Shown here in pieces: positions 1 through 64,000 of a stretch of 64,000 nucleotides of DNA. Source of the DNA: Dissulfuribacterales bacterium. GTDB taxonomy: Bacteria > Desulfobacterota > Dissulfuribacteria > Dissulfuribacterales > DYLC01. Every line of letters starts with the position of its first letter. Within the stretch, counting starts at the first letter, position 1. The notes beneath the pieces are model-generated. The model saw nothing but the letters and a program-made list of their open reading frames with translations, did no database searches and had not been told where the DNA came from. The position numbers and the translations under genes were made by a program. The stretch covers positions 72,353 to 136,352 of the forward strand of contig JBEULL010000004.1 of the NCBI GenBank assembly GCA_041287365.1, in the 5' to 3' direction.

Positions 1-444
1 TACGCGCCAGAGATTATCGAGGCCGCTGTGCGGGCAGGGTTTGACGATCCAGTGGACGCCATGATGCGCATAAAGGCGCTCACCGCCGTGCGTGTAAGCC
101 CTGATTTCGCCCCGCTAGGTCTGCTTTTCAAGCGTGTGATGAATATCTTAAAAGGCGCCGAGTCTGTCGGCGTTTTGAACGAGAAATTTCTTACAGAAGC
201 CGCCGAGATTGATTTGTATAAAACATATTCTGCCCTGAAAAGCGATGTAGTTCCATTGATGCAGAATAGAGAGTACGAGCAGGCCTTGAGAAGGCTTTTG
301 ATGATCAAACCTCAGATAGATGTTTTTTTTGACCATGTCATGGTTATGGTTGAGAATGTGGACATCAAAAATAATCGATTATGCCTGTTGCACGGCATAG
401 CCGAATTGTTTCTGCATATTGCTGATATGTCCGTAATCTCATAA
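1..444 (+). CDS. glyS: Glycine--tRNA ligase beta subunit, C-terminal fragment (5' end lies outside the window)
   Basis: The frame is open from base 1 (YAPEIIEAAVRAGFDDPVDAMMRIKAL...). The C-terminal helical region is GlyS-like. Stop TAA at 442-444. Confidence 0.75.
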   Translation, partial: YAPEIIEAAVRAGFDDPVDAMMRIKALTAVRVSPDFAPLGLLFKRVMNILKGAESVGVLNEKFLTEAAEIDLYKTYSALKSDVVPLMQNREYEQALRRLLMIKPQIDVFFDHVMVMVENVDIKNNRLCLLHGIAELFLHIADMSVIS

Positions 445-512
445 CAATTGCATGACCGGAAGCAGTTGGTTGAAAGCTTGTTTTTTCAAATTAGCTTCTG
501 GATAAGGCAGAA

Positions 513-2345
513 ATGACTATTTTAACAATGAAAAAAAGCTGGATTGTATTGTTTGTTGTCTGTATGTTGTTCTGTATTGCAAGTTGTGCAGAAAAAAGTG
601 AACAGGGGGTATCGGAGCACCGGCAGATCAGTCAAAAGGAGTTCACTGCCGAGCATCATGTTTCGGAGATGCCGTCTTCGGAGAAGGAAACAGCCTCCAA
701 AATTTCCAAACTGCCTTCCCTGTCTGCCATAGACACATCCAATATGTCTCCTCAAGAGATATTAAACCGTGCGGAGGCCTTTTATGAAAAGGGCAAGACG
801 CTCTGGGAGCAGAACAAGCGCGAGGAGGCCTTGGCCCATTTCGATCAGGCCTATGTGCTGATCGTGCAAGTGGATGAGACTAGTGCTCCGGATGTGTTGG
901 AAAGGAAAAACACCCTGCGCCTGGCGCTTTCAAAGCGTATTCAGGAGATAAACGCCGCTATGTGCCGAACGGTCAAAGGCCCCGGTTGCGCCATTCCCCT
1001 CACTCTCAATGCAGATGTGCAGCGGGAGATAGATCTGATCTTAGGCCCAAACAGAAAATGGTTTCTGGAGAGCTATAAACGGGCCGGAAGATATCATGAT
1101 TATATCGCCAACGCCTTTCGTGATGCAGGGCTTCCGGAGGAGCTTGCCTGGCTTCCCCTGATAGAGAGTGGTTACAATACGCGTGCCCTGTCTCCGGCGC
1201 ATGCCTTAGGACTCTGGCAGTTCATAGATTCCACGGGAAGGCGTTTCGGCCTGGAAAGAAATGCCTGGGTGGATGAACGCATGGATCCTGAAAAGTCAAC
1301 GCAGGCGGCTATTTCGTATCTCAAAAGCCTGCACGAGATGTTCGGTGATTGGACCACTGTGCTCGCGGCCTACAACTGCGGTGAAGGTCTGGTGGCCCGT
1401 ACAATTCAAAAGCAGAAGATCAACTATATGGATAACTTCTGGGATCTGTACCGTCAATTGCCTGAGGAAAGCGCCCGTTTTGTGCCGAAATTTCTGGCTG
1501 TGCTACATGTGATCAACAATCCGGAGCGTTACAACATAGACCTCAGTGAGCAGCATGAGCCTCTGAATTATGAAACGGTCACACTGACCAAACAGGTGCA
1601 TCTGAAATCCATAGCCGATGAATTGGGTGTCTATTATAATGAGTTGCTATCTTTGAATCCGGCATTGCGTCAGGAGGTAACTCCCAATGTCCAGTATGAA
1701 TTGAAGGTGCCGGCCGGTAAAGGAGCGGAACTCATGGCCAAGTTGGACGATATTCCGGCATGGACCCCCGCCAGCCTGAAGAGACGTACTGAGACACAGA
1801 TCATTCAGGATGACTTTCAGCACCTGAATCGGGACAAGGGTACTAAACAGATTCGACATAGAGTGCAGAAAGGGGAGACCTTCTTCAGTATCGCGCAGAA
1901 ATATAAGGTGTCTGTGCTGGATTTGCTTACAGCGAACAATATGAAGGTCAATTCGAGCATAAAAACCGGCAGTATATTGAAGATCCCCTTGGATGTCCCC
2001 TCGTCCTCACATGATAAAAAGACCGCCACGTACGCCTCTTCAAAGGCGTCGAAACCCGATACTCATGTCGAAAAGATTGCAGAAGACCGCCATGATTCAC
2101 GCAATACAGCAACGGTACACAACAGCAAAAAGCCAGCTGAAGCCGCCAAAAAGCCAGTTGAATCCCAGAAACAGGAGGCCAGGCAGGAGAAGAAGGCTGT
2201 GCCGGCTACTCATACGGTGCAGGCAGGCGACACCCTCTTCAGCATAGCACGCAGGAACAATCTGCCGCTGGAGCGCCTGCTGGAACTCAACAAGCTGCAT
2301 CGTGACTCACGCATAGCGGCAGGTCAGACCCTGAGACTGAATTAA
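513..2345 (+). CDS. Membrane-bound lytic murein transglycosylase (MltD-like) with C-terminal LysM domains; probable lipoprotein
   Basis: SLT-domain motif LPLIESGYNTRALSPAHALGLWQF...AAYNCGEG. Two LysM-like repeats (HRVQKGETFFSIAQKY..., HTVQAGDTLFSIARRN...). Lipobox-like CIASC in the N-terminal signal. An alternative start exists at ATG 528. Confidence 0.85.
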   Translation: MTILTMKKSWIVLFVVCMLFCIASCAEKSEQGVSEHRQISQKEFTAEHHVSEMPSSEKETASKISKLPSLSAIDTSNMSPQEILNRAEAFYEKGKTLWEQNKREEALAHFDQAYVLIVQVDETSAPDVLERKNTLRLALSKRIQEINAAMCRTVKGPGCAIPLTLNADVQREIDLILGPNRKWFLESYKRAGRYHDYIANAFRDAGLPEELAWLPLIESGYNTRALSPAHALGLWQFIDSTGRRFGLERNAWVDERMDPEKSTQAAISYLKSLHEMFGDWTTVLAAYNCGEGLVARTIQKQKINYMDNFWDLYRQLPEESARFVPKFLAVLHVINNPERYNIDLSEQHEPLNYETVTLTKQVHLKSIADELGVYYNELLSLNPALRQEVTPNVQYELKVPAGKGAELMAKLDDIPAWTPASLKRRTETQIIQDDFQHLNRDKGTKQIRHRVQKGETFFSIAQKYKVSVLDLLTANNMKVNSSIKTGSILKIPLDVPSSSHDKKTATYASSKASKPDTHVEKIAEDRHDSRNTATVHNSKKPAEAAKKPVESQKQEARQEKKAVPATHTVQAGDTLFSIARRNNLPLERLLELNKLHRDSRIAAGQTLRLN

Positions 2346-3686
2346 ATGGATAGCATATCGATTGTTGGAGGCGGTCTGGCAGGGTCGGAGGCGGCCTGGC
2401 AGCTGGCTGCTCGCGGCATTCCTGTTCAGCTCTTCGAGATGAAACCCATTGCCTTTTCGCCTGCGCACAAAAGTCCGTTGTTGGGGGAGCTGGTGTGCAG
2501 CAACTCCCTTCGTTCCGATGACATAACTTCTGCCGTGGGATTGTTGAAGGAAGAGATGCGTCTGGCCGGTTCACTCATCATGCAGGCCGCTGAGGCGGCG
2601 CGAGTGCCAGCAGGCAAGGCGTTGGCCGTGGATCGGGAGCTTTTCGCCGAATATATTACAGAGAGGATCGAGCATCACCCGCTGATCAGCATCAGGCGTA
2701 ATGAGGTGATTGCCGTTCCTGCCCTAGGATGGACCATCCTGGCCACAGGCCCTCTGACCTCCGACTCATTGGCACAGGGACTGAAAAGATTGCTCGGCGA
2801 GGAATATCTTTATTTTTATGATGCCATTGCACCGATTGTGTCTGCGGATTCTCTGGATCATACCGTCATATTCCGCCAGTCTCGTTACGACAGCTCGCCG
2901 GCTTCCACAGGTGATTACCTGAATTGTCCCATGGACATGGCGCAATATGAAGCGTTTGTCCAGGCGCTTCTGAGCGCCGAGAAGACTCCATTAAAACCTT
3001 TTGAACGCCCTGTATATTTTGAGGGTTGCCTTCCCATTGAGGTCATGGCCGAACGGGGGCCGGAAACCCTGCGATTCGGGCCCATGAAACCTGTAGGCCT
3101 GATAGACCCTCGCACCGGCCGGTCTCCTTATGCCGTGGTGCAATTACGTCAGGAAAATCTTGCAGGCGACATGTACAACATGGTGGGATTTCAGACCAAG
3201 CTCAAGTGGCCGGAGCAGGCCCGAGTTTTTCGTATGATACCAGGTATGGAACATGCCGAATTTCTGCGTTTCGGCAGTATTCATCGCAATACCTTCATCT
3301 GTGCTCCTAAAGTGCTTTCTTCTGCGCTTCAGATAAAAACTCACCCGCAGATATTGCTGGCAGGTCAGTTGAGCGGAGTGGAGGGCTATGTAGAGTCAAC
3401 TGCCGTGGGTTGGATGGCAGGCGTATTCGCAGCCTGTCTTGTGAGAGGGGTTGTTCCGCCCTGTCCCTCACACGAGACGGCGCATGGCGCCCTGTTGCAT
3501 CACCTTTTGCACTCCAAGCCCGAACATTTTCAGCCCATGAACATCAATTTCGGCCTGTTTGCCCCGTTACCAGGTCGTTGTGCAAAGGCTAAACGGGGTG
3601 AGGCCTACTCCAGACGGGGGTTGACCGCCTGGCGGACATTTTTGAGACAGGTGGCTGAGGTGGCTCCGGTGCAGTCAGGGCTGTGA
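2346..3686 (+). CDS. trmFO: Methylenetetrahydrofolate--tRNA-(uracil-5-)-methyltransferase TrmFO
   Basis: N-terminal FAD fold [16 protein letters not shown]. Family-typical blocks [13 protein letters not shown]-like [15 protein letters not shown] and [10 protein letters not shown]. Length 446 aa. Confidence 0.9.
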
Positions 3687-3749
3687 GCGTTTTGTTGTCG
3701 GCTGTTTTAGGCATGGCGAGGATCAACAAACATTTAGAGGTGTCGCCTA

Positions 3750-3775
3750 CCATCCCTTCAATGGATGGGATTTTT
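3750..3775 (+). terminator. Putative intrinsic terminator after trmFO
   Basis: CCATCC (3750-3755) pairs with GGATGG (3763-3768) around a 7-nt loop, followed by GATTTTT. Confidence 0.4.
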
Positions 3776-3823
3776 ACCGCTGACGTCTTTTAGTTTTTTG
3801 AGCTAAGTGGCGATAAATATTAC

Positions 3824-4249
3824 ATGGATCCCAAAGGCATTGATTTACTGAACATCACGCCTGTGCTCATAACTCAGGCCATCAAGACCGACAGAAAGCT
3901 CCCTCAGGTTATAAAGCCGGTGGAGCAGAGCGGAAAATCCGAGTTGCGCTCCAACATGGAAAGGGCAGATAGAGAGGTCTTGTTTCTGCACCCAAATGCC
4001 TATGATGAACAGTTGCGTCAGAAATTACAGACCCTGGCAAAGATTCTACAACAACGTTTCAGCAAAAAGTGGAAGAAGAAGGTATCCCTGAGATGGAAGT
4101 GGCAGTCGAATAAGACTCTGCTTTGCGTGGAAATTATCAATACAGAGACTGGCGAATTGCTGGAAGAGGCGCCCCTCAACGAGCTTTTGATCGGACTGGA
4201 TATGTCGGATTCCTCATTGCACGGCCTTCTGCTCAACAAGACGGTTTGA
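3824..4249 (+). CDS. FlaG-like flagellar protein (putative)
   Basis: The C-terminal block LLCVEIINTETGELLEEAPLNELL resembles the FlaG signature (..V.VID..TGEVIR.IP.EE.L). Size 141 aa. Assigned by motif recall only. Confidence 0.45.
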   Translation: MDPKGIDLLNITPVLITQAIKTDRKLPQVIKPVEQSGKSELRSNMERADREVLFLHPNAYDEQLRQKLQTLAKILQQRFSKKWKKKVSLRWKWQSNKTLLCVEIINTETGELLEEAPLNELLIGLDMSDSSLHGLLLNKTV

Positions 4250-4259
4250 GACTGTTACT

Positions 4260-6005
4260 TCACTCTTGCTGAATGGTGTTCAGTTTCTCTCTGGCCCAGT
4301 CCATCTCCGGTTCCAGTTCCAGGGCCATTTCCAGCCATCTGGCGGCAGGCGCCTTCATGCCCATGGCTGCCAGATTGACGCCGATGTTGGCATAATCCGT
4401 CGCAGATGTGGGATCCAATTCTATAGCCTTTTCGAATGCCTCCACAGCCGCGGCATACTCGCCCTTTTTGTAATGACAATAACCCAGTAGGTTGTGGACT
4501 TCTTTCAGGTCGGCGTTCAACGCCTTTGCTGCATTCAATGCGGAGATGGCTTCATCGAAGCGCTGCATCTCCTTCAGGGAATTACCTATATGGCAGTGAA
4601 TGCTGGCCAACTCGTTAGAGTCTGGGTTTGAGGCAAGGGCGGCTCGATAGTGTTCGAGGGCGAGTTCAGGCCTGTTCAGGCGCTCTCTGGCATAGCCCAG
4701 GTAAAAATGAATGAAATAGCGGTCAGGGTACAGGCGCTGCAGGTGCAGAAGACATGTTACTGCCTGTTCAGGCGGCATGTGTGCTGTGAGCCGGGCCATG
4801 TGAAAGGCAGGGTCTATTTGAAACGCCCTTTCTTGAAAGTGGTTGCCCGGCAGAATTGCATAGACCGTTGGAATGCCGAGCCTTGGATGAGAGATATCCA
4901 CAAGATATACGGGAATTCCGATCTTTTTCAGGCTTGCGCAGGCATTTTCGATCTCGACTCTGAAGTTGTCGCATGAGATGTCGGGCAGTTCATCCATACA
5001 GCAGATTTTGTCGAACTCAAGCACATACGCCGCTTCTTCGTGAGTGGCGAATTTGGGCAGTCCGCTTTCCACATACCGGCCCTCGGTCTCGAAATCTCCA
5101 GCCAGTTGGGCGACTTCTGTCAGACAGCGAATCAAGGCTCGTTCCGGGTGAGGGGCAGTGCCCGCGGTATAGACGATCTCGCTTCTGTGAGGATAAGTCG
5201 AGGGGTCCCATGCAATGGCTCCGATGGTGGGAATGCCCGTATTCAGGGAAAAATCCTTCAGTACCACTTGAACACCCCTGGCGGCAAACTTGTCCAGCAG
5301 GTCGCGGGCCGTAGGGTCCTTGACCGAAGCGGCGTCTATGAGTGGAGTGGTCAGACGCTCTCTGCTTATGACAGCGCACACATGCCGTTCCACGACCTCG
5401 CAGATGGCCTGAATGGCGGCCTCTTCTCTGCAATTGCCGGCGGCGGAGCCGTTATATTCATTTATCTGCCAGAACCATGACCACGGCACATGGAAGAAAC
5501 GATTTTTGTCGGGCCGGAATGCCTTGACCCAACGCATGGGAAAGATATCGAGCAAGGACTGAATATTCGACAGTTCCCTGTCAATATCGACAGCCGCAGG
5601 TGCGGCGGCATGCCAGTTCAGGGATTGCAGGAGTTCTTCACAGGGTATTGCCGCTGTGTCAGTAGAAAGCTCAGTTATTACGAGGTGTTCACCTGTTTCA
5701 TGAAAACTGAAAAGGCTGTATCTCTCGGCCAGCTCCATGAGGGCGCTGGCCTCTGCCTGGGCTGGAGTGGCGCCCTTGCCCATCTGTTTACGAGTGTGCG
5801 TCAGTCTGGCGGCCTCCGGCGTGTAACGGCTGATATAGACCGGAATACCAAGCCTGCCTTTGTCGATGCGTTCCACTTGTTGCAAAACGGGTTCGTTCAG
5901 GGCGTTGAAAAGACGGTAAGCGCGTTCGACAGTCTGCTCCGGCGCAGTGATCTTGTCGATGCCGGAAGCCTGGTCTTTCGTGATATCTTGTAAAAAAGCG
6001 TTCAT
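4260..6005 (-). CDS. YcaO-domain protein fused to C-terminal TPR repeats
   Basis: YcaO hallmarks: GKGATPAQAEASALMELAERYS, NGSAAGNCREEAAIQAICEVVERH, PTIGAIAWD. The C-terminal ~170 aa are TPR-like (YYLGYARERLNRPELALEHYRAAL..., GYCHYKKGEYAAAVEAFEKAIELDP...). Confidence 0.85.
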   Translation of the reverse strand: MNAFLQDITKDQASGIDKITAPEQTVERAYRLFNALNEPVLQQVERIDKGRLGIPVYISRYTPEAARLTHTRKQMGKGATPAQAEASALMELAERYSLFSFHETGEHLVITELSTDTAAIPCEELLQSLNWHAAAPAAVDIDRELSNIQSLLDIFPMRWVKAFRPDKNRFFHVPWSWFWQINEYNGSAAGNCREEAAIQAICEVVERHVCAVISRERLTTPLIDAASVKDPTARDLLDKFAARGVQVVLKDFSLNTGIPTIGAIAWDPSTYPHRSEIVYTAGTAPHPERALIRCLTEVAQLAGDFETEGRYVESGLPKFATHEEAAYVLEFDKICCMDELPDISCDNFRVEIENACASLKKIGIPVYLVDISHPRLGIPTVYAILPGNHFQERAFQIDPAFHMARLTAHMPPEQAVTCLLHLQRLYPDRYFIHFYLGYARERLNRPELALEHYRAALASNPDSNELASIHCHIGNSLKEMQRFDEAISALNAAKALNADLKEVHNLLGYCHYKKGEYAAAVEAFEKAIELDPTSATDYANIGVNLAAMGMKAPAARWLEMALELEPEMDWAREKLNTIQQE

Positions 6006-6011
6006 GAGAGC

Positions 6012-6500
6012 TCAGTCTATAAATCTTTCCAAGGTATTCTTGATGATTCTTTCTGCCTCGAACCAGTCTCGCAGCTCGTCTCCTTCTTGCATGTCGCGCG
6101 AGAGATAGATGGAGTATGCGATGCCGGTGGTCCAGTTGGTCATAACCTCCTGGACGCTGACTGCATGAAATTGCAGCGAAACCATGGGGTTGCCCGAAGG
6201 ACCCTGAATGTTCAGACCCACAAGGGGATCCTGCAGGTCGTCATCCTTTACCAGATAGACGGCGCGAGGGGACTCGACCGAGTGTACAAGACGGCCTGGT
6301 TCAGCCGGATTGGATTCCCCCGCGTATATCTCTATCTTGTTTGCATTGGGCTCATAGACTATGCCCAGAAAAACGGCACCTGAGGCATTGAGATTGTCTC
6401 CTTCCATGAGATCAAATCTGCGGCACTGGTTCTGCCGGTTGAAGTCCTTCAGAAAAGTTGACCATTCCCCTTTTACGATGCGGAACTTTTTGACTGGCAT
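6012..6500 (-). CDS. Hypothetical protein, DUF5335-like N-domain plus DUF2934-like C-terminal motif
   Basis: 162 aa. The C-terminus IAYSIYLSRDMQEGDELRDWFEAERII matches the DUF2934 pattern (AY.lW...G...G..l.DW..AE). The N-terminal part is assigned by recalled pattern only. It starts 6 nt upstream of the YcaO gene and 29 nt downstream of the EF-G paralog. Confidence 0.5.
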   Translation of the reverse strand: MPVKKFRIVKGEWSTFLKDFNRQNQCRRFDLMEGDNLNASGAVFLGIVYEPNANKIEIYAGESNPAEPGRLVHSVESPRAVYLVKDDDLQDPLVGLNIQGPSGNPMVSLQFHAVSVQEVMTNWTTGIAYSIYLSRDMQEGDELRDWFEAERIIKNTLERFID

Positions 6501-6529
6501 GACATACCTCCTGGTTGAAGTTGAAGCGG

Positions 6530-8572
6530 TTAGCGGTTCATTACAGGTTCATAGTGAGAAAACACCATGGTGAAACTGGCACGGCCCTGGCTCAGAGAGC
6601 GAATGGCCGTGGAATATCCGAACATTCGGGCAAGTGGGGCTATGGCCCGAATAATCTGTGTGTTCCCTTTGGGTTCTATGAAATCCACTTTGCCTCCTCT
6701 GGAATTCATATCGCCTATGAGCTCGCCGAGATACTGGTCCGGTGTCAGGATCTCGACTCTCATAACCGGTTCCAGCAGGGTCGGCGACGCCTTTTCGCAG
6801 GCATGACGGAGGGCCATGGAGGCGGCGGCCTTCAGCGCTATTTCAGAGACCGTACCCTCCTGCAAGGTCACATTCATGAGGATTGCATGTACATCCAGCA
6901 TGGGATATCCCTGAACCACACCGCTTTCCAGTCCTTGCTCAAGTATCTCATGCAGGGCCTGTTCTATGGCCGGAGGCAGTGTGTCGGCTGAGATCAGCGT
7001 CGAGACCAGATTGCCTTCGCCTCGTTTTCGAGGTTTGACTCCCACGGTTACTCGGGCCCATTGGCGGCTGCCAGCTATCTCGCGATCGAACGTCTCTTCA
7101 TGCTCAGCCTCTGTGAGTATGGTTTCCCTGTAAACGACCTGTGGCTTGCCTGCTGTCACAGGGGCATTGAATTCCCTCATCAGGCGGTGAATCAGTACAT
7201 CCAGGTGCAGCTCTCCCATCCCTGAGATGATGGTCTGGCCTGTATCGGTATCCAATTTAACCTGAAAGGTCGGGTCTTCCTCCGCCAGTCTTTTAATGGC
7301 CTGCTCTACCTTCTCCTGGTCTGCGGTGGTCTTCGGCTCTATGGCTATGGAGATGACAGGTTGATATGCATCTATGGGTTCCAGCAGAATGGGCCGCGCC
7401 GGATCACAGATGGTGTGGCCAGTGGAGGTCTCCTTGAGGCCCATCACCGCCACGATGTCACCTGCTCGGGCATCTTCTATGCGTTCACGTCTGTTGGCGT
7501 GCATGCGAAAGATGCGGGATATCTTTTCTTTGATGCGCCTGGCCGGATTCAATACATCCGCTCCAACCTTCAAAATACCGGAATAGATGCGTATGTAGGT
7601 GAGTTTTCTGCCTTCTTCCATCTGAATCTTGAATGCAAGGGCGGTGAAGGGGGCGTCGTCCCGTGCCTCCCTGAGTTCCGGCACGCCAGTGTCAGGATTG
7701 TCCGCCTCAATGGGGGGGATGTCCAGTGGACTTGGCAGATATGCGGTCACACCGTCCAGAAGGGGTTGTACCCCCTTGTTTTTAAGGGCCGAACCGCAAA
7801 AAACCGGCACGCCCTTGAGTGCGATACATGCATTCCGAATGGCACGGTGCAGTTCCTGTTCTTCGATGGCTTCTTCAGCCAGATATTTCTCCATGATGCC
7901 GTCGTCCAGCTCGGCAACTGCTTCTATAAGGGCATTCCGCGCTGAAGTTATGCGTTCTTGCCAATCAGAAGGAATTGGCTGTTCTTCGAATGTGAGACCC
8001 TGATCGTTCTCGTGCCATTGAATGAATTTCATGCGTATCAGGTCGAACACGCCTGCAAAGGCGTCCTCGCTGCCACACGGTATGGTTATGACCAGGGGAT
8101 TTGCACTCAATTTATCCTTGAGTTGAGTTATGACACCGTCAAAATCAGCGCCGAGCCGGTCCATCTTGTTTATGAAAACCATCTTGGGCACACGATATTT
8201 GTCGGCCTGGCGCCAGACCGTTTCTGACTGCGGTTCCACTCCGCCGACGGCGCAGAACACACCTATTACGCCATCCAGCACGCGCAAGGAACGCTCCACT
8301 TCGATGGTGAAGTCCACATGCCCTGGAGTGTCGATGATGTGTATTTCCTTGCCCTGCCAGTAGCAGGTGGTGACCGCTGATGTGATGGTTATGCCGCGTT
8401 CCTGTTCCTCCGGCATCCAGTCCATGGTCGCCTGGCCGTCGTGCACCTCGCCGATCTTGTGCGTCTTTCCGGTATAGAACAGGATGCGTTCCGTAAGGGT
8501 GGTTTTGCCAGCATCGATGTGGGCGATGATGCCTATGTTGCGAATATTTTTGATTCTCGTTTCTCCAGCCAT
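6530..8572 (-). CDS. fusA: Elongation factor G paralog (EF-G2-type translational GTPase), not in an str-operon context
   Basis: G1 [10 protein letters not shown]3 DTPGH, NKMD, and EF-G domains II-V throughout. The preferred start is ATG 8572, preceded by GAGGA at a 5-nt spacer. The ORF track extends to TTG 8590. Confidence 0.9.
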
Positions 8573-8660
8573 GCAAATCCTCATTGACAAATAATCAATT
8601 GTTTATTTAACAAAAACTCATGAACAATACAATACAAATACAGGAAAATCAGGTTAAGAC

Positions 8661-9203
8661 ATGAAAACTATAATGGACATGAAAGAGATTGAAAGGGCCT
8701 TGACGCGTATGGCCCATGAGATCATAGAAGACAATCGGGGATGCAAAAACATAGCCCTTATCGGCATTCGTACAGGCGGTGTGCCCCTTGCTGAAAGGCT
8801 TTGTCAGAAGATAGCCGCTATAGAAGGTGTCAGGCCGAATACAGGTATTTTGGACATCACGCTTTATCGGGACGATTGGAGCCGTTTGAGCCAGCACCCC
8901 CTCGTAAAAAAGACGGAGATCGATTTTTCTTTGGACGACAAGACCGTAGTGCTGGTGGACGATGTCATATACACAGGCCGTACCATTCGGGCCGCCCTTG
9001 ATGCCATTACGGACATGGGCCGTCCCATAAAGATTCAACTGGCGGTCCTGGTGGATAGGGGCAGAAGGGAATTGCCCATTCAGCCGGATTATGTGGGGCT
9101 GGTGCTGGCCACTGCCAAGGACGAGCATGTGAATGTCTTTCTGAACGAGTTGGACGGCAGGGACGAGGTGGTGCTGGAATTGATCACTCCAAAAGCAGAT
9201 TAA
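8661..9203 (+). CDS. pyrR: Bifunctional pyr operon regulator / uracil phosphoribosyltransferase PyrR
   Basis: 180 aa. Blocks LIGIRTGGVPLAERL, LDITLYRDD and the PRPP motif VVLVDDVIYTGRTIRAAL. Confidence 0.9.
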   Translation: MKTIMDMKEIERALTRMAHEIIEDNRGCKNIALIGIRTGGVPLAERLCQKIAAIEGVRPNTGILDITLYRDDWSRLSQHPLVKKTEIDFSLDDKTVVLVDDVIYTGRTIRAALDAITDMGRPIKIQLAVLVDRGRRELPIQPDYVGLVLATAKDEHVNVFLNELDGRDEVVLELITPKAD

Positions 9204-9218
9204 AAGGTAAACGGTCAA

Positions 9219-10274
9219 GTGTCGAATATTTTACCGAATCTCTGTATAACCATGGGCTGCCCTGCCGGCATTGGGCCTGAGATTCTCGTAAAATCCCTGA
9301 CCTACGGGGCTGGGTCCAAATATCTTGATCACCTCCTTGTGGTTGGAGATGCGGGTATTTTGGAGGCTGCCGCTGCATCACTTGGCCTGTCTCTTCGAAT
9401 ACAGTGCGTTGCGGAAGGGAGATGCGATCAAAGGGGCAACGGGGGCGTCGCGGTACTGCCTGTCACTCAGTTGAAAGCCGATGGCACTGCCGGTGATTTT
9501 TCTGCCGGCCGACCCAATGCTGTAACAGGCAGGGCGTCTTATTCCTATGTCAAAAAGGCCCTGGAACTCTGTGATACAGGCGGTTTTTCTGGCATAGTGA
9601 CCTGTCCCATCAGCAAGATCGGGCTTCGCCTGGCTGGCATAGATGCTCCAGGGCATACGGAAATTTTGGCTTGGCATACAGGAATCAAGAGATTTGCCAT
9701 GATGCTGGCAGGTAGCAGTCTGCGGGTGGTGTTGGTCACTATTCATTGCGCTTTGCGGAATGTGGCGTCGCAACTTTCACAAGAGAAGGTGCTGGAAACC
9801 ATCTCCCTGACACATGATGCACTACAGATGGATTTCGGCATAGATGCCCCCCGCATTGCGGTGGCCGGGCTCAATCCTCACGCCGGTGAGTCAGGGATGT
9901 TTGGGAATGAAGAGGAACGCATTCTGGCGCCGGCCATCATGGAGGCGGTCAGACAGGGCATTCATGCCCTCGGGCCCTATCCGCCTGACACCGTTTTTCA
10001 TCGGGCTGCTCACGGTGAGTTTCATGCGGTGGTCTGCCAGTATCACGACCAGGGACTTATTCCATTCAAATTGCTGCATTTCGAGGACGGAGTCAATGTC
10101 ACTCTGGGTCTGCCCATCGTGCGCACATCCGTTGATCATGGCACCGCTTACGATATAGCAGGAAAGGGTATCGCGAATGAGGCCAGCCTGAATGCCGCGA
10201 TAGAAATAGCGTTCACCATGGCGATCAATCGCCGTAAGCGTCGGGAGCAGGAGGTAATCTATGGGAGAGGTTAG
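9219..10274 (+). CDS. pdxA: 4-hydroxythreonine-4-phosphate dehydrogenase PdxA
   Basis: Blocks ITMGCPAGIGPEI, APGHTEILA, AVAGLNPHAGE and VRTSVDHGTAYDIAGKG. GTG start. Confidence 0.9.
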   Translation: MSNILPNLCITMGCPAGIGPEILVKSLTYGAGSKYLDHLLVVGDAGILEAAAASLGLSLRIQCVAEGRCDQRGNGGVAVLPVTQLKADGTAGDFSAGRPNAVTGRASYSYVKKALELCDTGGFSGIVTCPISKIGLRLAGIDAPGHTEILAWHTGIKRFAMMLAGSSLRVVLVTIHCALRNVASQLSQEKVLETISLTHDALQMDFGIDAPRIAVAGLNPHAGESGMFGNEEERILAPAIMEAVRQGIHALGPYPPDTVFHRAAHGEFHAVVCQYHDQGLIPFKLLHFEDGVNVTLGLPIVRTSVDHGTAYDIAGKGIANEASLNAAIEIAFTMAINRRKRREQEVIYGRG

Positions 10275-11946
10275 AATATACGGCGCCCGTCCCCTTCTGT
10301 GGATGGCCCTGCTGGTGGCGTTGTGCATCTGCGGCATGTTTTTGGGCTGGTGGTACTGGTTCGGCCCTGGTGCGCCGAAGGCATCCATTCGTGTCACCAC
10401 GGACCCTCCGGATTCCAGGTGTTATCTGGATGGCGTAGAGATCATCACCTCACCAAACGAGTTCAAGGGAGTGGCCAGGGGAATGCACAAGCTCAAGATT
10501 ACAAAATTGGGTTACGAAACATTGGAGACCCAGTTGCAAGTGCAAGGGACTGAACATCAAGAGCTTTCCTTTACGCTGAAGCCCCTCAAGGCCTCTCTGC
10601 ACGTGGATACGGAGCCGCCTGGGGCCATGCTGTATCTGGACGGCCAACTGCTTGCCAATACACCACTGGATTGGACCACCATAGAGGCAGGTAGCCATAA
10701 GCTCAGTATCGTTTTGAACGGTTATGAAGAATATGAAAGCACAGTTTATTTCGCGCGCGGAGAGGAAAAAAGACTACATATCGTGTTGATCAAGGAATTG
10801 GAGGGGCTCGAGGTCATATCGAATCCACCGGACGCCGATGTTTATGTGGACAGCAAGCCCGTAGGTCGGACGCCTCTTGCGATTCAGATTCCTCCTGGAG
10901 AACATGATATTCTGGTGGCAAAAGATGCAACCTATGAGGATTATGCCACAAAAATATCTTTGTCCAAGGGGCAGAGCAAGAAATTGACTGTAACTCTCAA
11001 TCCAAAAAGACCTCGACTCATAATAGAAACAGAGCCAAGAGAGGCCCAGGTCTTCCTGAACGATCGCTATCTGGCGAACACCCCGTTGCAGACGGAGCTC
11101 GCTTCGGGCCGTTACAGAATACGAGTGAGTAAAAAAGGCTGGCGGAGTGCCGTCGAAGAGTTTGTAGTATCCGCAGGTGAGACAAAACGGCTGGATATTC
11201 GTTTGAAGCCGCTGCCCAGCCCTGGCACCGTTGAAAAGGAACCTGCCACGGGCATGGAGTTTGTTTGGGTGCCTGAGGGTTGCTTTACCATGGGCAGCCC
11301 TGGCTCGGAACTCAAAAGGGATCAGGACGAAGGGCCCACGCAGGAGGTATGCTTGAATGGCTTTTGGATGGGCAGATTCGAGGTCACACAAGGGCAATGG
11401 CAGAAAATTATGGGCAGCAATCCATCCTCTTTTAAAAACGGGCCCAACTTTCCTGTAGAAAACGTTTCCTGGAAGGATGCCAAGGCGTTTGTGGAAAGGT
11501 TTTCATCGCTCAAAAAAGAGTATGTGGTTGGTCTGCCCACTGAGGCCGAATGGGAATACGCCTGCCGAGCGGGGACTACAACAGCCTATGGTTTCGGCCA
11601 GTCAATTACAAGCGCGCAGGCAAACATCCGTAAATCCGGCAGTTCAGGGTTTGATGGCGCCACTGTCGCGGTCGGGTCTTTTCAGCCGAATCAATTTGGC
11701 ATATACGATATGCACGGCAATGTCTGGGAGTGGTGTGAGGACTGGTACGACCCTGAATTTTACAAGACCCTCAAACCCAAGACCATGAATCCCGTTGCCG
11801 TCCAGGACAAATCGAGTAACAAGGTGCTGCGGGGCGGTTCCTGGTTATCCGATAGCCAACAGGCCCGCTGTGCAAATAGGCACAGGGCTGCTCTCGATGA
11901 AAAAACGGATCAGATAGGCTTTAGGGTGGTGATGAGAGAGAGATGA
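10261..11946 (+). CDS. Membrane-anchored protein with four PEGA-like repeats and a C-terminal formylglycine-generating-enzyme (SUMF1/FGE-sulfatase) domain
   Basis: N-terminal TM segment. Four repeats of the type V.T.PPGA.VYLDG...G.TPL. The C-terminus carries GMEFVWVPEGCFTMGSP...VSWKDAKAF...PTEAEWEYACRAG...YDMHGNVWEWCEDW...VLRGGSW. Confidence 0.8.
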   Translation: MGEVRIYGARPLLWMALLVALCICGMFLGWWYWFGPGAPKASIRVTTDPPDSRCYLDGVEIITSPNEFKGVARGMHKLKITKLGYETLETQLQVQGTEHQELSFTLKPLKASLHVDTEPPGAMLYLDGQLLANTPLDWTTIEAGSHKLSIVLNGYEEYESTVYFARGEEKRLHIVLIKELEGLEVISNPPDADVYVDSKPVGRTPLAIQIPPGEHDILVAKDATYEDYATKISLSKGQSKKLTVTLNPKRPRLIIETEPREAQVFLNDRYLANTPLQTELASGRYRIRVSKKGWRSAVEEFVVSAGETKRLDIRLKPLPSPGTVEKEPATGMEFVWVPEGCFTMGSPGSELKRDQDEGPTQEVCLNGFWMGRFEVTQGQWQKIMGSNPSSFKNGPNFPVENVSWKDAKAFVERFSSLKKEYVVGLPTEAEWEYACRAGTTTAYGFGQSITSAQANIRKSGSSGFDGATVAVGSFQPNQFGIYDMHGNVWEWCEDWYDPEFYKTLKPKTMNPVAVQDKSSNKVLRGGSWLSDSQQARCANRHRAALDEKTDQIGFRVVMRER

Positions 11947-11965
11947 AAAACTGTTTCACAAGGAG

Positions 11966-12925
11966 TTGGACTTGAAAAAAGGTGTATTTGTTGCGGAAAT
12001 AAGCCAGGATAGGCCGGTTGATGGCATTTTTTATATAGCCGATAAAAAGCTGGCCAACACTCGAGACGGCAAGCCATATCTGTCCCTCGCCCTGGCCGAC
12101 AGAACCGGCCAGATAGAGGCCAAAATATGGAATGACGCAGCTTCGCTGGACAGCAAGTGCAGGAAAGACGGGTTCGTGTTCGTAAGCGCCTTTTGCAAAC
12201 CTTATAACGGCACACTGCAACTGACCGTCAAGGCCGTGAGCCCGGTTGCTGAAACCGATGTGAATCTGGCGGATTTCATGCCTGCGGCGCAGGTGGACGA
12301 GAAGGCGCTGTGGAGGGAGCTGTCGGGTTATATGGAACACATCTCCGATTCGGCGCTTTCCGGTCTGCTTTCGGCGCTGTTTTCCGATACCGCTCTGGTA
12401 AATGCCTATTGTACCGCTCCAGGTGCCAAGCGTATGCACCACGCCTATCTGCACGGGCTTCTGGTGCATACCCTTCAGATGGTCCGAGTGGCCGATGCCA
12501 TTTGTAAGCTATATCCTGTATTGAATTGGGATTTGCTCATTTCGGGTGTGATTCTGCACGACCTGGGAAAGATTGTGGAGTATGACTTCAGCAGGCCGGG
12601 TTTTTCCAGAACCGACGAAGGAAGGCTGGTAGGCCATCTGAATATAGCTATTTCCATGATAGACGAGGCCGCCGCCAAAATCGGACTTGACCGTCATGTG
12701 CCCAGCTTGGTAGCCCTCAAACATATGATCCTCAGCCACCACGGCCGTTACGAATACGGCTCGCCCGTGCTGCCCATGACCAGAGAGGCCTTCGTGCTGC
12801 ATTTCATAGACGAGATAGATGCCAAAATAAACTATCTGGATGTGCTGAAGTCGGAGATAAAAGGCCTTGACGAGACATGGTCGGGATATCAGGGCATATA
12901 CGGCAGGGCATTCCATCTGCCATAA
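11966..12925 (+). CDS. OB-fold + HD-domain 3'-5' exoribonuclease, YhaM family
   Basis: N-terminal OB fold (KPYLSLALADRTGQIEAKIWN) and an HD domain (HHAYLHGLLVHTL...ILHDLGK...SHHG). The start may be TTG 11972, 6 nt after AAGGAG. Confidence 0.75.
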   Translation: MDLKKGVFVAEISQDRPVDGIFYIADKKLANTRDGKPYLSLALADRTGQIEAKIWNDAASLDSKCRKDGFVFVSAFCKPYNGTLQLTVKAVSPVAETDVNLADFMPAAQVDEKALWRELSGYMEHISDSALSGLLSALFSDTALVNAYCTAPGAKRMHHAYLHGLLVHTLQMVRVADAICKLYPVLNWDLLISGVILHDLGKIVEYDFSRPGFSRTDEGRLVGHLNIAISMIDEAAAKIGLDRHVPSLVALKHMILSHHGRYEYGSPVLPMTREAFVLHFIDEIDAKINYLDVLKSEIKGLDETWSGYQGIYGRAFHLP

Positions 12926-12928
12926 CAC

Positions 12929-13978
12929 ATGCAGAGCTCGCAAGAAATTAGCTATGAATCAAGTGAGTCAGGCTCCGGTCCCATTCAGGGGCTTTCCACT
13001 CAGCATTCTCTGCTTTCCCTTATGGGACGGATACTTCAAAGAGGCAGACTGGCGCATGCCTATCTGCTTTCAGGTGGAGGAACGGATACAAGAATGGCTG
13101 TGGCGTTTTTTTTCGCCAGGCTCCTGTTATGCCGGCAGCCTCGAGAGACGGACGGCGTTTTGGCCCCATGCGGCGTCTGCATGCATTGCAGTAAAACGGC
13201 TCATGGCACACACCCTGACCTGTGCGTATGCCCGTCCGAAGAGGACGGGACTATTAAAATAGAACACGTGAGGACTCTGCAGAAAACCGTGGCCTTCGCT
13301 CCGCTCGAGGCGGAAAGGCGGGTTTGCCTTGTGCATGGTTGCGAAAACATGACCTCCGACGCCGCCAACTCCCTGCTGAAACTGCTGGAGGAACCCCCCG
13401 CATTCAACCATCTCTTTCTGACCGTCTCGGCGGTTGAGACCCTTTTGCCTACCATCGTATCCCGCTGTCAGGTACTGAAATGCCTTCCTGGCCATTTCAC
13501 AATGGATTGTTTTTTGCCAGAGGAACAGGCTGTGTTGCGAACATACCCCTTGGAGTTTTGGGAACGTATCTGTGCGAGTGATGCGGAGGCGGTTAGGGCC
13601 CTGCTGAAGCTGAATTTTATAAGTGTCAGGGACAGGCTGTGGAAGCTCCTTGCCCGTGAGGCGGACATCTCTTTGTTTTTTCAACTGATCAGAGAGCTCT
13701 CTGCAAGCGATGCTGGAGTTTTGTGTCTGAAGCTGCTGCTCATGTCCGTTGTGCTGGATATATTTTTGTTGAAATCAACAAGTGACGGCCATTCGCTGTT
13801 GTTGAACAAAGACAGGAAACAGGTAATTATGTCTCTGTCCGGTATGATTCCCATGCCTGACCTAGAGCAATATTCTGAACGGCTGGAGAGAGTGGAGTAT
13901 CTGCTGGAACGCAACATCAACAAGGCGCTTCTGGTGGAGACAATGCTTGCATTCTGGTGGGAAAGGTTGTCTTTGTAG
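12929..13978 (+). CDS. holB: DNA polymerase III subunit delta'
   Basis: Blocks RLAHAYLLSGG, a Cys cluster C..C..C, NSLLKLLEEPP and PTIVSRCQ. Confidence 0.8.
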   Translation: MQSSQEISYESSESGSGPIQGLSTQHSLLSLMGRILQRGRLAHAYLLSGGGTDTRMAVAFFFARLLLCRQPRETDGVLAPCGVCMHCSKTAHGTHPDLCVCPSEEDGTIKIEHVRTLQKTVAFAPLEAERRVCLVHGCENMTSDAANSLLKLLEEPPAFNHLFLTVSAVETLLPTIVSRCQVLKCLPGHFTMDCFLPEEQAVLRTYPLEFWERICASDAEAVRALLKLNFISVRDRLWKLLAREADISLFFQLIRELSASDAGVLCLKLLLMSVVLDIFLLKSTSDGHSLLLNKDRKQVIMSLSGMIPMPDLEQYSERLERVEYLLERNINKALLVETMLAFWWERLSL

Positions 13979-14001
13979 CATGATTTTGTTACATTGCAAC
14001 C

Positions 14002-14895
14002 ATGGATGATAACGATAAAGTGACTCATGACGTGTCGGACGGTGTCCGTAGGATTGTAAAGGTGCAGATCAGGCCAGGCTGGCCGGCAGCATCCTACGAT
14101 GCGGGTGTTCTGGAGTTGAAGCGGAGTGACTGGGTGGTGGTATCAACGAACACAGGGGGCACAGGGGACACAGGCAGGGAGGTCGGTCAGGTGACGGTAG
14201 CGCCGGTTTCCGTTGCCCTGCCTTCCAGGATTTCGCTGCCTTTTGTGGAAGCTATGGCGAATGAAGCCGACATGGAACATTACAACGCCAACCTGGAGCT
14301 TGAAAAAAAGGCCTTCGCCTTCTGCTGCGAGCAGGTGGCCAGACTCAATCTTATAATGAAATTGACGCGTGTCCACAGCCTGTTCGATGGAACGAAGATC
14401 ATCTTCTATTACTATGCCGAACAGCGAGTGGATTTCAGGGAGCTGGTCAAGGAACTGGTGCGGGAACTTCGAATTCGAATTGAAATGCGCCAGATAGGCA
14501 TTCGACACCAGGCAAAGATGGTCGGGGGCATGGGTGAATGCGGACGCGAGTTCTGTTGTTCGAGTTATCTGAAGACCTTTGACCCCATCTCCATCAAAAT
14601 GGCCAAATCGCAGAATTTTCCTCTGAATCCCAGCAAGATATCAGGCAGATGCGGAAGACTGCTCTGCTGTCTGACATACGAATATGAGGCGTATTCCAAC
14701 AAAAACAGCGGTCGACAGGCGCATGACGACCAGACAGGAACTAAGCCGGACATGCAGGATGCGGAGGACTCGGCGATTTTGCAGTTACTGGAGGACAGGG
14801 AGGCGCCTGAATCCGTGGTTGTCCCTGATAAACAGGATGCAGCAGGCGGTCATGCCGGTGTAAAGCAAAGAAGAAAGAGGAATACCAGAACATGA
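14002..14895 (+). CDS. ricT: PSP1-domain protein RicT/YaaT family
   Basis: PSP1 C-terminal domain IEMRQIGIRHQAKMVGGMGECGREFCCSSYL...GRCGRLLCCLTYE. The conserved holB-yaaT-metG-type neighbourhood is present. Confidence 0.8.
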   Translation: MDDNDKVTHDVSDGVRRIVKVQIRPGWPAASYDAGVLELKRSDWVVVSTNTGGTGDTGREVGQVTVAPVSVALPSRISLPFVEAMANEADMEHYNANLELEKKAFAFCCEQVARLNLIMKLTRVHSLFDGTKIIFYYYAEQRVDFRELVKELVRELRIRIEMRQIGIRHQAKMVGGMGECGREFCCSSYLKTFDPISIKMAKSQNFPLNPSKISGRCGRLLCCLTYEYEAYSNKNSGRQAHDDQTGTKPDMQDAEDSAILQLLEDREAPESVVVPDKQDAAGGHAGVKQRRKRNTRT

Positions 14896-16862
14896 AGAAC
14901 GAAAAGGCGTTCTATGTCACCACGCCCATCTATTACGTGAATGCCCCACCTCATATAGGCCACGCTTACTCCACCATAGCCGCGGATGTGCAGCGCCGTT
15001 TTCATGCAATGCGAGGGGAAGAGACATTTTTTCTCACAGGCACGGATGAGCACGGAGACAAGATAGTCCAGGCAGCCCATGCCAAAGGCGTATCTCCCAA
15101 GGAATATGTGGACCGTATCAGTGCCATGTTTCGCGAGACCTGGCCCATGTTGGGCGTGGAGTACGACCGTTTTATTCGTACCACAGACTCCGAGCATGTG
15201 GCCACCGTGCAGAGGATACTCTCACAGGTATATGAGAAAGGCGAGATAGTCTTTCGTGAGTACGAAGGCCTCTATTGCTTCGGCTGTGAGCGTTTTTACA
15301 TGGAGCGGGAACTGAAAGACGGCAAGTGCCCAGATCACGGCACGGAGCCGGTGCGGCTCAAGGAGCAGAACTATTTTTTCCTCATGAGCCGTTATCAGGA
15401 TTGGCTCATAGACCATATTCGTGCCAATGTTGATTTCATCACTCCCGAGAGGTACCGAAACGAGGTCTTGTCCTTTTTGAAGGAACCGCTGGATGACCTC
15501 TGTATCTCGAGACCCACCACACGTCTTACCTGGGGCATTCCCCTGCCTTTCGATGAAAAATTCGTCACCTACGTCTGGTTTGATGCCCTCATCAATTATC
15601 TTACAGGAATAGGCTATCCTTCCCATGCGAATTTTGAATGCCTTTGGGCTGGTGCAGAGCACGTAATCGCCAAGGACATTCTGAAGCCTCATGCCATCTA
15701 CTGGCCTACCATGCTCAGAGCCATCGGTCTTCAGCCCTACAAAAGGCTGCATGTACACGGCTATTGGCAGATCAAGGAGCAGAAGATGTCCAAGAGCCTG
15801 GGAAATGTGATAACCCCTGCGGAACTCCTGGAAAAATTCGGTGCAGAGGCTGTGCGCTATTGTCTGATGCGAGAGATGGCCTTCGGCCTGGATGCTTCTT
15901 ACAGCGAAGACGCATTTCGCACTCGCATAAATGCAGACCTGGCCAATGACCTGGGCAACCTGGTGAGTCGTACTTTATCCATGCAGGAAAAATACTTCAA
16001 AGGGATCATTCCCACGCCTGAATCCCTTGATTCCGAGCTACAAAAGGCATGTATGGCCATGATTCCCCTCTGGGAAATGGACATGGAAGAGTTTCAGGCT
16101 CACAAGGCCCTGCAAAGGGTGTGGGAGGTCATCGGCCTGGCCAATCGAGTCATAGACCATTCTGCCCCCTGGAATCTGGCAAAGGATGCCACCAGGCAGG
16201 GCGAGCTCAAAAATCTCATGTATTCTCTGCTGGAGACCCTGCGCATCGTCTCCATACTCATTTGGCCTGTTATGCCTCAGGCTGCCCAGCGCATACAGAG
16301 CGCCATCGGTCTTGCGGATAAACAGGCGTTCAGTTTGAATCTGGCTAGGGAATGGGGTCTTTTGTGCCCGAGTACAGGATGTATTCGCATACCATCACTT
16401 TTCCCGCGATTGGAGACAACAGGAGCGGACTGCAAGACGACTACTCCAAAAGAGACTGCATCAATGTCGGTCAATCCACCGGCAGAAACACAAAACACAA
16501 GGAAAATGCAAGAGATGGACACCGAAAACAAGGAAAACCTCATCACGATCGACGAATTCAGGCGGGTGGACCTGCGGGTCGCTGAGATTCTGAACGCCGA
16601 GCGCATACCCAAGGCGGACAGGCTTCTTAAGTTGACAGTCTCGTGTCCGGAAGAGCGCACCATCGTGGCGGGCATTGCGGAGCACTTCACGCCGGAGGAA
16701 CTCATCGGCAGGAAGATCGTCGTGGTTGCCAATCTTCAGCCCACCAAACTGCGCGGCATCACATCCGAAGGCATGCTGCTTGCCGCCAAGGACGAAAACG
16801 GCAGGCTGTCTCTGGCCACTGTTTCTGATTCCACCATGGCACCAGGTGCTCGTATAGGCTGA
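14892..16862 (+). CDS. metG: Methionine--tRNA ligase with C-terminal tRNA-binding (Trbp111/EMAP-like) domain
   Basis: HIGH region PPHIGHAYS, KMSKS present, and C-terminal VDLRVAEILNAERIPKADRLLKLTV. Confidence 0.95.
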   Translation: MKNEKAFYVTTPIYYVNAPPHIGHAYSTIAADVQRRFHAMRGEETFFLTGTDEHGDKIVQAAHAKGVSPKEYVDRISAMFRETWPMLGVEYDRFIRTTDSEHVATVQRILSQVYEKGEIVFREYEGLYCFGCERFYMERELKDGKCPDHGTEPVRLKEQNYFFLMSRYQDWLIDHIRANVDFITPERYRNEVLSFLKEPLDDLCISRPTTRLTWGIPLPFDEKFVTYVWFDALINYLTGIGYPSHANFECLWAGAEHVIAKDILKPHAIYWPTMLRAIGLQPYKRLHVHGYWQIKEQKMSKSLGNVITPAELLEKFGAEAVRYCLMREMAFGLDASYSEDAFRTRINADLANDLGNLVSRTLSMQEKYFKGIIPTPESLDSELQKACMAMIPLWEMDMEEFQAHKALQRVWEVIGLANRVIDHSAPWNLAKDATRQGELKNLMYSLLETLRIVSILIWPVMPQAAQRIQSAIGLADKQAFSLNLAREWGLLCPSTGCIRIPSLFPRLETTGADCKTTTPKETASMSVNPPAETQNTRKMQEMDTENKENLITIDEFRRVDLRVAEILNAERIPKADRLLKLTVSCPEERTIVAGIAEHFTPEELIGRKIVVVANLQPTKLRGITSEGMLLAAKDENGRLSLATVSDSTMAPGARIG

Positions 16863-16863
16863 T

Positions 16864-18777
16864 ATGACCGCAAAGACAGTCGTCCTCGGTACGGCCGGTC
16901 ACATAGATCACGGCAAGACCTCCCTTATACGGGCCCTCACCGGTATAGATACAGACCGTTTGAAGGAGGAAAAGAGCCGCGGCATCACCATAGAGCTGGG
17001 GTTTGCACACCTGGATCTGCCTTCAGGTCAGCGCATCGGCATAGTGGATGTCCCTGGCCATGAGCGGTTCGTTAAACATATGGTGGCCGGTGCCACCGGC
17101 ATGGATATGGTGTTGCTGGTGATAGCCGCGGATGAAGGCATCATGCCTCAGACCAGTGAGCACATGGCTATTTGTGAGCTGCTGAGTGTGAAAAAAGGCC
17201 TTATCGCCCTCACCAAAAAGGATATGGTAGAACCCGACTGGCTTGAGTTGGTGAGAGAAGACATAGCCCTGGCTATGCAGGGCACCTTTCTGGAAGGGGC
17301 GGAGATCATACCCGTATCCTCCGTGACAAGAGATGGGCTCGATGACTTGAAGGCCGCCATTCAGAGAGTAGTGAATGACCTGCCTGTTTCCATGACCTCA
17401 GGCCCCTATCGTCTTCCTATCGATCGTATTTTCACCATAAAAGGTTTTGGTACCGTGGTGACCGGCACCACTGTTTCCGGACACATTCGTGTGGGAGATG
17501 ATGCCATGATCTATCCCAAATGTATTCCGACCCGCATTCGGGGTATTCAGAATCACGGTCAGGAGGCTCAGGAGGCGGTGCCTGGTCTGCGCACGGCCAT
17601 AAACCTTCAGGGAGTGCAGGTGGAGCAGATAGAGAGAGGGGATGTCTTGTCTGTACCAGGCGGCTTGAGGCCGAGCCTGCTGTTGGATATTCAGCTTTAT
17701 TACCTTGCATCAGCGGAACGTCCCTTGAAACACAGGGCGCCTGTGAAATTTCATACGGGGACAGGGGAGATCATTGGGCGAATGTTGTTGCAGCAAGACG
17801 AATTGGCCCCGGGTGAACGCACTTATGCCCAGATCAAGCTGGAAAGACCGGTGGCCGTGTTGCCGGGTGACCGCTATATCATTCGCAGTTATTCTCCTGT
17901 CATTACCATCGGCGGCGGTGCTATTCTGAACCCTCTGCCCAGACGCCGTAAGCGTTCCAGGCCGGAGATGTGGAATGAAATGGCTGTATTGGACAGGGGT
18001 TCCGCCGGAGAACGCATTATTTATCATCTGAAACAGGCGGATCAGAGGGGATTGTCTCTCTCTGAGCTTTCCCTGCGTACGGCCCTCTATGGCAAGACCT
18101 TGGAAAGGGAACTGGAACGAATCCTTGGCCAGGGTCAGGCCCTCAAGTTGGATTCGGAAGGTCAGCGCATATTGAGCGCAGAGGTCTATGAGAAAAAACG
18201 CAGGCAGGCCTTGGAATTGTTGCGGCAGTATCATGCGGAATTTCCTCTGTCTCCGGGAATCTCCAAGGAAGAGCTGCGTTCCAGACTTTTCCCCATTCTG
18301 GAAGACAATCATTTCTTTCAACGTCTGCTTGCCAATCTGGTCAAAACCAACGAGTTGGTTCAGGATAAAGATTTGATAAGATTGGCTAACCACCAGTTGA
18401 ATATGCAGAAGAAAGACAAAGACATACAGTTGTTTATCGCGGACATATATCTCAAGGCCGGCATGACGCCTCCTTCCAAAACAGAGTTGTTTTCCATGTT
18501 CAATGACAAGGCACTGGTTTCCAGCCTCTTGAATCTTTTGGTGCGAGAAGGGGTGCTCGTTTATCTCAAGGACGACCTCTATCTGCACTCGGCTATCCTG
18601 GAACAGATCAGGTCCTTGGTGATAAATTTTCTGAAGCAACACGGTGAGATGGGCATAAATGATTTTCGTGACCTGACAGGCGGGCTTTCTCGCAAATATA
18701 TGGTGCCGATTCTGGAATATCTGGACAATCAGAAGCTCACCATGCGCATAGGTGACAAGCGAAGACTGCGTGGCTGA
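16864..18777 (+). CDS. selB: Selenocysteine-specific translation elongation factor SelB
   Basis: Blocks [36 protein letters not shown] and DVPGHERF, plus a long C-terminal winged-helix extension. 637 aa. Confidence 0.9.
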
Positions 18778-18779
18778 AA

Positions 18780-20342
18780 GTGGCATTTCATGTCAGTTAT
18801 GAACTGGTTCCGGGAAGGGCATCTAGCGGCAAGGTGCTGAATGATATTCTCGCCTTTGCAAAAGAGGCGGCCCGCGACGGCCGGATAGCGGCGCTTTCCA
18901 TCACCGACAATGCCGGCGGTAATCCGGCGCTTTCCCCCAAGTCCCTTGGAAGAGACATTCAGCATCTGGGCATTGAGCCTGTAATTCATTTTTCCTGTAA
19001 GGACAAGAATCGGAATCTCATAGAGAGCGAACTCTTCGAGCTGGACCGTCTGGGCATGAGACACCTTCTGGTGGTGACAGGAGATTATCCCAGATACGGT
19101 TTTCAGGGCAATGCCAAGCCGGTCTTTGACCTGGATTCGGTGCTTGCGCTGCGAATGATTCAGGATATGAACAAGGGATTTCTGCTGGACAGCCGGGCGC
19201 CGGGCGGAGGCATTCAAATGCCTCCCACTTCGTTTCATGCCGGTTGCGTCGTATCCCCTTTCAAACGTCTTGCCAGTGAACTGGTGCCGCAGTACCAAAA
19301 GCTCGTCAAAAAACTGGCCTCAGGGGCCAAATTCGTCATCTCCCAGGCCGGTTATGACATGCGTAAATATCACGAATTGCGTCTGGTCATGGACATGTTC
19401 CTGGGCAAGGTCCATATTGCCGGTCAATCACCTCTGCTTAAAAGCACATGTGACAATACTCACCCGCCATTTTTCAAGGATATTCCTCTGTTCGGAACGG
19501 TCTTCATTCCAGGAATAAAGATGGCGAGACTGCTGTACAAAGGGGTTGTGCCCGGCTGTATTCTGCCCAAAAGGCTTTTGGAGCGCATGGAGGACGAGGC
19601 GCACAGCCCTGATGCGGGCCTTGAAGCCAGGCTCGAACGTGCGGCCAAAATGGTCGCCATGCTCAAGGGGATGGGGTACGACGGAGTACACCTGAGCGGG
19701 CCTGGACTGCGATATGAACACATTGTCCATGTCTTGAATCTGGCTGAAACATGGAATGGGCGTTGGCATGGCCTGATCCCCGAGTTTCTCTTTCCTGAGG
19801 AGTGGAATGCCTGGTTGTTCGAGCAGGATGCCGGCACCGGCCTCAACTTGCCGGAATTTCGAAAGGGGGTTGAAACAGTGTCTCTCTCTATCGCCAGCAG
19901 ATTTTCTATGGGCGCAAGTATGGCTGTGCATAACCTATTTTTTGAGAGAAACGCCCCTTTTTATGAGGCCATGAAGGCCGCAGTCCTGTTGTTAGAGAGG
20001 GCGTCCCTTGGAAATATGTTGACAAATTTCGAATATTGTCTAAAGGGTATGCTGTATGATTGCCAATCCTGCGGGGATTGCACACTGGGAGAGATGGCCT
20101 TTTTGTGCCCTCAGTCCCAGTGTGCCAAAGGGTTGCTGAATGGCCCTTGCGGAGGGAGTCAGAACGGCTGGTGTGAGGTCTGGCCAGGCCGCAAGCGCTG
20201 TGTGTATGTGAGACGTTATGAACGAATGCAGTATTTTCGTCTCAGGGCAAAGGATATTGTTTTGCCTCCCAGAGACTGGTCGCTTTACAAGACTTCTTCG
20301 TGGCTGAACTTTTTTATGCGAAGAGATCATACAAGATATTAA
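18780..20342 (+). CDS. Methylenetetrahydrofolate reductase fused to a Cys-rich MTHFR C-terminal (MetV-like) domain
   Basis: The N-terminal ~300 aa are MetF-like (SYELVPGR..., LSITDNAGG, LLVVTGDYP). The C-terminus carries CQSCGDCTLGEMAFLCPQSQCAKGLLNGPCGGSQNGWCEV. GTG start lies 3 nt after the selB stop. Confidence 0.75.
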   Translation: MAFHVSYELVPGRASSGKVLNDILAFAKEAARDGRIAALSITDNAGGNPALSPKSLGRDIQHLGIEPVIHFSCKDKNRNLIESELFELDRLGMRHLLVVTGDYPRYGFQGNAKPVFDLDSVLALRMIQDMNKGFLLDSRAPGGGIQMPPTSFHAGCVVSPFKRLASELVPQYQKLVKKLASGAKFVISQAGYDMRKYHELRLVMDMFLGKVHIAGQSPLLKSTCDNTHPPFFKDIPLFGTVFIPGIKMARLLYKGVVPGCILPKRLLERMEDEAHSPDAGLEARLERAAKMVAMLKGMGYDGVHLSGPGLRYEHIVHVLNLAETWNGRWHGLIPEFLFPEEWNAWLFEQDAGTGLNLPEFRKGVETVSLSIASRFSMGASMAVHNLFFERNAPFYEAMKAAVLLLERASLGNMLTNFEYCLKGMLYDCQSCGDCTLGEMAFLCPQSQCAKGLLNGPCGGSQNGWCEVWPGRKRCVYVRRYERMQYFRLRAKDIVLPPRDWSLYKTSSWLNFFMRRDHTRY

Positions 20343-20352
20343 ACAATGTTTA

Positions 20353-20525
20353 ATGTTGAATGCTAACTATTGAATTGCGGTAATAATCAATCATATTAAA
20401 TGGTTAATATGAGCTGTGGCGACGAACAATGCAATGCGATTCAGTAATTGGTGACTTTTGACGAGAGCATCCATGTTGAATCAAATGTAACCACAATTCA
20501 GCATTAAAAATTCAACATTGAACAT
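20353..20525. promoter_or_regulatory. Cluster of ATGTTGAAT / ATTCAACAT motifs in the AT-rich region upstream of the sigma-54 activator gene
   Basis: Exact ATGTTGAAT at 20353-20361 and 20473-20481. Exact reverse complement ATTCAACAT at 20510-20518. One-mismatch copies at 20496-20504 and 20518-20525. Confidence 0.35.
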
Positions 20526-20541
20526 TTATTAAAGGGTTGAT

Positions 20542-21927
20542 ATGCAGGAACGGATACTCATAGTTGATGACGATATCGCAATTCGAGACGGATGTGCCCA
20601 GACTCTAAAACGCATGGATTACGAGGTCTCGGAGGCCGCGGCCGGTGACGAGGCCCTGTCACTGTTGGAGCGCTATGAATACGATCTGATCCTGCTGGAC
20701 CTCAAGATGCCGGATATCAACGGCCTTACCCTGCTTTCCCGCATCAAGGAAAAGGACAGTCTGGTGCCGGTCATCATGATCACGGCTTACGGCACCATTC
20801 ACAATGCCGTGGAGGCCATGCGTCTGGGCGCCACGGATTTTCTCTCCAAGCCCTTTGAACCGGATGAGCTGCGCATGGCGGTGCGCAGGGCATTGAATGC
20901 CCGGCGGCTTACCATCGAAAATATCTATCTCAAGGAAGAGCTGCGCAAAAAAGAGGGCGATGTCAAGTTGATTGGCCAGAGCCAGCCCATGCGCACTCTC
21001 ATGGAGCAGATTCGCCGAGTGGCCAATACCGACAGCACCGTGTTGATAACAGGCGAGAGCGGAACGGGTAAGGGGCTGATAGCCAGACGCATTCATGAAC
21101 TCAGCCAGCGCAAGGACAACGCCTTTGTTTCCGTGGATTGCTCCACCTTGGTGCCAACGCTGTTTGAAAGCGAGCTGTTCGGCCATGTGAAAGGGGCGTT
21201 TACAGGGGCGTCCGGTGCAAAAATGGGCAAGTTCGAGCTGGCCAATCGAGGCACTCTGTTTCTCGATGAGATTGGAAACATCAATTTGGAACTACAGGCC
21301 AAGCTGCTCAAGGCGGTGGAGGAAAAGGAGATCACTCGTGTGGGCAGCAACCGCCTTACCAAGGTGGATGTGCGTATTATCGCCGCTACGAACCAGGATC
21401 TCAAAAAGGCGGTGCAGCAGGGCGCTTTTCGAGAAGACCTGTACTTCCGTTTGAACGTAGTGGCCATCAAGACTCCGCCCCTGCGTGAACGCAGAGAGGA
21501 TATCGCCCTTCTCGCTCACTATTTTTTGCGCATATTCAGCGAAAAACACGACAGAACCGGTCTATACCTCACACAGGAGGCAGTGGGTCTGTTGGAGGAA
21601 TATTCCTGGCCTGGAAACGTAAGGGAACTGGAAAATACCATGGAGCGTTTGGCCATATTTGCCAGCGGTCCTCATATAGATCGTGAGGATGTGGAACTGG
21701 CCGGAATCGCTGCACAGAAAAGCGATGCACGGGAAGAAGACTCGTTTGACGGCATGAATGCAGCCCGATACGCGGTGTTTGAACTGATGCCCCTGGAAGA
21801 TGTGGAAAGGCAGTACGTGTTGCGGATACTGAATGAGACAAAGGGGAACCGAAGCGATGCGGCCCGTATCCTGGGCATAGACCGCAAGACCCTGCGTCTG
21901 AAGCTCAGAAGGTGGGGTCTGGAATGA
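20542..21927 (+). CDS. Sigma-54-dependent response regulator (NtrC/AtoC family)
   Basis: REC domain (DLILLDLKMPDING), AAA+ with Walker A GESGTGKG and the GAFTGA loop, ESELFGH, and a C-terminal Fis-type HTH (NRSDAARILGIDRKTL). Confidence 0.9.
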   Translation: MQERILIVDDDIAIRDGCAQTLKRMDYEVSEAAAGDEALSLLERYEYDLILLDLKMPDINGLTLLSRIKEKDSLVPVIMITAYGTIHNAVEAMRLGATDFLSKPFEPDELRMAVRRALNARRLTIENIYLKEELRKKEGDVKLIGQSQPMRTLMEQIRRVANTDSTVLITGESGTGKGLIARRIHELSQRKDNAFVSVDCSTLVPTLFESELFGHVKGAFTGASGAKMGKFELANRGTLFLDEIGNINLELQAKLLKAVEEKEITRVGSNRLTKVDVRIIAATNQDLKKAVQQGAFREDLYFRLNVVAIKTPPLRERREDIALLAHYFLRIFSEKHDRTGLYLTQEAVGLLEEYSWPGNVRELENTMERLAIFASGPHIDREDVELAGIAAQKSDAREEDSFDGMNAARYAVFELMPLEDVERQYVLRILNETKGNRSDAARILGIDRKTLRLKLRRWGLE

Positions 21928-22017
21928 ACTGCTGTTTCTGTCGGTAGATAGGGGAATGTTGCCGCTCGCGAAAGGGTGGCAGGTAAAGACATAAAATGGA
22001 ATATGGAGGGAGATTGT

Positions 22018-24162
22018 ATGTTTGCCGGTCTGTTTTTTCGAATAAAGCGCATTCTGGACGGCACCACATTGACTACCAAGATTATGCTGTTCGCCCTGCT
22101 GATCATAGTGGTTTTTATCTTCATGCAGGCAGGGTTCGAATATCTTGTACTGTACAGACAGGCTGAATTGTTTCGGGACACGGCGTTCAGGAACCACGAC
22201 AATCTGAAAAAGGCGATAACGAACCGTTCCAATACAAATACAGGGTTATCGAATTTTCTTGCAGCCAATCCGGATGTAAAGACAGCGCTGACCAACAAGG
22301 ACAGGACAGCTCTCCTCAAGGTGACGGAAGAGATAACGAAACAGTTGCTGCCCTTCTCCGATACGCCTGTGTATATCCATTTTCATGTGCCGCCTGGCCG
22401 TTCCTTTCTGCGGGTCTGGGAGCCGGAGATATATGGAGACGACCTTACAGTATCACGTCCTATGGTAAAGCAGGTGTTTCAAAATGGTATCGGCGCCACT
22501 GGTATAGAATCGGGCCGTTCAGGCCTGGCGATTAGAAGTATCACACCTGTTCAAAGCTATACAGGGGCTGTCATCGGCAGTGTAGAGGTCTTTTCCAGGC
22601 TGAATGATATTGTAAACTCCCTCGGCTCGATGACAGGAGAGATATGTCTGGTTTTCAATACATCGGAGCCAGAAGGTTCCGCTCAGAGGCTCGATGGGTT
22701 AAAGATAGGCCGGTTTGTTTCATATAACAGTATGCCGTCAGGTGTGCCAGTGCACAAAATCAATGAATCATTTCTGGAGGAGGGTATGAAGGCGCCTGCC
22801 GCATTCATACTGGACGGCTTTGCCCTTACTGCAGCACCCATCACGGACTGGTCCAATCAGGTCAAGGGGGTGTATCTCAGGATTATTCCCAACCCATATT
22901 CCCAGCAGCTGCGCCAGATAATAAGCATTGACGAACACATTATGGTCACATTGATACTGAGTCTGGTCATCCTTCTCGCCGGTTTTTTCTGGGGTAAATC
23001 CCTGGTCAATCCCTTGAAGCAAATGACTGAGCTTCTGCAACAGCTCAAGGATTGCACAGGAAACACTGAGGCAGGCTGTACGGCCATAATCAGCATTCCG
23101 GTACAGACCAATGACGAGGTTGGCCAGGTGGCCAAGGCGGTGAACGACCTGGTGCACACCATTCGAGAGCTCTCCATCTTTCGCCGCACCATAGAGGCGG
23201 ACGAGACGGTGGAGGATATTTATATGCGGCTGGCACGCGTGTTCGAGCATCAATTGAGTCTGGGAATGTTCGTGATCTATGAGTTCGATGTCAAGCAGGA
23301 TGCTCTGATGCCCATATATTGCCAGCCTCCAGAGATTCAAGGAGACCTGCCTGAGCTCCTCGATGACAGGTGTAGGGCTAAACGCACGGGCGCCGTGGTT
23401 TCTTCCATTGACAATCCCGGAATATGCCGCCTGTTTCCATGGCCGGATGCCCTGACACATACCTGTATTCCCATGACCATCGGCGGACAGGTGGTGGGAG
23501 TGGTGCAATTCATGTTTCCGTACGTGGATAATCCCATGCGGCAGACCTGCACGGCAAAGGCGCTGCAGGATGCGAGACGTTATCTGCAGGAGGCCATGCC
23601 GGTAATTCAGGCCAAGAGATATGCCAGGGCTGTAGAGGAGATGGCAGTGAAAGACCAGTTGACAGGTTTGTATAACAGGCGTTATCTGGAGCTTTATATA
23701 GATAACATCCTGTCAGGGGTAAAACGCAGAAATTCGACCCTTTGCATTCTGATGTGCGATATAGACTATTTCAAAAAGGTGAACGATGAATACGGCCATG
23801 ATGCAGGGGATATCGTTTTGAAGGAACTAGGGCATATCCTGGCCTCAAATGTAAGGGCCGCCGACCTGGTGATACGCTTCGGAGGAGAAGAGTTTCTGGT
23901 ATTGTTAATAGATTGTGCTACGCCCGATGCAATGGCCGTTGCGGAAAAATTGCGGGATACCTTTGAGAATCATATCATAAGGCTGCCAGGCCAGAATATT
24001 AAAAAGACTCTGAGTATCGGAGTGAGTGAATTCCCCACGGATTCCGATGCCATCTGGGAGGCCATAAAATTTGCGGACATCGCCCTTTACAAGGCCAAGG
24101 AGGCCGGCAGGAACAAGGTTATGCGCTTCACTCCGGATATGTGGCAGGAAAAGTCGTATTGA
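22018..24162 (+). CDS. Sensor diguanylate cyclase (periplasmic Cache-like domain, HAMP, GAF-like region, GGDEF with I-site)
   Basis: The Cache-like block is YIHFHVPPGRSFLRVWEPEIYGDDLTVSRP...GIESGRSGLAIRSITPV. Active site RFGGEEF has RAAD five residues upstream (RxxD I-site). The preferred start is ATG 22018 after GGAGGGAG. The ORF track extends to GTG 21976. Confidence 0.85.
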   Translation: MFAGLFFRIKRILDGTTLTTKIMLFALLIIVVFIFMQAGFEYLVLYRQAELFRDTAFRNHDNLKKAITNRSNTNTGLSNFLAANPDVKTALTNKDRTALLKVTEEITKQLLPFSDTPVYIHFHVPPGRSFLRVWEPEIYGDDLTVSRPMVKQVFQNGIGATGIESGRSGLAIRSITPVQSYTGAVIGSVEVFSRLNDIVNSLGSMTGEICLVFNTSEPEGSAQRLDGLKIGRFVSYNSMPSGVPVHKINESFLEEGMKAPAAFILDGFALTAAPITDWSNQVKGVYLRIIPNPYSQQLRQIISIDEHIMVTLILSLVILLAGFFWGKSLVNPLKQMTELLQQLKDCTGNTEAGCTAIISIPVQTNDEVGQVAKAVNDLVHTIRELSIFRRTIEADETVEDIYMRLARVFEHQLSLGMFVIYEFDVKQDALMPIYCQPPEIQGDLPELLDDRCRAKRTGAVVSSIDNPGICRLFPWPDALTHTCIPMTIGGQVVGVVQFMFPYVDNPMRQTCTAKALQDARRYLQEAMPVIQAKRYARAVEEMAVKDQLTGLYNRRYLELYIDNILSGVKRRNSTLCILMCDIDYFKKVNDEYGHDAGDIVLKELGHILASNVRAADLVIRFGGEEFLVLLIDCATPDAMAVAEKLRDTFENHIIRLPGQNIKKTLSIGVSEFPTDSDAIWEAIKFADIALYKAKEAGRNKVMRFTPDMWQEKSY

Positions 24163-24325
24163 CCTGAGTGGATTTTAATCGTAGAGTTAAAAATAAAGGG
24201 AGATTTCCATGTTGGAGGGCCTCCCTGCAGTTATTTCCTATACAGGAGGATTTCAAAGGCGCGACATATCATTCATAACGAAAACCGGTAGTCATCAATC
24301 AGCATTCACCCTCTTTTTATTACGC

Positions 24326-24340
24326 TGGTGCAGTACTCGC
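24326..24340 (+). promoter_or_regulatory. Weak sigma-54-type -24/-12 candidate upstream of the RRM-hyp gene string
   Basis: TGGTGCAGTACTCGC has GG and GC with the canonical 10-nt spacing. The flanking positions fit TGGCAC-N5-TTGC only partly. It lies ~55 nt upstream of ATG 24395. Confidence 0.25.
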
Positions 24341-24394
24341 GGCAGGAACGCAAAAAAGAGCCCTTTTTTCTCTAACTATTTTCGGGACAAAACA

Positions 24395-24757
24395 ATGAAC
24401 ATATATGTAGGCAACATACCAAGAAACACACAGGAACAGGACCTTATGCAGGCATTTTCCGCCTTTGGGCAAGTTTCCACCGTCAACATCATCAAGGACA
24501 AATTCACTGGTGAGGGCAGGGGGTTCGGTTTTGTGGAGATGCCGGATACTACTGCGGCGCAGGCGGCCATTGCAGCATTGAATGGCAAGGATTTCATGGG
24601 CAGGCCGCTCACAGTAAACGAGGCAAAACCACGCACCGATGACCGCAGAGGCGGAGGTGGACGTGGAGGCTACGGTGGAGGTAACAGAGAAGGTGGTAGG
24701 GGAGGCGGCAGGGGCCGTGGTGGTTCCGGCGGTGGCGGGGGACGCCGCTCCTGGTAA
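24395..24757 (+). CDS. RRM-type RNA-binding protein with Gly/Arg-rich (RGG) tail
   Basis: RNP2 NIYVGNI and RNP1 RGFGFVEM, with C-terminal RRGGGGRGGYGGGNREGGRGGGRGRGGSGGGGGRR. The internal ATG 24395 is chosen; the upstream 62 codons of the ORF track show no homology features. Confidence 0.85.
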   Translation: MNIYVGNIPRNTQEQDLMQAFSAFGQVSTVNIIKDKFTGEGRGFGFVEMPDTTAAQAAIAALNGKDFMGRPLTVNEAKPRTDDRRGGGGRGGYGGGNREGGRGGGRGRGGSGGGGGRRSW

Positions 24758-24769
24758 CAGAGGTCTGTC

Positions 24770-25033
24770 ATGTGTCTTGCAGTGCCCATGCGGGTCAAAA
24801 AACTTCTTGACGCGACAGGGGCTGAGTGCGGTCGGACGGATGATCCACCCGTGGCTGCGGTTGTGGAAGCGAACGGCGTGGAGCGTAGTGTCCGCCTGGA
24901 TATTGTTGACATCATTCCCGGACAGGGCGATTATGTCATCGTCCACGCTGGCTTTGCCATTCGTACCCTGCCGCCCGAGGATGCCCTGAAGGATCTGGAG
25001 CTTATTCGTCAGGCGCTGGAGCGCTCTCCATGA
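24770..25033 (+). CDS. hypC: Hydrogenase assembly chaperone HypC/HupF
   Basis: N-terminal MCLAVPMRV signature. 87 aa. Confidence 0.9.
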   Translation: MCLAVPMRVKKLLDATGAECGRTDDPPVAAVVEANGVERSVRLDIVDIIPGQGDYVIVHAGFAIRTLPPEDALKDLELIRQALERSP

Positions 25034-26166
25034 ACGATTCAAGTTCCTTTGAGGCAGATTACAGAAAACCTGCATTGATCTCATTCTTGAGGCAGCGCCT
25101 TGTCTCTGTTTTCGATGCTGACAGGGGCAGAGAGGTCTTCTGTATGGAGGTCTGCGGCACACACACCGTAAGTATCTTCAGACATGGAATACGTTCCATG
25201 CTGCCTTTAGGTCTGCATCTCATATCAGGGCCGGGCTGTCCGGTATGTGTCACCACTCAGCGGGATATCGACGCCTTTATATGGTTGAGCCATCAGGATT
25301 GCATCGTCACTACATTTGGAGACTTGATGCGTGTTCCAGGTACCGAAAGCAGTCTTCAGGAAGCCAGGGCTACGGGCGCTCGCGTGCTGCCGGTCTATTC
25401 CCCAATGGATGTCATCTCTGTGGCAAAAGAGCACTCGAATCTTCTTGTTGTCTTTTTGGCCGTAGGTTTTGAAACCACCATTCCGGGCATAGCGAGTATG
25501 CTTTATGAGGCGAAGCGCCTGAATCTCTCCAATCTGGCCATATATTCGGCCATGAAGCTCATGCCGCCGGTATTGACTGCCATCTTCAGCGATCCAGACT
25601 GTGGAATACAAGGCCTCATCTGCCCTGGGCATGTGAGCGCCATCATAGGCGCAAAGGCATATGCCCCCTTTGTGGAGCGCTATGGTGTGCCATGTGTCAT
25701 TACTGGGTTTGAGCCGGTGGATATCATGCGAGGCCTTTGTCAGTTGAGCGAGATGATCCTAAATGGACAGTCAGGGATTTATAACGCATATGAACGAGTG
25801 GTGAGTTGGAATGGCAATCAGCGGGCCCTGGACATGATGCATCGGGTCTTTATGCCGAAGGACGCCCAATGGCGTGGGCTTGGCACCATTCCTCAGAGCG
25901 GGCTTGGGTTACGGCCTGAGTATGTGGATTTCGATGTAAGTAATCACATACAATTGCCTGAAACACTGAAAATGGGGCAAGATGAACGGTTACCACAAGG
26001 ATTCCTCAAAAAAAATCATGGTTGTAAATGCGGTGAGATCATCAAAGGCAAGGCATCTCCCCTCTCATGTCCTTTATTTGGCAAGGCTTGTACTCCGTCC
26101 AGACCTTTTGGTCCGTGTATGGTCTCCACAGAAGGCACATGCGCCGCATTTTTCAAATACGGATAA
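25030..26166 (+). CDS. hypD: Hydrogenase expression/formation protein HypD
   Basis: Blocks MEVCGTHT, SGPGCPVCVT, GFETT and C-terminal FGPCMVSTEGTCAAFFKYG. Confidence 0.95.
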   Translation: MNDSSSFEADYRKPALISFLRQRLVSVFDADRGREVFCMEVCGTHTVSIFRHGIRSMLPLGLHLISGPGCPVCVTTQRDIDAFIWLSHQDCIVTTFGDLMRVPGTESSLQEARATGARVLPVYSPMDVISVAKEHSNLLVVFLAVGFETTIPGIASMLYEAKRLNLSNLAIYSAMKLMPPVLTAIFSDPDCGIQGLICPGHVSAIIGAKAYAPFVERYGVPCVITGFEPVDIMRGLCQLSEMILNGQSGIYNAYERVVSWNGNQRALDMMHRVFMPKDAQWRGLGTIPQSGLGLRPEYVDFDVSNHIQLPETLKMGQDERLPQGFLKKNHGCKCGEIIKGKASPLSCPLFGKACTPSRPFGPCMVSTEGTCAAFFKYG

Positions 26167-26245
26167 AAGATATCGTTATGGAAACATCTAAGAAAATAAG
26201 AATCTTCAGGCCGTCGCAGGTGTGTTTGTGGAGGGGTGGGCCTCT

Positions 26246-27253
26246 ATGCGATATATAACCTTGGATCATGGAAGCGGTGGTCTGGCCAGTCAAGAATTGC
26301 TTGCCGACCATCTGCTTCCGTTTTTGAAGAATTCGATGCTGAATGAGCTGGAAGACAGCGCAGTTATTCAGATCGGGGATACAAAGATCGCTTTCACTAC
26401 CGATAGTTATGTGGTGGATCCCATATTTTTCCCGGGTGGAGATATCGCCAAATTGGCTGTAAACGGCACTCTGAACGATCTGGCCATGAAGGCCGCAAAC
26501 CCACTCTATCTGAGTTTGGGGTTGATTCTTGAGGAGGGTTTCCCTCTCAACGAATTGGAACAGGTAGTTTCCTCCCTTGCCAAAGCGGCCCAAGATGCAG
26601 GTGTTACGGTGGTGACAGGCGATACTAAAGTGGTGCCTCACGGCAAGGGTGACCGAATATTCATCAACACATCAGGAATCGGAATCATCGACTGTGCCCC
26701 CATTCCTTCTTATCGCAGAATCCAGCCTGGTGATTGCATTCTGGTATCAGGTACAGTAGGGGACCACGGCATTACCATCCTGACCAGCCGCAAGGGCTTG
26801 CATCTGGAAACCCCCATACTCAGCGATACCATGCCCCTTCACGGGTTGGTAGCCGCTTTGCTGGACAAGGTGGGGGCATGTCTGCACTGCATGCGTGACC
26901 CTACCAGAGGTGGACTTGCTACCACGCTTACGGAATTGGCCTCCAGAAGCGGCTGGAGCTTTGAGGTGGATGAGCAGGCCATTCCCATCACCCATGCTGT
27001 GGCCTCTGCATGTGAGATATTGGGGTTTGATCCACTATATCTGGCCAATGAGGGCAAGTGCGTGATCTTTGTTTCTTCTGAATGCGCTCAAGAAGCGTTG
27101 CGGTTTATACGCAGCCGCAGCGAGGGTTGTGATGCCGCAATTATCGGAAGGGTGCTTTCCGATAAAAACGGCAGGGTTGTACTTAACACTGCAATTGGGG
27201 GGAAAAGGCTGTTGAGACCCCTTGCAGGTGAGCCGCTTCCGAGAATATGCTGA
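26246..27253 (+). CDS. hypE: Hydrogenase maturation carbamoyl dehydratase HypE
   Basis: N-terminal ITLDHGSGG, AIR-synthase-like fold blocks, and C-terminal GEPLPRIC. Start set at ATG 26246; the ORF track starts at GTG 26222. Confidence 0.9.
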   Translation: MRYITLDHGSGGLASQELLADHLLPFLKNSMLNELEDSAVIQIGDTKIAFTTDSYVVDPIFFPGGDIAKLAVNGTLNDLAMKAANPLYLSLGLILEEGFPLNELEQVVSSLAKAAQDAGVTVVTGDTKVVPHGKGDRIFINTSGIGIIDCAPIPSYRRIQPGDCILVSGTVGDHGITILTSRKGLHLETPILSDTMPLHGLVAALLDKVGACLHCMRDPTRGGLATTLTELASRSGWSFEVDEQAIPITHAVASACEILGFDPLYLANEGKCVIFVSSECAQEALRFIRSRSEGCDAAIIGRVLSDKNGRVVLNTAIGGKRLLRPLAGEPLPRIC

Positions 27254-27837
27254 AGAAAATCAATATATTAGGTCTTGGCAATCTGTTGATGTCCGATGAA
27301 GGTTTCGGTGTGCACTGCATACGATGCATAGAGGAGCACTATGATTTTTCTTCGGCTGTCCTGAATGGCTTCGAGATACAGGTGGTGGATGCGGGCACAG
27401 GCGGCATGGTGCTCGGTCCTTATCTGGAGGATGTGGACCGTGTGATTCTGATAGACGTGATCTCGACGGCGCCGGAGCCCTCTCCTTCCACCTCGGTTTT
27501 ATTTCAGGATCAAGACACGGGCCAGGCACTCTATCACTTCGCCGGTTCCGACGCCTTTCGCAGGCACTCCCTTCAATCCGCCCTGTCTCCGCATCAGGTA
27601 GGCATATTGGAGGTGTTTGAGCTCTCCATGCTTCGGGGCAATGCAGCGAGGTACATGGATTTTTTCTGTGCGGTAGCCATTGATTTGAGTCTTGGAGTCC
27701 AGCTTTCGTTCGGGCTTCAGGCGCTTTTGCCTCAAATGGTTTCGCAGATTATCTCCTTTTTGCAGGGTTTTGGTGTGCCCGTTGTTCATGTAAAAAAACA
27801 CAGCAGTCCCAAGGTATTTTCCGGCCTCCATGCATGA
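27247..27837 (+). CDS. Hydrogenase maturation endopeptidase (HyaD/HybD family)
   Basis: N-terminal ILGLGNLLMSDEGFGVHCI and ILIDVI blocks. It overlaps the hypE stop. Confidence 0.8.
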   Translation: MLKKINILGLGNLLMSDEGFGVHCIRCIEEHYDFSSAVLNGFEIQVVDAGTGGMVLGPYLEDVDRVILIDVISTAPEPSPSTSVLFQDQDTGQALYHFAGSDAFRRHSLQSALSPHQVGILEVFELSMLRGNAARYMDFFCAVAIDLSLGVQLSFGLQALLPQMVSQIISFLQGFGVPVVHVKKHSSPKVFSGLHA

Positions 27838-28225
27838 ATTTTCCATAGCTCAAGGGTTGGTCGCTCAATTGAAGGAGCTTTTGGCCCTGCATCAAAGGCG
27901 CACCGTCACATCCATCAGGCTGTCCATAGGGTTGTTTTCCGGCGTAGTGACCGAATCCCTTCTCTTTTCCCTTAAGATGCTGGCTGAACAGGAACCTGCA
28001 CTTAAGGAAATGAAAGTGGAGGTGCAGTCTCCGGCCGTCGAGTGTACATGCAGCCAGTGCGGCCATCGCTTTAATGTGGACGCCCAGTTTTTGATGAGTT
28101 ATTCGAATACGTCCGCTGCGGGCATATTTTCAAGTCTTGCCACGTACTGTCCTGTGTGCGGCAGTGAATTCTGCACGCACCGAGGCGGGGATGAACTGCT
28201 GTTGCTCACAGTGGAAATGACATAG
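27830..28225 (+). CDS. hypA: Hydrogenase nickel incorporation protein HypA
   Basis: N-terminal MHEFSIAQ and a zinc site CSQCG...CPVCG. Confidence 0.85.
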   Translation: MHEFSIAQGLVAQLKELLALHQRRTVTSIRLSIGLFSGVVTESLLFSLKMLAEQEPALKEMKVEVQSPAVECTCSQCGHRFNVDAQFLMSYSNTSAAGIFSSLATYCPVCGSEFCTHRGGDELLLLTVEMT

Positions 28226-28265
28226 CTTGTGTATGTCTGGTTTTGAAATATATTGTGCAGCAATG

Positions 28266-28294
28266 TTGACAAGTTGAAACTAAAAAGTTATAAG
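28266..28294 (+). promoter_or_regulatory. Near-consensus sigma-70-type promoter
   Basis: TTGACA (28266-28271), a 17-nt spacer, then TATAAG (28289-28294). It lies ~310 nt upstream of the decaheme gene start. Confidence 0.4.
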
Positions 28295-28602
28295 ATTAAA
28301 AAATGAACCAATATTCACATGGAGAATCTCTTGATGGCCGAGTATCTTTTGCGACCATGATTCCTAATTATCAGAGTGTCTCAGGCTGAGGCTATTGAAT
28401 ATATTCAAGAGCTTATGTCGTGTGCCCTGATACATGGCAAGACGTTGAAGTCTTTTTGAGCCCTTTTGATCTGCAGCTTTGTGCGGATTGATGGGGCTTT
28501 TTTATTTTCTAAAGAAGGGGGTGATGACAAAATTTAGTTTGAGATTTTTAGAAACTTGTTTGTCTTTGTTCTGTTTCAAAAAAAAACAACGAGGAGGTAA
28601 CT

Positions 28603-29595
28603 ATGCTTCGAAAATTGATTGTAGTCGCTGCCTGTGCAGGCCTGATCATGGGCTGCACTCAGGCCGTTGAAAAGCGGGCTAACATCGTAAAGCCGCCGGA
28701 GATCGATCCATGCGCCAAGTATGTGGGAAATGACACCTGTATGGGTTGTCATGAAGAAATCTCCAAGGAACGGCACAATGTGCATTTGCGTATCGCATCC
28801 TTTGAGGCGCCAGGTGCCAAGGCCATTGGCTGTGAGGGCTGTCACGGACCAGGCTCTCTTCATGTGGATGGCGGAGGAGACAAGACCAAGATTTTGCGTT
28901 TTGGTGAAGAAGGTCTGAATGATGAGGAAGTGGCGGCTGTGTGTACCACCTGCCACAGCTCCAAGGAACATTTGAACTGGGCTGGCTCCGCCCATGCGGA
29001 AAATGATGTCACCTGCACCACCTGTCACAAGGTGCATAAAAACGACAATAAGGCCCTGCTTTTCAAGGGTCAAAACGAGCTCTGCGGCACATGTCATCAA
29101 GATGTCATGGCTCAGACCTATTTTGCATCCCATCATCCCATTAAAGAGGGCAAGATGGGCTGCACAGACTGTCACAACCCCCATGGCGGAAATAACTTCG
29201 GCAAGGCCATGCTCAAGACCGATGAGCGTGTCAACGACCTCTGTCTCAAGTGCCATACCCGTTATCAAGGGCCGTTTGTTTTTGAACACGATCCTGTTGT
29301 GGAAGACTGCATGATCTGTCACGACCCTCACGGTACGGTAGCCAACAACCTGCTGCGCCAGCAGGAGCCATTTCTGTGTCTGCAGTGTCATGAGGCACAC
29401 TTTCATGCAGCCCGTGCATCCAACAGCAAATTCGCTGTAACGGCACCAGGGGATGCCTCCAGCACCATAGGTGCTACGGAATATGGATTCCAGAAGTCCT
29501 TTATGACTAAATGCACACAATGTCACCCCTATGTGCATGGTTCGGATCTGCCTTCGCAGTCTGTAGCCGGCCAGGGTCAGGCATTGACAAGATAG
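28603..29595 (+). CDS. Decaheme c-type cytochrome, MtrA/DmsE/PioA family, probable lipoprotein
   Basis: Ten CxxCH motifs counted by hand (CMGCH, CEGCH, CTTCH x2, CGTCH, CTDCH, CLKCH, CMICH, CLQCH, CTQCH). Terminal CTQCHPYVHGS. The signal peptide has LIMGC. Strong RBS GAGGAGG. Confidence 0.9.
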   Translation: MLRKLIVVAACAGLIMGCTQAVEKRANIVKPPEIDPCAKYVGNDTCMGCHEEISKERHNVHLRIASFEAPGAKAIGCEGCHGPGSLHVDGGGDKTKILRFGEEGLNDEEVAAVCTTCHSSKEHLNWAGSAHAENDVTCTTCHKVHKNDNKALLFKGQNELCGTCHQDVMAQTYFASHHPIKEGKMGCTDCHNPHGGNNFGKAMLKTDERVNDLCLKCHTRYQGPFVFEHDPVVEDCMICHDPHGTVANNLLRQQEPFLCLQCHEAHFHAARASNSKFAVTAPGDASSTIGATEYGFQKSFMTKCTQCHPYVHGSDLPSQSVAGQGQALTR

Positions 29596-29608
29596 AGGAG
29601 GAAAGACC

Positions 29609-31555
29609 ATGAAAAAACGATATCTAACTGTATTGGTTGGTCTTTGTCTTGCCGTGCCTTTTGCTACGCCATGTCTGGCAGCAGATTCCTCAGACAAGCC
29701 CCTGCAGGGCGAGATATCCATCGGAGGCAAGTGGCAGCTGGATGACCTGGATAAACATGAAGGCAAGGCCAAGGGTGGTGCGGAATTCGATAGCACCGCT
29801 GACAAAAATCTGTCGTGGGATACCGGCGCCAAACTGGATTACAGGAGCCCGTCCATAAATTTCGACGTGGATGGTCGCTATAAGGACGGTGATGACCAGA
29901 CCTACGGCGGTAATCTGGATTTGGGTCGTATCATGCTTTACAAGACCAATTACGACCGGTTCATGCACCGCCTGGGCCATGATTATCTGGACAATCTTAC
30001 TGCGCAGATCTTTCGGGCTGCAGGTACTCCTGGTGCACCGGTAGGTCTGCCGTTCCCATGTCCTGATCCCAACAACCCTGCCTTCTGTCAGGCCCTGCCC
30101 GATACAGACCCAAATACCGCTGGCTATCAGAACTCCAGAAGCACCATCGGCGCTGCGGCTGTGTATCACACGGATCACGACCCGTTTGCAGACTATCACA
30201 CTACGCACACCACCTGGGAGAACAGCTTAACCTTCAATGTGCCGCAGTTGCCTGGTCTGCAGGTGGGCTTTGATCACAGACAGGAAAAGCGTAAGGGTTG
30301 TGCGCAGGCCTTGACCACCAGCAAGTGCTCGGCCTGTCACATCGAGTCCTACAGCAAGGGTATAAACGAAGAGACCAATGATTATATGCCAAAGGTGTCG
30401 TTGAAGCTGGAGGCCCTTGCCCTGGAGTACTCCTTCCTGCACAGGGAGTTCAACGACAAGAGCCAGGAGATGATAAACGGCTACAATACATTGACAGCGG
30501 CCCACATAGCCCCGTTCGCTTCAAGTCTGCAGTTCCCAACATACAGTGGGACCACTTTGAATGCGGGTTCGGAGATTTTGCCATTCAGCCGTACGCCGGA
30601 CTCCACCAAGGACAGCCATACCCTGAAGGGTCGCTATGACATCGATGCCAACAACACCGTGATAGCCGGGATAGTCTATTCCAAGAGCACCAATACTCAG
30701 ACAGACGGCGCTTACAGCCCACTTTACGGCGAGTTCGGCAAGGACCTGGAGCTGGACAGCACAGCTATGATGGCCAAGTGGCACAGTCGTCTGTCTTCTA
30801 CTGTGAGTCTGAACCTGTTTGGCAAGTATCAGACCATGAATAATGACAATGTCGGCATAGATATAAACGATGCCGCCTTGCACAACAAGTATAAAAACGA
30901 GCCGGGAGATCTGTGGGACTTCACTCGTCAGTCCGCCTATGACATGGATATCCTCACTATGGGGGCTGACATGTCCTGGAAGTTGGTCAAGGGCATAACC
31001 TTAAAGGGAGGCTATGAGTATAAGAGGGATAATCGCAAGAACGCCGATCTTCTGAATGTGCCGGAGACCACGGATGAGCATACCATAAAGTTGGGCGGTG
31101 ACTGGCGTATCAATCGCACTATGAAGTGGGCATTGGGTTACAAAGGTCAGTTCGTGAGCCATCCCTATGCCTATAAAAACGCCGTGTGTACTCCGTGGGG
31201 CAGTTTCGGTCAGTATGCAGGGCCTGCCTCTGATGGTGCGGATTACTATAGAAGCTATGGACCAACCATCTATGACGCCCGCACAGGCACTCGTTCCAAC
31301 CTGCCCAATCAGGCCCATGAGTTCAGCCTGAAAGGGAACTTTATGCCCATGAAGACCCTGTCCGCCAATCTGTATGGAAAGTACAGAACTGCCAAAAACG
31401 ACGATGTTAGCGGCAACGACTGGCAGCAGGACCTCTTCACCGGCGGCCTGAATCTGGTGCTTACGCCGTTTGAAAAGCTCGTATTCACTGCTGGTTATAA
31501 CTATTTCTATGATACATATGACTCGATGTATTGTATCGCCCTCTATGATGGGTGA
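29609..31555 (+). CDS. MtrB/PioB-family outer-membrane beta-barrel protein, N-terminal 648-codon segment ending at an in-frame TGA
   Basis: Signal peptide ending CLA-AD. Long alternating Tyr/Gly/Asp-rich strand pattern. It sits directly downstream of the decaheme gene, as in mtrAB/pioAB. The segment lacks a C-terminal aromatic residue. Confidence 0.8.
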   Translation: MKKRYLTVLVGLCLAVPFATPCLAADSSDKPLQGEISIGGKWQLDDLDKHEGKAKGGAEFDSTADKNLSWDTGAKLDYRSPSINFDVDGRYKDGDDQTYGGNLDLGRIMLYKTNYDRFMHRLGHDYLDNLTAQIFRAAGTPGAPVGLPFPCPDPNNPAFCQALPDTDPNTAGYQNSRSTIGAAAVYHTDHDPFADYHTTHTTWENSLTFNVPQLPGLQVGFDHRQEKRKGCAQALTTSKCSACHIESYSKGINEETNDYMPKVSLKLEALALEYSFLHREFNDKSQEMINGYNTLTAAHIAPFASSLQFPTYSGTTLNAGSEILPFSRTPDSTKDSHTLKGRYDIDANNTVIAGIVYSKSTNTQTDGAYSPLYGEFGKDLELDSTAMMAKWHSRLSSTVSLNLFGKYQTMNNDNVGIDINDAALHNKYKNEPGDLWDFTRQSAYDMDILTMGADMSWKLVKGITLKGGYEYKRDNRKNADLLNVPETTDEHTIKLGGDWRINRTMKWALGYKGQFVSHPYAYKNAVCTPWGSFGQYAGPASDGADYYRSYGPTIYDARTGTRSNLPNQAHEFSLKGNFMPMKTLSANLYGKYRTAKNDDVSGNDWQQDLFTGGLNLVLTPFEKLVFTAGYNYFYDTYDSMYCIALYDG

Positions 31556-31606
31556 GCTAACTTCATCACAACGAACCAGTTTGGTTCGGCACACACTAAG
31601 ATGGAG
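31556..31606 (+). promoter_or_regulatory. SECIS-like extended hairpin immediately 3' of the in-frame TGA
   Basis: Upper stem CGAACCA (31572-31578) pairs with TGGTTCG (31582-31588) around loop GTT. Lower stem CTTCATC (31561-31567) pairs with GATGGAG (31600-31606), with one G-U pair. There are 23 nt between the TGA and the apical loop. Confidence 0.35.
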
Positions 31607-32014
31607 TATGAGACCGAGGCTCACACCTTTATGCTGGGCGCAAGCCTGAAGCCCATGGCAAAGCTGTCCTTCAATCTCACTGGCAGCTATACCAAGGGCA
31701 CTGGTAACATCTCCGAGTTGAGCTTCGCTCACATGGAGACCAGCGACGTGAAGCTTTCTTACAACGTGAGCGCACTCAATCCTAATCAGATCTATCTCTA
31801 TGATACCGCATACATAAACGGCATTTCAGCCTATTCCAATGCGGATTTCAAAGAGATGGACTTGACTTTGGGCGTGGCCTACAGGCTCACCAAACAGATG
31901 GGTATCGGCTTGAACTACTATTATACGGATTATCAGGACGATGCACCTTATGTTTACAGGGATGAGAGTAATACACTTCAGTCGCTGGTGGGTTATCTGA
32001 CCTACAGCTTCTAA
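31601..32014 (+). CDS. C-terminal segment of the same MtrB/PioB-like barrel, in frame with 29609-31555 (not an independent gene)
   Basis: Same reading frame. No stop codon between 31556 and 32011. No signal peptide. It ends ...LVGYLTYSF, the typical OMP C-terminal Phe. The combined length is 801 codons. Confidence 0.7.
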   Translation: MEYETEAHTFMLGASLKPMAKLSFNLTGSYTKGTGNISELSFAHMETSDVKLSYNVSALNPNQIYLYDTAYINGISAYSNADFKEMDLTLGVAYRLTKQMGIGLNYYYTDYQDDAPYVYRDESNTLQSLVGYLTYSF

Positions 32015-32048
32015 TGCAAATCTTAAAAAAACACATTTGAATTCAGAA

Positions 32049-32081
32049 GGGGGCGCATGCACTGTGCCCCCAATTTTATTT
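32049..32081 (+). terminator. Intrinsic terminator after the porin gene
   Basis: GGGGGCGCA (32049-32057) pairs with TGTGCCCCC (32063-32071) around a 5-nt loop, followed by AATTTTATTT. Confidence 0.7.
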
Positions 32082-32173
32082 CATACACATTCACACTGCC
32101 TCAAATTAGAGTTTTTTTAAAATGGTTACAAGATGTATAGTTCCTGTGCCGAGACAGGGCAATACCTGGCCAG

Positions 32174-32211
32174 TATAGAACTGCCCAGTGATCTGGTAGC
32201 ACAATTGTCAG
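32174..32211 (+). repeat. 38-bp direct repeat, copy 1
   Basis: TATAGAACTGCCCAGTGATCTGGTAGCACAATTGTCAG is identical to copy 2. Confidence 0.95.
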
Positions 32212-32248
32212 CTTTTATTTTGTGATTGAGGGGCTATAATTCATAAAA

Positions 32249-32286
32249 TATAGAACTGCCCAGTGATCTGGTAGCACAATTGTCAG
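32249..32286 (+). repeat. 38-bp direct repeat, copy 2
   Basis: Identical 38-mer, 75 bp downstream of copy 1 (start to start). Confidence 0.95.
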
Positions 32287-32317
32287 GCTTTTAAGCTAAC
32301 ATTTTTAGATGGTTATG

Positions 32318-32363
32318 AACACAGCCCGGTCATGTTTCCCTTTATATATGACCGGGCTGTGTT
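32318..32363 (+). other. Perfect 16-bp inverted repeat (hairpin) with a 14-nt loop
   Basis: AACACAGCCCGGTCAT (32318-32333) pairs with ATGACCGGGCTGTGTT (32348-32363), followed by GTTTAT. It lies inside the 5' end of the ORF-track ORF 32309-33712. Confidence 0.85.
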
Positions 32364-32374
32364 GTTTATGGTGT

Positions 32375-33712
32375 ATGATGCCACGTAGGTTGTGTCTTAT
32401 TGTGTTGTGTGTGTTGTTGCAGTCTTGTTTTTCTTCGATTGTATTTGCCAATACCTCCGTCACACTGAATTTTGATGCCTCGGCAAGGGTTTTGCGGCCT
32501 GGGAATAACTTTACCCTGGCCTTACACGTCTCAAATGCTGTAGTTACTCAGGCGGACCTATACCTGGCAGTTTCGACGAAAGCAAGTGGTCTAATTTTTT
32601 TGTCAAAGGACCTGCATTCATCAAGTTCGACTCCGGTCATATTTCAATCCGTGAAGAATCTGCAACCAAATGAAGTATTGCTGCTTCTTTCTGGAGTGCT
32701 GCCATCAGAGGCAGTGCCGGACGAATACACGTTTTTTGCGGTTTTGACTAAAAAAGGGGCCTTGCCGTTAAATGATACAAGTTGGGTCAGCAATCTGGCC
32801 GTGCAACAAATCGTTCTGACTTATCTGCCACTCACGCCTTATGAGTTGGTGGATGAGCCGTACCTGTTTCCTGTTCGGCTCCCTGATAAGGATGCCATGG
32901 GTTATCTGCCTTTGAATCGTTGGGATATCATGTTCATGGGCGAGGTTTTGGACGACCCTTCTACGCCTCAAAACGAGGCATTGATCAGCCAGATCATACC
33001 CGGGCTCTTCAATCACATAGCTGTCTATCTCGGAAGGGATAAGGATGGTCAGGCCTACGGCATGGAGATGAGTCCGGATTTTACGCATAGAAGTCATGAA
33101 CTGCGCCTGATTCGTCTTCCTGAATACTATGAGCTGGCGGTGCCTGTGGAAGAAGATACAGGCGAGCCCGTGCAGAATAAAAATCTTGTGCGATATACCG
33201 CCAGATGGGCCAAGCGATTTGCAGCAGAACCATTGGCCCAAATAACGGCAGCGGAGGAGCGGCTTTTTGCCCAAATACAGGCAAATATGGAAGTGAATCT
33301 GCCGTATCAGATGGAGTATTACTGGTCAGGCAGTCTTTTTGACAGGGCCATATATATCGTGGACGACGGCCTGAAAAACGGCGCTAACTGCACGGATTAC
33401 TGGCTGTCCGTGTTTGAGGAGATAGCTGGTATCTGTTTCAATGGAGTGCGTATGAACGCTCAAGAGGCCAAGGTATATTTTCAGACTGATCCTGTGGAAT
33501 CCAATGTCTATATACCGGATTTTCTCAATCCATTTCCGACACCACTAAAGATATCGGATCTGTTTTCACTGGGTTTTTACCTGGTGGAACCGCCACCTCA
33601 TGTATTTGTATGTGATGGTAGTGAGGAGGTTGGCTTGCCTCTTCCCGATAAGGTCTTTGCCTCACATCTGCTGGTGGATATCCCCATACCATTTTGCGCT
33701 ATAAGGCTTTGA
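32375..33712 (+). CDS. Secreted hypothetical protein, possible permuted NlpC/P60 (YiiX-like) domain in the C-terminal half
   Basis: The start is preferred at ATG 32375, which gives a classical signal peptide MMPRRLCLIVLCVLLQSCFSSIVFA-N. The His-then-Cys order (FNHIAVYLG ... ANCTDYWLSVFEE) recalls permuted papain-like amidases. The domain call is weak. Confidence 0.55.
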   Translation: MMPRRLCLIVLCVLLQSCFSSIVFANTSVTLNFDASARVLRPGNNFTLALHVSNAVVTQADLYLAVSTKASGLIFLSKDLHSSSSTPVIFQSVKNLQPNEVLLLLSGVLPSEAVPDEYTFFAVLTKKGALPLNDTSWVSNLAVQQIVLTYLPLTPYELVDEPYLFPVRLPDKDAMGYLPLNRWDIMFMGEVLDDPSTPQNEALISQIIPGLFNHIAVYLGRDKDGQAYGMEMSPDFTHRSHELRLIRLPEYYELAVPVEEDTGEPVQNKNLVRYTARWAKRFAAEPLAQITAAEERLFAQIQANMEVNLPYQMEYYWSGSLFDRAIYIVDDGLKNGANCTDYWLSVFEEIAGICFNGVRMNAQEAKVYFQTDPVESNVYIPDFLNPFPTPLKISDLFSLGFYLVEPPPHVFVCDGSEEVGLPLPDKVFASHLLVDIPIPFCAIRL

Positions 33713-33801
33713 GTCCGAATCGTTTGCCGTTTTGTCTGCGTCGCATCTTGATATGACTGGCTTGAGATATCCTGTTTTGAGGCTGGCTGATTTGTTTGCT
33801 T

Positions 33802-34929
33802 CTATTTTTCCAGCGCCTCTTTAATGGCTTTCACCACCACTTCTTGTTCTTGTATCAGCATAAATGGGTGTATTGGCAGGGATAACACCTCTTGTGCCGC
33901 CTTTTCTGCATTGGGCAGAGTCCCTACCGGAATATTCAAATGGGCACAGGCCGGCTGCATGTGTAAAGGCGTGGGATAGTGTATGGCGGTGGGTATCCCT
34001 TGTTTCTTTAGATGTTCGACCACCTGAGGCCTTTTGGCGTCGGGGATACGAATGGTGTATTGAGCAAACACACTTGTCCTGTCAGGTTTGATATGAGGTA
34101 ATTGTATGTCGGGCAAGGCTTGTTGGAATAGGGAATTATAGGTCATGGCCCTTTCCTGTCTGCGCGCTATCTCTTTTGGAAAATGAGTGAATTTGGTCAG
34201 CAGAACAGCCGCCTGTATGGCATCCAGCCTGGCATTGAGACCGATTGTACTGTGTAAGTAATGTTGTTTTTGTCCATGAACCCTCAATGCACAGAGTTCA
34301 TCTGCCAATACAGGGTCATTGGTGAAGATCATTCCGCCTTCTCCATAGGCACCAAGGGGTTTGGATGGAAAAAAGGATGTGACCCCCATGAGGCTCAGGC
34401 CGCACGATTTTCGATTTTTATAGGTAGCTCCAAAGGATTGGCAGGCATCCTCGATAACAGGTATGCTTGCTCCTTTTGCGATGTCGCCAATCTCATCCAT
34501 ATCAGCACACTGACCATAGAGACTTACAGGCAAAATGGCCTTGGGTTGTTCACCCTTCTCTTTACAGAGTTCGATTACATGGTTTAGGTGGGCCGAATCC
34601 ATATTGTATGTTAGAGGATCTATATCAACAAAAATTGGTTTTGCCCCCAAAAGCAGAATCGCTTCAACAGTGGCAAAAAATGAAAAAGGTGTCGTGACGA
34701 CCGTATCGTTTGGCCCGATTCCTATGGCCATCAAGGCCAAAAGCAGACCATCTGTGCCCGACCCCACTCCAATGGCCTTCTGTACCCCTGTAAAAGCTGC
34801 AAGAGAGGTTTCCAGTTCTTCGAGTACAGGGCCGAGTATGAAGACTCCGCTTTCCAACACATCAGCTATGGCATCGTCGATTTCCTTTTTGTATGCCTGA
34901 TATTGCCTGTTTAAGTCTATAAATTTCAT
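33802..34929 (-). CDS. DegT/DnrJ/EryC1/StrS-family sugar aminotransferase (ArnB-like)
   Basis: N-terminal MKFIDLNRQY and PLP-Lys context SFFPSKPLGAYGEGG. The start ATG overlaps the ispG stop (TAATG). The ORF track extends 18 codons further. Confidence 0.9.
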   Translation of the reverse strand: MKFIDLNRQYQAYKKEIDDAIADVLESGVFILGPVLEELETSLAAFTGVQKAIGVGSGTDGLLLALMAIGIGPNDTVVTTPFSFFATVEAILLLGAKPIFVDIDPLTYNMDSAHLNHVIELCKEKGEQPKAILPVSLYGQCADMDEIGDIAKGASIPVIEDACQSFGATYKNRKSCGLSLMGVTSFFPSKPLGAYGEGGMIFTNDPVLADELCALRVHGQKQHYLHSTIGLNARLDAIQAAVLLTKFTHFPKEIARRQERAMTYNSLFQQALPDIQLPHIKPDRTSVFAQYTIRIPDAKRPQVVEHLKKQGIPTAIHYPTPLHMQPACAHLNIPVGTLPNAEKAAQEVLSLPIHPFMLIQEQEVVVKAIKEALEK

Positions 34930-36044
34930 TATGTTTCCCTTTTCTCCATCTTTTCTTGTGCTATTTTTTCCACTTCCTCCCAAAATACATTCAATAGCCG
35001 GGATGCCTCCACCTTTTGCAATATCTTTTCTCCTCGGAATATGATGCCCACACCTTTTCCGCCTGCCAGGCCGATATCCGCCTCTCTGGCCTCACCAGGA
35101 CCGTTTACCACACAGCCCATTACTGCGATTTTGATGGGTGTAGTCAGCAATCTGGCACGTCGTTCCACCTCTTCAGCTATACTAAACAGGTTTATTTCGC
35201 AGCGGCCGCAGGTGGGGCATGAAATGATTTCCGGGCCTCGATGACGCAGCCCTACGGCCCTTAGTATCTCATATGCCACCTGTATTTCATCCAACGGATC
35301 CCTGGTCAGGGATACTCGAAAGGTATCGCCTATCCCTTCCATCAACAGCGTCCCGATGGCAATGCTGCTCTTCACTGTTCCCGCTATGAGTCCTCCTGCC
35401 TCGGTAACCCCGAGGTGTAAGGGGAAATCGGTCTGTTGCGAGAGCAGACGATATGCCTGTATGGTGTTGAGACAATCCGAAGACTTGATGGAGATTTTGA
35501 GCTGATCGTGTCCCATATTCAAAATAGTCTTCAAATTTCTTAAAGCGCTTTCCACCAGGGCCTCGGGTGTGGGGCCACCATGCTTGATGCGGATGTCTTT
35601 TTCAAGAGAGCCTGAATTCACTCCGATACGAATGGGGATATTCCGCATCCTGGCCTTTGCCACAACTTTTGCGAGTTTTTCATGGCCTCCGATGTTCCCT
35701 GGATTGATGCGAATGCCGTCGGCCCCTGCCTCCATGGCCGCCACAGCCAGCCGCCAGTCAAAATGTATATCTGCGATAACAGGGATGAAAATGGCCTTTT
35801 TGATGGCCCTCAAGGCATGAGCTGCCTCCATGTCAGGGATGGCCACTCGAATGATTTCACACCCAACATCCTGAAGAGCCTTGATCTGTGTGACCGTCTT
35901 AGAGATATCCCGTGTGTCCGTATTGGTCATGGATTGGACTACAACGGGATGACAGCCACCTATTGGGACATCGCCTACGTGAATAACCCTGGTTTTGCGA
36001 AAAAGTTTTTGGGGTTGCATGGCGGAATAATAAGCCTTTTCCAT
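34929..36044 (-). CDS. ispG: 4-hydroxy-3-methylbut-2-en-1-yl diphosphate synthase IspG (GcpE)
   Basis: Blocks VVVQSMTNTDT, RVAIPD, IRINPGNIG, CPTCGRC and AVMGCVVNGPGEA. Confidence 0.95.
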   Translation of the reverse strand: MEKAYYSAMQPQKLFRKTRVIHVGDVPIGGCHPVVVQSMTNTDTRDISKTVTQIKALQDVGCEIIRVAIPDMEAAHALRAIKKAIFIPVIADIHFDWRLAVAAMEAGADGIRINPGNIGGHEKLAKVVAKARMRNIPIRIGVNSGSLEKDIRIKHGGPTPEALVESALRNLKTILNMGHDQLKISIKSSDCLNTIQAYRLLSQQTDFPLHLGVTEAGGLIAGTVKSSIAIGTLLMEGIGDTFRVSLTRDPLDEIQVAYEILRAVGLRHRGPEIISCPTCGRCEINLFSIAEEVERRARLLTTPIKIAVMGCVVNGPGEAREADIGLAGGKGVGIIFRGEKILQKVEASRLLNVFWEEVEKIAQEKMEKRET

Positions 36045-36218
36045 AAAAAGGGCAATTCTATTTGCCTAATGGAGACCTTGAAAAATGGTCATTTGATTTG
36101 GCTGGTACAGTCGTTCGGCCAAAAGCACTTTTGATTTTTCGCGGTTACTCAATGTTGAATTCATATGGATGCCATAAAAGATAGATTTTTAAGGCAGGAG
36201 GCATGCCGTTTAATAAGT

Positions 36219-36260
36219 GAGGCAGATATGGAGTCAACCCCTTGCCCCCACATCTGCCTC
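36219..36260 (-). terminator. Hairpin between serA and ispG (possible terminator or processing site)
   Basis: GAGGCAGATATGG (36219-36231) pairs with CCACATCTGCCTC (36248-36260). This is a 13-bp stem with one mismatch and a 16-nt loop. There is no strong U-tract. Confidence 0.35.
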
Positions 36261-36291
36261 AAGGTAATTCTATCGTGGTCTGCGTGACTTA

Positions 36292-37878
36292 TTATAATTC
36301 TATTACTTTTACTCGACTCACACCATCCTGCTTCATAAGGCTCGAAACGATTTCAGGCGTGACTGTCTCATCCGTGGAGAGAAGAATGACATTTCTCTTG
36401 TGGGTGTGGTCCTGCCCAACCTGCATACGGGCGATATTGACATTTGCACTTCCAAGGCACAGCCCGATGCGGCCTATTACGCCGGGCCTATCCTCATTGT
36501 AAATCAGCAACATATGGCCTTCCAAGGCCGCTTCCAGCCTGAAAGCGTTGATGCGCACGATACGTGGTTCTTTTTTGCCGAAAATGGTACCGGCCACCTC
36601 ATTGATGTTACCGTCTTTGGTGCGGACACGAACGGTCAGCAGATTGGTGAATTCATCGGAGGTGACATTTTTGGTCTCGGTCACCTGAATACCCCTGTCC
36701 TTGGCCTGCATCAGGGCATTTACAAAATTGACCTCTTCTTTGAGGATCGGAGTCAACACACCTTTGACCGCGGCTATGGTGATGGGTTTGCTGTCCAGTT
36801 CAGCCAGTTCACCCTGATAGATGATCTGTATCTCCTCCATGGGGCCTGTGGCAAGATTTGTCTGAAAGGCACCAAGTTTCTCTGCCAGGGATAGAAATGG
36901 CCCGATTTTGGCCATGGTTTCGGCGCTTACGGACGGTACATTGACGGCATTACGAATCTCACCCTTGATGAGGTAGTCGGCTATCTGCCTGGCCACTGCA
37001 ACAGCCACGTTTTCCTGGGCCTCCCGAGTGGAGGCACCCAGATGCGGTGTGCAGATAAAATTGTCCAGGGCAAGCAGGGGAGTGCCTTCCACAGATGTGG
37101 GTTCTTTTTCGAACACATCCAGGGCTGCTCCTGCCAGATGGCCCGATACAAGGGCGTCATAGAGGTCTTTTTCGTTTATTATGCCACCGCGAGCACAGTT
37201 TACAATGTATGCGCCCTTCTTCATTTTGGCGAATTTCGAGGCATCGAACATGCCTTTGGTCTCGGGTGTAAGGGGTGTATGAATGGAGATGTAGTCCGCC
37301 TTGGCTAAAAGTTCGTCCAGTTCCATAATGGATACCCCTAACTGTTTGACCATGTCCGGCAGGGCATGAGGGTCATAGGCGATGACCGTCATGCCGAGGC
37401 ACTGGGCGCGCTGGGCCAGAATGCTTCCTATACGGCCTATTCCCACAATCCCAAGGCATTTACCTGCCAGTTCCTGGCCCATGAAACGTTTTTTCTCCCA
37501 TTTGCCTGCCTTCATGGACGCGGTGGCCTGAGGGATGTGGCGTGAAATGGACATGATCATGGCCATAGTATGTTCTGCAGCAGAGTTTGTGTTGCCGCCT
37601 GGCGTATTCATAACCACTATGCCGCGCTTGTTACAGGCCGGAATATTCACATTGTCCAGGCCAGATCCTGCCCTGCCGATCACCTTCAGTTTTTGTGCGG
37701 CAGAGATTATCTCTTCGTTTACTTTGGTGTTGCTGCGGATGATGAGCCCATCGGCGTCAACAATGGCATTCAATAGGTCTTCCTGAGTGATCCCTGGTCG
37801 TTCCTCAATGGTTATGCCGGCCTCTTTCAATATCTCCAGACCCTCTTTTGAGATGGAATCCGTTACCAATACCTTCAT
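36292..37878 (-). CDS. serA: D-3-phosphoglycerate dehydrogenase with C-terminal ACT domain
   Basis: N-terminal [13 protein letters not shown] site [10 protein letters not shown], and a C-terminal ACT region ([18 protein letters not shown]). Start set at ATG 37878; the ORF-track extension overlaps the upstream gene. Confidence 0.9.
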
Positions 37879-37903
37879 GTCAGTTATCCTTTCCAATATC
37901 GAT

Positions 37904-39046
37904 TTACTGGTTGGCCGCAAAGTATCTCTGTGCGGCAGACACACCCTTACCCAGCTCCAGGGACGCTCCAAGACTCCTTAGCCCTCGTTCCACTGCCGCT
38001 ATGGCTATGATCATATCCCATTCCGAAAGATGTCCCATGTGAGAAATGCGGAATATCTTGCCCTTGGCCTGGCCCTGCCCTCCTGCTATGGTGATGCCGT
38101 ATTCTTCGCGCAGTTTCTTTACCAGGGCCTGGCCGTCGATGCCGTCAGGGGTCTTTACTACTGTGACGGCCTCTGAGGGGACGCGAGTGTAGAGCTCGAG
38201 CCCCAAGGCAGCGATGGCTTCACGGGTGCCTGCCGCCAGTCGAGCATGATGCGCAAAAACCGCCTCCAAGCCTGTCTTTTTGATGTCTTCCAGTACCACT
38301 CCAAGCCCCATGATCAGGGATACAGCCGGAGTAAAAGCGGTGGTCTGTTTGGCTATAGCCTTTTTTTCTGTAAGAAAATTGAAGTAATATCGCGGTGATG
38401 TGGCCTTTTTTGCCAGATTCATGGCCTTTTCACTCACGCTTACCAGGGCCAGCCCGGGGGGTAGGGCCAAGGCCTTTTGGGAACCGGTTACCACCACATC
38501 CAGTCCCCATTCGTCTGTCTTGAGTTCATAGACACCCAGGGCGGTGATGGCATCCACTGCCAGAACCGTATGTTCCCTGTTTTTCAGAAGGGCGGCTATC
38601 TCTTTGACGGGCTGCTTGGCGCCTGTGGAGGTTTCATGGGCCTGCATGAGAACTGCCTTGGCTTCAGGGAACGCATTCAGGGTCTGTTCCACTATGGCGA
38701 TATCTGCCGCATCGCCCCATGGCACATCTATGTTTACAGCCTTGATGCCGTAGCTCTCACAGAGTTCCGTCCATCTTTCGCCGAATTTGCCTGCCCGAAT
38801 GACAATGGCCGTATCTCCGGGTGAGAGCAGATTGACCACCGAGGCCTCCATGCCGCCGGTACCCGATGATGCAAACATGATCACGTCGTTTTGAGTTTGA
38901 AACAGATATTTGAGGTCCTCGCGAATGCGTTGCAAAATGGCGGAAAATTGCGGGGATCTGTGATGTATGATGGGTTCTGACATCTTGGCCAAGACCTCCG
39001 GCGATACCGCCACGGGCCCTGGCGCCATGAGATAGCGTTTTTGCAT
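37904..39046 (-). CDS. Class V aminotransferase (serine-glyoxylate/phosphoserine aminotransferase type)
   Basis: Blocks LMAPGPV, SGTGGMEA and VTGSQKALALPPGL (PLP Lys). Its position directly upstream of serA suggests a serine-biosynthesis role. Confidence 0.85.
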   Translation of the reverse strand: MQKRYLMAPGPVAVSPEVLAKMSEPIIHHRSPQFSAILQRIREDLKYLFQTQNDVIMFASSGTGGMEASVVNLLSPGDTAIVIRAGKFGERWTELCESYGIKAVNIDVPWGDAADIAIVEQTLNAFPEAKAVLMQAHETSTGAKQPVKEIAALLKNREHTVLAVDAITALGVYELKTDEWGLDVVVTGSQKALALPPGLALVSVSEKAMNLAKKATSPRYYFNFLTEKKAIAKQTTAFTPAVSLIMGLGVVLEDIKKTGLEAVFAHHARLAAGTREAIAALGLELYTRVPSEAVTVVKTPDGIDGQALVKKLREEYGITIAGGQGQAKGKIFRISHMGHLSEWDMIIAIAAVERGLRSLGASLELGKGVSAAQRYFAANQ

Positions 39047-39237
39047 ATAAACACTCCTTGAGATTGTCCGCGCTTCATAAAAAAGTCACAATCTATGGCG
39101 CAGCTGAACACTGATAAGAGGTTATTTTATCGCTGTTTTATGGTCATATGTCAAGAGGCGCCTGTCTTTTTTTGGGTTTTAAGTTTACAAATCCAATTTT
39201 TTTTGTATCTTCAGAACAGATTGTATCGAGGTGTTTC

Positions 39238-40704
39238 ATGAAACAGACCATATCTCAAAGCATTATGACAGGCTGTTTTGTTTTTTTGGCCCTTTTAGTG
39301 GCGGTTTTTTCTCAACCGCCCTTTGCACAGGCCATGATGTCCATCGAAGAAGAAAAGGAACTGCGTGAAAAGCTGTTGCGCATGGTGGAGGCGAAGGTGC
39401 CCCTGGTCAATGACCCTGAGGTAGTGGACTATATCAATCGAGTGGGCCAGAAGATTTTGCAGAATGTGGAAGGAAAATACTTCGATTATGAATTTTTTGT
39501 CATAGAGGACCAGGGTATCAATGCCTTTGCAATGCCGGGTGGCCTGATCTTCGTACACACAGGGCTTCTGGAGGTCATCTCCACGGAAGACGAACTGGGA
39601 TGTGTTCTGGCCCATGAGATCGGGCATATACAAGGCCGGCATATTGCCAGGCGCATGGAGCGTATGCAGGCCGTCACCCTTGCATCCGCGGCCATGGCAA
39701 TAGGCGGCCTGTTTCTCGGAGGAAGTCAGGCCAGTAACGCGGCCATTATGTCGTCCGGAGCCCTCGCTGCTTCCATTGATCTAAAATACAGCAGGGCGGA
39801 CGAGGAAGAGGCGGACAGAAGGGCGTATCAATGGCTCTGCAAGGCTGGTTATGATCCAGCAGGTCTCAGTTCTGTAATGAAAAAGATATTGCAATACAGA
39901 TGGCTTGGCAGCGATGCGATTCCCAGTTACCTCATGACCCACCCAGACTCCAGTCAGCGTATCACCTATTTGGAAGACCTGTTGCAGCAACATCCATGCA
40001 CCAATATCTCCAAAAAAGATACTTTCATGTTTCAGAAGATACAGATCAAGATTCAGGCATTGACCGAAGACCCGCAGAAACTTGTAATGAAATATAGGCA
40101 GGAGCTGGCATCCAGACCGGACGATCTGACGGCACATTACGGCCTCGCCATAGGGTTGTTGACCGCCAAGGAATATGATGAGGCCATTCAGCAACTGAAA
40201 TGGCTGGCCGTCCATCATCCGGAGCGCAGGGATTTTTTTGCGGACCTTGGAAAGGCCTACTATACAGCGGGCAGATACGATGATGCCATTCAGACGCTGA
40301 GTGCCTTTTTGGCGCTGGACCCAAATGACAAGGCCGTTCGTTTCTATCTCGGCAGCGCCTTTCTTCAAAAAGGCGATACTCGTTCGGCCCTTCCTATCTT
40401 TTATAATCTCAAGGGTTCATGGCCTGACAGGGCAGCGCTTTATCTGAATCTGGGCAAGTGTATGTCCGGTGAAGGAAAGCCAGGCGAGGCACATTATTAT
40501 TATTACCTACATTACAAGGCCATAGACGACTACAAAAACGCCAAATTCCATCGTATTAAGGCCATGGCCATGTTGCCTGCCACCAGCTCCATGTACAAGG
40601 AACTTGTGGCTGAAAAGGAGAAAAAAAAGGGGTGGTTCAATCTGGGTGAGGAGAAGGAAGAAAAGGACAAAAAGACTGAAAAGGACAGGGCCTCCAAACC
40701 GTGA
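39238..40704 (+). CDS. M48-family zinc metalloprotease with C-terminal TPR repeats (BepA/YfgC-like)
   Basis: Signal/TM segment, then HEIGH...E and MTHPDSSQRI, then TPR repeats. Start set at ATG 39238. Confidence 0.85.
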   Translation: MKQTISQSIMTGCFVFLALLVAVFSQPPFAQAMMSIEEEKELREKLLRMVEAKVPLVNDPEVVDYINRVGQKILQNVEGKYFDYEFFVIEDQGINAFAMPGGLIFVHTGLLEVISTEDELGCVLAHEIGHIQGRHIARRMERMQAVTLASAAMAIGGLFLGGSQASNAAIMSSGALAASIDLKYSRADEEEADRRAYQWLCKAGYDPAGLSSVMKKILQYRWLGSDAIPSYLMTHPDSSQRITYLEDLLQQHPCTNISKKDTFMFQKIQIKIQALTEDPQKLVMKYRQELASRPDDLTAHYGLAIGLLTAKEYDEAIQQLKWLAVHHPERRDFFADLGKAYYTAGRYDDAIQTLSAFLALDPNDKAVRFYLGSAFLQKGDTRSALPIFYNLKGSWPDRAALYLNLGKCMSGEGKPGEAHYYYYLHYKAIDDYKNAKFHRIKAMAMLPATSSMYKELVAEKEKKKGWFNLGEEKEEKDKKTEKDRASKP

Positions 40705-41183
40705 AAGCGAAGCGGCATTTCATCTTTTTTTTAACGATATTCGTGGTCATTGCAGCGGATCAGTTCACCAAGCACTTGGTGCTCCAAGGCATATCCCTTT
40801 ATAAAACAGTGCCGTTGATAGATGGTTTTTTCAATCTAACCTATGTGACCAACACAGGGGCTGCATTTGGTTTTCTTGCAGGACACGAGGCATGGAGACA
40901 CCTGTTTTTTCTAGGAATCAGCGGGATGTCCGTGCTCGCCATACTCCTTTTTTATTTCAAGGCAGGTCCGCACTCACTGGCCGTGACCCTGGGGCTGGCC
41001 ATGGTGTTGAGTGGAGCGCTTGGTAATGCCTGGGATCGAGTGCAATTGGGTTTTGTGGTGGATTTTCTGGATTTTTATCTGGGTCATTATCACTGGCCCG
41101 CCTTCAATGTGGCGGATTCGGCCATTACAGTGGGCGGAGGGCTTATGGCGTGGGCGCTGATAATGTCCCAGGATAAGGGATAA
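40701..41183 (+). CDS. lspA: Lipoprotein signal peptidase (signal peptidase II)
   Basis: Blocks NLTYVTNTGAAFGF, GNAWDRV, VVDFLDF and PAFNVADSAI. Confidence 0.9.
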   Translation: MKAKRHFIFFLTIFVVIAADQFTKHLVLQGISLYKTVPLIDGFFNLTYVTNTGAAFGFLAGHEAWRHLFFLGISGMSVLAILLFYFKAGPHSLAVTLGLAMVLSGALGNAWDRVQLGFVVDFLDFYLGHYHWPAFNVADSAITVGGGLMAWALIMSQDKG

Positions 41184-43574
41184 TTATTTGATGCATACAC
41201 TTCTAACCTGCTTGATGTCTGTGTGCCCTTGCAATATCTTCCATATGCCGTCCTGCTTCAGTGTCAGCATTCCCATCTGCATGGCATGCGCTCCGATCTT
41301 GAAGACCGGCGCCTTGGATTGAATCAGCTTTTTCATTTCGTCATCGGATGTCAGCAGTTCGTGAATAGCCATGCGTCCCTTGTAACCCGTATAGTTACAG
41401 GCCTGACACCCAACCGGTTTGCAGATGGTGTAGTTGTTGAATTCCAGAGGAACAGTGGGATGGACTCCGTATTCTTTGAGCAGCATCTCTTTTTCTTCTG
41501 CACTTGGTTCATACTGTTCTTTGCATTTAGGACAGAGACGTTTCAGAAGCCTCTGAGCCAATACTCCAAGAAGGGCATCGGAAAAATTGAACGGGTCCAT
41601 ACCCATGCCCAGCAGCCTCGTAACAGTTTCCGGAGCGGAGTTGGTATGCAGGGTTGAAAAGACCAAATGGCCGGTCAGGGATGCCTCAATAACGGTGGTA
41701 GCGGTTTCTTCGTCTCGTGTTTCACCCACCATTATGATATCCGGGTCTGCTCTCAGAAATGCCCGCAAGACACGAGCAAAGGTCAAGCCTATGGCCGGTT
41801 TGACCTGAACCTGTCTTAGACCTTCCTGCACGATTTCAACAGGGTCTTCAGCTGTCCAGATCTTCTTTTCTGGTCTATTGACATAGCCCAGGGCGGCATG
41901 GAGTGTGGTGGTTTTACCTGAACCCGTGGGGCCGACGCAAAGAATAAGTCCATAGGGCATCTCAAGTATCTGCTTCATCGTGGCAAGATTTCTTTCCGAA
42001 AGATTCAGTTTGTCCAGGGGCATGGCCGAGGAAGCCGCCAGTATTCTCATGACCACGTCCTCGTTGTCTTCAGTAGTGGGCAGGGTGGCTACGCGCAGCT
42101 CTATGGTCTTGCCTGTGCGGCTCTTGAACTTAATCTTACCGTCCTGTGGCAGTCTTTTTTCTGCGATGTCCAGATTGGACAATATCTTGATGCGGGAAAC
42201 CAGGGCCTTTTTGTAGTTGTATGGAACGGTCTTGTATGGCCTGCAATCTCCGTCCACTCGCAGCCGAATGAAGGCCCCGCGTTTTCCAGTCAGGGATTCC
42301 ACATGGATATCCGAGGCATTTCTTGCAAAGGCATCCTCTATGACCTGATTGACCAGTTGAACGACGACACTGTCTGACTCAGGGGCGATTAGTTCTTCTT
42401 CTTCTGTTTCAGTGAGATCTTCTGTGGCTATTGCCTCAAAGGCATCCTGTTGTGTCTCGGTTACGGTGTATTTGCCGTAGAAGTAGTCGATAAATTTGTC
42501 GATGTCCTCTTTAAGGCACACCACAAATTCATATTGAGGGAATTGAATGGCCTTGCGAATGCTGTCCAGTTTGGCATAGTCATGCGGATCGTCCACCGCT
42601 ACCAGCAGACTATGGCCTAAATCCTTGATTGGCACACAACTTATGTTGCGTAGAAAATGTTCTTTTATTCCAGTCAGACACTTTGGAGTGGAACCGACCT
42701 CCAGTTCGTTGAATTCCACAAATGGGACATTGAAATATTCGCTCAGAGAATGACCGATCTCACTTTTGTCTATGCCGAAAGAGTTGATCAGGACGAATTC
42801 GATGGATTTTTTGTCGTTTTTTGCGATTTCTCTGGCCTGTTGCAGTGCCTGTTCTTTCAAAATGCCCGAGGTGACGAGATAGGAAAAACGGCCGTATCTC
42901 TGGGCGGTTTGCGTCAGGTCCTTCAGTCTTTGAGCCGCATTCATGTACTGCGGGTCGAGATGTATCAGTTGTTCAAGAGAGGATATTGCGGACTGAATGG
43001 CCCCGGTTCTCTCATGAATGGTGGAAATCTTGTAGAGCAGTTCGAGCCGAGTGGCCTTTGGTATGGTCGTATCCTTCAAGGCCATGCCAAACTGTTCCAG
43101 GGCGTCGAAAGGCATATTCAAGCCGATATAGCACTCGCCTATCTGTGCATATATCTCACCCGGCCTGTCCGTCATTTCCAGCAGTTTGGAGAAATCCGTT
43201 ATGGCTTCACGATAAAAACCGGCCTCTTTGAGTCCAAGTGCGTTTTCCTTGTTTTTTTCAAAGAGGTCCTGCGGACTGGAGGAGCCTGATTGAATGTCAT
43301 TGCCATGGTCGTGCGATTCACCAGATGTGTTTTGCAGCTTTTGCAGTTTTGCCTCTATATCTTTATAAAAAGGGGATGTTACGTCGGTGAGTTTGAAGAG
43401 GATATCTTCATATATTTCGATGGCCTCTTCCATCAGGCCCTGTTTGGCATACAAGGCCGCCTCCTCGGCCTTGACCGTCAGCTCGTCTGATGCCGGAGCG
43501 GGAGCATTGGCCTGAGCCGGCGGTGTATTGCTATCTTCTATAACTAATTCTAAATCCAGGACATCTTCCTGCAT
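41184..43574 (-). CDS. GspE/PilB-family secretion ATPase with N-terminal TPR extension
   Basis: Walker A GPTGSGKTTT, Asp box GETRDEETA, His box STLHTNSA and a tetra-Cys site CPKC...CQAC. A T2SSE_N-like region is present (FSYLVTSGILKEQALQQA...NVPFVEF). The N-terminal ~230 aa are TPR-like. The preferred start is ATG 43574 after GAGG; the ORF track uses TTG 43622. Confidence 0.85.
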   Translation of the reverse strand: MQEDVLDLELVIEDSNTPPAQANAPAPASDELTVKAEEAALYAKQGLMEEAIEIYEDILFKLTDVTSPFYKDIEAKLQKLQNTSGESHDHGNDIQSGSSSPQDLFEKNKENALGLKEAGFYREAITDFSKLLEMTDRPGEIYAQIGECYIGLNMPFDALEQFGMALKDTTIPKATRLELLYKISTIHERTGAIQSAISSLEQLIHLDPQYMNAAQRLKDLTQTAQRYGRFSYLVTSGILKEQALQQAREIAKNDKKSIEFVLINSFGIDKSEIGHSLSEYFNVPFVEFNELEVGSTPKCLTGIKEHFLRNISCVPIKDLGHSLLVAVDDPHDYAKLDSIRKAIQFPQYEFVVCLKEDIDKFIDYFYGKYTVTETQQDAFEAIATEDLTETEEEELIAPESDSVVVQLVNQVIEDAFARNASDIHVESLTGKRGAFIRLRVDGDCRPYKTVPYNYKKALVSRIKILSNLDIAEKRLPQDGKIKFKSRTGKTIELRVATLPTTEDNEDVVMRILAASSAMPLDKLNLSERNLATMKQILEMPYGLILCVGPTGSGKTTTLHAALGYVNRPEKKIWTAEDPVEIVQEGLRQVQVKPAIGLTFARVLRAFLRADPDIIMVGETRDEETATTVIEASLTGHLVFSTLHTNSAPETVTRLLGMGMDPFNFSDALLGVLAQRLLKRLCPKCKEQYEPSAEEKEMLLKEYGVHPTVPLEFNNYTICKPVGCQACNYTGYKGRMAIHELLTSDDEMKKLIQSKAPVFKIGAHAMQMGMLTLKQDGIWKILQGHTDIKQVRSVCIK

Positions 43575-43680
43575 ATTTTTTACCTCATTTATATAACATA
43601 CCGGTATGCTGTATCTTTTCAATTAGAATGGAGAATCAGCGGATGATCGGCATACATTGTGCCGGCATTCAGCGACTATT

Positions 43681-45189
43681 TTATGAAAATATTTCCTGCG
43701 ACAATACATGTATTTCATCGTCGTTCTTTTGCAGTACGCCTGTAAAAAATGGTTTTGCCGAAGCGTCTTTCCATGTCCATGCATCGGTCTTGAAGGGGGT
43801 CGAGGGGCTATCGGCCAGAATGACACAACCCTTGGATAGTTCCGGGTTCCAAAGGATCAATACGGATGGTTCCGTGATGATGATGGATGGAGGCGGTTCG
43901 GGTGAAACAAGGATTGGAAACGTCATAGTTTTTAGCTGGCTTTCATTCAGAGATGCCAGACTGCCTCCCAAAAGAGAGCGAATGTTGGACCACGGCCATT
44001 TTTTAAGCATGGTTAAGGGAAAGCTGTCTTTTGAAAGGAGCTTCTTGGCCCTGCCCCATGGGAGCTTGCCTTCAAATACAATATATTCCTGAGGGAATGC
44101 AATGCGTTTGCCCCACCATTCCGTCCTGGCCAGCATGCGCCACGGACAAACGGCCTGAGGGGGTTTGGCAGCTTCCTGGGCTTCGGAATGGGCGCCGGAC
44201 ACAACATGTCCCACTGGCTTGTGAATGGCCTGGGATAGAAGGCGCTCCTGCGCCGCCATGTCCTGTTTCAATTGCCTGTGAAATGCCAGTAGTTTTTCCA
44301 TGCCTGATACGCCTGAGAGGATTTTTTCCAGGGCATCCAACCTGTCCACCCATCTGCCGAGTTGCATTGTATGTCTGGCGACCGTTTCCTGTAATAAAGG
44401 TGGCGCTTCTGGTGTACTCGGAAGGAAGTGTTTCGATGAAACAGGCGGTTCTGTTTCAGGTACGAGTTGCAGGTTGGGGAGAGATTGTTCAGACATGGGT
44501 CGCTGCAGATCACGGGCCATGTCCGCAGCGGATGCCAGTGTCTGGGATGTGACGCCGGTGACAGGGGCTTGCTTCATCTGAAATGGAATATCCTGCTGTA
44601 TCCTTTCTATATATTCAAAAAACTCATTGAGCTCATGCGCGAGAGGGGCAGCCATCGCAATGGTTTTTTCATGGGTCATATTGTCTGAGGTAAGTATCCG
44701 TTCCAAGACATCGAAGAGATTTAGAAGCAGTTTGGGAGAGTGACTGGGTGCCTGGTTGAGTGGAATGGCCTCGATAGCTGCCAGTATGTCAGCCATTTGA
44801 GTCATGACATTCTGTGTGTGCTCGATCTGGTCTGCTGTCAAATTTGCGCTCAATTCGTCAAGTAACCGCCGTGCCTTCTGAATGTGTGGAACGGCTATTT
44901 CCCATTCGATGGTCATCAGGCTTTGGTAGAACTCTCTCAGGGCATTCTGAAGAGGCAGAGGCAGCTTGGCTGTATTATGCGCAAAGAGCTCTGATGTAGA
45001 TGTGGAGTCATGTGTGCCCGGAGTTGTTGGAGTTGAAGGGGTGGGCTCGGTCTTCGGGGAGACATCCTCCCCCTTGATTTCATTGGTCAGAGGGTCTATT
45101 TCTATTTTTTTTATTGGCGTAAAAAGAGAATCGATGGCATTCTCCATCTCTTGAGTGAGTTGTTCCATGGAATTTTCAGAAGTGTTCAT
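43681..45189 (-). CDS. Hypothetical protein (helical N-terminal two thirds, Pro/Thr linker, possible degenerate CheW-like C-terminal domain)
   Basis: Start ATG 45189 follows GGAGG at a 7-nt spacer. No motif is recognised with confidence. It lies between mglA and the ATPase on the same strand. Confidence 0.55.
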   Translation of the reverse strand: MNTSENSMEQLTQEMENAIDSLFTPIKKIEIDPLTNEIKGEDVSPKTEPTPSTPTTPGTHDSTSTSELFAHNTAKLPLPLQNALREFYQSLMTIEWEIAVPHIQKARRLLDELSANLTADQIEHTQNVMTQMADILAAIEAIPLNQAPSHSPKLLLNLFDVLERILTSDNMTHEKTIAMAAPLAHELNEFFEYIERIQQDIPFQMKQAPVTGVTSQTLASAADMARDLQRPMSEQSLPNLQLVPETEPPVSSKHFLPSTPEAPPLLQETVARHTMQLGRWVDRLDALEKILSGVSGMEKLLAFHRQLKQDMAAQERLLSQAIHKPVGHVVSGAHSEAQEAAKPPQAVCPWRMLARTEWWGKRIAFPQEYIVFEGKLPWGRAKKLLSKDSFPLTMLKKWPWSNIRSLLGGSLASLNESQLKTMTFPILVSPEPPPSIIITEPSVLILWNPELSKGCVILADSPSTPFKTDAWTWKDASAKPFFTGVLQKNDDEIHVLSQEIFS

Positions 45190-45236
45190 GAATATACCTC
45201 CTGGTTCAGTTCTGAGGGTCTTGTGTGGACATGGTG

Positions 45237-45851
45237 TCATTTGATCAGCAGATGCTTTTTTGCGACGTATTTAACGGTCAGCTTGCTGATTTCGCGCAAT
45301 GTTTCAAAAACCCCCACCCCTTTTACGGCCGATGCCTCGAAATCAGGCCATTTATTGTGAGGATTCAAATCCCTTTTCATCTCTTCGATGGATAGGGTTG
45401 GTATGGGAGAAGATACCAGGTCCCGTTTGTTGTATTGTATCACCATAGGGATTTCGTCCAAGGATTTTCCATGTTCTTTTAGATTGACGGCCAGGTCCTG
45501 AAGGCTTTCGATGTTTTTTGTCTTTCTGACCTTTAAGGAGTCCGCTACAAAAACTACACCATCCACACCTTTCAGAACCAGTTTGCGAGTAGATGCATAG
45601 ATGGTCTGCCCAGGCACTGTATAAAGTTGAATACGAATGTCAAATCCACCTATTTTGCCCAGATTCAGCGGTAATAGATCGAAAAAGAGGGTGCGATCGC
45701 CCTTTGTTTCGATGGTCAGCATCTTGCCTTTGGCGGCGTCGCTCATGGCGTTATAGATATAGATCAGATTAGTGGTTTTGCCGCATCTGCCTGGACCATA
45801 ATAGACCACCTTACAGTGAACTTCCTTTTTACTGAGATCGATTAAAGCCAT
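45237..45851 (-). CDS. mglA: Ras-like polarity GTPase MglA
   Basis: It aligns almost end to end with Myxococcus MglA from memory: CKVVYYGPGRCGKTTNL, DRTLFFDLLPL, LYTVPGQ, LKGVDGVVFVADS, VIQYNKRDL. Confidence 0.9.
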   Translation of the reverse strand: MALIDLSKKEVHCKVVYYGPGRCGKTTNLIYIYNAMSDAAKGKMLTIETKGDRTLFFDLLPLNLGKIGGFDIRIQLYTVPGQTIYASTRKLVLKGVDGVVFVADSLKVRKTKNIESLQDLAVNLKEHGKSLDEIPMVIQYNKRDLVSSPIPTLSIEEMKRDLNPHNKWPDFEASAVKGVGVFETLREISKLTVKYVAKKHLLIK

Positions 45852-45901
45852 TTTTTCATCCTGTCAGATAATGGAGTGTTGTTAGTGGTTGTCTGGGCTC
45901 G

Positions 45902-46294
45902 TCAATTCAACAATTCGCGTAGGTGCTGGGATGCCTCTGTGACTTTCAGTCGAACCACCCCCAGTGAAACATTGTCATTGAAGATAGAAATCAGTATATA
46001 GTCCTGGCCTATCTTGGCAAAATGGATACTGTCTTTTTTGCCCTTGTGGAACAGGAGGCTGAAGTCTTCTTCTCCGATGATGCGGGCGATCTGTGAGGTG
46101 GCTGCAAAGTTGGCTGCTGTAAGTGCTGCGAGGGAGATGATGTCGATGCCCTGCATATGTTCGCCGCAACTGGCGATTATGTTTCCGGCGCTGTCCACTA
46201 ATAAAACCGAGTGAATGCCGGCTGCTATGAGGTTGTTCTCAAGTTGTGCTCGAATAGCGTCCAATTTTGCAGTGGTTAAAACGAGGTCTCCCAT
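45902..46294 (-). CDS. mglB: Roadblock/LC7-domain protein MglB (MglA GAP)
   Basis: 130 aa with a Roadblock-type pattern (VLLVDSAGNIIAS...AALTAANFAA...). It lies immediately upstream of mglA. Confidence 0.8.
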   Translation of the reverse strand: MGDLVLTTAKLDAIRAQLENNLIAAGIHSVLLVDSAGNIIASCGEHMQGIDIISLAALTAANFAATSQIARIIGEEDFSLLFHKGKKDSIHFAKIGQDYILISIFNDNVSLGVVRLKVTEASQHLRELLN

Positions 46295-46531
46295 CTTTAG
46301 ACTCCATGAAGAAATGCTTTAAGATACCGGTTGTGCACCGGTTGTCACATTGTAAATTTACTCAGAAAGTTGGTTGCCACAATTCGATTCATTTTTTATT
46401 ATGTAGTTGGATTTTTTTCAAGTGAAATTCTTGTCGAAAGGTTTTACAATGAAAAATATATTTGTTATAATTAATAATAGTTCCGAATAATATGTTAAAG
46501 ATCAATTTTATGGGAAGGAGGTGCCTGATGC

Positions 46532-47380
46532 ATGTATGTGTCTCTGATTGAACGGTTGAACGGCATTCATGACCTGCCTTCCATTCCCAATACACTCAAC
46601 AAGGTGCTGAACGAATTGGCGCGAGAGTCTTCAACTCCGGATACCATCGAGATCATCATCAAGGAAGACCCTTTGCTCACGGCCAAGCTGTTGCAGGTGG
46701 CCAATTCCCCTTATTATGGCATGGCCGGAAAGATCAGCAGCATAGCGAGGGCCATAGTGATCATGGGCTTCGCAGAGGTGCGAAACCTGGTGGTGGGCAT
46801 CTCCCTTACAACCATGGTGACGGGTGATCTGGGCTTCGAGGAATTCAAAACCAAAGATCTGTGGCTTCATTGTGTGGCCGTTGCCACTGCTGCCCGCAAG
46901 CTGGCCCAGCATATTCCAGGAATGGACACTGAAGAGGTGTTCACTCTCGGTATCATGCATGATATCGGTCGTTTTTTGCAGTGTCTTTATTTTCCAAATG
47001 AAATGCGAGAGCTCCTGAAGGCGAACAACGGCATCAAGAACCTCTATGCGGCGGAAGAAAACGCCGGAATCCCTCACACAGAGATCGGGGCCTATCTGGC
47101 TCACCGTTGGAAGTTGAGCGAAATGTTCGTCGAGGCCATTCGTTATCATCACAGACCTCAGGGCGCTGGCCCATACACCGCCCATGCATCCGTGTTGTTT
47201 CTGGCGGATCAATTGTGTAAAAAATTGCAGATCGGATGGCATGGTGAGGACGTGGACAATCGTCTTTTAATCCCCAAGACATTGTCCTTGTCACAGGATA
47301 TCATAAAAGGGGTTGCGATTTACATGAAGGAACAAAAGGATGAGATTGAAAGGGCGTGGGATGAGGTATTGTCCACGTAG
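46532..47380 (+). CDS. HDOD-domain signalling protein
   Basis: Blocks LPSIPNTLNKVLNEL...DPLLTAKLLQVANSPYYGMAGKISSIARAIVIMGF and HD-like HDIGR. RBS GGAAGGAGG. Confidence 0.85.
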   Translation: MYVSLIERLNGIHDLPSIPNTLNKVLNELARESSTPDTIEIIIKEDPLLTAKLLQVANSPYYGMAGKISSIARAIVIMGFAEVRNLVVGISLTTMVTGDLGFEEFKTKDLWLHCVAVATAARKLAQHIPGMDTEEVFTLGIMHDIGRFLQCLYFPNEMRELLKANNGIKNLYAAEENAGIPHTEIGAYLAHRWKLSEMFVEAIRYHHRPQGAGPYTAHASVLFLADQLCKKLQIGWHGEDVDNRLLIPKTLSLSQDIIKGVAIYMKEQKDEIERAWDEVLST

Positions 47381-47454
47381 CAGTATGGTGGGGTCACTAC
47401 AAAAAAGGGGCGGGGCAACCCAACTCCTACTATGAATGCAACAGGAGGTAAACC

Positions 47455-48642
47455 TTGGCGAATTCAAAAGATCCGGTGCGTGTGCTGATAGTTGACGATA
47501 CCGCCTTCATGAGGCGGGCGCTGGTGGATATCTTTTCCAAGGATGCGGATATCAATGTGGTGGGAGTGGCCAGTCATGGTCAGGAGGCCATAGAGGCCAT
47601 CGAGCTTCTGTCTCCGGACGTCATCACCATGGATGTAGATATGCCGGTAATGGACGGCATCACCGCAATCAAATACATAATGGTGAAAAATCCCAGGCCC
47701 ATTATCATGATCAGCGGTATGGGAGGCCATGGTCCTGTCACTTTGGAGGCATTCAAGCTGGGTGCGGTGGATTTTTTGCAAAAACCATCCGGCACCATCT
47801 CTTTGGACATACATTCTCAGGCGGAGCATCTGTGCAAGGCTGTAAAAGAGGCTGTCGCTGTGAATGTGCGTCATATAAAGCGGGCGCGTCTGAGAATGCC
47901 TGTCATATCACAAGCCCCTGTAGCAGGACCTGCAAACGGCCTGTTGATATTTCTGGCATTGAAGGGTGCCTGCGGTCAGGTGATGCGTACACTTATGCAC
48001 ATAAAACCCTCGCTGCCGGTTTCCATTTTGGTGATTCATGATATGCCTCCGGAAGTGCTTAAATCCTATGCCACCGCATTGAGCAGACACGTGCCATGGG
48101 GTATTCGTGTGGATGAACGCGGAATGCTGCAAATGCCCGTACAGGAAGAGGGTTTTGAGGATGTCGCCTGTGATATATTTGATAGATTCTGTTCTGAGCA
48201 GGGTGTGGCGCATTTCTATCGTCTTATTCCAAACGATGACCTTGATCTGTTCTTGCTGGCCGTGGCGGAAAAGCTGGGGGAAAAGGCCTTGGCTGTGCTT
48301 TTCGGAGGTCCATCGGACGCGGGTATAGAGGGGTTGGCCGCTGTTGCAAAGGCCGGCGGTGTCAGTCTGGCCATGTCACCGGATATCTGTATCTACCCCA
48401 ATGCCACGAGACATGCCATTGAATCAGGGGCTGCCATTCAGGTTCAGACCGAAAACGACATCTGGAATCGAATAGACATCTTTGGTCGTCGTCTCAAATT
48501 TACGGTTGATACAACTGAAGACGCGCAGCGACAGACAGCCTTAGTGAACGATGCGGTGGGACCATCGAATACCGCCGCCCTGCCTGAACAGGAGGGTGTG
48601 TGTGCCGATGAAACCTCTGCGCCATTGGAGATGACATTATGA
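47455..48642 (+). CDS. REC + CheB-methylesterase-like protein, paralog 1 (nucleophile Ser apparently missing)
   Basis: CheB-type receiver (VLIVDDTAFMRR...DVITMDVDMPVMDG...AVDFLQKP). The C-domain carries LALKGACGQ, VIHDMPPEV and GGPSDAGIEG in place of GASTGG, QHMPPGF and GMGxDG. TTG start after AGGAGG. Confidence 0.8.
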   Translation: MANSKDPVRVLIVDDTAFMRRALVDIFSKDADINVVGVASHGQEAIEAIELLSPDVITMDVDMPVMDGITAIKYIMVKNPRPIIMISGMGGHGPVTLEAFKLGAVDFLQKPSGTISLDIHSQAEHLCKAVKEAVAVNVRHIKRARLRMPVISQAPVAGPANGLLIFLALKGACGQVMRTLMHIKPSLPVSILVIHDMPPEVLKSYATALSRHVPWGIRVDERGMLQMPVQEEGFEDVACDIFDRFCSEQGVAHFYRLIPNDDLDLFLLAVAEKLGEKALAVLFGGPSDAGIEGLAAVAKAGGVSLAMSPDICIYPNATRHAIESGAAIQVQTENDIWNRIDIFGRRLKFTVDTTEDAQRQTALVNDAVGPSNTAALPEQEGVCADETSAPLEMTL

Positions 48643-49724
48643 GCGGCAATGCGGACATCAATGCCGGGAATAGGCTCACGCGGCCTGTGCGGGTTTTTAT
48701 TGTGGACGACTCACCTCTGCTCTGCAAGGCTATCGAAAAGATGCTTCAGGACGACCCTGAAATAGAGATCGCCGGTCATGCCATGAGCGGCCAGGAGGCA
48801 TTGAACCTGTTGCCCAAAGCCGATTGTGATATATGCACACTTGACGTGCATATGCCTGGTATGAGCGGTATAACCGCGCTCAAACACATCATGATTCGTT
48901 TCCCTGTGCCGGTTTTGATGTTGAGTGCCTTTACCGCTGAAGGCTCACGCATTACCTTCGAGGCCCTTCGATACGGGGCGGTGGATTTTTTTCAAAAGCC
49001 ATCGAGGTTGAATGCCGGCGAGGCCGACAGCATTCTTGCACAGGCCAATATATTGAAGTCTAGACTCAAGAGGGCGTCCCGTGTAAGACTGGATGCAGCC
49101 CGTTATTTGAGATTGAAGGTGAAGCCGCGAGGACTGGCAGCGGCAACACAGGCAAAAGAGAAAGGTATAGTGGTCATAGGCACAACTACAGGAGGATATG
49201 CCTCGCTTCTGTCGTTGCTGCCCAATTTGAGCGCCCCGCCCACAACACCAGTTTTGGTCTTTCTTGGTGTAGCTCCTCAGTATGTCGGTCCATTTGCCGA
49301 ATATCTAAAGGCATATCTGCCGTGTCCTGTGGTCAGAGGAACACATGACAGCCGGCTTCAGGCCGGCAGCATCTATCTGGTTAGTATGTCAGAGTCGGCT
49401 GGCTTGGAATATCGAGGTGATGATACCTATCTGTTGTTGAACAATCGCTCCGAACTTATGGGAATGGAAAGCGGTCTGGATCTGCTGCTCTATTCGGTGA
49501 GTGAACACTTCGGCCCTCGAGGATTGGCGGTATTTCTGTCCGGCGATGGAACCGAGGGACTGGAAGGGGCAAGAGAGCTGGCCAGATGCGGCGGTATGGT
49601 GTTGGCGCAGACGCCTGAGACCTGTCTGGTGCCGGAATTGTCCGAGGCTGCCGGCCGCATAGAAAACGCCCGAATCTGTTCTTTGGCCGAACTATCGTCT
49701 CCCATCGTTTCATGGCCGTCCTGA
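48639..49724 (+). CDS. REC + CheB-methylesterase-like protein, paralog 2 (degenerate triad)
   Basis: Receiver with DICTLDVHMPGMSG. The C-domain carries IGTTTGG, FLGVAPQYV and SGDGTEG. ATGA overlap with paralog 1. Confidence 0.8.
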   Translation: MSGNADINAGNRLTRPVRVFIVDDSPLLCKAIEKMLQDDPEIEIAGHAMSGQEALNLLPKADCDICTLDVHMPGMSGITALKHIMIRFPVPVLMLSAFTAEGSRITFEALRYGAVDFFQKPSRLNAGEADSILAQANILKSRLKRASRVRLDAARYLRLKVKPRGLAAATQAKEKGIVVIGTTTGGYASLLSLLPNLSAPPTTPVLVFLGVAPQYVGPFAEYLKAYLPCPVVRGTHDSRLQAGSIYLVSMSESAGLEYRGDDTYLLLNNRSELMGMESGLDLLLYSVSEHFGPRGLAVFLSGDGTEGLEGARELARCGGMVLAQTPETCLVPELSEAAGRIENARICSLAELSSPIVSWPS

Positions 49725-49765
49725 CGGGCGGTTTCCCATACTGCATCAGAAGGTGACCATGGTAT

Positions 49766-51163
49766 ATGTCTGAACAGGACCTGCTTTCGATCCTTGAACA
49801 GATTCATGCAAAACAAGGTGGATTTTGCGGTATTTTGACTGGAATATCACTGTCTGATCTGGTTCAGATGTTATGTCAGGTGCCTTGCGGTAACAAAAAG
49901 ATATGCTTTCAATTTCAAAACGGCAATGGTTCCATCTATTTCATGGATGGCGAGATCGTTCATGCCGAAATAAGTGGTTGTAACTCCGTGAACGGAGAAG
50001 AGGCATTTTATGAGCTGCTCTGCCAAAGGGAGGGGACATTTCTCGTTACGGATGCAAATCATGTTTTGAAAACCATTCATGCCCCATGGCACGCCCTGCT
50101 CATGGAGGCCATGAGAAGAACGGATGAGATAGCGGCTGCAACCAGTTCCAGGGTTACAGAGGTAATGATTGTGGATGATTCGCGTCTCTTTGCCAATGTC
50201 CTGGAAAAGGCATTGACGGAGCAGTGTAACGCGAAAGTCGTAGGCAAGGCCTTTGACGGCAAGACAGCCCTTGGACTTTTGAAGGGCATTCGGCCAGACC
50301 TTTTGACCATAGACATCACCATGCCGGTCATGGCAGGGGATTCGCTGCTGAAAAATATCATGATCCGTTCACCGGCGCCTGTGTTGCTTATGAGTTCCAT
50401 GGGTTCAGGTACCATGCCCAAGATCATGGAATTTCTTCGGCTTGGAGCAGTGGATTACATTCCAAAGCCCAGGTCCGAGGCTGAATGGTCTGACTGTCTG
50501 GAGCGGCTCATAAGACATGTGCAGGATGTGGGGCGTTACTCCTTGAGACATATCAGCAGGGCCAAGGCGGTTATGCCGGTCATGCACAAAAGAGATGCCA
50601 TTGAAAGGGCGGAAAGGCTGCTCGTGGTGCTGGGAGGTGTTGGTGGAATGCTGGAGATTCAAAGGCTTCTGCCCGGCCTGTGCGGGCTGGAGGGTATCGG
50701 TGTCGTGATTTTTCAGGACATGGCCGAGGGGTTTCTGCAGCCGTTTGCAGATTATCTCTCCAAATCTTTCTGTTTTCATCTCTCCACCATGAAACATGGT
50801 GATATTCTTCAGGGTAATGCCTGTAAAATTGCATCATGGAAACATACATGGCGCCTCGATGCTCTTCAGAACAGGTTGTCCGTATCCGTTGTGCCAAGTG
50901 AATCGTCTTTGGATATCAACGTATTTTTGAGTGATGCTGCGAAATATTACGGCACCAAGCTGCATGTCTTGATTTTGAGCGGCACCAGATTGGATGTGGA
51001 GGCAGGGTTGCAGGATGTGGTGACGCATGGGGGTCATATCTTTTTGCAGAATGTTGATTCGGCCATTTTTGCCGAACCTTTGTTGCAGATAGCTGCCCTG
51101 GAACTCGAAGAGTCCAGCATAGACCCTGCAAAAATAGCTGAAAGTTTGATGACAACTCAATAA
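49766..51163 (+). CDS. DUF4388-like + REC + CheB-methylesterase-like protein, paralog 3 (degenerate triad)
   Basis: The N-terminal block LTGISLSDLVQML...GSIYFMDGEIVHAE...GEEAFYELLCQREGTFLV is DUF4388-like. Receiver with DLLTIDITMPVMAG. The C-domain carries VLGGVGG, FQDMAEGF and SGTRLDV. Confidence 0.75.
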   Translation: MSEQDLLSILEQIHAKQGGFCGILTGISLSDLVQMLCQVPCGNKKICFQFQNGNGSIYFMDGEIVHAEISGCNSVNGEEAFYELLCQREGTFLVTDANHVLKTIHAPWHALLMEAMRRTDEIAAATSSRVTEVMIVDDSRLFANVLEKALTEQCNAKVVGKAFDGKTALGLLKGIRPDLLTIDITMPVMAGDSLLKNIMIRSPAPVLLMSSMGSGTMPKIMEFLRLGAVDYIPKPRSEAEWSDCLERLIRHVQDVGRYSLRHISRAKAVMPVMHKRDAIERAERLLVVLGGVGGMLEIQRLLPGLCGLEGIGVVIFQDMAEGFLQPFADYLSKSFCFHLSTMKHGDILQGNACKIASWKHTWRLDALQNRLSVSVVPSESSLDINVFLSDAAKYYGTKLHVLILSGTRLDVEAGLQDVVTHGGHIFLQNVDSAIFAEPLLQIAALELEESSIDPAKIAESLMTTQ

Positions 51164-51210
51164 ACTCTGTGGAATATTGAAGTTTCAAAAGAAGGAAGAT
51201 AGGAGGTTGA

Positions 51211-51552
51211 ATGTCTCGTATATTGGTAGTCGATGATTCGAGTTTTATGCGTAAACGTATAGTGGATGTCCTTATGAAGGTCGGTCATGATGTAATAGGT
51301 CAGGCCGAAAATGGGGAACAGGCGATCGCCCTTTATGCGGAATTGTTGCCGGATTTTGTGATTATGGATGTTACGATGAAGGGTTTGGATGGAGTGGAGG
51401 CTGCGAAGCGTATCAAAAAACAGCGACAGGATGCAAAGATTATCTTTATGAGTCTGGTTTCGGATGTAGAGGTTGTAGAACAGGCCAAGGCCCTTGGAGC
51501 GGTGGCGTTTTTAAAAAAAGACGAATACGACCGTTTGTTGGCCTTGTTGTAA
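51211..51552 (+). CDS. cheY: Single-domain response regulator (CheY-like)
   Basis: 113 aa, with ILVVDDSSFMRK and DFVIMDVTMKGLDG. Confidence 0.8.
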   Translation: MSRILVVDDSSFMRKRIVDVLMKVGHDVIGQAENGEQAIALYAELLPDFVIMDVTMKGLDGVEAAKRIKKQRQDAKIIFMSLVSDVEVVEQAKALGAVAFLKKDEYDRLLALL

Positions 51553-51611
51553 ACATTCTGCGACTGCATGACCCGTTGTAAAATCTGTCATTGTTGAACC
51601 AAGGAGGAATC

Positions 51612-54434
51612 ATGGCTGTTGACAAGGAAATGCTCAAGGAGTTTGTGGCCGAAGTAGAAGACAATCTGCATGAATTGGAAAATAATCTTCTGGTGTTGGA
51701 ACATGATTCGGCCAATCGTTCTTTGCTGGATGCCTGTTTCAGAAATATGCATACAATAAAGGGTTCCTCCGGCTATATGGGCTTCACATCCATGGCTAAA
51801 CTGGCGCACGCCATGGAGGATATGTTCGACCGCGTCAGGAGAGGGGATGCAACTATTGCCGAACCAGGTATGGCGCTCGTATTTCAGGGGGTTGATGCCC
51901 TGAAAACCCTTTTGAATGAGTTGGAGGCGCAAGGTGAAGAGATGACGGATTTTTCAGGCCTGAATGCCAGGTTTGAAGAATTCGGCCGGCAGCCTGCAAT
52001 ATTGGAAACAGCGGCGCAGTCGTTACCTGATGTTGATGTCGAGGGTACTGAAACGATGCAGGCCGTGAAGCAGAAACCTGATGCGGTGACTGAAAATGAG
52101 GAGGACGAGGAGTTGTTTTCCATCTATAAAGATGAACTCAAGGGGTTGTTGTGGCAGCTCTCAACCCTTTTGCAGAACGACAGCGCCCCTGGTTCCGAGG
52201 TTATCAGGATTATCTCAGATATAGAGAGAATGACCAATTATGTGGGTATCGATGACCTGCTCGATGCCCTGCAGAAGCACCGTGATGCCATATCAGGATT
52301 GGGCGACGATATAAGTCGCAGCGATCTAGAAAAGATATATCGAGACCTGCTGGATCTTTTCAGACCATTGATCGGAGAGACGGAAGATGTCCTGATGCAG
52401 ACTCCGGAGTCATTGCCAGCCTTTCTCGAAGAAGACGATCAGGAACTCTATGGCATTTTTTTGGATTTTGTGGCGGAAAAATCCGTTCCGTTCGCCAGTA
52501 TGCCGAATATCGCAGACGAGACATGGATAGCGAAGTGTCAGGAGTCCATAGAGGCCATACGGAGTTCAGCCCATTATATGGATTACATGGACGTGGTGGC
52601 GCTCATGGACGAGTGGATGGAGAGACTGACCGAGGCCCTCACGGCCTGTCACAGCGGTGCATGTCTGGTAACAAGTCCGCTTCAAAATCTATGGGAAAGA
52701 TTGCAGCAGATGCTGCCTGGTCTCACAGAGAAATTCGAGGCCATGCATAGCGAACAAAAAGAGGCATCCATCGGAAGTATTTCTGAACTCGACGATGTGT
52801 TGGACGGATTGTTTCAGGACAATATGCTGGACTTCGGCCTTAAAGAGATGCAGCCGGCGCAGGCTGCATCGAGCTCAATGGAGGCTATAGAGGCAGAAAA
52901 GACCAAAGAGGAGCCGTTCTCAGGAGATGTTCACAGCGGCGCCATAGACGACGCCATCTTCGACAACGCCTTCAACGACATGTTCGAAGCGCAGCCCGCG
53001 GAAACCATTCAGACACATGTAGCGGCTTCGAAGGAGACAACGCAGACTTTTTCGTCTGATCTGTCGCGGCCGTTGACCGTAAAGACACCGGATACCTCAG
53101 GCATGAGGCAGCAGCCGGAGGTTACTGCCACTGCAACCCAGACGGTCAGAATCGATCTGTCTCGTGTGGACCAGCTTCTGGGGGATGTGGGTGAGCTGGT
53201 GGTGTTGAGGGCGGGCATGAAACAGATGTCTGACCAGATGAGAGACATTCACCGCTATCTCCTCAGCAAGGGTCTGCTCAATCGGGATCTCAGAGAATTC
53301 AAGGACGTAATGATACGCATGAGTGAACAGACCTCGACCATGAGCCGTATCCTGAATCATCTGCAGGACGGAATCATGAAGATGCGCATGCTGCCTATCG
53401 GTCAACTGTTCGACAGATATCCACGTATGGTGAGGGATTTGAGCCAGAAACTTGGTAAAAAGGTGGTATTGGACATCTCTGGAGCGGATACCACTCTGGA
53501 TAAACGTATAATAGAGCAGATGGTGGATCCCATGATGCACCTCATTAGGAATTGTGTGGATCACGGCATAGAGCCCCCTGATATTCGTGAAAAACTGGGT
53601 AAGCCCGCGGTGGGTACAATACTGTTGTCGGCATCCCAGGAAGGCAACTTCGTGACTATCACCATAATGGATGACGGAAAGGGCCTGGATCGGGATGCAC
53701 TCATTCAAAAGGCTGTGTCCATGGGTATTCTGTCCGCTGAACAGACCAGGGGGCTGCCGGATGAAAGGGTCTGGGAGCTCGTTTTTCTTGCGGGTGTGTC
53801 CACTGCCTCCCAGATTTCCGACACGTCCGGCAGAGGAGTGGGTATGGATGTGGTCAGGAGGAATGTGGAAAAGATCGGCGGGCAGATACAGATATCTTCC
53901 ACACACGGTAAGGGCACTCGGTTTGTGATTCGTATTCCATTGACCCTTGCCATTATTCAGGCGCTTCTGGTCAAAGTAGGCCAGCAGACCTTTGCCGTGC
54001 CGCTCTCTGTTATAAAGGAGACTCTCAGGGTGCATTCCCAGGAGATCAGCAGTATCGAGGGCATGGAGATGTTCTCTCTCAGACAGCAGACCGTGCCTTT
54101 TATCCGTCTGTCCTCCATTTATAGGGGTACAGGGGCGTTGAAAGAACAGGGAAAATTTTTCGTGGTAATGGTGCAACATGGTGAATTTGTTGCAGGGCTT
54201 GGAGTGGATGCACTCGTCGGCCAGCAGGAGATTGTGATAAAACCATTGGCTGAATATCTGACGGATCAACCTGGTTTTGCCGGCGCGACTATTCTCGGTG
54301 ACGGCTCTATCGCACTGATTCTGGATATCCCGTCGGTCATGCAGCGAGCCAGGCAATTTACACAATTAAAACAGCAAGTTATGGAGAAAAATGCCATCGG
54401 CTTGCACGAGGGTTACGGCGGCTTCATGCAATAG
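51612..54434 (+). CDS. cheA: Chemotaxis-type histidine kinase CheA with additional Hpt-like repeats
   Basis: Hpt domain with FRNMHTIKGSSGYMG, a dimerisation region, HATPase (HLIRNCVDHGIE, DDGKGLD, GRGVGMDVV) and a C-terminal CheW-like domain. Start ATG 51612 follows AGGAGG. Confidence 0.9.
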   Translation: MAVDKEMLKEFVAEVEDNLHELENNLLVLEHDSANRSLLDACFRNMHTIKGSSGYMGFTSMAKLAHAMEDMFDRVRRGDATIAEPGMALVFQGVDALKTLLNELEAQGEEMTDFSGLNARFEEFGRQPAILETAAQSLPDVDVEGTETMQAVKQKPDAVTENEEDEELFSIYKDELKGLLWQLSTLLQNDSAPGSEVIRIISDIERMTNYVGIDDLLDALQKHRDAISGLGDDISRSDLEKIYRDLLDLFRPLIGETEDVLMQTPESLPAFLEEDDQELYGIFLDFVAEKSVPFASMPNIADETWIAKCQESIEAIRSSAHYMDYMDVVALMDEWMERLTEALTACHSGACLVTSPLQNLWERLQQMLPGLTEKFEAMHSEQKEASIGSISELDDVLDGLFQDNMLDFGLKEMQPAQAASSSMEAIEAEKTKEEPFSGDVHSGAIDDAIFDNAFNDMFEAQPAETIQTHVAASKETTQTFSSDLSRPLTVKTPDTSGMRQQPEVTATATQTVRIDLSRVDQLLGDVGELVVLRAGMKQMSDQMRDIHRYLLSKGLLNRDLREFKDVMIRMSEQTSTMSRILNHLQDGIMKMRMLPIGQLFDRYPRMVRDLSQKLGKKVVLDISGADTTLDKRIIEQMVDPMMHLIRNCVDHGIEPPDIREKLGKPAVGTILLSASQEGNFVTITIMDDGKGLDRDALIQKAVSMGILSAEQTRGLPDERVWELVFLAGVSTASQISDTSGRGVGMDVVRRNVEKIGGQIQISSTHGKGTRFVIRIPLTLAIIQALLVKVGQQTFAVPLSVIKETLRVHSQEISSIEGMEMFSLRQQTVPFIRLSSIYRGTGALKEQGKFFVVMVQHGEFVAGLGVDALVGQQEIVIKPLAEYLTDQPGFAGATILGDGSIALILDIPSVMQRARQFTQLKQQVMEKNAIGLHEGYGGFMQ

Positions 54435-54471
54435 GCCGTAAGGCATCGAAAAACTGGAACTGGTGATATAA

Positions 54472-55293
54472 ATGGCACAGACAGCAACAGTACATGAGAA
54501 TTGCTCATGCGATTATCAGAACGCAGCGAATGGCGTTTGCAGGCTCCTGGAGATTATCGTAAGGCTTCGGGCGCCGGACGGCTGTCCGTGGGATAGAGAA
54601 CAGACGCCGCAGTCTGTCATGAAATATCTGCTGGAAGAGACCTATGAACTTCTGGATGCAATTGAACAGGAGGAGCCGGAAGAGGTTGCCGAAGAACTGG
54701 GTGATCTGCTCTTCATGCTGTTGTTTTTGGCCCGTATCTATGAGGAACAAGGGCATTTTCGTGTGCAGGATGCCATGGCGATAGCAGCCCGAAAGATGAT
54801 ACGCAGGCACCCTCACATCTTCGGGAATACAAAGATAAACGGCACAGAGGACGTCATAGCCAACTGGCAGCGCATAAAAGAACAGGAGGCCAAGGATAAA
54901 GGCGTTACTCACAGCGCCCTGGGCAATCTGCCCAAGACCCTGCCCGCCTTGCAATTGGCCTTTCGAGCCGGTGAAAGGGCATCCCGCACGGGTTTTGATT
55001 GGGCCGATGTACAGGGCGTCTGGGCCAAGATGAAGGAGGAGGAGCGGGAATTGCTTCAGGCCGTTGAGCAGAGGGATGCAGATGCGGTTCGCGCGGAATT
55101 TGGAGACCTGCTCTTCACATTGGCAAATATGGCCAGACATCTTTCAATCAATCCGGAGGAGGCATTGAAACAGGCCGTTCGTTCCTTCATGCAGCGTTTT
55201 CAGGCAATGGAGGAGTTTTTTGCAAACCAGGGAAGAAAATTGGTGGATGTCGGTATGCAGGAGATGGACGAGGTCTGGAAACAAGTCAAGTGA
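54472..55293 (+). CDS. mazG: Nucleoside triphosphate pyrophosphohydrolase MazG
   Basis: Two MazG repeats: GCPWDREQTPQS...EETYELLDAIE...EELGDLLF, and a second EEERELL...EFGDLLFTL. Confidence 0.9.
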   Translation: MAQTATVHENCSCDYQNAANGVCRLLEIIVRLRAPDGCPWDREQTPQSVMKYLLEETYELLDAIEQEEPEEVAEELGDLLFMLLFLARIYEEQGHFRVQDAMAIAARKMIRRHPHIFGNTKINGTEDVIANWQRIKEQEAKDKGVTHSALGNLPKTLPALQLAFRAGERASRTGFDWADVQGVWAKMKEEERELLQAVEQRDADAVRAEFGDLLFTLANMARHLSINPEEALKQAVRSFMQRFQAMEEFFANQGRKLVDVGMQEMDEVWKQVK

Positions 55294-55414
55294 TCGTGTT
55301 TGCTCATTACAGGCATATAATATGCATTCAAAAAGACAATTCGCCTGTACAGGCAGATTCTTCGGCTCTATCGTTGATTGACTTTATCGGCCGTTGAGAT
55401 TAAAGGAGAAAGAT

Positions 55415-55855
55415 ATGAAAATTTTGCCTAACCAGTCCAATACGTCCATTGTTTCGTCAAAGCAAGGTAATGGCTCGAATGCCTCCGGCATCTCTTTCGA
55501 TGAGTTGCTGAACAAGTTGTCGAGTGCAGGTCCTACATCCGTGCAGAATGCTGCTTCACTGTCCTCCATAGAAGTTACCGCCCCTGCTGCCGATTCGGTG
55601 CGGTCTGATGCCATGCAGAATGCCTATGACACCCTGGATGTCCTGGAACGCATGGAATGGACACTGACAACCTCTTCGGGTCTTTCCGACTCCGCCAAAG
55701 AAACCTTCAGCTCTTTACTGGACGGCGTTATGGATAGATTGAAGGCCAGCCGGGACAGTCTGGATGCACACGATCCCCTGGTGGATCTTCTGAATCAGAT
55801 CGGCGTGATAGCCGTGGTGGAGCGGGCCAGACTAGGACAGACCGGAATATCTTGA
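55415..55855 (+). CDS. Hypothetical protein (Ser/Asn-rich N-terminus, helical C-terminus)
   Basis: ATG 55415 is preceded by AAGGAG. No family was recognised. Confidence 0.5.
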   Translation: MKILPNQSNTSIVSSKQGNGSNASGISFDELLNKLSSAGPTSVQNAASLSSIEVTAPAADSVRSDAMQNAYDTLDVLERMEWTLTTSSGLSDSAKETFSSLLDGVMDRLKASRDSLDAHDPLVDLLNQIGVIAVVERARLGQTGIS

Positions 55856-55860
55856 GGTGA

Positions 55861-56862
55861 TTGAATCAATCGGAGGGATTTTTGAAAAGCGGTAAGGATA
55901 TATATATTTCCATAGTGGTGCCTGTATTCAACGAGGCCGCCAATCTGGAGGCCTTGGTGTCGCGCATTGTGGCGGCCATGCGGCCTATGGGGCGGCCGTT
56001 CGAACTTATAATAGTGGATGACGGCAGCACGGATGAATCTCGTGTCCTGCTGACCACGATGGCCAAGTCCATACCGGAACTCACAGCCATCCTGCTGCGC
56101 AGGAATTTCGGTCAAAGCGCTGCCATGACCGCTGGTTTCGAGTATGCAACAGGTGAGATCGTGGTGTCCATGGATGGCGACCTTCAAAACGACCCCAAAG
56201 ACATATCGCGGCTTGTGGCAGTTATTGAAGAAGGCTATGACCTGGTGAGCGGCTGGCGTAAAGACAGGAAAGACCCCTTCATATCCCGTCGTTTTCCGTC
56301 CATTATAGCCAATTACCTAATTGGAATGGCCACAGGGGTCAAGCTCCATGACTATGGCTGCTCACTCAAGGCATATCGCAGCGAGGTTGCTAAAAATCTC
56401 CTTCTCTACGGCGAATTGCACAGATTTATTCCTGTGCTGGCGAATTTTTACGGTGTGCGCATAGCGGAAGAGGTGGTGCACCATCACCCTCGTACTCATG
56501 GCAAGAGCAAATACGGCATAGGCCGCACATATCGCGTGATCCTTGACCTGCTGCTCATGCTGTTCTTTCAGCGTTTTGCGACTCGGCCGCTGCAATTCTT
56601 CGGAGGCTGGGGTGGAGGTATGTTTGCAAGTGGTGTGGTCATAGGCCTTTACCTCACCTGTCTGAAGTTGTTCAGCCATCAGGACATAGGCGGCAGACCG
56701 CTTCTGATGCTTGCGGCCATATTGATCATATCTGGTCTGATCTTCATATCCATCGGGCTTCTGGCGGAACTGATGGTCCGCACGTATTATGAATCGACCG
56801 GCAGGCGTATCTACTCCATTCGTGAGGTAGTGAGCGGCGGTTCTTCGATTCCTCGCGCCTGA
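55861..56862 (+). CDS. Family 2 glycosyltransferase, polyprenyl-phosphate sugar transferase type (ArnC/GtrB-like) with C-terminal TM helices
   Basis: Blocks SIVVPVFNEAANL, IIVDDGSTD and DGDLQNDP, with two C-terminal hydrophobic segments. TTG start is uncertain. Confidence 0.85.
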   Translation: MNQSEGFLKSGKDIYISIVVPVFNEAANLEALVSRIVAAMRPMGRPFELIIVDDGSTDESRVLLTTMAKSIPELTAILLRRNFGQSAAMTAGFEYATGEIVVSMDGDLQNDPKDISRLVAVIEEGYDLVSGWRKDRKDPFISRRFPSIIANYLIGMATGVKLHDYGCSLKAYRSEVAKNLLLYGELHRFIPVLANFYGVRIAEEVVHHHPRTHGKSKYGIGRTYRVILDLLLMLFFQRFATRPLQFFGGWGGGMFASGVVIGLYLTCLKLFSHQDIGGRPLLMLAAILIISGLIFISIGLLAELMVRTYYESTGRRIYSIREVVSGGSSIPRA

Positions 56863-56874
56863 GCATTTTCTTAA

Positions 56875-57816
56875 ATGACGTTCGAAAAACAGACTGTAAG
56901 GTCATCGAGGACCTTAAAATTCCTTTTAAGGGTGTGTATCAGCCTGTGCATCCTGATATTTTTTTTGTATCGCTCCGACATTCCCACCATCAAACAGCTC
57001 TTGAGAGGCGTGCATTGGACAGTCTGGTGCGAGGGGATTTTCATGTATCTTCTGGCCCAGGTGCTGAGCACTCAGCGCTGGCGTTATCTGGCCCATGTCA
57101 TGGGTTTCTCAGGCGGCTTTTTCCATTTTTTGACCATGTATTTTACAGGCATGTTCGCCAATCTTTTTTTGCCGAGCAGTGTGGGCGGAGACGCCGTGCG
57201 TGTCATTTTGCTGGCCAGACGGTTTCGGGATGTCAAAGGCATCATGAGCGTGTTGCTGGATCGCGGAATAGGCCTGTTTGCCATGTTGCTGCTGGCCGCC
57301 TTTTTCAGCCTGATGCCTGTTGTGAATCTTTCGGTTCCATTGCATTTTTTTCTCTGGTCATCCGTAAGTTTTTTGATGTTCGGAGCGATAACTTTTCCAT
57401 TGTTGTTCAGTCACTTATCAAAACGATATCCTGGGCGCTGGTCCGGTCTGACAGAATATCTTTCTCCGCTCTTGCTGCTTTATACCTCCAAGGCAGCCTG
57501 GTTTTGGTGCTTTTTCATCTCATTGATGATTCAGCTGTTGGGTTTTCTGATAGGTTTTGTATTTACGTCGGCCCTGCATATGCCATTGACCTTCAGTCAG
57601 CTTGTGGTGTCCATCAGTCTGGTGACCGTGTTGTCCCTATTGCCTGTTAGCCTGAACGGTCTCGGACTTCGCGAGGGTGGGTTGGTATATCTCCTATCCA
57701 TGTGGGGCATCCCTCAGGAACAGGCCTTGGCGCTTGGATTGTTTTTGTTTGGCGTGCAGTGTGTATGCAGTCTGCTTGGTGCTTTTTTTTATGTATTTGC
57801 ATGGAAAGGCCATTAA
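56875..57816 (+). CDS. Flippase-like / LPG-synthase-TM (UPF0104) family integral membrane protein
   Basis: Polytopic membrane protein with the block PSSVGGDAVRV typical of this family. 313 aa. Confidence 0.65.
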   Translation: MTFEKQTVRSSRTLKFLLRVCISLCILIFFLYRSDIPTIKQLLRGVHWTVWCEGIFMYLLAQVLSTQRWRYLAHVMGFSGGFFHFLTMYFTGMFANLFLPSSVGGDAVRVILLARRFRDVKGIMSVLLDRGIGLFAMLLLAAFFSLMPVVNLSVPLHFFLWSSVSFLMFGAITFPLLFSHLSKRYPGRWSGLTEYLSPLLLLYTSKAAWFWCFFISLMIQLLGFLIGFVFTSALHMPLTFSQLVVSISLVTVLSLLPVSLNGLGLREGGLVYLLSMWGIPQEQALALGLFLFGVQCVCSLLGAFFYVFAWKGH

Positions 57817-57889
57817 CAACAGTGCAGCCGGCGAGTTTTTGTTACGGCAGCGGGATTGTGCCACTCACTGCGATCGCGGAGAGGGATAT

Positions 57890-59398
57890 ATGACGTATAA
57901 TAGATTGTCGGCTCAAGGTTTCCAGTGGCCGGTATTTGTTTTTTTGTTCCTGTTGCTGGTCTTTAAAATCCTTTTCATCGTATTCGCACCTTTGGAACTG
58001 TCGCCGGATGAGGCGTATTACTGGGATTGGTCCAGGCACCTGGAGTGGGGTTATTACAGCAAGCCGCCCATGGTGGCATGGCTCATAGCGCTTTTCACGA
58101 AGTTGTTCGGGAACAGTGAAACAGGCGTGAGACTGCCTGCAGCGCTTCTGAGTGTCACGGGTTTTTGGTTTGTGTATAAACTGGCAAGGGAATTTTATTC
58201 CGAACGTGCGGCCAAATGGACGCTGCTGGCTGCCATTGCCGCTCCAGGCTCGGTGGCCATGTCATTTATCATGACCATAGACGCGCCGCTTATCTGCTTC
58301 TGGAGTATAGGGCTTTATGTCTTCTGGAGGGCGTTACAATCGTCCGGTTATGCATGGTGGCTTTTGACCGGCATTGTGGTGGGGTTTGGCCTGCTCAGCA
58401 AGCAAACCATGGTGGCCTTTGGTGTGTGCGCCTTTCTTTTTATGGTGTTTAGTCGGTATAGACGGCTTCTCTTGACGCCCATGCCATATCTGGCCGCGAG
58501 TATCTCTTTTTTGATGCTGCTGCCCACATTGTGGTGGAATTATCATCATGACTGGATCACTTTTCAGCATACAGCACATCACTTCGAAGGCCTGAAGCAG
58601 CCTCGTGTATTTGACATGATGGGCATGCTCGGCCTGCTCGGCACACAAATCGCCATCATGTCACCAACTGTAGGAACTTTAGCCGTTCTGGCCGCCACTA
58701 AAATGGCCGTTGCATGGAAGGGCCTGCGTACGGAGGAGCGCTATCTGTTCTTCTTCGGCCCTCTGCCGTTTTTTCTGACCATGCTGCTTGCATTGCGGCA
58801 GGATGTGAACGCCAACTGGCCCGCCCCTTTTTGTTTGACCTTTTTTCTGCTGCTTGCGAGTGAGTGGGATAGGGGATATGCCGGAGTGTCAGATCGTTTC
58901 AGGTCATGGTTTAGGCCGTCTGTGGTCATTGGAGTCGTGCTTGCCGTAATTATACAGGCAGCACCTTTACTATTGTCAGCCAGTGCCTATTCAGGCGGCA
59001 AATGGGACATGACGGCCCGGCTTAAGGGATGGAAGGCTCTGGCCCAAGAGGTGCATAGAAGATTGGCTGTGATACAAGGAGAGTCTCCTTTTCTGATTTC
59101 CAATAGAAGACAGATTGTCAGCAGCCTTGCCTTCTATCTGCCCGACCAGCCCCATGTGCTCTGCTGGCCCGAACCCGGCAGAATCAGAAATCAATACGAC
59201 CTCTGGCCTGCATTTGCGGACAAGAAAGGCCGCAGTGCGCTCATCGTCATTGAACACAAGGACCCTGTCCCTTCTAGTATGACGCAGTCCTTCGATGAGC
59301 TCTTGGAATTGCCGGATATAGAAATTCCCTTGGGGCAACAAACAAGGCATTATCGAGTCCTGTATGGAAGGGGATTCCATTTAGCGGAAGCCCCTTGA
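57890..59398 (+). CDS. ArnT/PMT_2-like family 39 glycosyltransferase
   Basis: N-terminal ELSPDEAYYWDWSRHLEWGYYSKPPMVAW motif and a multi-TM N-domain. Start ATG 57890 follows GAGGG. The ORF-track extension overlaps the upstream gene. Confidence 0.8.
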   Translation: MTYNRLSAQGFQWPVFVFLFLLLVFKILFIVFAPLELSPDEAYYWDWSRHLEWGYYSKPPMVAWLIALFTKLFGNSETGVRLPAALLSVTGFWFVYKLAREFYSERAAKWTLLAAIAAPGSVAMSFIMTIDAPLICFWSIGLYVFWRALQSSGYAWWLLTGIVVGFGLLSKQTMVAFGVCAFLFMVFSRYRRLLLTPMPYLAASISFLMLLPTLWWNYHHDWITFQHTAHHFEGLKQPRVFDMMGMLGLLGTQIAIMSPTVGTLAVLAATKMAVAWKGLRTEERYLFFFGPLPFFLTMLLALRQDVNANWPAPFCLTFFLLLASEWDRGYAGVSDRFRSWFRPSVVIGVVLAVIIQAAPLLLSASAYSGGKWDMTARLKGWKALAQEVHRRLAVIQGESPFLISNRRQIVSSLAFYLPDQPHVLCWPEPGRIRNQYDLWPAFADKKGRSALIVIEHKDPVPSSMTQSFDELLELPDIEIPLGQQTRHYRVLYGRGFHLAEAP

Positions 59399-59530
59399 TT
59401 TGATGCCAGAAACGGTCTTCGGCATCGGCGTATCTCCTTTCTTCAGGGTGTAATGCCTCAATAGTTTTTTATCATCAAGTTTTTGTGCGTTTTTCCACTT
59501 GCATGTCCAGCTAAATAGCGATATCTTTGC

Positions 59531-59556
59531 AATTACTGAATACGTATTCAGTAATT
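59531..59556. promoter_or_regulatory. Perfect 26-bp palindrome, probable TetR-family operator
   Basis: AATTACTGAATAC|GTATTCAGTAATT lies 32 bp upstream of the TetR gene start. Confidence 0.6.
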
Positions 59557-59587
59557 TCGTTTTTTTTATGAAGTGATGAGTTAGCTT

Positions 59588-60235
59588 ATGAAAATAGCCG
59601 ATAAACATTCAAAAATACTTCAGGCATCCATAAAGGTGTTTGCCCAGAAAGGTTTTTACAATGCGCGTATTTCCGAGATCGCTCAGGAAGCTAATGTGGC
59701 GGACGGCACCATTTATCTCTATTTCAATAATAAGTATGATATATTAATAACAATTTTTGAGGAAGAGATAGGAAAGATTATAGCAAAGGTCAAACAGGAG
59801 TTGGCTAATGTGGATGATCCTGCCGAGAAGTTGTATAAATTTGCCTTGATACATTTGAATATTGTCGAAGAGAATCAGGACCTGGCCGAGATCATTCAGG
59901 TGGAACTGCGACAGAGCAGCAAATTCATAAAGGAATACCGAAACAAAAAATTCGCTGAATATCTGAATATTATTTCACAGATAGTGCGACACGGTCAGGC
60001 TGCCGGAGTTTTTCGTCAGGATGTGATGCCTGGCATCTTCAAGCGGGCCTTTTTTGGGGCATTGGATGAGATGTCACGCTTCTGGCTGTTGTCCAGTAAA
60101 AAGAAATATACAGTGCATCTTGCTGCGAGGCAGATCAGCGATTTCTTTTTACAGGGCATTTCCAATCGAACATCTGCCATGACTTGTGACGATAGTGTCT
60201 CCCACAAGCTCGTTTCCGAGGCAGTTACGGTATAA
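59588..60235 (+). CDS. TetR/AcrR-family transcriptional regulator (FadR/YsiA-like)
   Basis: N-terminal HTH FAQKGFYNARISEIAQEANVADGTIYLYFNNK. 215 aa. Confidence 0.85.
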   Translation: MKIADKHSKILQASIKVFAQKGFYNARISEIAQEANVADGTIYLYFNNKYDILITIFEEEIGKIIAKVKQELANVDDPAEKLYKFALIHLNIVEENQDLAEIIQVELRQSSKFIKEYRNKKFAEYLNIISQIVRHGQAAGVFRQDVMPGIFKRAFFGALDEMSRFWLLSSKKKYTVHLAARQISDFFLQGISNRTSAMTCDDSVSHKLVSEAVTV

Positions 60236-60336
60236 GTCAGGCATACAGAGCATGCCCTTTTCTGGCCTGGCCGAAACTGGCCTGGCCTGTACTGCCTCTG
60301 GCCCGTTATGGTCTGAATGCCGCTGGGCAGACTTGT

Positions 60337-62976
60337 TTATAATGCTCGCCGCACAATATCTTCCAGCTTGCCCAATGCCTCCGGTAACCTGTCTTTCAGC
60401 GGGCCACCTGCCTGGGCCATGTCAGGTCTACCGCCGCCTTTTCCGCCGATGACTTCAGCCATGGAACAAATAATGTCTCCTGCCTTAAGGCGTTCCGTCA
60501 GGTCCTTGCTTACAAATACGGTCAGAAATGCCTTGTCGTCGGCCCTGGCTCCAAGTGCAGCCACGCCTGTTCCGATTCGTTCCCTGAATCTGTCCACCAG
60601 TGCCCGCAGCACTCGGGGATCCGCTCCCTGTACCTCCACAGACAGCAGGTTTATTCCATGAATTTGAGGCATGTTTTTCAATGCGTTTTCAATTTCATGC
60701 CCTATTTCTTTACTGGCAGAGGCGGATTGTTTTTTCTCCAAATCCTTTATACGTTCCTTCAGGCGTTCGATTCGATCAGTCACCTCCGAAATAGGAGCCT
60801 TTAGAGCACAGGCGGCCTTATGCAGCATGTCTTCCATGGAGTGCAGCCATGCGATGGCATTCCTGCCTGTGACGGCCTCTATGCGTCTCACTCCGGAGGC
60901 CACACTGGCTTCCGCCGTGACCTTGAAGAATCCGATGTCTCCGGTTCTTTTCACATGCGTTCCGCCGCAGAGTTCTTTGCTGATATCGCCTGCCTGTACT
61001 ATGCGCACCATATCCCCGTATTTTTCACCGAAAAGGGCTGTTGCGCCCTGTTGTATGGCATCCTTGTATGGAACGATGCTGGTTTGCACATCCAAATTTC
61101 TTCGAATCGAGGCATTCACCTCATCTTCTATTTCGCGTAGTTCTTTCGCCGACAGCTGGGAAAAGTGATTGAAGTCAAAACGCAGTCTCGAGGGTGAAAC
61201 CAGAGAGCCGGCCTGTTTCACATGGGGTCCCAATATATTTCGAAGCGCAGCGTGCAGCAGATGCGTGGAGGTGTGATTCCTTGCCGTGTCATGGCGTTCC
61301 GATTCATTCACGATGAGCCAGACCATCTCGTTCAGGCCCAGACTGCCTTCGATAACCAGCACATGGTGCAGGGTGTGGTTGTATATGCGTGTGGTATCGA
61401 TTACCGATGCCTTGTCGTTCCTGTGCGAGATAATGCCCGTATCCCCTTGCTGACCGCCTGATTCCGCATAAAACGGGGTTGCGACCGTGACGATAATGCC
61501 TTTATCGCCCGCATTTAGCCTGTCGACGCGTTGCCCGTTTGAGTTCATGATGGCTATTATCTGGGATTCGATGTTCAGGTAGTCGTATCCCAGAAAGACC
61601 GTGGCCGGTATCTCCTTGAGAAACTGCATGGAGGATGTCTGGGGACTGATCGATGAAAATTTTTGTTTCTTTTTGGAACGTTCTCTCTGTTTCTGCATGG
61701 CCTTCTCAAAACCCACCGAATCCAGTACCAATCCCTCTTCTTTGGCTACATCCTGCAGAATATCTATGGGGAATCCGTAGGTGTCATAGAGTTTGAAGGC
61801 AAATTCTCCGGAAATGATGCGATTTTTCCTGAAGTCTTCCAGGCGTTCCTGAAGTAGATTCAGCCCGAAATCCAGGGTTTCGCCGAATCTGATCTCCTCA
61901 CGAGTGACGATCTGGTCCAACCCAGCGCTTTCCTGAATGAGCTCCGGATATACAGTCCCCATATCGTCTATTACGGCCTGAATCACTCTTGCCAAAAAAG
62001 GTTGGTGCAATCCCAGTTCTCTGCCGTAACGAATGGCCCTGCGCATGATGCGGCGCAGGACATAGCCTCTGCCCTCATTGGAGGGGACTATGCCTTCGAT
62101 GCCCAGAAATGCGGTAGTTCTGGCATGGTCTGCTATAACCCGCATGGCCACATCGACTTTGGAATCCATGCCGTATTGTTTGTTGCAGAGTCGAGCAATG
62201 GCATCGATGGGTGCAGCAAACAGGTCTGTGTCGAAGTTGCTGTGTTTGCCCTGTACCACTGCCGTAATGCGTTCCAGCCCCATGCCCGTATCAATGGACT
62301 GTTTGGGTAAAAGGGTCAGAAACCCCTCCTGTGAACGGAAAAACTGCATGAAGACCAGGTTCCAGAGCTCCAAAAAGCGGTCGCAATCGCATCCCACTCG
62401 GCAATCCGGTCTTTTACAGCCAACATCCTCGCCCTGATCTATGAGTATCTCGGAACACGGGCCGCATGGGCCGGTATCTCCCATGGCCCAGAAGTTGTCT
62501 TTTTCTCCGAGACGTACCACACGTTCAGCGGGGATACCGGTGATGGCAGGCCAGAGGGTGGCTGCCTCATCGTCATCCTGAAAGACCGTGACCCAGAGCC
62601 TTTCTTTGGGCAGGCCGATGACCTCTGTGAGGAATTCCCATGCGAAGGCTATGGCCTCCTTTTTGAAGTAGTCGCCGAACGAGAAATTCCCCAGCATTTC
62701 GAAGAAGGTGTGGTGTCGGGCGGTATAGCCGACATTTTCCAGATCGTTGTGCTTGCCTCCTGCCCTTACACATTTCTGGCAGGTGGTGGCCCTGGAGTAA
62801 TGGCGTTTTTCCTCTCCCTGAAATACACGCTTGAACTGCACCATACCTGCATTGGTGAATAGCAGGGTGGGGTCGTTTATAGGGGTCAATGCCGAACTCG
62901 GCACGATCTCATGGCCTTTGGATGCAAAATATTCGAGAAAAAGTCTTCTTATCTCGGCGCCTGCAAGATAACGCAT
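60337..62976 (-). CDS. alaS: Alanine--tRNA ligase
   Basis: Blocks FLEYFASKGHEIVPSS, FTNAGMVQFK, WNLVFMQF, editing-domain HTSTHLLH and C-terminal DHHA1 GGGRPDMAQAGG. Confidence 0.95.
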   Translation of the reverse strand: MRYLAGAEIRRLFLEYFASKGHEIVPSSALTPINDPTLLFTNAGMVQFKRVFQGEEKRHYSRATTCQKCVRAGGKHNDLENVGYTARHHTFFEMLGNFSFGDYFKKEAIAFAWEFLTEVIGLPKERLWVTVFQDDDEAATLWPAITGIPAERVVRLGEKDNFWAMGDTGPCGPCSEILIDQGEDVGCKRPDCRVGCDCDRFLELWNLVFMQFFRSQEGFLTLLPKQSIDTGMGLERITAVVQGKHSNFDTDLFAAPIDAIARLCNKQYGMDSKVDVAMRVIADHARTTAFLGIEGIVPSNEGRGYVLRRIMRRAIRYGRELGLHQPFLARVIQAVIDDMGTVYPELIQESAGLDQIVTREEIRFGETLDFGLNLLQERLEDFRKNRIISGEFAFKLYDTYGFPIDILQDVAKEEGLVLDSVGFEKAMQKQRERSKKKQKFSSISPQTSSMQFLKEIPATVFLGYDYLNIESQIIAIMNSNGQRVDRLNAGDKGIIVTVATPFYAESGGQQGDTGIISHRNDKASVIDTTRIYNHTLHHVLVIEGSLGLNEMVWLIVNESERHDTARNHTSTHLLHAALRNILGPHVKQAGSLVSPSRLRFDFNHFSQLSAKELREIEDEVNASIRRNLDVQTSIVPYKDAIQQGATALFGEKYGDMVRIVQAGDISKELCGGTHVKRTGDIGFFKVTAEASVASGVRRIEAVTGRNAIAWLHSMEDMLHKAACALKAPISEVTDRIERLKERIKDLEKKQSASASKEIGHEIENALKNMPQIHGINLLSVEVQGADPRVLRALVDRFRERIGTGVAALGARADDKAFLTVFVSKDLTERLKAGDIICSMAEVIGGKGGGRPDMAQAGGPLKDRLPEALGKLEDIVRRAL

Positions 62977-63017
62977 ACTGTCGATTCTTCCTTTCCCTTA
63001 TGACCAATGAGTCTTTT

Positions 63018-64000
63018 TTATTCTTCTTCAGGCAGATTTTCCGCTATGGAAAAGGCTATCGGTTTCGTGTTGCAGGTTTCGCGAACCTGCTGTTCTATTT
63101 TGGCCAGGATATCCGAATGGGCCTTGAAGTACTGCCGTACATTCTCCCTGCCCTGTCCCAGCCGTTCTCCCTGATAGGAGTACCATGCCCCGCTTTTGTC
63201 CACAATATTCAGTTCTGTGGCCATGTCCAGAGCGGATGTCTCGCGAGAGATGCCTTCGCCGTAGTAGATGTCGAACGCGGCTTCCCTGAATGGCGGGGCG
63301 ATCTTGTTCTTGACGATCTTGACCTTGGTTCGATTGCCTATGGTGTCCAGCCCTTCTTTCAGCGGTGTGGAGCGCCGAATGTCCATGCGCATGGTGGCAT
63401 AGAATTTCAGCGATACACCGCCTGTGGTGGTTTCAGGATTGGGGCCGTATGCACCGATCTTTACTCGCACCTGATTGATGAAGATCAATGCGGTTTTGGT
63501 GCGGTTGAGGTTTCCGGCCAGTTTGCGCAATGCCTTTGACATGAGTCTGGCCTGAAGACCTACCTGCTGCTCTTCCATATCGCCCTCGATTTCTACCTTG
63601 GGCACCAGAGCAGCTACTGAGTCCAGCACGATCACATCCACTGCCCCGCTTCTCACCAGAGAGTCCACAATTTCCAGGGCCTGTTCCCCGTAATCTGGCT
63701 GGGATACCAGCAATTCGTCTATATTGACTCCCAATTTTCTGGCATAGATGGCATCCAGGGCGTGTTCCGCATCCACGAATGCGGCTATGCCGCCCAATTT
63801 CTGGGCCTCGGCTATTATGTGCAGTGCAAGGGTGGTCTTGCCGGAGGATTCAGGGCCGTATATCTCTGTGATGCGGCCTCGCGGAATGCCTCCGACGCCG
63901 GTGGCCAGATCAATGGTTATGCATCCGGTGGGTATTACGGCTATGTCCTCCACTCCGCTCTTGTCCCCCAGTTTCATTATAGAACCCTGTCCAAACTGCT
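63018..64000 (-). CDS. recA: Recombinase RecA (N-terminus runs off the window end)
   Basis: Walker [10 protein letters not shown] and blocks FVDAEHALD and [11 protein letters not shown]. The frame stays open upstream of Met 63977 (..[12 protein letters not shown]) to base 64000. Confidence 0.95.

Follow-up and report, generated by a model that had tools for sequence, protein, structure and literature searches.

The in-frame TGA at positions 31553-31555 of the window, the 64-kb stretch of DNA analysed as a whole, is identified by comparative sequence evidence as a genuine, conserved selenocysteine codon with its own recoding hairpin. We consider it very likely that SelB and a SECIS element direct the insertion of selenocysteine 649 (Sec649) into an MtrB/PioB-type porin, which carries a haem motif and has a decahaem cytochrome as its partner. 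Both the recoding and the family membership are shown by comparison with homologs. A selenocysteine site in such a porin had been suspected in an initial annotation of the window, and this view gains support from an alternation of TGA and Cys codons, a covarying hairpin that follows TGA only and a 3′ part whose evolution is that of a coding sequence. The gene is laid out as follows:

29609-32014, + strand: complete porin selenoprotein gene, as predicted, with 648 codons, UGA (Sec649), 152 codons and TAA.
29609-29680, + strand: predicted signal peptide MKKRYLTVLVGLCLAVPFATPCLA / ADSS, from the translation and an AF2 model (helix at residues 2-19, first strand from residue 32).
31553-31555, + strand: UGA, predicted selenocysteine 649 in the motif ..YDG-U-AN.., from TGA or Cys at the aligned site in homologs.
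31556-32011, + strand: C-terminal 152 codons, the remainder of loop 11 and the last five barrel strands with the end ..LTYSF (five strands in the AF2 model).

The upstream ORF (29609-31555) encodes 648 aa and ends at the TGA, past which the frame is open for 152 codons up to the TAA at 32012-32014, with the terminus ..LTYSF. Decoding of the TGA would give 801 sense positions. Rechecking of the coordinates agreed with the initial annotation that the two ORFs share one frame with this TGA as the sole interruption, and reproduced its read-through product of 801 codons (648 codons, the TGA and 152 codons). The translation likewise bears out that the second part lacks a signal peptide and supplies an outer-membrane-protein (OMP)-type terminus. 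For the signal peptide of the porin itself, we infer cleavage before ADSS. Among the ordinary stops of the 22 assigned genes of the window, TGA is the commonest (10/22), and the only internal TGA in these genes is that of the porin. A minus-strand pair split by TGA (6500 to 4260) was considered as a second selenoprotein and rejected, being two adjoining genes in one frame: an unknown 162-aa ORF and a gene for a YcaO-TPR protein that has an ATG of its own. The remaining split candidates in the window either overlap assigned genes on the opposite strand or lie in a different frame from them.

At the aligned position, TGA is found in 32 of 32 sequences with 35-93% identity, and each of the 32 has an in-frame continuation of 143-156 codons ending ..[YF]xF. 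A second homolog set was collected by a metagenome scan with an alignment of the N-part, using search patterns that exclude the Sec site. It provided 39 further informative loci, 31 with TGA and eight with TGT or TGC at the same position, bringing the total of TGA-bearing homologs to 63, independently assembled and 23-93% identical. An ortholog alignment had been proposed at the outset to see whether Cys or TGA occupies this site; the answer is TGA, or a Cys codon in eight distant relatives. In these alignments, the alternation is the usual Sec/Cys signature. Within the family, the Sec649 column holds Sec or Cys in 39 of 40 sequences; one full-length form, P0050, has Gly at 649, with neither Sec nor Cys, and retains the CXXCH motif.

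Conservation extends past the TGA. The identity of the 3′ part to its homologs tracks that of the N-part, and its differences fall on codon positions 1/2/3 in the numbers 11/3/41 against homolog L003 and 10/0/47 against L004. By this pattern of substitution, the C-terminal 152 codons evolve as coding sequence under purifying selection. Kryukov and Gladyshev recognise selenoproteins by Cys homologs aligned to the UGA and by conservation on both sides of the UGA; for the porin gene, we found eight TGT/TGC loci and two conserved flanks. Among 1.84 billion representative proteins, there are 31 relatives of the 3′ part, and 29 of these are orphan ORFs of 75-163 aa that start just past the site. A protein query spanning the junction, run against a word-indexed database, returned two matches only and no full-length form.

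Directly after the TGA, two nested stems can be drawn:

31572-31588, + strand: predicted SECIS core, with a 7-bp stem CGAACCA/UGGUUCG and the apical loop GUU, from covariation and the bSECIS constraints.
31560-31607, + strand: lower stem, 31560-31567 pairing with 31600-31607, in which 69% of cells are paired and one of eight pairs shows change on both sides.

The arms of the upper stem occupy 31572-31578 and 31582-31588, and the loop GUU (31579-31581) starts 23 nt past the UGA, as the initial annotation had it. The fold of the single sequence is moderately unusual (z = -2.46; 4 of 200 shuffles fold equally well), and the comparative data lift the upper stem far above chance. Across the alignment, 90.3% of its cells are paired and compensatory changes occur in four of the seven pairs, some of them via synonymous sites (GGT to GGC with AAC to AGC; TAT to TAC with CAG to CGG), and in 31 sequences the loop G (column 27) never varies and the U after it is at least 90% conserved. 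TGA and Cys forms were separated by a position-specific stem measure together with the local fold: all 54 unique TGA forms have ≥5 bp in the stem (median 7), and all eight non-TGA forms have ≤4 bp (Mann-Whitney p ~1e-6, for sequences that are phylogenetically non-independent). The MFE of the whole 60-nt segment was discarded as a discriminator; owing to the high G+C content of the Cys forms, it does not tell them apart from the TGA forms. The covariation suggested earlier as a check on the hairpin is thus present, and the hairpin is found only after TGA. As to its description as a two-tier structure, both tiers exist in the window and the upper one is conserved, but the lower one is not: it folds in the window, L003, L004, L033 and L034, and partly in L028, a group that includes two relatives above 90% identity. 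The lower stem is probably lineage-specific and outside the functional element.

In the bSECIS model of Zhang and Gladyshev, summarised in section 5 of PMC13188914, the apical loop has 3-9 nt and the upper stem 4-16 bp, a G stands in the first two loop positions and is usually followed by G or U, the UGA-to-apical-loop distance is 16-37 nt, and the MFE is at most -7.5 kcal/mol. The hairpin lies within all four constraints, with a 3-nt loop on a 7-bp stem, G-U in the loop, a distance of 23 nt and an MFE of -9.0 kcal/mol for the local 32-nt segment (-15.7 for 66 nt). It resembles bacterial SECIS elements, of which E. coli fdhF is the prototype, both in these values (3-nt loop opening G-U, 7-bp upper stem, 23-nt spacing, -9.0 kcal/mol) and in its location within the coding region, immediately 3′ of the UGA. 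In contrast, it has no primary-sequence similarity to the E. coli elements, and no conserved bulged U is evident. Rfam searched at the gathering threshold gave no SECIS family in the whole window, and a permissive Rfam search of 31530-31640 gave chance matches only (E >1).

A factor that would read the hairpin is encoded in the same window:

16864-18777, + strand: selB, Sec-specific elongation factor; TIGR00475 355 bits (cut-off 242).

The selB product contains the Pfam domains GTP_EFTU, Beta-barrel_SelB, SelB-wing_2 and SelB-wing_3, and its assignment in the initial annotation is secured by the TIGR00475 score and the winged-helix domains. selA, selC and selD are absent from the 64-kb window and no tRNA was found there; ORF 26222-27253, considered as SelD for its AIRS domains, was identified as HypE. 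In the mechanism we propose, SelB with Sec-tRNA(Sec) would bind the 7-bp, GUU-loop hairpin, which starts 16 nt downstream of the TGA, and the ribosome would insert Sec649 and go on to the TAA at 32012. The product would be a single precursor of 801 residues, or ~777 residues after cleavage of the signal peptide.

The existence of this selenoprotein family is already known. Against NCBIfam NF041027, the porin scores 498.2 bits (cut-off 350), with residues 16-648 on model positions 5-580 of 580, and the end of the model coincides with residue 648, exactly at the TGA. NF041027 is named "GSU2204 family CXXCH-containing (seleno)protein" (GSU2204_Se_pt_1), and the GSU2204 family is listed as a predicted selenoprotein in Table 1 of Zhang et al. 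2026, Appl Environ Microbiol (PMC13188914). With the family already modelled as a selenoprotein and listed there, the initial view that such a site would be unprecedented has to be withdrawn. At the level of membership we see no difference from the family, as the score, the model end before the UGA, the CXXCH motif and the decahaem neighbour of the GSU2203 family (NF041028) all agree. A literature search found no experimental study of the GSU2204 family and one table line only. The covariation of the SECIS, the existence of Cys forms, the number of strands and the placing of the loops go beyond NF041027 and PMC13188914. Furthermore, Pfam MtrB_PioB (PF11854) matches the porin with 53.5 bits (gathering threshold 23), in agreement with its initial assignment as an MtrB/PioB porin.

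Seen in one sequence alone, a single in-frame stop looks like a recent nonsense mutation, which would leave a pseudogene with a truncated 648-aa fragment or no product. We regard this as extremely improbable: the same TGA stands in 63 homologs from many independent assemblies, the 152 codons downstream are under purifying selection, and a covarying hairpin comes after the TGA but not after Cys codons. Moreover, from what is established on the assembly of outer-membrane proteins, a barrel without its last five strands and the C-terminal OMP signature is not expected to assemble. An error of sequencing or assembly could account for a single codon and nothing more; its likelihood is negligible, since the identical feature recurs in independent genome and metagenome assemblies of different projects and the NCBIfam model was built to end at the TGA. 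Both alternatives had been put forward with the initial annotation, and the TGA/Cys orthologs, the covarying hairpin and the coding-type evolution of the 3′ part exclude them.

The UGA could also be passed, or bypassed, without selenium. Read-through can be promoted by RNA structures 3′ of stop codons, and the case for Sec is comparative; near-cognate read-through of the UGA, e.g. as Trp or Cys, would be a Sec-independent form of recoding; alternatively, with an ATG at 31601, a 648-aa N-fragment and a separately initiated C-fragment might form one barrel from two polypeptides. We think either of these very unlikely. The alternation is specifically one of TGA or Cys, which is the Sec signature, and the hairpin is of SelB-type geometry, with G-U opening a short apical loop at a distance of 23 nt from the UGA, in a window where selB is present. 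Against two polypeptides, the 15 codons from the TGA to the first ATG show protein-level conservation, most of their changes being in the third position, homologs differ in where their first ATG lies, and the C-part has no signal peptide.

The porin belongs to a two-gene module, for which four more features are needed:

28603-29595, + strand: leading gene of the module, encoding a GSU2203-family (MtrA/DmsE-like) decahaem c-type cytochrome; NF041028.
30326-30340, + strand: CSACH, residues 240-244, the porin's only c-haem attachment motif, located between strands 7 and 8, from family conservation.
31532-31534, + strand: Cys642, seven residues before Sec, candidate selenenylsulfide partner, from conservation.
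32049-32081, + strand: terminator-like hairpin and T-run closing the two-gene operon, with a 9-bp stem (7 G-C pairs), then AATTTTATTT.

The product of 28603-29595 scores 458 bits with NF041028 (cut-off 325) and also matches the TIGR03508 DmsE family, and its translation contains 10 CXXCH motifs and a lipobox in a lipoprotein-type signal (..LIMGC). This gene ends 13 nt upstream of the porin gene in the window, and in homolog loci with sufficient flank the decahaem gene lies 9-19 nt upstream. The porin would share a transcript with this MtrA/DmsE-like decahaem lipoprotein. AF2 models of the two halves of the porin, built separately, predict 21 + 5 = 26 strands, equal to the strand count of MtrB (Edwards et al. 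2020, PMC7198977); their mean pLDDT is 65 and 72, and confidence is low precisely in the loops that carry CXXCH and Sec. The top Foldseek match is MtrB (6r2q_B, E = 9e-13), at ~13% structure-aligned identity. We propose that the porin would be a 26-strand outer-membrane β-barrel of the MtrB/PioB kind with its own c-haem motif.

None of 40 family members departs from C240, C243 and H244 of this motif, which AF2 places between the predicted strands 217-237 and 245-267. By strand parity in the models, CXXCH (loop 4, strands 7-8) and Sec649 (loop 11, strands 21-22) would both be extracellular. Since ~12 strands separate loop 4 from loop 11 around the barrel rim, the haem and Sec are not necessarily near one another. 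We know of no precedent for an extracellular, covalently haem-loaded loop of a barrel protein. Cys642 is invariant in the close family and present in 29 of 33 Sec forms, and is Ala in all Cys forms. The Cys near Sec is found at -7 or +4, and the Cys forms are without such a Cys; in most Sec forms, Sec and this Cys would make a selenenylsulfide couple.

In MtrCAB, the embedded decahaem has its last haem at the outer face, ringed by surface loops of the porin. As both loops of the window porin by parity face the exterior, as with the MtrCAB surface loops, its haem and Sec may be the outward-facing terminal redox site of the two-protein conduit, and would replace a separate MtrC-type surface cytochrome. 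It is possible, although we are inclined to doubt it, that the covalently bound haem and the Sec with its partner Cys, on extracellular loops at the barrel mouth, constitute a selenium-dependent surface catalytic site fed by the decahaem, the porin then being the terminal oxidoreductase. To our knowledge, no catalytic outer-membrane porin with haem and Sec has been demonstrated. The substrate of such a site might, speculatively, be insoluble sulfur or polysulfide, as Dissulfurirhabdus, Dissulfuribacter, Dissulfurimicrobium, Desulfobulbaceae and Thermodesulfatator are among the named sources of the homologs.

In a bolder version of the surface site, Sec649 would be the distal axial ligand of the porin c-haem, a natural His/Sec-ligated haem, instead of a separate redox residue. 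U/C649 and CXXCH hardly vary in the superfamily and the models put them on one face, and sulfur enzymes with His/Cys-ligated c-haems are known (SoxAX, TsdA and DsrJ); we know of no natural Sec-ligated haem that has been demonstrated. However, H120 (40/40), H124 (38/40) and H337 (37/40) are conserved as strongly as U/C649, and Sec/Cys649 was rejected as the sole conserved candidate for the distal ligand. In the AF2 model, H120 and H124 lie at the outer end of strand 5 and are topologically nearer than U/C649 to the CXXCH loop, at a distance of only 2-3 strands compared to ~12 for loop 11. Furthermore, P0050 keeps CXXCH with Gly in place of Sec/Cys. We consider ligation of the haem by Sec649 unlikely.

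The closest known system is Shewanella MtrAB/MtrCAB (PDB 6R2Q), the best structural match, where a 26-strand barrel likewise adjoins an MtrA/DmsE-type decahaem. MtrB lacks both a haem-binding motif and Sec, whereas the window porin has CXXCH and a predicted Sec. MtrA is not a lipoprotein, whereas the decahaem of the window has a lipobox, and MtrCAB contains MtrC, whereas no gene for an MtrC-like surface cytochrome lies beside the window-type module. The ExtKL multihaem cytochrome selenoprotein (NF040886), listed next to the GSU2204 family in Table 1 of PMC13188914, is also a predicted selenoprotein of a Geobacter-type outer-membrane electron conduit, but its Sec belongs to a soluble multihaem cytochrome, and that of the window to the porin.

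The porin gene is a case in which stop-codon recoding was recognised from raw sequence alone, as a true positive. Conduit annotation is systematically wrong because gene callers split the porin almost everywhere, leaving the 3′ part as an orphan fragment (29 of its 31 relatives). It is unusual for an outer-membrane component of a conduit for extracellular electron transfer, here one that is probably exposed at the surface, to contain selenium. The Sec/Cys alternation, the TGA-only SECIS, the link of Sec to a Cys at -7 or +4, and the predicted extracellular haem motif together with Sec add targets for experiments on this family.

Coordinates and translation bear out the initial annotation of one reading frame with TGA 31553-31555 between two porin parts. 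The N-part ORF (29609-31555) encodes 648 residues and is terminated by this TGA, past which the shared frame runs for 152 further codons up to TAA 32012-32014 and the terminus ..LTYSF; the residues around the site are ..SMYCIALYDG-TGA-ANFITTNQFGSAHTKMEYE... The N-part matches Pfam MtrB_PioB at 53.5 bits (cut-off 23), so that the claimed kinship with MtrB/PioB porins also holds. Because TGA is the most frequent ordinary stop among the 22 assigned genes in the window (10/22) and is internal only in the porin, UGA is not generally reassigned in the organism. The features discussed below are as follows.

16864-18777 (+), selB, matching TIGR00475 at 355 bits (cut-off 242) and containing SelB winged-helix domains
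28603-29595 (+), gene for a decahaem c-type cytochrome
29609-32014 (+), porin gene
31560-67 pairing with 31600-07, lower stem in the fold of the 81-nt segment
31572-78 and 31582-88, upper stem CGAACCA/UGGUUCG in the same fold
32049-32081, terminator-like hairpin and T-run 3′ of the porin stop

Used as a protein query, the read-through product matched 29 homologs, every one ending at ~81% of the query length, and at the first two homolog loci examined the next called gene lies in-frame, with the junction ..YCIAVYDG*[AG]NLIT... With 29 additional loci from a one-genome-per-species scan (35-93% identity), TGA occupies the aligned position in 32/32 sequences of this first set, all continuing in-frame for 143-156 codons to the terminus ..[YF]xF. 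C-part identity to each homolog parallels N-part identity. Against the two >90% relatives, C-part differences number 11/3/41 and 10/0/47 at codon positions 1/2/3, with just 9 and 4 amino-acid changes, and the 25 codons immediately after TGA have the same third-position excess in all pairs compared. This excess and the matching identity indicate that the 3′ part, including the stretch upstream of the first ATG, evolves as translated sequence. Conservation of the TGA across independent assemblies, together with this selection, excludes both alternatives raised in the initial annotation, a pseudogene created by nonsense mutation and a sequencing error. When the 152-aa C-part was compared by HMMER with a library of representative proteins (1.84 billion), 31 relatives emerged, 29 of them orphan ORFs of 75-163 aa starting just past the recoding site; gene callers evidently split this porin family almost everywhere.

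As the genome-scan pattern ended at the residue preceding TGA, we repeated the search in metagenome contigs using patterns remote from the site (KCSACH.. and SFLHREF..). Among 39 informative loci (23-93% identity), the aligned position is TGA in 31 and TGT or TGC in eight (L050, L051, L053, L062, L064, L066, L068 and L073), with the Cys-form motif ..[LMI]EG-C-GG... The orthologue alignment proposed in the initial annotation thus gave TGA or Cys; in P0050, a further relative of full length, the aligned residue is Gly and the adjoining decahaem gene is retained. In comparative work, a conserved site that switches between TGA and Cys is the standard mark of a selenoprotein.

The 81-nt segment folds as the two-tier hairpin described initially, with the apical loop GUU beginning 23 nt past the UGA, and as a single sequence it is only moderately unusual (z = -2.46, equalled by 4 of 200 shuffles). 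When 31 distinct sequences are aligned without gaps, 90.3% of upper-stem cells are paired, the co-variation sought by the initial annotation appears as both-sided changes in 4/7 pairs, the loop G never varies and the U after it is conserved at 90% or more; RNAalifold yields an identical upper helix. Several compensations work via synonymous sites: a change from Asn/Asp (AAC/GAC) to Ser (AGC) is accompanied by GGT to GGC in the pairing Gly codon, and the Tyr codon is TAT with Gln (CAG) and TAC with Arg (CGG). In 54/54 unique TGA forms from both scans pooled, the stem reaches 5 bp or more (median 7), with loops starting at position 26-27 (U of UGA = 1) and highly varied stem sequences (CGAACCA, CGGACCG, GAGCCA, CCTCCC, TTCGAGCC, GTCGGCCC, GGCTCC and GTCGACCCA), whereas the eight non-TGA forms (seven Cys, one Gly) have at most 4 bp there (Mann–Whitney p ~1e-6, for sequences that are not phylogenetically independent). 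The bacterial SECIS model summarised in PMC13188914 has an apical loop of 3-9 nt with G within its first two positions, an upper stem of 4-16 bp, a distance of 16-37 nt from UGA and an MFE of -7.5 kcal/mol or lower; the window hairpin agrees on all four constraints (loop GUU, stem 7 bp, spacing 23 nt, local MFE -9.0 kcal/mol). The lower stem folds solely in the window and the sequences closest to it, and in part in locus L028, with 69% of cells paired in the alignment, and is regarded as lineage-specific. Of the SECIS-like structure first proposed, the upper tier therefore stands as the SECIS by comparative analysis, in TGA forms only, and the lower tier probably does not belong to it.

The initial identification of SelB in the window was correct. 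We found no selA, selC or selD within the 64 kb and no selA, selD or tRNA-Sec beside selB, and ARAGORN returned zero tRNAs over the whole window. The neighbours of selB are metG on one side and, on the other, the gene for an MTHFR-like protein of 520 aa that ends in a DUF5981 domain (14892-20342, +). Sec-independent read-through, or a barrel assembled from two polypeptides, is unlikely because the site alternates specifically between TGA and Cys, the hairpin has SelB-type geometry with selB present, protein-level conservation begins before the first downstream ATG, and the C-part has no signal peptide. Taken together, the conserved TGA, its alternation with Cys, the co-varying hairpin and selection on the 3′ part confirm the proposed selenocysteine site: on this comparative evidence, TGA 31553-31555 is a genuine selenocysteine codon with a SECIS, in a member of a selenoprotein family.

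The recoding call was right, but the description of it as unprecedented was not, because the family is already recorded as a selenoprotein. The porin matches NCBIfam NF041027, 'GSU2204 family CXXCH-containing (seleno)protein' (model GSU2204_Se_pt_1), at 498 bits (cut-off 350); residues 16-648 align to positions 5-580 of 580, and therefore the curated model stops exactly at the UGA. The family is also listed next to the ExtKL multihaem cytochrome selenoprotein in PMC13188914. Full-text searches found no further paper treating it as a selenoprotein and no experimental work on it as such; GSU2203 (omcK) and GSU2204 appear otherwise only in Geobacter expression and mutation tables.

The upstream ORF 28603-29595 is NF041028, 'GSU2203 family decaheme c-type cytochrome' (458 bits, cut-off 325), with 10 CXXCH motifs and a lipoprotein-type signal (..LIMGC). 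It ends 13 nt before the porin, and homolog loci with sufficient flank have the decahaem gene 9-19 nt upstream. MtrA is soluble, whereas the decahaem here carries a lipoprotein signal, and the L-x-G-C lipobox in essentially all loci (L001-L073) suggests a membrane-anchored partner of the porin. Genes downstream of the porin vary between loci, and the module neighbourhood in the window and inspected homolog loci contains no MtrC-like gene.

Several other features were observed around this module. At 24209-28225 (+), an RRM-type 'RNA-binding regulator' ORF (NF058537) precedes a hydrogenase-maturation cluster of hypD, hypE, a HycI-like protease and hypA; the cluster adjoins the cytochrome-porin operon on its upstream side, with no hydrogenase structural genes among the ORFs examined. 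Two copies of an exact 38-nt direct repeat, TATAGAACTGCCCAGTGATCTGGTAGCACAATTGTCAG, lie 75 nt apart (32174-32211 and 32249-32286; 43 nt at 95%) in the interval from the porin terminator to ORF 32309-33712 (+), with none elsewhere in the window; RNA folding of the interval is unremarkable (z = +0.36), and the repeat could represent duplication of an operator or promoter serving the ORF that follows. That ORF encodes 467 aa with a hydrophobic N-terminus, has zero Pfam or NCBIfam matches, and does not adjoin the porin conservedly in the few homolog loci with inspected downstream genes. Elsewhere, 10261-11946 (+) encodes a 561-aa protein with four PEGA domains and a formylglycine-generating-enzyme (FGE-sulfatase) domain. 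An apparent second TGA-split gene at 4260-6500 (-) proved to be two adjacent genes: a 162-aa ORF without a family match, its TGA, two codons, then an in-frame YcaO-TPR protein (581 aa).

AF2 models of the separate parts contain 21 long strands in the N-part (mean pLDDT 64.8, barrel strands mostly >85) and five in the C-part (pLDDT 71.6), a predicted total of 26, as in MtrB (26; PMC7198977). Among PDB structures, MtrB fits the N-part model best (6r2q_B, E = 9e-13). Even-numbered strands are followed by tight turns of 2-6 residues and odd-numbered strands mostly by long connections, which fits the usual barrel rule that both termini and short turns point toward the periplasm. By this rule, the two sites of interest are placed as follows.

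Residues 240-244, CSACH, between strands 7 and 8, extracellular loop 4
Cys642 and Sec649 (the TGA-encoded residue), between strands 21 and 22, loop 11

Strand parity thus predicts both sites on the outer face, ~12 strands apart round the rim, from fragment models with low confidence exactly at the CXXCH and Sec loops.

An alignment of 40 sequences from across the superfamily has C240, C243 and H244 in every member and U/C649 in 39/40. Sec649 is nevertheless unlikely to be a ligand of the predicted porin haem, as H120 (40/40), H124 (38/40) and H337 (37/40) are conserved on a par with it; H120 and H124 are predicted to lie near the CXXCH loop, at the outer end of strand 5, which makes a bis-His haem no less likely than Sec ligation. 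Sec forms have a nearby Cys at -7 in 29/33, or at +4 instead in L058, L060 and L070, and at neither position in L055 and L063; Cys forms all have Ala at -7. In the Sec forms, this distribution suggests that Sec and Cys pair as a selenenylsulfide. In MtrCAB (PMC7198977), porin surface loops cover MtrA, and just the last MtrA haem is exposed to MtrC. By analogy, we propose that the loop-borne haem and Sec would serve as the outward-facing redox terminus of a conduit made of two proteins, with no MtrC-type partner. Many named homolog sources (Dissulfurirhabdus, Dissulfuribacter, Dissulfurimicrobium, Desulfobulbaceae, Thermodesulfatator) belong to sulfur-metabolising Desulfobulbia-type lineages, no more than a lead to the substrate.

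Follow-up and report, generated by a model that had tools for sequence, protein, structure and literature searches.

A conserved locus of sulfur-cycling Thermodesulfobacteriota joins mglAB, a TPR-fused PilB-like ATPase gene and a chemosensory operon with three CheB-like proteins lacking the catalytic triad

Does a locus in which mglAB and the gene of a PilB-like ATPase lie back to back with a chemosensory operon encode one system, and what would such a system control? The locus lies in a stretch of 64 kb from a Dissulfuribacterales bacterium (hereafter, the window). According to Pfam it comprises 10 genes, four on the minus strand (the core operon) and six divergent on the plus strand (the che-like operon; Table 1). 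A first-pass annotation of the sequence had described these genes, coordinates, and domains correctly for all 10, but had counted 11. The locus is a real, conserved module of sulfur-cycling Thermodesulfobacteriota. By analogy with characterized systems, we propose, with a probability of about 55%, that it acts as a self-contained signalling module that would steer one dedicated PilB-like ATPase by two converging inputs. The module probably sets the place and time at which a pilus-type motor operates.

Table 1 Positions of the module features in the window.
Feature	Coordinates	Strand	Length	Assignment
TPR-fused PilB-like (GspE/PilB superfamily) hexameric ATPase	41184..43574	-	796 aa	Pfam T2SSE, MshEN, weak TPR
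Orphan	43681..45189	-	502 aa	No Pfam or NCBIfam match; AF2 models and Foldseek
mglA, MglA-type small Ras-like GTPase	45237..45851	-	204 aa	Motifs and weak Arf/Ras Pfam matches
mglB, predicted GAP of MglA	45902..46294	-	130 aa	Robl_LC7; first gene of the core operon
Divergent promoter region	46295..46531	.	237 bp	AT-rich; separates mglB from the HDOD gene
HDOD-domain protein	46532..47380	+	282 aa	Pfam HDOD 185 bits (cutoff 22.9), HD 47.5 bits; heads the che-like operon
REC + pseudo-CheB paralogue 1	47455..48642	+	395 aa (longest ORF; 386 aa gene call)	Response_reg 81 bits, CheB_methylest 53 bits
REC + pseudo-CheB paralogue 2	48639..49724	+	361 aa	Pfam Response_reg and CheB_methylest
PATAN(DUF4388)-REC-pseudo-CheB	49766..51163	+	465 aa	DUF4388 54.4 bits (cutoff 25), Response_reg 64 bits, CheB_methylest 63 bits
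CheY-like single-domain response regulator	51211..51552	+	113 aa	Pfam Response_reg 83 bits
CheA histidine kinase	51591..54434	+	940-947 aa	Pfam Hpt, H-kinase_dim, HATPase_c, CheW

The order mglB–mglA–orphan–TPR-ATPase is present in every related locus with a visible flank, 33 loci from 14 lineages (all 28 orphan-containing metagenome loci with a flank and all genome loci; lineages defined at 90% MglA identity). The mglB gene is immediately upstream of mglA in the window as in all related loci, and the orphan gene is always located between mglA and the ATPase gene. The invariant order is in keeping with an action of MglA on the TPR-fused ATPase. The full 10-gene arrangement is found in 8 of the 11 assessable lineages, in agreement with the earlier proposal that the genes could form one module, and the HDOD gene keeps the first position of the che-like operon in all full modules. 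The flanking genes are unrelated among these lineages and include lspA/mazG, cytochrome/serS, ATP synthase, and dsr genes. In the window, the flanks are housekeeping genes, lspA and an M48 peptidase gene on one side and mazG and glycosyltransferase genes on the other.

The two operons diverge from a 237-bp intergenic region that, as already noted in the first-pass annotation, is AT-rich, with a GC content of 31% vs 50.6% for the window. A sigma-70-like promoter on the plus strand (46443-46471; TTTACA-17-TATAAT with the TG of an extended -10; 11 of 12 positions match) precedes the HDOD gene, and the minus strand of the region contains weaker sigma-70-like matches.

MglA contains GPGRCGKT at residue 19, RTLFFD at residue 53 (R53), TVPGQ at residue 78 (T78–Q82), and NKRD at residue 141, a set common to the MglA proteins of the window and lineages L003, L007, and L086. 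These are the features of an MglA-type GTPase, namely GxxxxGKT, a G3 threonine in place of aspartate together with Gln82, the intrinsic Arg53, and NKxD, with mglB adjoining. The catalytic motifs of MglA are intact, and the protein is 72–80% identical between divergent module lineages. MglB scores 45.8 bits against Pfam Robl_LC7 (cutoff 23) and 64 bits against the NCBIfam MglB equivalog model, under the cutoff of 200.

The ATPase is composed of a TPR extension (residues ~40–230), an N1/MshEN-like domain (residues ~231–400), and the N2 and catalytic domains. Residues 227–794 align full length with PilB (3jc8 and 5tsg) and PilF (6f8l), and Pfam assigns 393 bits to T2SSE, 48 bits to MshEN, and a weak score to TPR. 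Walker A (residue 548), Walker B (DPDIIMVGETRD), the Asp box (576), the His box (635), and the tetracysteine zinc motif (CPKC at 681 and CQAC at 723) are all recognizable, which places the protein in the T2SSE superfamily with intact catalytic motifs. The scores against the NCBIfam equivalog models of PilB (TIGR02538, 519.7 bits) and GspE (TIGR02533, 473.2 bits) are under the respective cutoffs of 675.65 and 630.25. TPR Pfam families are clear in homologues of the ATPase and are recorded in most of them. The TPR region 111–230 is 41–57% identical across lineages, indicating that the extension is under constraint.

No pilC, pilM–Q, pilin, or gsp gene is found in the window or within ±10 kb of any annotated related locus, and no platform protein, pilin, or secretin is encoded near the ATPase in any locus. 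A prepilin regular expression has zero matches in the window, where essentially every ORF was searched with Pfam, so the earlier statement that the ATPase has no pilin, pil, or gsp structural gene beside it stands. Most likely, the machine driven by the ATPase is a type IV pilus or a related filament system and is encoded elsewhere in the genome.

The che-like operon encodes a kinase and four receiver domains. CheA is composed of an Hpt domain with His54 (HTIKG at 54), a degenerate Hpt-like region (residues ~293–379), and the P3, P4, and P5 domains, with the N, G1, F, and G2 boxes at residues 650, 694, 732, and 747; no P2 domain was detected. It is a complete CheA with intact catalytic motifs. 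The DD, D, S, and K residues of the acceptor pocket are visible in the sequence of CheY. In paralogue 1, Ser164 of the methylesterase triad is replaced by Leu and positions 190 and 286 are Asp and Ala, while D10, D11, and D56 of its REC domain are present. In paralogue 2, whose gene overlaps that of paralogue 1 by ATGA, as first reported, comparison with Salmonella CheB (1A2O) gives Thr for Ser164, Gly for His190, and Glu for Asp286. The third protein has Gly for Ser164, Asp for His190, and Asp at position 286. Across six modules, 0 of 17 CheB-like domains contain the complete Ser164–His190–Asp286 triad (Salmonella numbering), and the acidic pocket (D10, D11, and D56) is conserved across those proteins except for one E10. 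All three CheB-like proteins are thus predicted to be catalytically dead in every examined lineage, and this state is ancient. Both the pseudo-CheB triplet and the four receiver domains suggested by the first-pass annotation are upheld, and all four receivers retain their acceptor residues.

The third CheB-like protein has an N-terminal DUF4388 (PF14332) domain followed by REC, as PATAN-REC regulators do, and departs from the type in its extra C-terminal pseudo-CheB domain. In Synechocystis, a PATAN domain binds the N-terminal domain of PilB1 as well as PilC (bioRxiv 10.1101/2021.06.11.447907), and mglAB genes sometimes adjoin PATAN genes (PMC4316618). By this analogy, the protein is a candidate for direct regulation of the ATPase N-terminal domain. 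The multi-Hpt-like N-terminus of CheA, together with a PATAN partner, points to Tfp/ACF-like systems, which we take only as a lead.

The protein encoded between mglA and the ATPase gene, a 502-aa orphan in the first-pass annotation, is not featureless. The 502-residue form is the likely product, because a GGAGG ribosome-binding site is located 7 nt upstream of the ATG at 45189. The orphan has zero matches in Pfam and NCBIfam. It starts with a conserved N-terminal peptide (IDxLF...IEIDPLTNEIK), followed by a degenerate Hpt/P1-like helical bundle (residues ~78–199), a helical hairpin (residues 264–323), and a C-terminal domain (residues ~350–500) with a predicted CheW/CheA-P5-like fold. In Foldseek searches of the PDB, the top 14 matches of the full AF2 model are all CheW or CheA-P5, and so are the top 18 matches of the domain model (probability 0.69–1.0; TM 0.42–0.54), after which the probability is at most 0.08. 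These AF2 models derive from shallow alignments (pLDDT 67 and 77), and it is in such predicted structures that the C-terminus has the two intertwined β-barrel subdomains of the CheW/P5 fold. At the sequence level, hhalign gives no signal against a profile of 121 CheW/P5 domains (probability 0.5–3%). CheW is the Pfam family matched by most members of the orphan family, weakly (3 of 64; best E 0.016), and the Pfam CheW model does not match the window orphan.

The bundle aligns with Hpt in hhalign (82% probability over 84 columns), and the full model also matches P1 domains in Foldseek. The position of the phosphorylated histidine is occupied by Asp in the window protein and varies among family members, and P3 and P4 are not detectable. 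The family consists of 118 clusters at 50% identity among 1.84 billion representatives, and its members are only 24–28% identical across the eight lineages with the divergent che arrangement. The Hpt-like bundle and the CheW/P5-like fold suggest that a coupling protein is present in disguise. We propose from these models that the orphan is a kinase-less CheA-like scaffold that could link both operons.

No MCPsignal domain, stand-alone CheW, or CheR was found by Pfam in essentially every ORF of the window; the sole match of a CheW profile built from 121 domains is the P5 domain of CheA, and a regular expression for the conserved MCP tip motif has zero matches. The window locus thus encodes CheA without the MCP, CheW, and CheR of a complete Frz/Chp-type pathway. 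In two divergent lineages (L091 and L096), an orthologous dCache-HAMP-MCP gene is located directly behind the ATPase gene, and in L096 only, a CheW gene is adjacent to the module. The remaining module loci have no MCP or stand-alone CheW, and CheR is absent from all Pfam-annotated related loci. The term "receptor-less" in the first-pass annotation therefore describes the window locus and not the module in general.

In the reading that we favor, MglA-GTP would bind the ATPase at its N-terminal TPR extension, much as it binds the TPR protein SgmX in Myxococcus, with the adaptor here fused to the motor. Binding would recruit or activate the ATPase, and MglB would reset MglA by stimulating GTP hydrolysis. 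CheA would autophosphorylate and hand phosphoryl groups to the four REC domains. Phosphorylated PATAN-REC-pseudo-CheB would contact the ATPase at its N1/MshEN-like domain, in the way that PatA-type regulators bind the N-terminal domain of Synechocystis PilB1, and thereby turn the motor on or off or shift its location, while CheY and the two other pseudo-CheB receivers might serve as phosphate sinks or extra outputs. As a degenerate CheA-like scaffold, the orphan might dock through its CheW-like domain on CheA-P5, or on a receptor or CheW encoded elsewhere, and so anchor the kinase to the complex of MglA and the ATPase. The net output would be to control filament assembly in space (at the poles) and in time. 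We infer all protein–protein contacts in this scheme by analogy.

A bolder version, which we consider rather unlikely, sees in the orphan family a very strongly diverged adaptor of CheA/CheW descent through which a Ras-like polarity GTPase, together with its effector ATPase, is coupled directly to a chemosensory kinase. The result would be a "G-protein-coupled CheA" complex, working in most lineages without a transmembrane receptor array, in which the three dead CheBs serve as phosphorylation-controlled binding modules. If true, it would be a hard-wired answer to how chemosensory pathways talk to MglA.

Information might also flow in the reverse direction, with the orphan standing in for a receptor in the cytoplasm and signalling the nucleotide state of MglA or the state of the ATPase to CheA through its CheW-like domain, and the phosphorelay (CheY, the pseudo-CheBs, and HDOD) as the output to other targets. 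The place of a protein with a CheW/P5-like fold between mglA and the ATPase gene, the absence of MCP and CheW genes from most loci, and a CheA that keeps a P5 domain in need of a partner are all consistent with such a flow. We nevertheless consider it unlikely, since the MCP genes beside the module in L091 and L096, and the CheW gene in L096, suggest a conventional input, and the PATAN domain points to the ATPase as the target.

It is less likely again that two independent systems lie side by side, the mglB–mglA–orphan–ATPase operon and an unrelated chemosensory operon (one serving flagella, for example, or some alternative cellular function), sharing only the promoter region. Three of the 11 assessable lineages have no che operon beside the core, one having an Hpt-like gene only and two having no che gene; the core is therefore probably able to work without an adjacent relay. 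In addition, an ATPase homologue occurs alone in L088, and PATAN-REC-CheB proteins occur in che clusters lacking mglAB, for example in cable bacteria and L008–L013. Against this reading, the divergent layout is kept in eight lineages despite the low identity of their orphans and wholly different flanks, Hpt-like and CheW-like domains are encoded within the core operon itself, in the orphan, and PATAN is a known PilB-binding domain. Moreover, the variant lineage retains its Hpt-like gene beside mglB at the same divergent position, so that CheA-type domains are again linked to the core. Of the single 11-gene module first suggested, the four-gene core is invariant, but the che operon is not obligatory.

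The MshEN match raises the question of whether the ATPase is a motor of the MshE type that acts as a c-di-GMP receptor, so that the module would chiefly be a switch, driven by c-di-GMP, for a pilus or for secretion, with HDOD and a nearby GGDEF protein as regulators. A PilZ gene follows the ATPase gene in L113, and the window contains a dCache-GGDEF gene 17 kb away. However, the tandem 24-residue binding motif, RLGxx(L/V/I)(L/V/I)xxG(L/V/I)(L/V/I)xxxxLxxxLxxQ, has no regular-expression match in the ATPase, and neither copy is conserved. In the register of M. xanthus PilB, motif 1 reads GRF...A, with GRF for RLG, and motif 2 has S.E......F...Y at the R, G, G, and Q positions, without the Arg, both Gly, and the Gln. 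Furthermore, the GGDEF gene shows no synteny with the module outside this lineage, and HDOD domains are, to our knowledge, not established c-di-GMP enzymes. We regard this explanation as very improbable. An ordinary chemotaxis adaptation/excitation pathway with redundant active CheB methylesterases is hardly tenable, for although the three proteins carry CheB-like labels in Pfam and NCBIfam, the triad is absent throughout, the NCBIfam CheB scores are 148–217 bits vs a cutoff of 293, and no annotated locus has CheR.

Our literature search found no paper describing the module, which apparently is undescribed so far, as the first-pass annotation held; its logic has precedents, though, in MglA acting through a TPR protein on PilB and in PATAN acting on PilB. 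The module is best read as the logic of Frz/MglAB/SgmX/PilB and of PatA/PilB in compact form, with known parts in a new arrangement. In Myxococcus, MglA-GTP binds TPR12-14 of SgmX, which acts upstream of PilB (PMC7668184). The module resembles the Myxococcus xanthus system in an MglA with the same R53, T78, and Q82, a Roadblock GAP (here predicted), a CheA-based chemosensory pathway (Frz), and a TPR element between MglA and a PilB-type ATPase. In Myxococcus, however, the genes are dispersed rather than in one compact locus, and the TPR protein, SgmX, is a separate 14-TPR protein rather than a fusion to the ATPase. The window locus has no FrzCD-type receptor, CheW (FrzA/B), CheR (FrzF), or active CheB (FrzG), and no RomR/RomX or FrzZ/FrzX was seen at the locus. 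We know of no Myxococcus counterpart of the three pseudo-CheB receivers, HDOD, and the CheA-like orphan. In Bdellovibrio bacteriovorus, the MglA effector is reportedly a TPR protein, Bd2492, linked to pilus function, and RomR is said to belong to the system as well. Unlike in the module, that TPR protein is separate from the ATPase, and neither an adjacent che operon nor MglB is known in Bdellovibrio.

The orphan is comparable to CheA3 of Rhodobacter (Cereibacter) sphaeroides, a degenerate Hpt...CheW CheA that is the partner of CheA4 (PMC10542144); the orphan, too, is predicted to have an Hpt-like bundle at its N-terminus and a CheW-like domain at its C-terminus. The pair sets a precedent in which a degenerate CheA, its middle domains non-functional, cooperates with a complete or core CheA. 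CheA3 retains the phosphorylatable His, recognizable remnants of P3/P4, and a Pfam-detectable CheW domain, whereas in the orphan the His is not conserved, P3/P4 are not detectable, and the sequence has no significant match to CheW. The orphan gene is co-transcribed with mglAB and the ATPase gene rather than with che genes.

Pil-Chp of Pseudomonas aeruginosa likewise has a kinase (ChpA) with at least two Hpt-like regions, a CheB homologue encoded in the same cluster, and several CheY-like receivers (PilG/PilH) with antagonistic or sink roles, and its output is the polar activity of the type IV pilus ATPases (PilB/PilT). It has the PilJ receptor, the CheW proteins PilI/ChpC, PilK (CheR), and an intact ChpB, which the module locus lacks, whereas MglAB, PATAN, and the TPR-fused ATPase are present in the module and not known from Pil-Chp. 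In the cyanobacterial Tax/Pix systems, a PATAN-REC regulator is encoded beside CheY and CheA, as here, and PATAN is the output domain, its target being the N-terminal domain of the ATPase for pilus extension. Unlike those systems, the locus has no MCP/photoreceptor or CheW gene, encodes MglAB and the target ATPase alongside, and adds a C-terminal dead CheB domain to PATAN-REC. This PATAN-REC-CheB architecture occurs in about 160 clusters, mostly from Thermodesulfobacteriota.

The locus comprises ten genes in two divergent operons, the minus-strand core operon and the plus-strand che operon. The ORF listing, together with Pfam and NCBIfam scans, recovers every gene and domain claimed in the first-pass annotation, which had counted 11 genes. 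Gene callers start the 502-aa protein encoded between mglA and the ATPase gene (hereafter the orphan) at an upstream ATG, which would give 519 aa. The 237-bp spacer between mglB and the HDOD gene has a GC content of 31% and contains an 11/12 sigma-70-like promoter.

Genes of the core and che operons in the window.
Gene	Position	Strand	Features
mglB	45902-46294	minus	Robl_LC7
mglA	45237-45851	minus	MglA-type GTPase motifs
orphan	43681-45189	minus	no family match (Pfam/NCBIfam); 502 aa from the ATG behind GGAGG
ATPase gene	41184-43574	minus	796 aa; weak TPR, MshEN, strong T2SSE domain
HDOD gene		plus	beyond the spacer; opens the che operon
three REC+CheB_methylest genes		plus	genes 1 and 2 share an ATGA overlap; gene 3 has an N-terminal DUF4388/PATAN
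cheY and complete cheA		plus	end of the che operon

Exact-protein lookups and one scan each of genomes and of metagenomes (the latter with a 16-sequence orphan alignment) supplied the related loci. A near-full mglA of the module type is present in 33 loci, representing 14 lineages at 90% MglA identity. Wherever the flank exists in this set, the order mglB>mglA>orphan>TPR-ATPase is kept without exception, and the divergent HDOD/CheB-like/CheY/CheA operon, with its three CheB-like genes, lies beside it in 8 of the 11 lineages whose upstream sequence is long enough to judge. Related genomes thus share the synteny, with an invariant core of four genes and a che operon that often adjoins it but is dispensable. 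The idea that all the genes form one module is partly supported: the module is real, but the che operon is optional, being missing in three of the 11 lineages. We put the probability that this is a functional module at about 0.85–0.9.

Lineages with the full module include L003 (GCA_015489365.1), L007 (uncultured Desulfobacterales), L086 (GCA_013154175.1; NCBI lists its ATPase, P0044, under Thermodesulfobacteria bacterium) and L091 (the cultured Dissulfurirhabdus thermomarina, GCA_012979235.1). The MAG GCA_964427245.1 carries the module too. Their orphans are 24–28% identical to that of the window, and their flanks all differ (a cytochrome gene and serS, ATP synthase genes, or dsr genes). In one lineage (L098, L099, L101-L103 and L119), a 271-aa Hpt-like protein alone diverges from mglB (L099, 7584-8399). 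It corresponds to CheA residues 11–122 and 293–379, and Gln replaces the phospho-His (NMQSIKG); therefore, it is a pseudo-Hpt. In two lineages (L100/L104 and L110/L113), no che gene diverges from mglB. Smaller variations occur as well. In L091, a further 201-aa gene, with a faint Hpt match, lies between cheY and cheA (11907-12512). In L096, there is no space for cheY between the PATAN-REC-CheB gene and cheA (4101-4121), indicating that a single-domain CheY is not universal in the module.

Neither the TPR-ATPase family (TPR+MshEN+T2SSE, ~770–800 aa) nor the PATAN-REC-CheB architecture is confined to the module, and both are widespread in Thermodesulfobacteriota. The matches listed in a genome scan with a PATAN-REC-CheB alignment were mostly ordinary CheBs, and only L006-L013 were informative. 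L088 (6367-12412) encodes a TPR-ATPase homologue (55% identical) without mglAB, orphan or che genes, with an HDOD gene ~3 kb off. In the cable bacteria L089/L090 (Candidatus Electronema; 222-11407), PATAN-REC-CheB lies in a different che cluster without mglAB, together with a 1121-aa CheA, a REC-CheB, a ParA-like ATPase, an ABC transporter, and PilZ and HAMP proteins. Three Gemmatimonadaceae loci (L045, L063 and L080; ~4500-5700) carry an mglA homologue (48–51% identical) ~5 kb upstream of an ordinary cheB, which is a different MglA/che neighbourhood.

MglA carries the M. xanthus-type catalytic set (GPGRCGKT, R53, T78VPGQ82 and NKRD). Residues 227–794 of the ATPase align over their whole length with PilB and PilF structures, and the Walker A, Asp box, Walker B, His box and tetracysteine motifs are present. 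The protein falls below the NCBIfam PilB and GspE equivalog cutoffs, indicating that it represents a distinct PilB-like paralogue family. In Dissulfurirhabdus, the module ATPase has 777 aa, and the ATPase entry P0125 has 652 aa. The N-terminal extension is conserved, with residues 111–230 being 41–57% identical across lineages, and clear TPR Pfam families are matched in this extension of the homologues. The suggested coupling of MglA to the ATPase is strongly supported by genomic context. The canonical c-di-GMP motifs of MshEN are not conserved in the ATPase, and a reading of this domain as a c-di-GMP receptor was dropped for that reason. In L113, from a lineage without the che operon, a 134-aa PilZ-domain protein is encoded directly 3' of the TPR-ATPase gene (9656-10060), which hints at a c-di-GMP input there.

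The orphan belongs to a genuine family of modest size that has so far gone unannotated; an exhaustive profile search gives 118 clusters at 50% identity, 77 of them with E <= 1e-30. The predicted fold and an Hpt-like bundle point to a hidden CheA/CheW-like protein. The AF2 model, from an 11-sequence alignment, comprises a helix (4–22), a helical bundle (78–199; pLDDT about 80–92), a two-helix hairpin (264–323) and a beta-rich domain (350–500). When the full model is compared with the PDB by Foldseek, ranks 1–14 are CheW or CheA-P5, and the bundle is matched by CheA P1 domains. Modelled alone (pLDDT 77, pTM 0.72), residues 338–502 match only CheW or CheA-P5 in the first 18 ranks (probability 0.69–1.0, TM-score 0.42–0.54), with the next at a probability of <=0.08. 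At the sequence level, a profile of 121 CheW/P5 domains does not match the orphan in hmmsearch, hhalign of the C-terminal domain with CheW/P5 gives probabilities of 0.5% and 3%, without significant signal, and CheW, which among Pfam families matches the largest number of orphan members, does so in 3 of 64 (best E 0.016). Therefore, the CheW-like assignment rests on fold.

The orphan bundle aligns with an Hpt profile over 84 columns (82% hhalign probability), and the position of the phospho-His is Asp in the window protein and variable across the family. For the hairpin, an MCP signalling tip and a CheA P3 dimerisation domain were both rejected (0% and 7% probability). The most conserved part of the family is a near-invariant N-terminal peptide, IDxLF ... 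IEIDPLTNE(I/V)K (window 45073-45189, residues 1–39), whose IDDLF core may resemble the EIDALL-type peptides through which FliM and CheZ bind CheY. On the simplest reading of the models, the orphan would be a strongly diverged, kinase-less and His-less CheA-like scaffold, for which R. sphaeroides CheA3 provides a degenerate-CheA precedent (PMC10542144).

The CheB-like proteins of the che operon are predicted pseudo-enzymes, as proposed for the window triplet. In an alignment with Salmonella CheB, none of 17 CheB-like domains from six modules has Ser164, His190 and Asp286 together, and the window proteins read L/D/A, T/G/E and G/D/D there; a reading as active CheBs was rejected on this triad. 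The REC acidic pocket and Asp56 are kept in all CheB-like proteins examined, indicating that the pseudo-enzyme state is old and maintained. To our knowledge, this is the first clear case of three conserved pseudo-CheB receivers retained as a set. CheA has His54 (within HTIKG), its N, G1, F and G2 boxes are all intact, and an additional degenerate Hpt-like region is present.

The system had also been described as receptor-less. Pfam annotation of essentially all ORFs finds no MCPsignal, stand-alone CheW, CheR, pilin, pilC, pilM-Q or gsp gene in the 64-kb window, as claimed for the chemosensory genes; the sole window match of the 121-domain CheW profile is CheA-P5, and regular expressions for MCP tips and prepilins have no match. 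Most module loci likewise lack an MCP or stand-alone CheW, and no CheR is present in the Pfam-annotated ones. The exceptions are L091 and L096, in which a dCache-HAMP-MCP gene converges on the ATPase gene at its 3' end; in L096, a 202-aa CheW is encoded as well, upstream of the MCP gene. Between L091 and L096, identity is 58% for the MCPs (other MCPs among the loci, <=33%), 48% for the CheAs and 27% for the orphans. Therefore, "receptor-less" fits the window locus but not necessarily the whole system.

Two contacts established by experiment in other systems map onto the locus. SgmX, which is bound by MglA-GTP at its TPR repeats, acts upstream of PilB (PMC7668184), and a PATAN domain binds the N-terminal domain of Synechocystis PilB1 (bioRxiv 10.1101/2021.06.11.447907). 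Here the TPR is fused to the ATPase, the divergent operon supplies a PATAN regulator and mglAB are co-transcribed with the ATPase gene; therefore, we propose two inputs. MglA-GTP would gate or localise the ATPase through the TPR extension, and MglB would reset MglA. CheA would phosphorylate the four receivers, of which PATAN-REC-pseudoCheB (the third REC–CheB-like protein) would act on the ATPase N1 domain; CheY and the remaining pseudo-CheBs would serve as sinks or further outputs. The CheW-like domain of the orphan could link CheA, or a distal receptor/CheW, to the MglA–ATPase complex. Homology makes a type IV pilus-like system, with its genes outside the locus, the likeliest machine for the ATPase to drive. 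We lean, by a little, towards this specific two-input mechanism.

In Myxococcus, the genes for the chemosensory, MglA and motor links are scattered and several links are still indirect, whereas here all the presumed partners lie in one conserved locus; the adaptor TPR is a separate protein (SgmX) there but is fused to the motor here. We know of no organism other than Myxococcus in which CheA-to-MglA/MglB signalling and the route from MglA to the pilus motor have been worked out. In accordance with the first-pass annotation, full-text literature searches turned up no account of the whole module, nor of its TPR-ATPase, orphan family or triple pseudo-CheB. Surveys report some mglA/mglB genes near PATAN genes (PMC4316618), with the relevant taxa given in their tables only as 'MglB>MglA>', and a 2024 review of PilB cofactors mentions neither TPR, PATAN nor MglA (PMC11656802). 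Every component falls within a known superfamily, and Myxococcus, cyanobacteria and Pseudomonas offer clear precedents for the logic, so the module is not categorically new. A one-locus module with a CheA/CheW-like protein co-transcribed with mglAB yields a short list of testable binary interactions, and it adds an unannotated protein family of about 80–120 clusters at 50% identity. Dissulfurirhabdus thermomarina is a cultured host for experiments, and Thermodesulfatator may be a second. Should the module turn out to do no more than routinely regulate an ordinary type IV pilus, it would still provide useful annotation for many Thermodesulfobacteriota genomes.

The remaining window ORFs are housekeeping or unrelated (tRNA synthetases, EF-G, SelB, hyp genes, lspA, mazG, recA and others). 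A dCache_3-GGDEF diguanylate cyclase (21976-24162) and a sigma-54 REC-AAA-HTH regulator (20542-21927) lie ~17–20 kb from the module and are not syntenic with it in other lineages. A multihaem c-type cytochrome, an MtrB/PioB-like outer-membrane porin, a weak porin-like ORF and a 467-aa ORF without Pfam match (28603-33712) form a possible extracellular electron-transfer conduit. Two unusual proteins are encoded as well: one with C-terminal TPR repeats fused to a YcaO cyclodehydratase domain (4260-6005), and a 182-aa protein with a eukaryote-type RRM_1 RNA-recognition motif, adjoining the hyp genes (24209-24757).

Follow-up and report, generated by a model that had tools for sequence, protein, structure and literature searches.

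CheB is the textbook response regulator with an enzyme as its output, and databases call every protein with a PF01339 domain a methylesterase. Additional receiver proteins that are phosphorylated by CheA, such as CheV and the sink CheYs, tune signalling without modification of the receptor, and sink CheYs are well documented from other bacteria. Loss of catalysis with retention of the domain as a regulated docking module is known from degenerate GGDEF/EAL proteins (FimX, LapD). In PatA-type regulators the PATAN domain is the output domain, and in Synechocystis it binds the N-terminal domain of PilB1 as well as PilC (bioRxiv 10.1101/2021.06.11.447907); mglA and mglB recurrently adjoin PATAN genes (PMC4316618).

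Here we analysed a 64-kb window (the whole stretch of DNA under study) from a Dissulfuribacterales bacterium, which encodes three tandem CheB-like paralogs, P1, P2 and P3 (Table 1). The sequence evidence supports well that all three are pseudo-methylesterases and not receptor demethylases or deamidases. We found no prior description of this gene module in the literature.

Table 1. Features of the locus, with positions counted from the first nucleotide of the window
Feature	Coordinates	Strand	Description	Matches and conservation
PilB/GspE-like secretion ATPase	41184..43622	-	812 aa; N-terminal TPR extension, GspE_N/MshEN	Pfam T2SSE 393 bits, MshEN, TPR; NCBIfam PilB 520 bits (under cut-off 676)
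Conserved protein, no assigned family	43681..45189	-	502 aa from M18 start; predicted helical-bundle N-terminal part and beta-rich C-terminal domain	
MglA-like Ras-family GTPase	45237..45851	-	P-loop GPGRCGKTT, TVPGQ G3 motif, NKRD	Pfam Arf/Ras; 75% identity to L003 orthologue; dN/dS 0.05
MglB-like Roadblock/LC7 protein	45902..46294	-	First gene of divergent operon	Pfam Robl_LC7; NCBIfam MglB 64 bits (under cut-off 200)
Putative sigma-70-like promoter match	46443..46471	+	TTTACA-17-TATAAT, 11/12, with TG; best in the 237-bp divergent intergenic region	Consensus match only
HDOD (HD-related output domain) protein	46532..47380	+	First gene of operon	Pfam HDOD 185 bits; dN/dS 0.07
P1	47455..48642	+	395 aa, TTG start; REC aa 10-114, degenerate CheB-fold C-domain aa 175-339	Pfam REC 81.5 bits, CheB_methylest (PF01339) 53.2 bits (cut-off 24)
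P2	48639..49724	+	361 aa; REC aa 19-124, degenerate CheB-fold C-domain aa 178-353	Pfam REC 75.4 bits, CheB_methylest 94.4 bits (cut-off 24)
P3	49766..51163	+	465 aa; PATAN/DUF4388 aa 22-121, REC aa 133-240, degenerate CheB-fold aa 289-460	Pfam DUF4388/PATAN (PF14332) 54.4 bits (cut-off 25), REC 64.3 bits, CheB_methylest 63.3 bits (cut-off 24)
CheY-like single-domain response regulator	51211..51552	+		Pfam REC 83 bits; syntenic in all relatives examined
CheA histidine kinase	51591..54434	+	947 aa; Hpt, long acidic middle, dimerisation, HATPase, P5/CheW-like domain (Pfam)	NCBIfam CheA matches under equivalog cut-offs

Receivers, catalytic positions and fold

All three ORFs are intact and lie exactly where the first-pass annotation had placed them, with a 4-bp overlap between P1 and P2. 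The Pfam scores agree with its description of three tandem REC plus CheB-like proteins and of an N-terminal DUF4388-like domain on P3; the PATAN-REC-CheB-fold layout of P3 was also found in >110 homologues. P1, which is 100% identical to a protein from a Dissulfuribacterales MAG (P0121), ends in a poorly conserved acidic tail (aa 346-395). The phospho-acceptor context, likewise read at first pass as kept in all three receivers, proved to be complete: D10/D11/D56/S83/K107 of CheB correspond to D14/D15/D60/S87/K110 in P1, D23/D24/D69/S96/K120 in P2 and D137/D138/D183/S210/K234 in P3, and the equivalents of D11, D56, S83 and K107 are invariant or nearly so across the three families. P1-P3 can probably be phosphorylated by CheA.

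We mapped the Ser164-His190-Asp286 triad of CheB by pairwise alignment (phmmer against PDB 1A2O/6YMZ), by multiple alignment (MAFFT, each paralog with E. coli CheB and 120 homologues) and by profile-profile alignment (hhalign, each family profile against 46 canonical S-H-D CheBs), with canonical S-H-D sequences inside the same alignments as positive controls. All three methods placed L169, D196 and A289 of P1, T183, G210 and E306 of P2, and G291, D318 and D410 of P3 at the catalytic positions. The triad is thus missing from all three proteins, as a hand alignment had suggested, and the profile alignment then proposed as a check put S-H-D at the catalytic positions of none of them. As the three methods agree with it elsewhere, the hand alignment was right except for one Asp: its readings of P2 (no Ser, no His, Asp to Glu) and P3 (no Ser, His to Asp, Asp kept) were reproduced, as were the missing Ser and the His shifted by one in P1, but the Asp that it took as kept in P1 is D288, which aligns with N285, one residue off the catalytic site. 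The shifted His (H195, at the position of Q189) is not kept in P1 orthologues, whose consensus is Q-D. In P3, D410 is not conserved in the family, and position 164 is Gly in 119 of the 120 homologues. The P2 family has Ser as its consensus at position 164, and most members keep it together with a conserved cleft; many others, including P2 of this window, carry T, G, A or N there.

The curated NCBIfam models for CheB scored all three proteins far below their cut-offs: NF001965 (cut-off 293) gave 172, 217 and 148 bits for P1, P2 and P3, respectively, and NF009206 (cut-off 342) gave 137, 178 and 133 bits. The CheB fold is retained, judging from the PF01339 scores and hhalign (probability 99.8-100% for the three family profiles against canonical CheB) and, for P3, from the predicted model. 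The AF2 model of P3 (pLDDT 84.6, ∼84-90 in the PATAN region) matched full-length CheB (1A2O, TM 0.80) and the catalytic domain (3SFT, TM 0.85) in Foldseek, and shows a predicted closed packing of REC against the C-domain, like that of inactive CheB. The low Pfam score of the P1 C-domain (53 bits) and its poor conservation in the family might suggest that we are looking at the decaying remains of a che operon that was once canonical, or at an alignment artefact; this is essentially refuted by the hhalign probabilities and the S-H-D controls in the same alignments, by the intact ORFs with omega well below 1, and by orthologues kept across orders with fixed synteny.

Selection on the C-domains and contents of related loci

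The three paralogs are 24-30% identical to one another, no higher than their identity to E. coli CheB, and each belongs to an orthologue clade of its own, mainly from Thermodesulfobacteriota and without S-H-D members. Whether they are local duplications had been asked at first pass; by these sequence comparisons they are not, and P1, P2 and P3 are ancient paralogs. The orthologue families with a dead CheB domain occur in Dissulfuribacterales, Desulfobacterales, cable bacteria, Thermodesulfobacteria and one Chromatiales (Gammaproteobacteria) MAG, which has a P1-like member. Some carriers are in culture (Dissulfurirhabdus thermomarina, Desulfatitalea alkaliphila and Dissulfurimicrobium hydrothermale, the last with the P2 orthologue P0273 on record).

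Purifying selection acts on the dead CheB domains. Their dN/dS values were 0.15-0.17 for P1, 0.06-0.07 for P2 (the lowest of the three) and 0.16 for P3, similar to those of CheY (0.14) and CheA (0.13). These values bear on the possibility, named at first pass beside a role as adaptors, that the three receivers serve only as sinks, which drain phosphoryl groups from CheA and thereby shape the kinetics of CheY∼P, with the C-domains as inert baggage. Such a role would fit the invariant receiver residues, the single CheA for four receivers and the lack of a gene for a CheZ, CheC or CheX phosphatase in the 64-kb window. However, a REC domain alone would suffice for it, P3 carries an additional PATAN output domain, and three different C-domains persist as separate orthologue families across orders (omega 0.06-0.17), with 36 positions in and just before the C-domain of P2 conserved in at least 85% of its family. 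This long retention, together with the conserved P2 positions, disfavours a pure sink, which we regard as improbable.

The conservation is uneven among the paralogs. In the P2 family the former active-site loops (TGGY, SGD and QxPxxCL) are strongly conserved, and D303, Y187, Y222, Y246, R270 and E277 reach at least 85%, while the C-domain lacks a conserved His altogether; the C-domain of P1 is poorly conserved in its family, and the clefts of P1 and P3 show little conservation beyond glycines. Could these proteins still catalyse a reaction, through a rearranged active site or on another substrate? In the P2 family Ser/Thr183 might act with the conserved Asp303 or the tyrosines, and the Ser consensus, the conserved residues listed above and the lowest omega would agree with this. 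We nevertheless consider continued catalysis very unlikely, given the missing His and the loss of the Ser from many members of the P2 family, the Leu (P1) and Gly (P3) at the nucleophile position, and the scores of all three under the CheB model cut-offs.

As a control we used 46 CheB C-domains from unrelated che loci, picked by REC patterns only. The S-H-D triad was present in 43 of them, compared to none of the three in this window (Fisher p = 0.001) and none of the 34 CheB-like domains of 16 related loci (p = 2e-19). CheR was absent from all 16 related loci, while it was found in 27 unrelated che loci, which served as the positive control; as none of the related loci has CheR, an active demethylase would find nothing to act on. 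The whole 64-kb window encodes no MCP, CheR or stand-alone CheW, and its only match to the CheW HMM is the P5 domain of CheA. The first-pass remark that MCP and CheR genes are absent nearby therefore holds for the window and, with respect to CheR, for the related loci, but not for MCP, which is encoded in or beside the cluster in five of them (L006, L010, L011, L082 and L086); some related loci encode MCP or CheW. The triad lost from the proteins and their families, the sub-cut-off CheB scores, the missing CheR, and a fold retained under purifying selection together uphold the pseudo-methylesterase reading made at first pass.

These MCP genes lend some weight to a methylation-independent feedback on a receptor array, in which phosphorylated dead CheB domains would bind the Glu/Gln adaptation helices of chemoreceptors stoichiometrically and modulate CheA, in a CheV-like manner and without CheR/CheB chemistry. 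The absence of CheR, the retention of the triad-bearing loops in the P2 family and the predicted closed packing of REC and C-domain like that of CheB are also consistent with it. Against it stand the lack of MCP and CheW genes in the 64-kb window and the clefts of P1 and P3 with little conserved beyond glycines, and it leaves both PATAN and the conserved MglA/MglB/PilB-like partner operon unexplained; on balance we think it rather unlikely. In Desulfobacterales, cable bacteria and Chromatiales the pseudo-CheBs are encoded in che clusters that also contain one or more of CheW, MCP and a Zn-ribbon ParA-like ATPase, so the ancestral partner may be a receptor array and not PilB.

The divergent operon and a possible signalling route

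The apparent operon has the order HDOD-P1-P2-P3-CheY-CheA and is divergent from a second one with the order MglB-MglA-unknown protein-PilB-like ATPase. The latter, together with the known link between PATAN and PilB, is the most informative context of the locus and was absent from the first-pass annotation. The order of all ten genes, HDOD included, is identical in five related loci: L003, L082 (the Dissulfurirhabdus thermomarina isolate), L084, L085 and L087 (Dissulfurimicrobium); this fixed order is shared by Dissulfuribacterales and a further MAG. The adjacency of MglA, MglB and the PilB-like ATPase is confined to Dissulfuribacterales-type loci and L003, with MglA present also in L005 and L008.

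CheA, in which we saw the phospho-His motif HTIKG, has Hpt, dimerisation, kinase and P5 domains and with CheY makes up the kinase core of a chemosensory cluster; the MCP and CheW genes that would accompany the kinase in a complete cluster were not found in the 64-kb window. The MglA/MglB module is recognised by the P-loop, by TVPGQ in place of DxxGQ and by the Roadblock/LC7 partner. The PilB-like ATPase shows Walker A and tetracysteine motifs and 60% identity to its L003 orthologue. The limited spread of the MglA/MglB/PilB-like adjacency, the score of this ATPase under the PilB cut-off and the lack of other pilus genes in the 64-kb window weigh against the route proposed below. The unknown protein gave no Pfam or NCBIfam match and has only 85 representatives in 1.84 billion proteins. 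Its 15 best Foldseek PDB matches (AF2 pLDDT 79) were all CheW or CheA-P5 (E ∼2e-3, TM ∼0.5), and its helical part matched CheA-P1; the C-terminal domain may thus be CheW-like, with weak support from sequence.

We infer, as a fairly probable reading, that P1-P3 are regulators phosphorylated by CheA in which the dead esterase domain serves for docking, and that they probably steer the MglA/MglB-PilB-like machinery. CheA would pass phosphoryl groups to four receivers (P1, P2, P3 and CheY), and phosphorylation would loosen the interface between REC and the C-domain, as in CheB, thereby unmasking or masking a binding surface in place of the active site. Through its PATAN domain P3 could attach, like cyanobacterial PatA-type regulators, to the N-terminal part of the PilB-like ATPase and/or to the MglA/MglB switch, and kinase activity would in this way govern how a pilus-type motor is polarised or how active it is. 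P2, which has the best-conserved former active-site loops, would most likely still bind a peptide or receptor segment without hydrolysis. The C-domain of P1 is poorly conserved, and this protein may serve chiefly to adjust the flow of phosphate.

More tentatively, the locus might represent a new class of chemosensory-like pathway, in which the adaptation enzyme CheB has given rise to three co-evolving paralogs that serve as docking domains switched by phosphorylation and wire CheA directly to MglA/MglB and a TPR-fused PilB-type ATPase, possibly via a cryptic CheW-like scaffold encoded between them, with signalling and adaptation by stoichiometric binding and not by receptor methylation. The results reveal whole orthologue families with a dead but conserved CheB enzyme, whose members are mis-annotated, and point to a methylation-free mode of Che signalling. 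They also suggest that a CheA phosphorelay, PATAN domains, the MglA/MglB polarity switch and a PilB-type ATPase are genetically linked, in a concrete form that experiments can address and in bacteria whose control of motility has, to our knowledge, not been studied.

Comparison with described systems

Compared to CheB of E. coli and Salmonella (1A2O, 1CHD, 6YMZ, 3SFT), P1-P3 have the same REC plus CheB_methylest architecture, an intact phospho-acceptor set, the same fold and, in the P3 model, the predicted closed packing, and their genes likewise share an operon with CheA and CheY. They differ in the absence of Ser164-His190-Asp286 and of a CheR partner, in the sub-cut-off NCBIfam scores and in number, with three co-conserved paralogs here in place of one enzyme, one of which (P3) has an extra PATAN domain. 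CheV consists of REC and a CheW domain and sink CheYs have a single domain, so neither contains a CheB fold. The resemblance to degenerate GGDEF/EAL proteins is an analogy only, as their fold and ligand are unrelated to the dead CheB domain, for which we know of no ligand.

P3 resembles PatA-type regulators in that its PATAN domain stands first, directly before REC, and in that its gene shares a chemotaxis-like operon without CheR/CheB with genes for a plain CheY and a CheA. Experiments have shown that PATAN of those regulators partners with a PilB-type ATPase, and here a PilB-like ATPase is linked by gene adjacency. However, PatA-type regulators end after REC, whereas P3 runs on into a 180-aa dead CheB-fold domain; moreover, its operon adjoins the genes of the PilB-like ATPase, MglA and MglB, and the host is a sulfur-metabolising member of the Thermodesulfobacteriota and not a cyanobacterium.

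In Pil-Chp of P. aeruginosa (PilG/PilH/ChpA/ChpB) and Frz-RomR/FrzX-MglA/MglB-SgmX-PilB of M. xanthus, a CheA-type kinase and several response regulators act on a PilB-type ATPase and/or the MglA/MglB switch, an arrangement that the genes of this locus suggest as well. [quoted passage not shown] The TPR protein SgmX connects MglA to the pili in M. xanthus; in this locus the PilB-like ATPase itself carries a fused TPR region. Finally, while CheR and CheB form an active pair in both Pil-Chp and Frz, which also have MCP and CheW within the cluster, three dead copies of CheB replace the adaptation enzyme here.

Triad positions of the three CheB-like proteins

We asked whether the three neighbouring REC + CheB-like proteins (P1, P2 and P3) retain the CheB catalytic triad (S164, H190 and D286; S-H-D). 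In all three, REC and CheB_methylest domains scored above the Pfam gathering scores, and the N-terminus of P3 matched DUF4388/PATAN (now PatA_N), the domain that the first-pass annotation had proposed there. A protein (P0121) that NCBI names 'chemotaxis protein CheB', from a Dissulfuribacterales MAG, matches P1 at 100% identity, which places the window in this order of Thermodesulfobacteriota. On the curated NCBI CheB model P1, P2 and P3 reached 172, 217 and 148 bits (cut-off 293), and no other NCBIfam model reached its cut-off for any of them. The AF2 model of P3 (pLDDT 84.6) matched full-length CheB (1A2O) with a TM of 0.80 and the isolated catalytic domain (3SFT) with a TM of 0.85 (rmsd 2.3 Å); judged by this model, P3 is predicted to keep the CheB fold and the closed arrangement of REC and the C-terminal CheB-fold domain (C-domain).

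The triad was mapped with E. coli CheB and PDB CheBs as references by phmmer against 1A2O and 6YMZ, by L-INS-i with the 120 best homologues of each paralog, and by hhalign of each paralog family profile against 46 canonical S-H-D CheBs (probability 99.8-100%). The three methods agreed at all triad positions of P2 and P3 and at H190 and D286 of P1; at S164 of P1, hhalign and MAFFT placed L169 and phmmer a neighbouring Ala, and none placed a Ser. The equivalents of the triad are L169/D196/A289 in P1, T183/G210/E306 in P2 and G291/D318/D410 in P3, so that the profile comparison by hhalign, a check proposed with the first-pass annotation, recovered S-H-D in none of the three (as an internal positive control, the canonical CheBs aligned alongside showed S-H-D). 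The earlier hand alignment stood at every position except the Asp of P1, which it had taken as kept: D288 aligns with N285, one residue ahead of the catalytic position. H195 of P1 occupies the position of Q189, where Gln is the family consensus. We also weighed C173 of P1 (part of GACGQ) as a possible cysteine nucleophile and rejected it, as the profile alignment sets this residue against T168 and the family does not conserve it. The receivers keep equivalents of D10/D11/D56/S83/K107 in P1, P2 and P3, and those of D11/D56/S83/K107 are invariant or nearly so across all three families; the phospho-acceptor (D56) is thus preserved, as had been read by eye.

Paralog families, selection and receptor-side genes

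P1-P3 are only 24-30% identical to one another, which does not exceed their identity to E. coli CheB (23-27%). We tested the idea of local duplication with a neighbour-joining tree, in which each paralog fell into its own clade with orthologues from other taxa and with no S-H-D member inside; the deep branching of canonical CheB and the three families had bootstrap values too low to resolve it (14-73). Judging from these sequence clades, P1-P3 are not local duplicates. The PATAN-REC-CheB-like architecture of P3 recurs in >110 proteins, from Dissulfurirhabdus, Thermodesulfatator, Ca. Electrothrix, Electronema, Desulfosarcina, Desulfococcaceae and others, and Gly holds the nucleophile position in 119/120 members of the P3 family. 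Members of the P2 family most often carry Ser at position 164, but His is absent from position 190 in all the close relatives; that the proteins are rewired enzymes seems to us highly improbable. In a further CheB-like group (S/A-Y-D), found in che clusters of Desulfobacterales and Chromatiales, the catalytic His is replaced by Tyr; its proteins are ~411 aa long, some of them with a Zn-ribbon at the N-terminus, and a Desulfosarcina ovata member (T-Y-D) carries a methylesterase annotation.

Conservation within the C-domain differs among the families. The P2 family has 36 positions conserved at ≥85% within and just before the domain, several of them on the loops that bear the triad in CheB (TGGY, SGD, QxPxxCL), the P3 family conserves mainly glycines, and the P1 family conserves almost nothing. 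A role of the three as pure phosphate sinks, to which the conserved receivers would be congenial and the P2 pattern less so, is in our estimate quite unlikely. S-H-D was found in 43/46 C-domains from control CheB loci (from across phyla, picked by receiver-domain patterns only) versus 0/34 in the 16 loci carrying related pseudo-CheB genes (Fisher p = 2e-19). With the close relatives L084 and L085, whose gene order is that of the window, Nei-Gojobori dN/dS of the C-domain was 0.15-0.17 for P1, 0.06-0.07 for P2 and 0.16 for P3, comparable to CheY (0.14) and CheA (0.13) of the same operon, which indicates that the dead C-domains are kept by selection. P1-P3 are therefore very probably non-catalytic, selected pseudo-CheB regulators, and the notion that they are relics or an artefact is scarcely credible.

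The first-pass annotation had also reported no MCP or CheR gene nearby. This is true of the 64-kb window, in which we found no MCP, CheR or stand-alone CheW, but it does not extend to all related loci, as an MCP lies in or beside five of them. None of the 16 pseudo-CheB loci has CheR, whereas 27 control loci do. Stoichiometric feedback through receptor binding, for which these five loci would offer a receptor and the window none, we hold to be unlikely. Weak MCP-HMM matches in the window and several loci were rejected as HAMP-only proteins, and a weak CheR-HMM match in the window fell in the TPR part of a YcaO-TPR protein and was likewise rejected.

The operon, the divergent genes and a proposed output

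The genes form an apparent operon, HDOD-P1-P2-P3-CheY-CheA (the P1 and P2 ORFs overlap by 4 bp), with the region's best promoter-like site just upstream of HDOD. Divergent from it lie, in order, an MglB-like Roadblock protein, an MglA-like GTPase bearing the TVPGQ hallmark, a protein without a recognised family and a PilB/GspE-like ATPase. The same ten-gene arrangement occurs in five other loci: L084 and L085 (close relatives), L082 (the isolate Dissulfurirhabdus thermomarina), L087 (Dissulfurimicrobium) and L003 (a MAG with a Desulfobacterales label). Synteny still holds in L003 even though the pseudo-CheBs of the window are only 34-42% identical to those there. In the Desulfobacterales, cable-bacterium and Chromatiales MAG versions a P1-like gene and, in several loci, a P2-like gene stand around CheA; a P3-like gene does so in the Desulfobacterales and cable-bacterium loci and not in the Chromatiales locus, and the partners vary (CheY, CheW, MCP, a Zn-ribbon ParA-like ATPase, an extra cNMP-PATAN protein). 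In these versions the gene immediately after the P1-like one encodes the Zn-ribbon + ParA/MinD-like ATPase, and an ABC transporter whose binding protein is of phosphonate type often comes next; the window version is without the ATPase. The middle region of CheA is long, acidic and fast-evolving (dN/dS ~0.25) and contains helical segments that resemble Hpt but have no HxxKG motif; Desulfatitalea CheA (1550 aa) instead has three Hpt domains, and D. thermomarina a separate small Hpt gene.

Coordinates of the features (window positions unless a locus is named)
Feature	Position	Strand	Remarks
P1	47455-48642	same as P2, P3	395 aa, intact ORF
P2	48639-49724	same as P1, P3	361 aa, intact ORF
P3	49766-51163	same as P1, P2	465 aa, intact ORF
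CheA middle region	51951-53120		aa 121-510
Protein between MglA and PilB-like ATPase	43681-45189	-	no Pfam/NCBIfam family; conserved in this position
PilB/GspE-like ATPase	41184-43622	-	812 aa; N-terminal TPR extension of ~240 aa
Zn-ribbon + ParA/MinD-like ATPase	L022 12460-13470; L006 12646-13587; L083 4722-5636; L086 10093-11052		
S/A-Y-D CheB-like group	L006 3828-5456; L086 116-1174; L014 1105-2181		database proteins P0329-P0359
YcaO-TPR protein	4260-6005	-	YcaO cyclodehydratase with C-terminal TPR repeats
Response regulator, then diguanylate cyclase	20542-24162	+	sigma-54-dependent; dCache-HAMP-GGDEF
RRM protein	24209-24757	+	182 aa; eukaryote-type RNA recognition motif (RRM_1, 81 bits)
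Multihaem c-type cytochrome, then porin	28603-31555	+	paired CXXCH, MtrC-like matches; MtrB/PioB-type outer-membrane porin; looks like an extracellular electron-transfer conduit
Small Ser/Ala-rich protein	55394-55855	+	downstream of MazG; sub-threshold FliX match (20 bits, cut-off 25); same-position gene in L084 and L085 without a Pfam match

Only 85 representatives of the protein encoded between MglA and the ATPase turned up in a set of 1.84 billion proteins. In its AF2 model (pLDDT 79) the 15 best PDB matches of the C-terminal beta domain were all CheW or CheA-P5 (E ~2e-3, TM ~0.5), and the helical part matched CheA-P1/Hpt. Sequence matches of the family to CheW were weak, both with Pfam (2/42 members at E = 0.016) and with hhalign (E = 0.008, probability 5%). 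The model suggests that the protein may be a cryptic CheW-like scaffold, which, if true, would sit between MglA and the ATPase. The latter scored under the PilB and GspE equivalog cut-offs and is an orphan whose neighbourhood has no further genes for pili or secretion; a regular-expression search of its N-terminus found no canonical MshEN c-di-GMP-binding motif. The diguanylate cyclase, ~22 kb from the che-like operon, is the window's sole c-di-GMP enzyme.

Finally, we asked what the module might act on. PATAN serves PatA-type regulators as their output domain, and in Synechocystis it binds the PilB1 N-terminal domain and PilC (bioRxiv 10.1101/2021.06.11.447907). According to PMC4316618, citing Makarova 2006, PATAN genes recurrently adjoin mglA and mglB. 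We propose that CheA would phosphorylate P1, P2, P3 and CheY, and that phosphorylation would open the CheB-like interface between REC and C-domain and so alter binding by the dead domain and, in P3, by PATAN. The TPR-PilB-like ATPase and/or the MglA/MglB switch would be the most probable targets. P2 may still bind a receptor-like peptide without hydrolysis, and P1 may act chiefly on phosphate flux. We put PilB/MglAB as the output at close to an even chance at best; the model as a whole we hold with somewhat greater assurance.

In the literature searched, whose coverage was incomplete, we found no description of inactive, pseudo or degenerate CheB domains or of this module, and a Geobacter che survey is silent on inactive CheB. 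In M. xanthus, MglA-GTP is linked to type IV pilus formation by the TPR protein SgmX. The fusion of TPR to the PilB/GspE-like ATPase here is reminiscent of this Myxococcus MglA effector, which is a separate protein. The parts are all of known kinds; what appears to be new is their combination and the change of CheB into a family of conserved pseudoenzymes.
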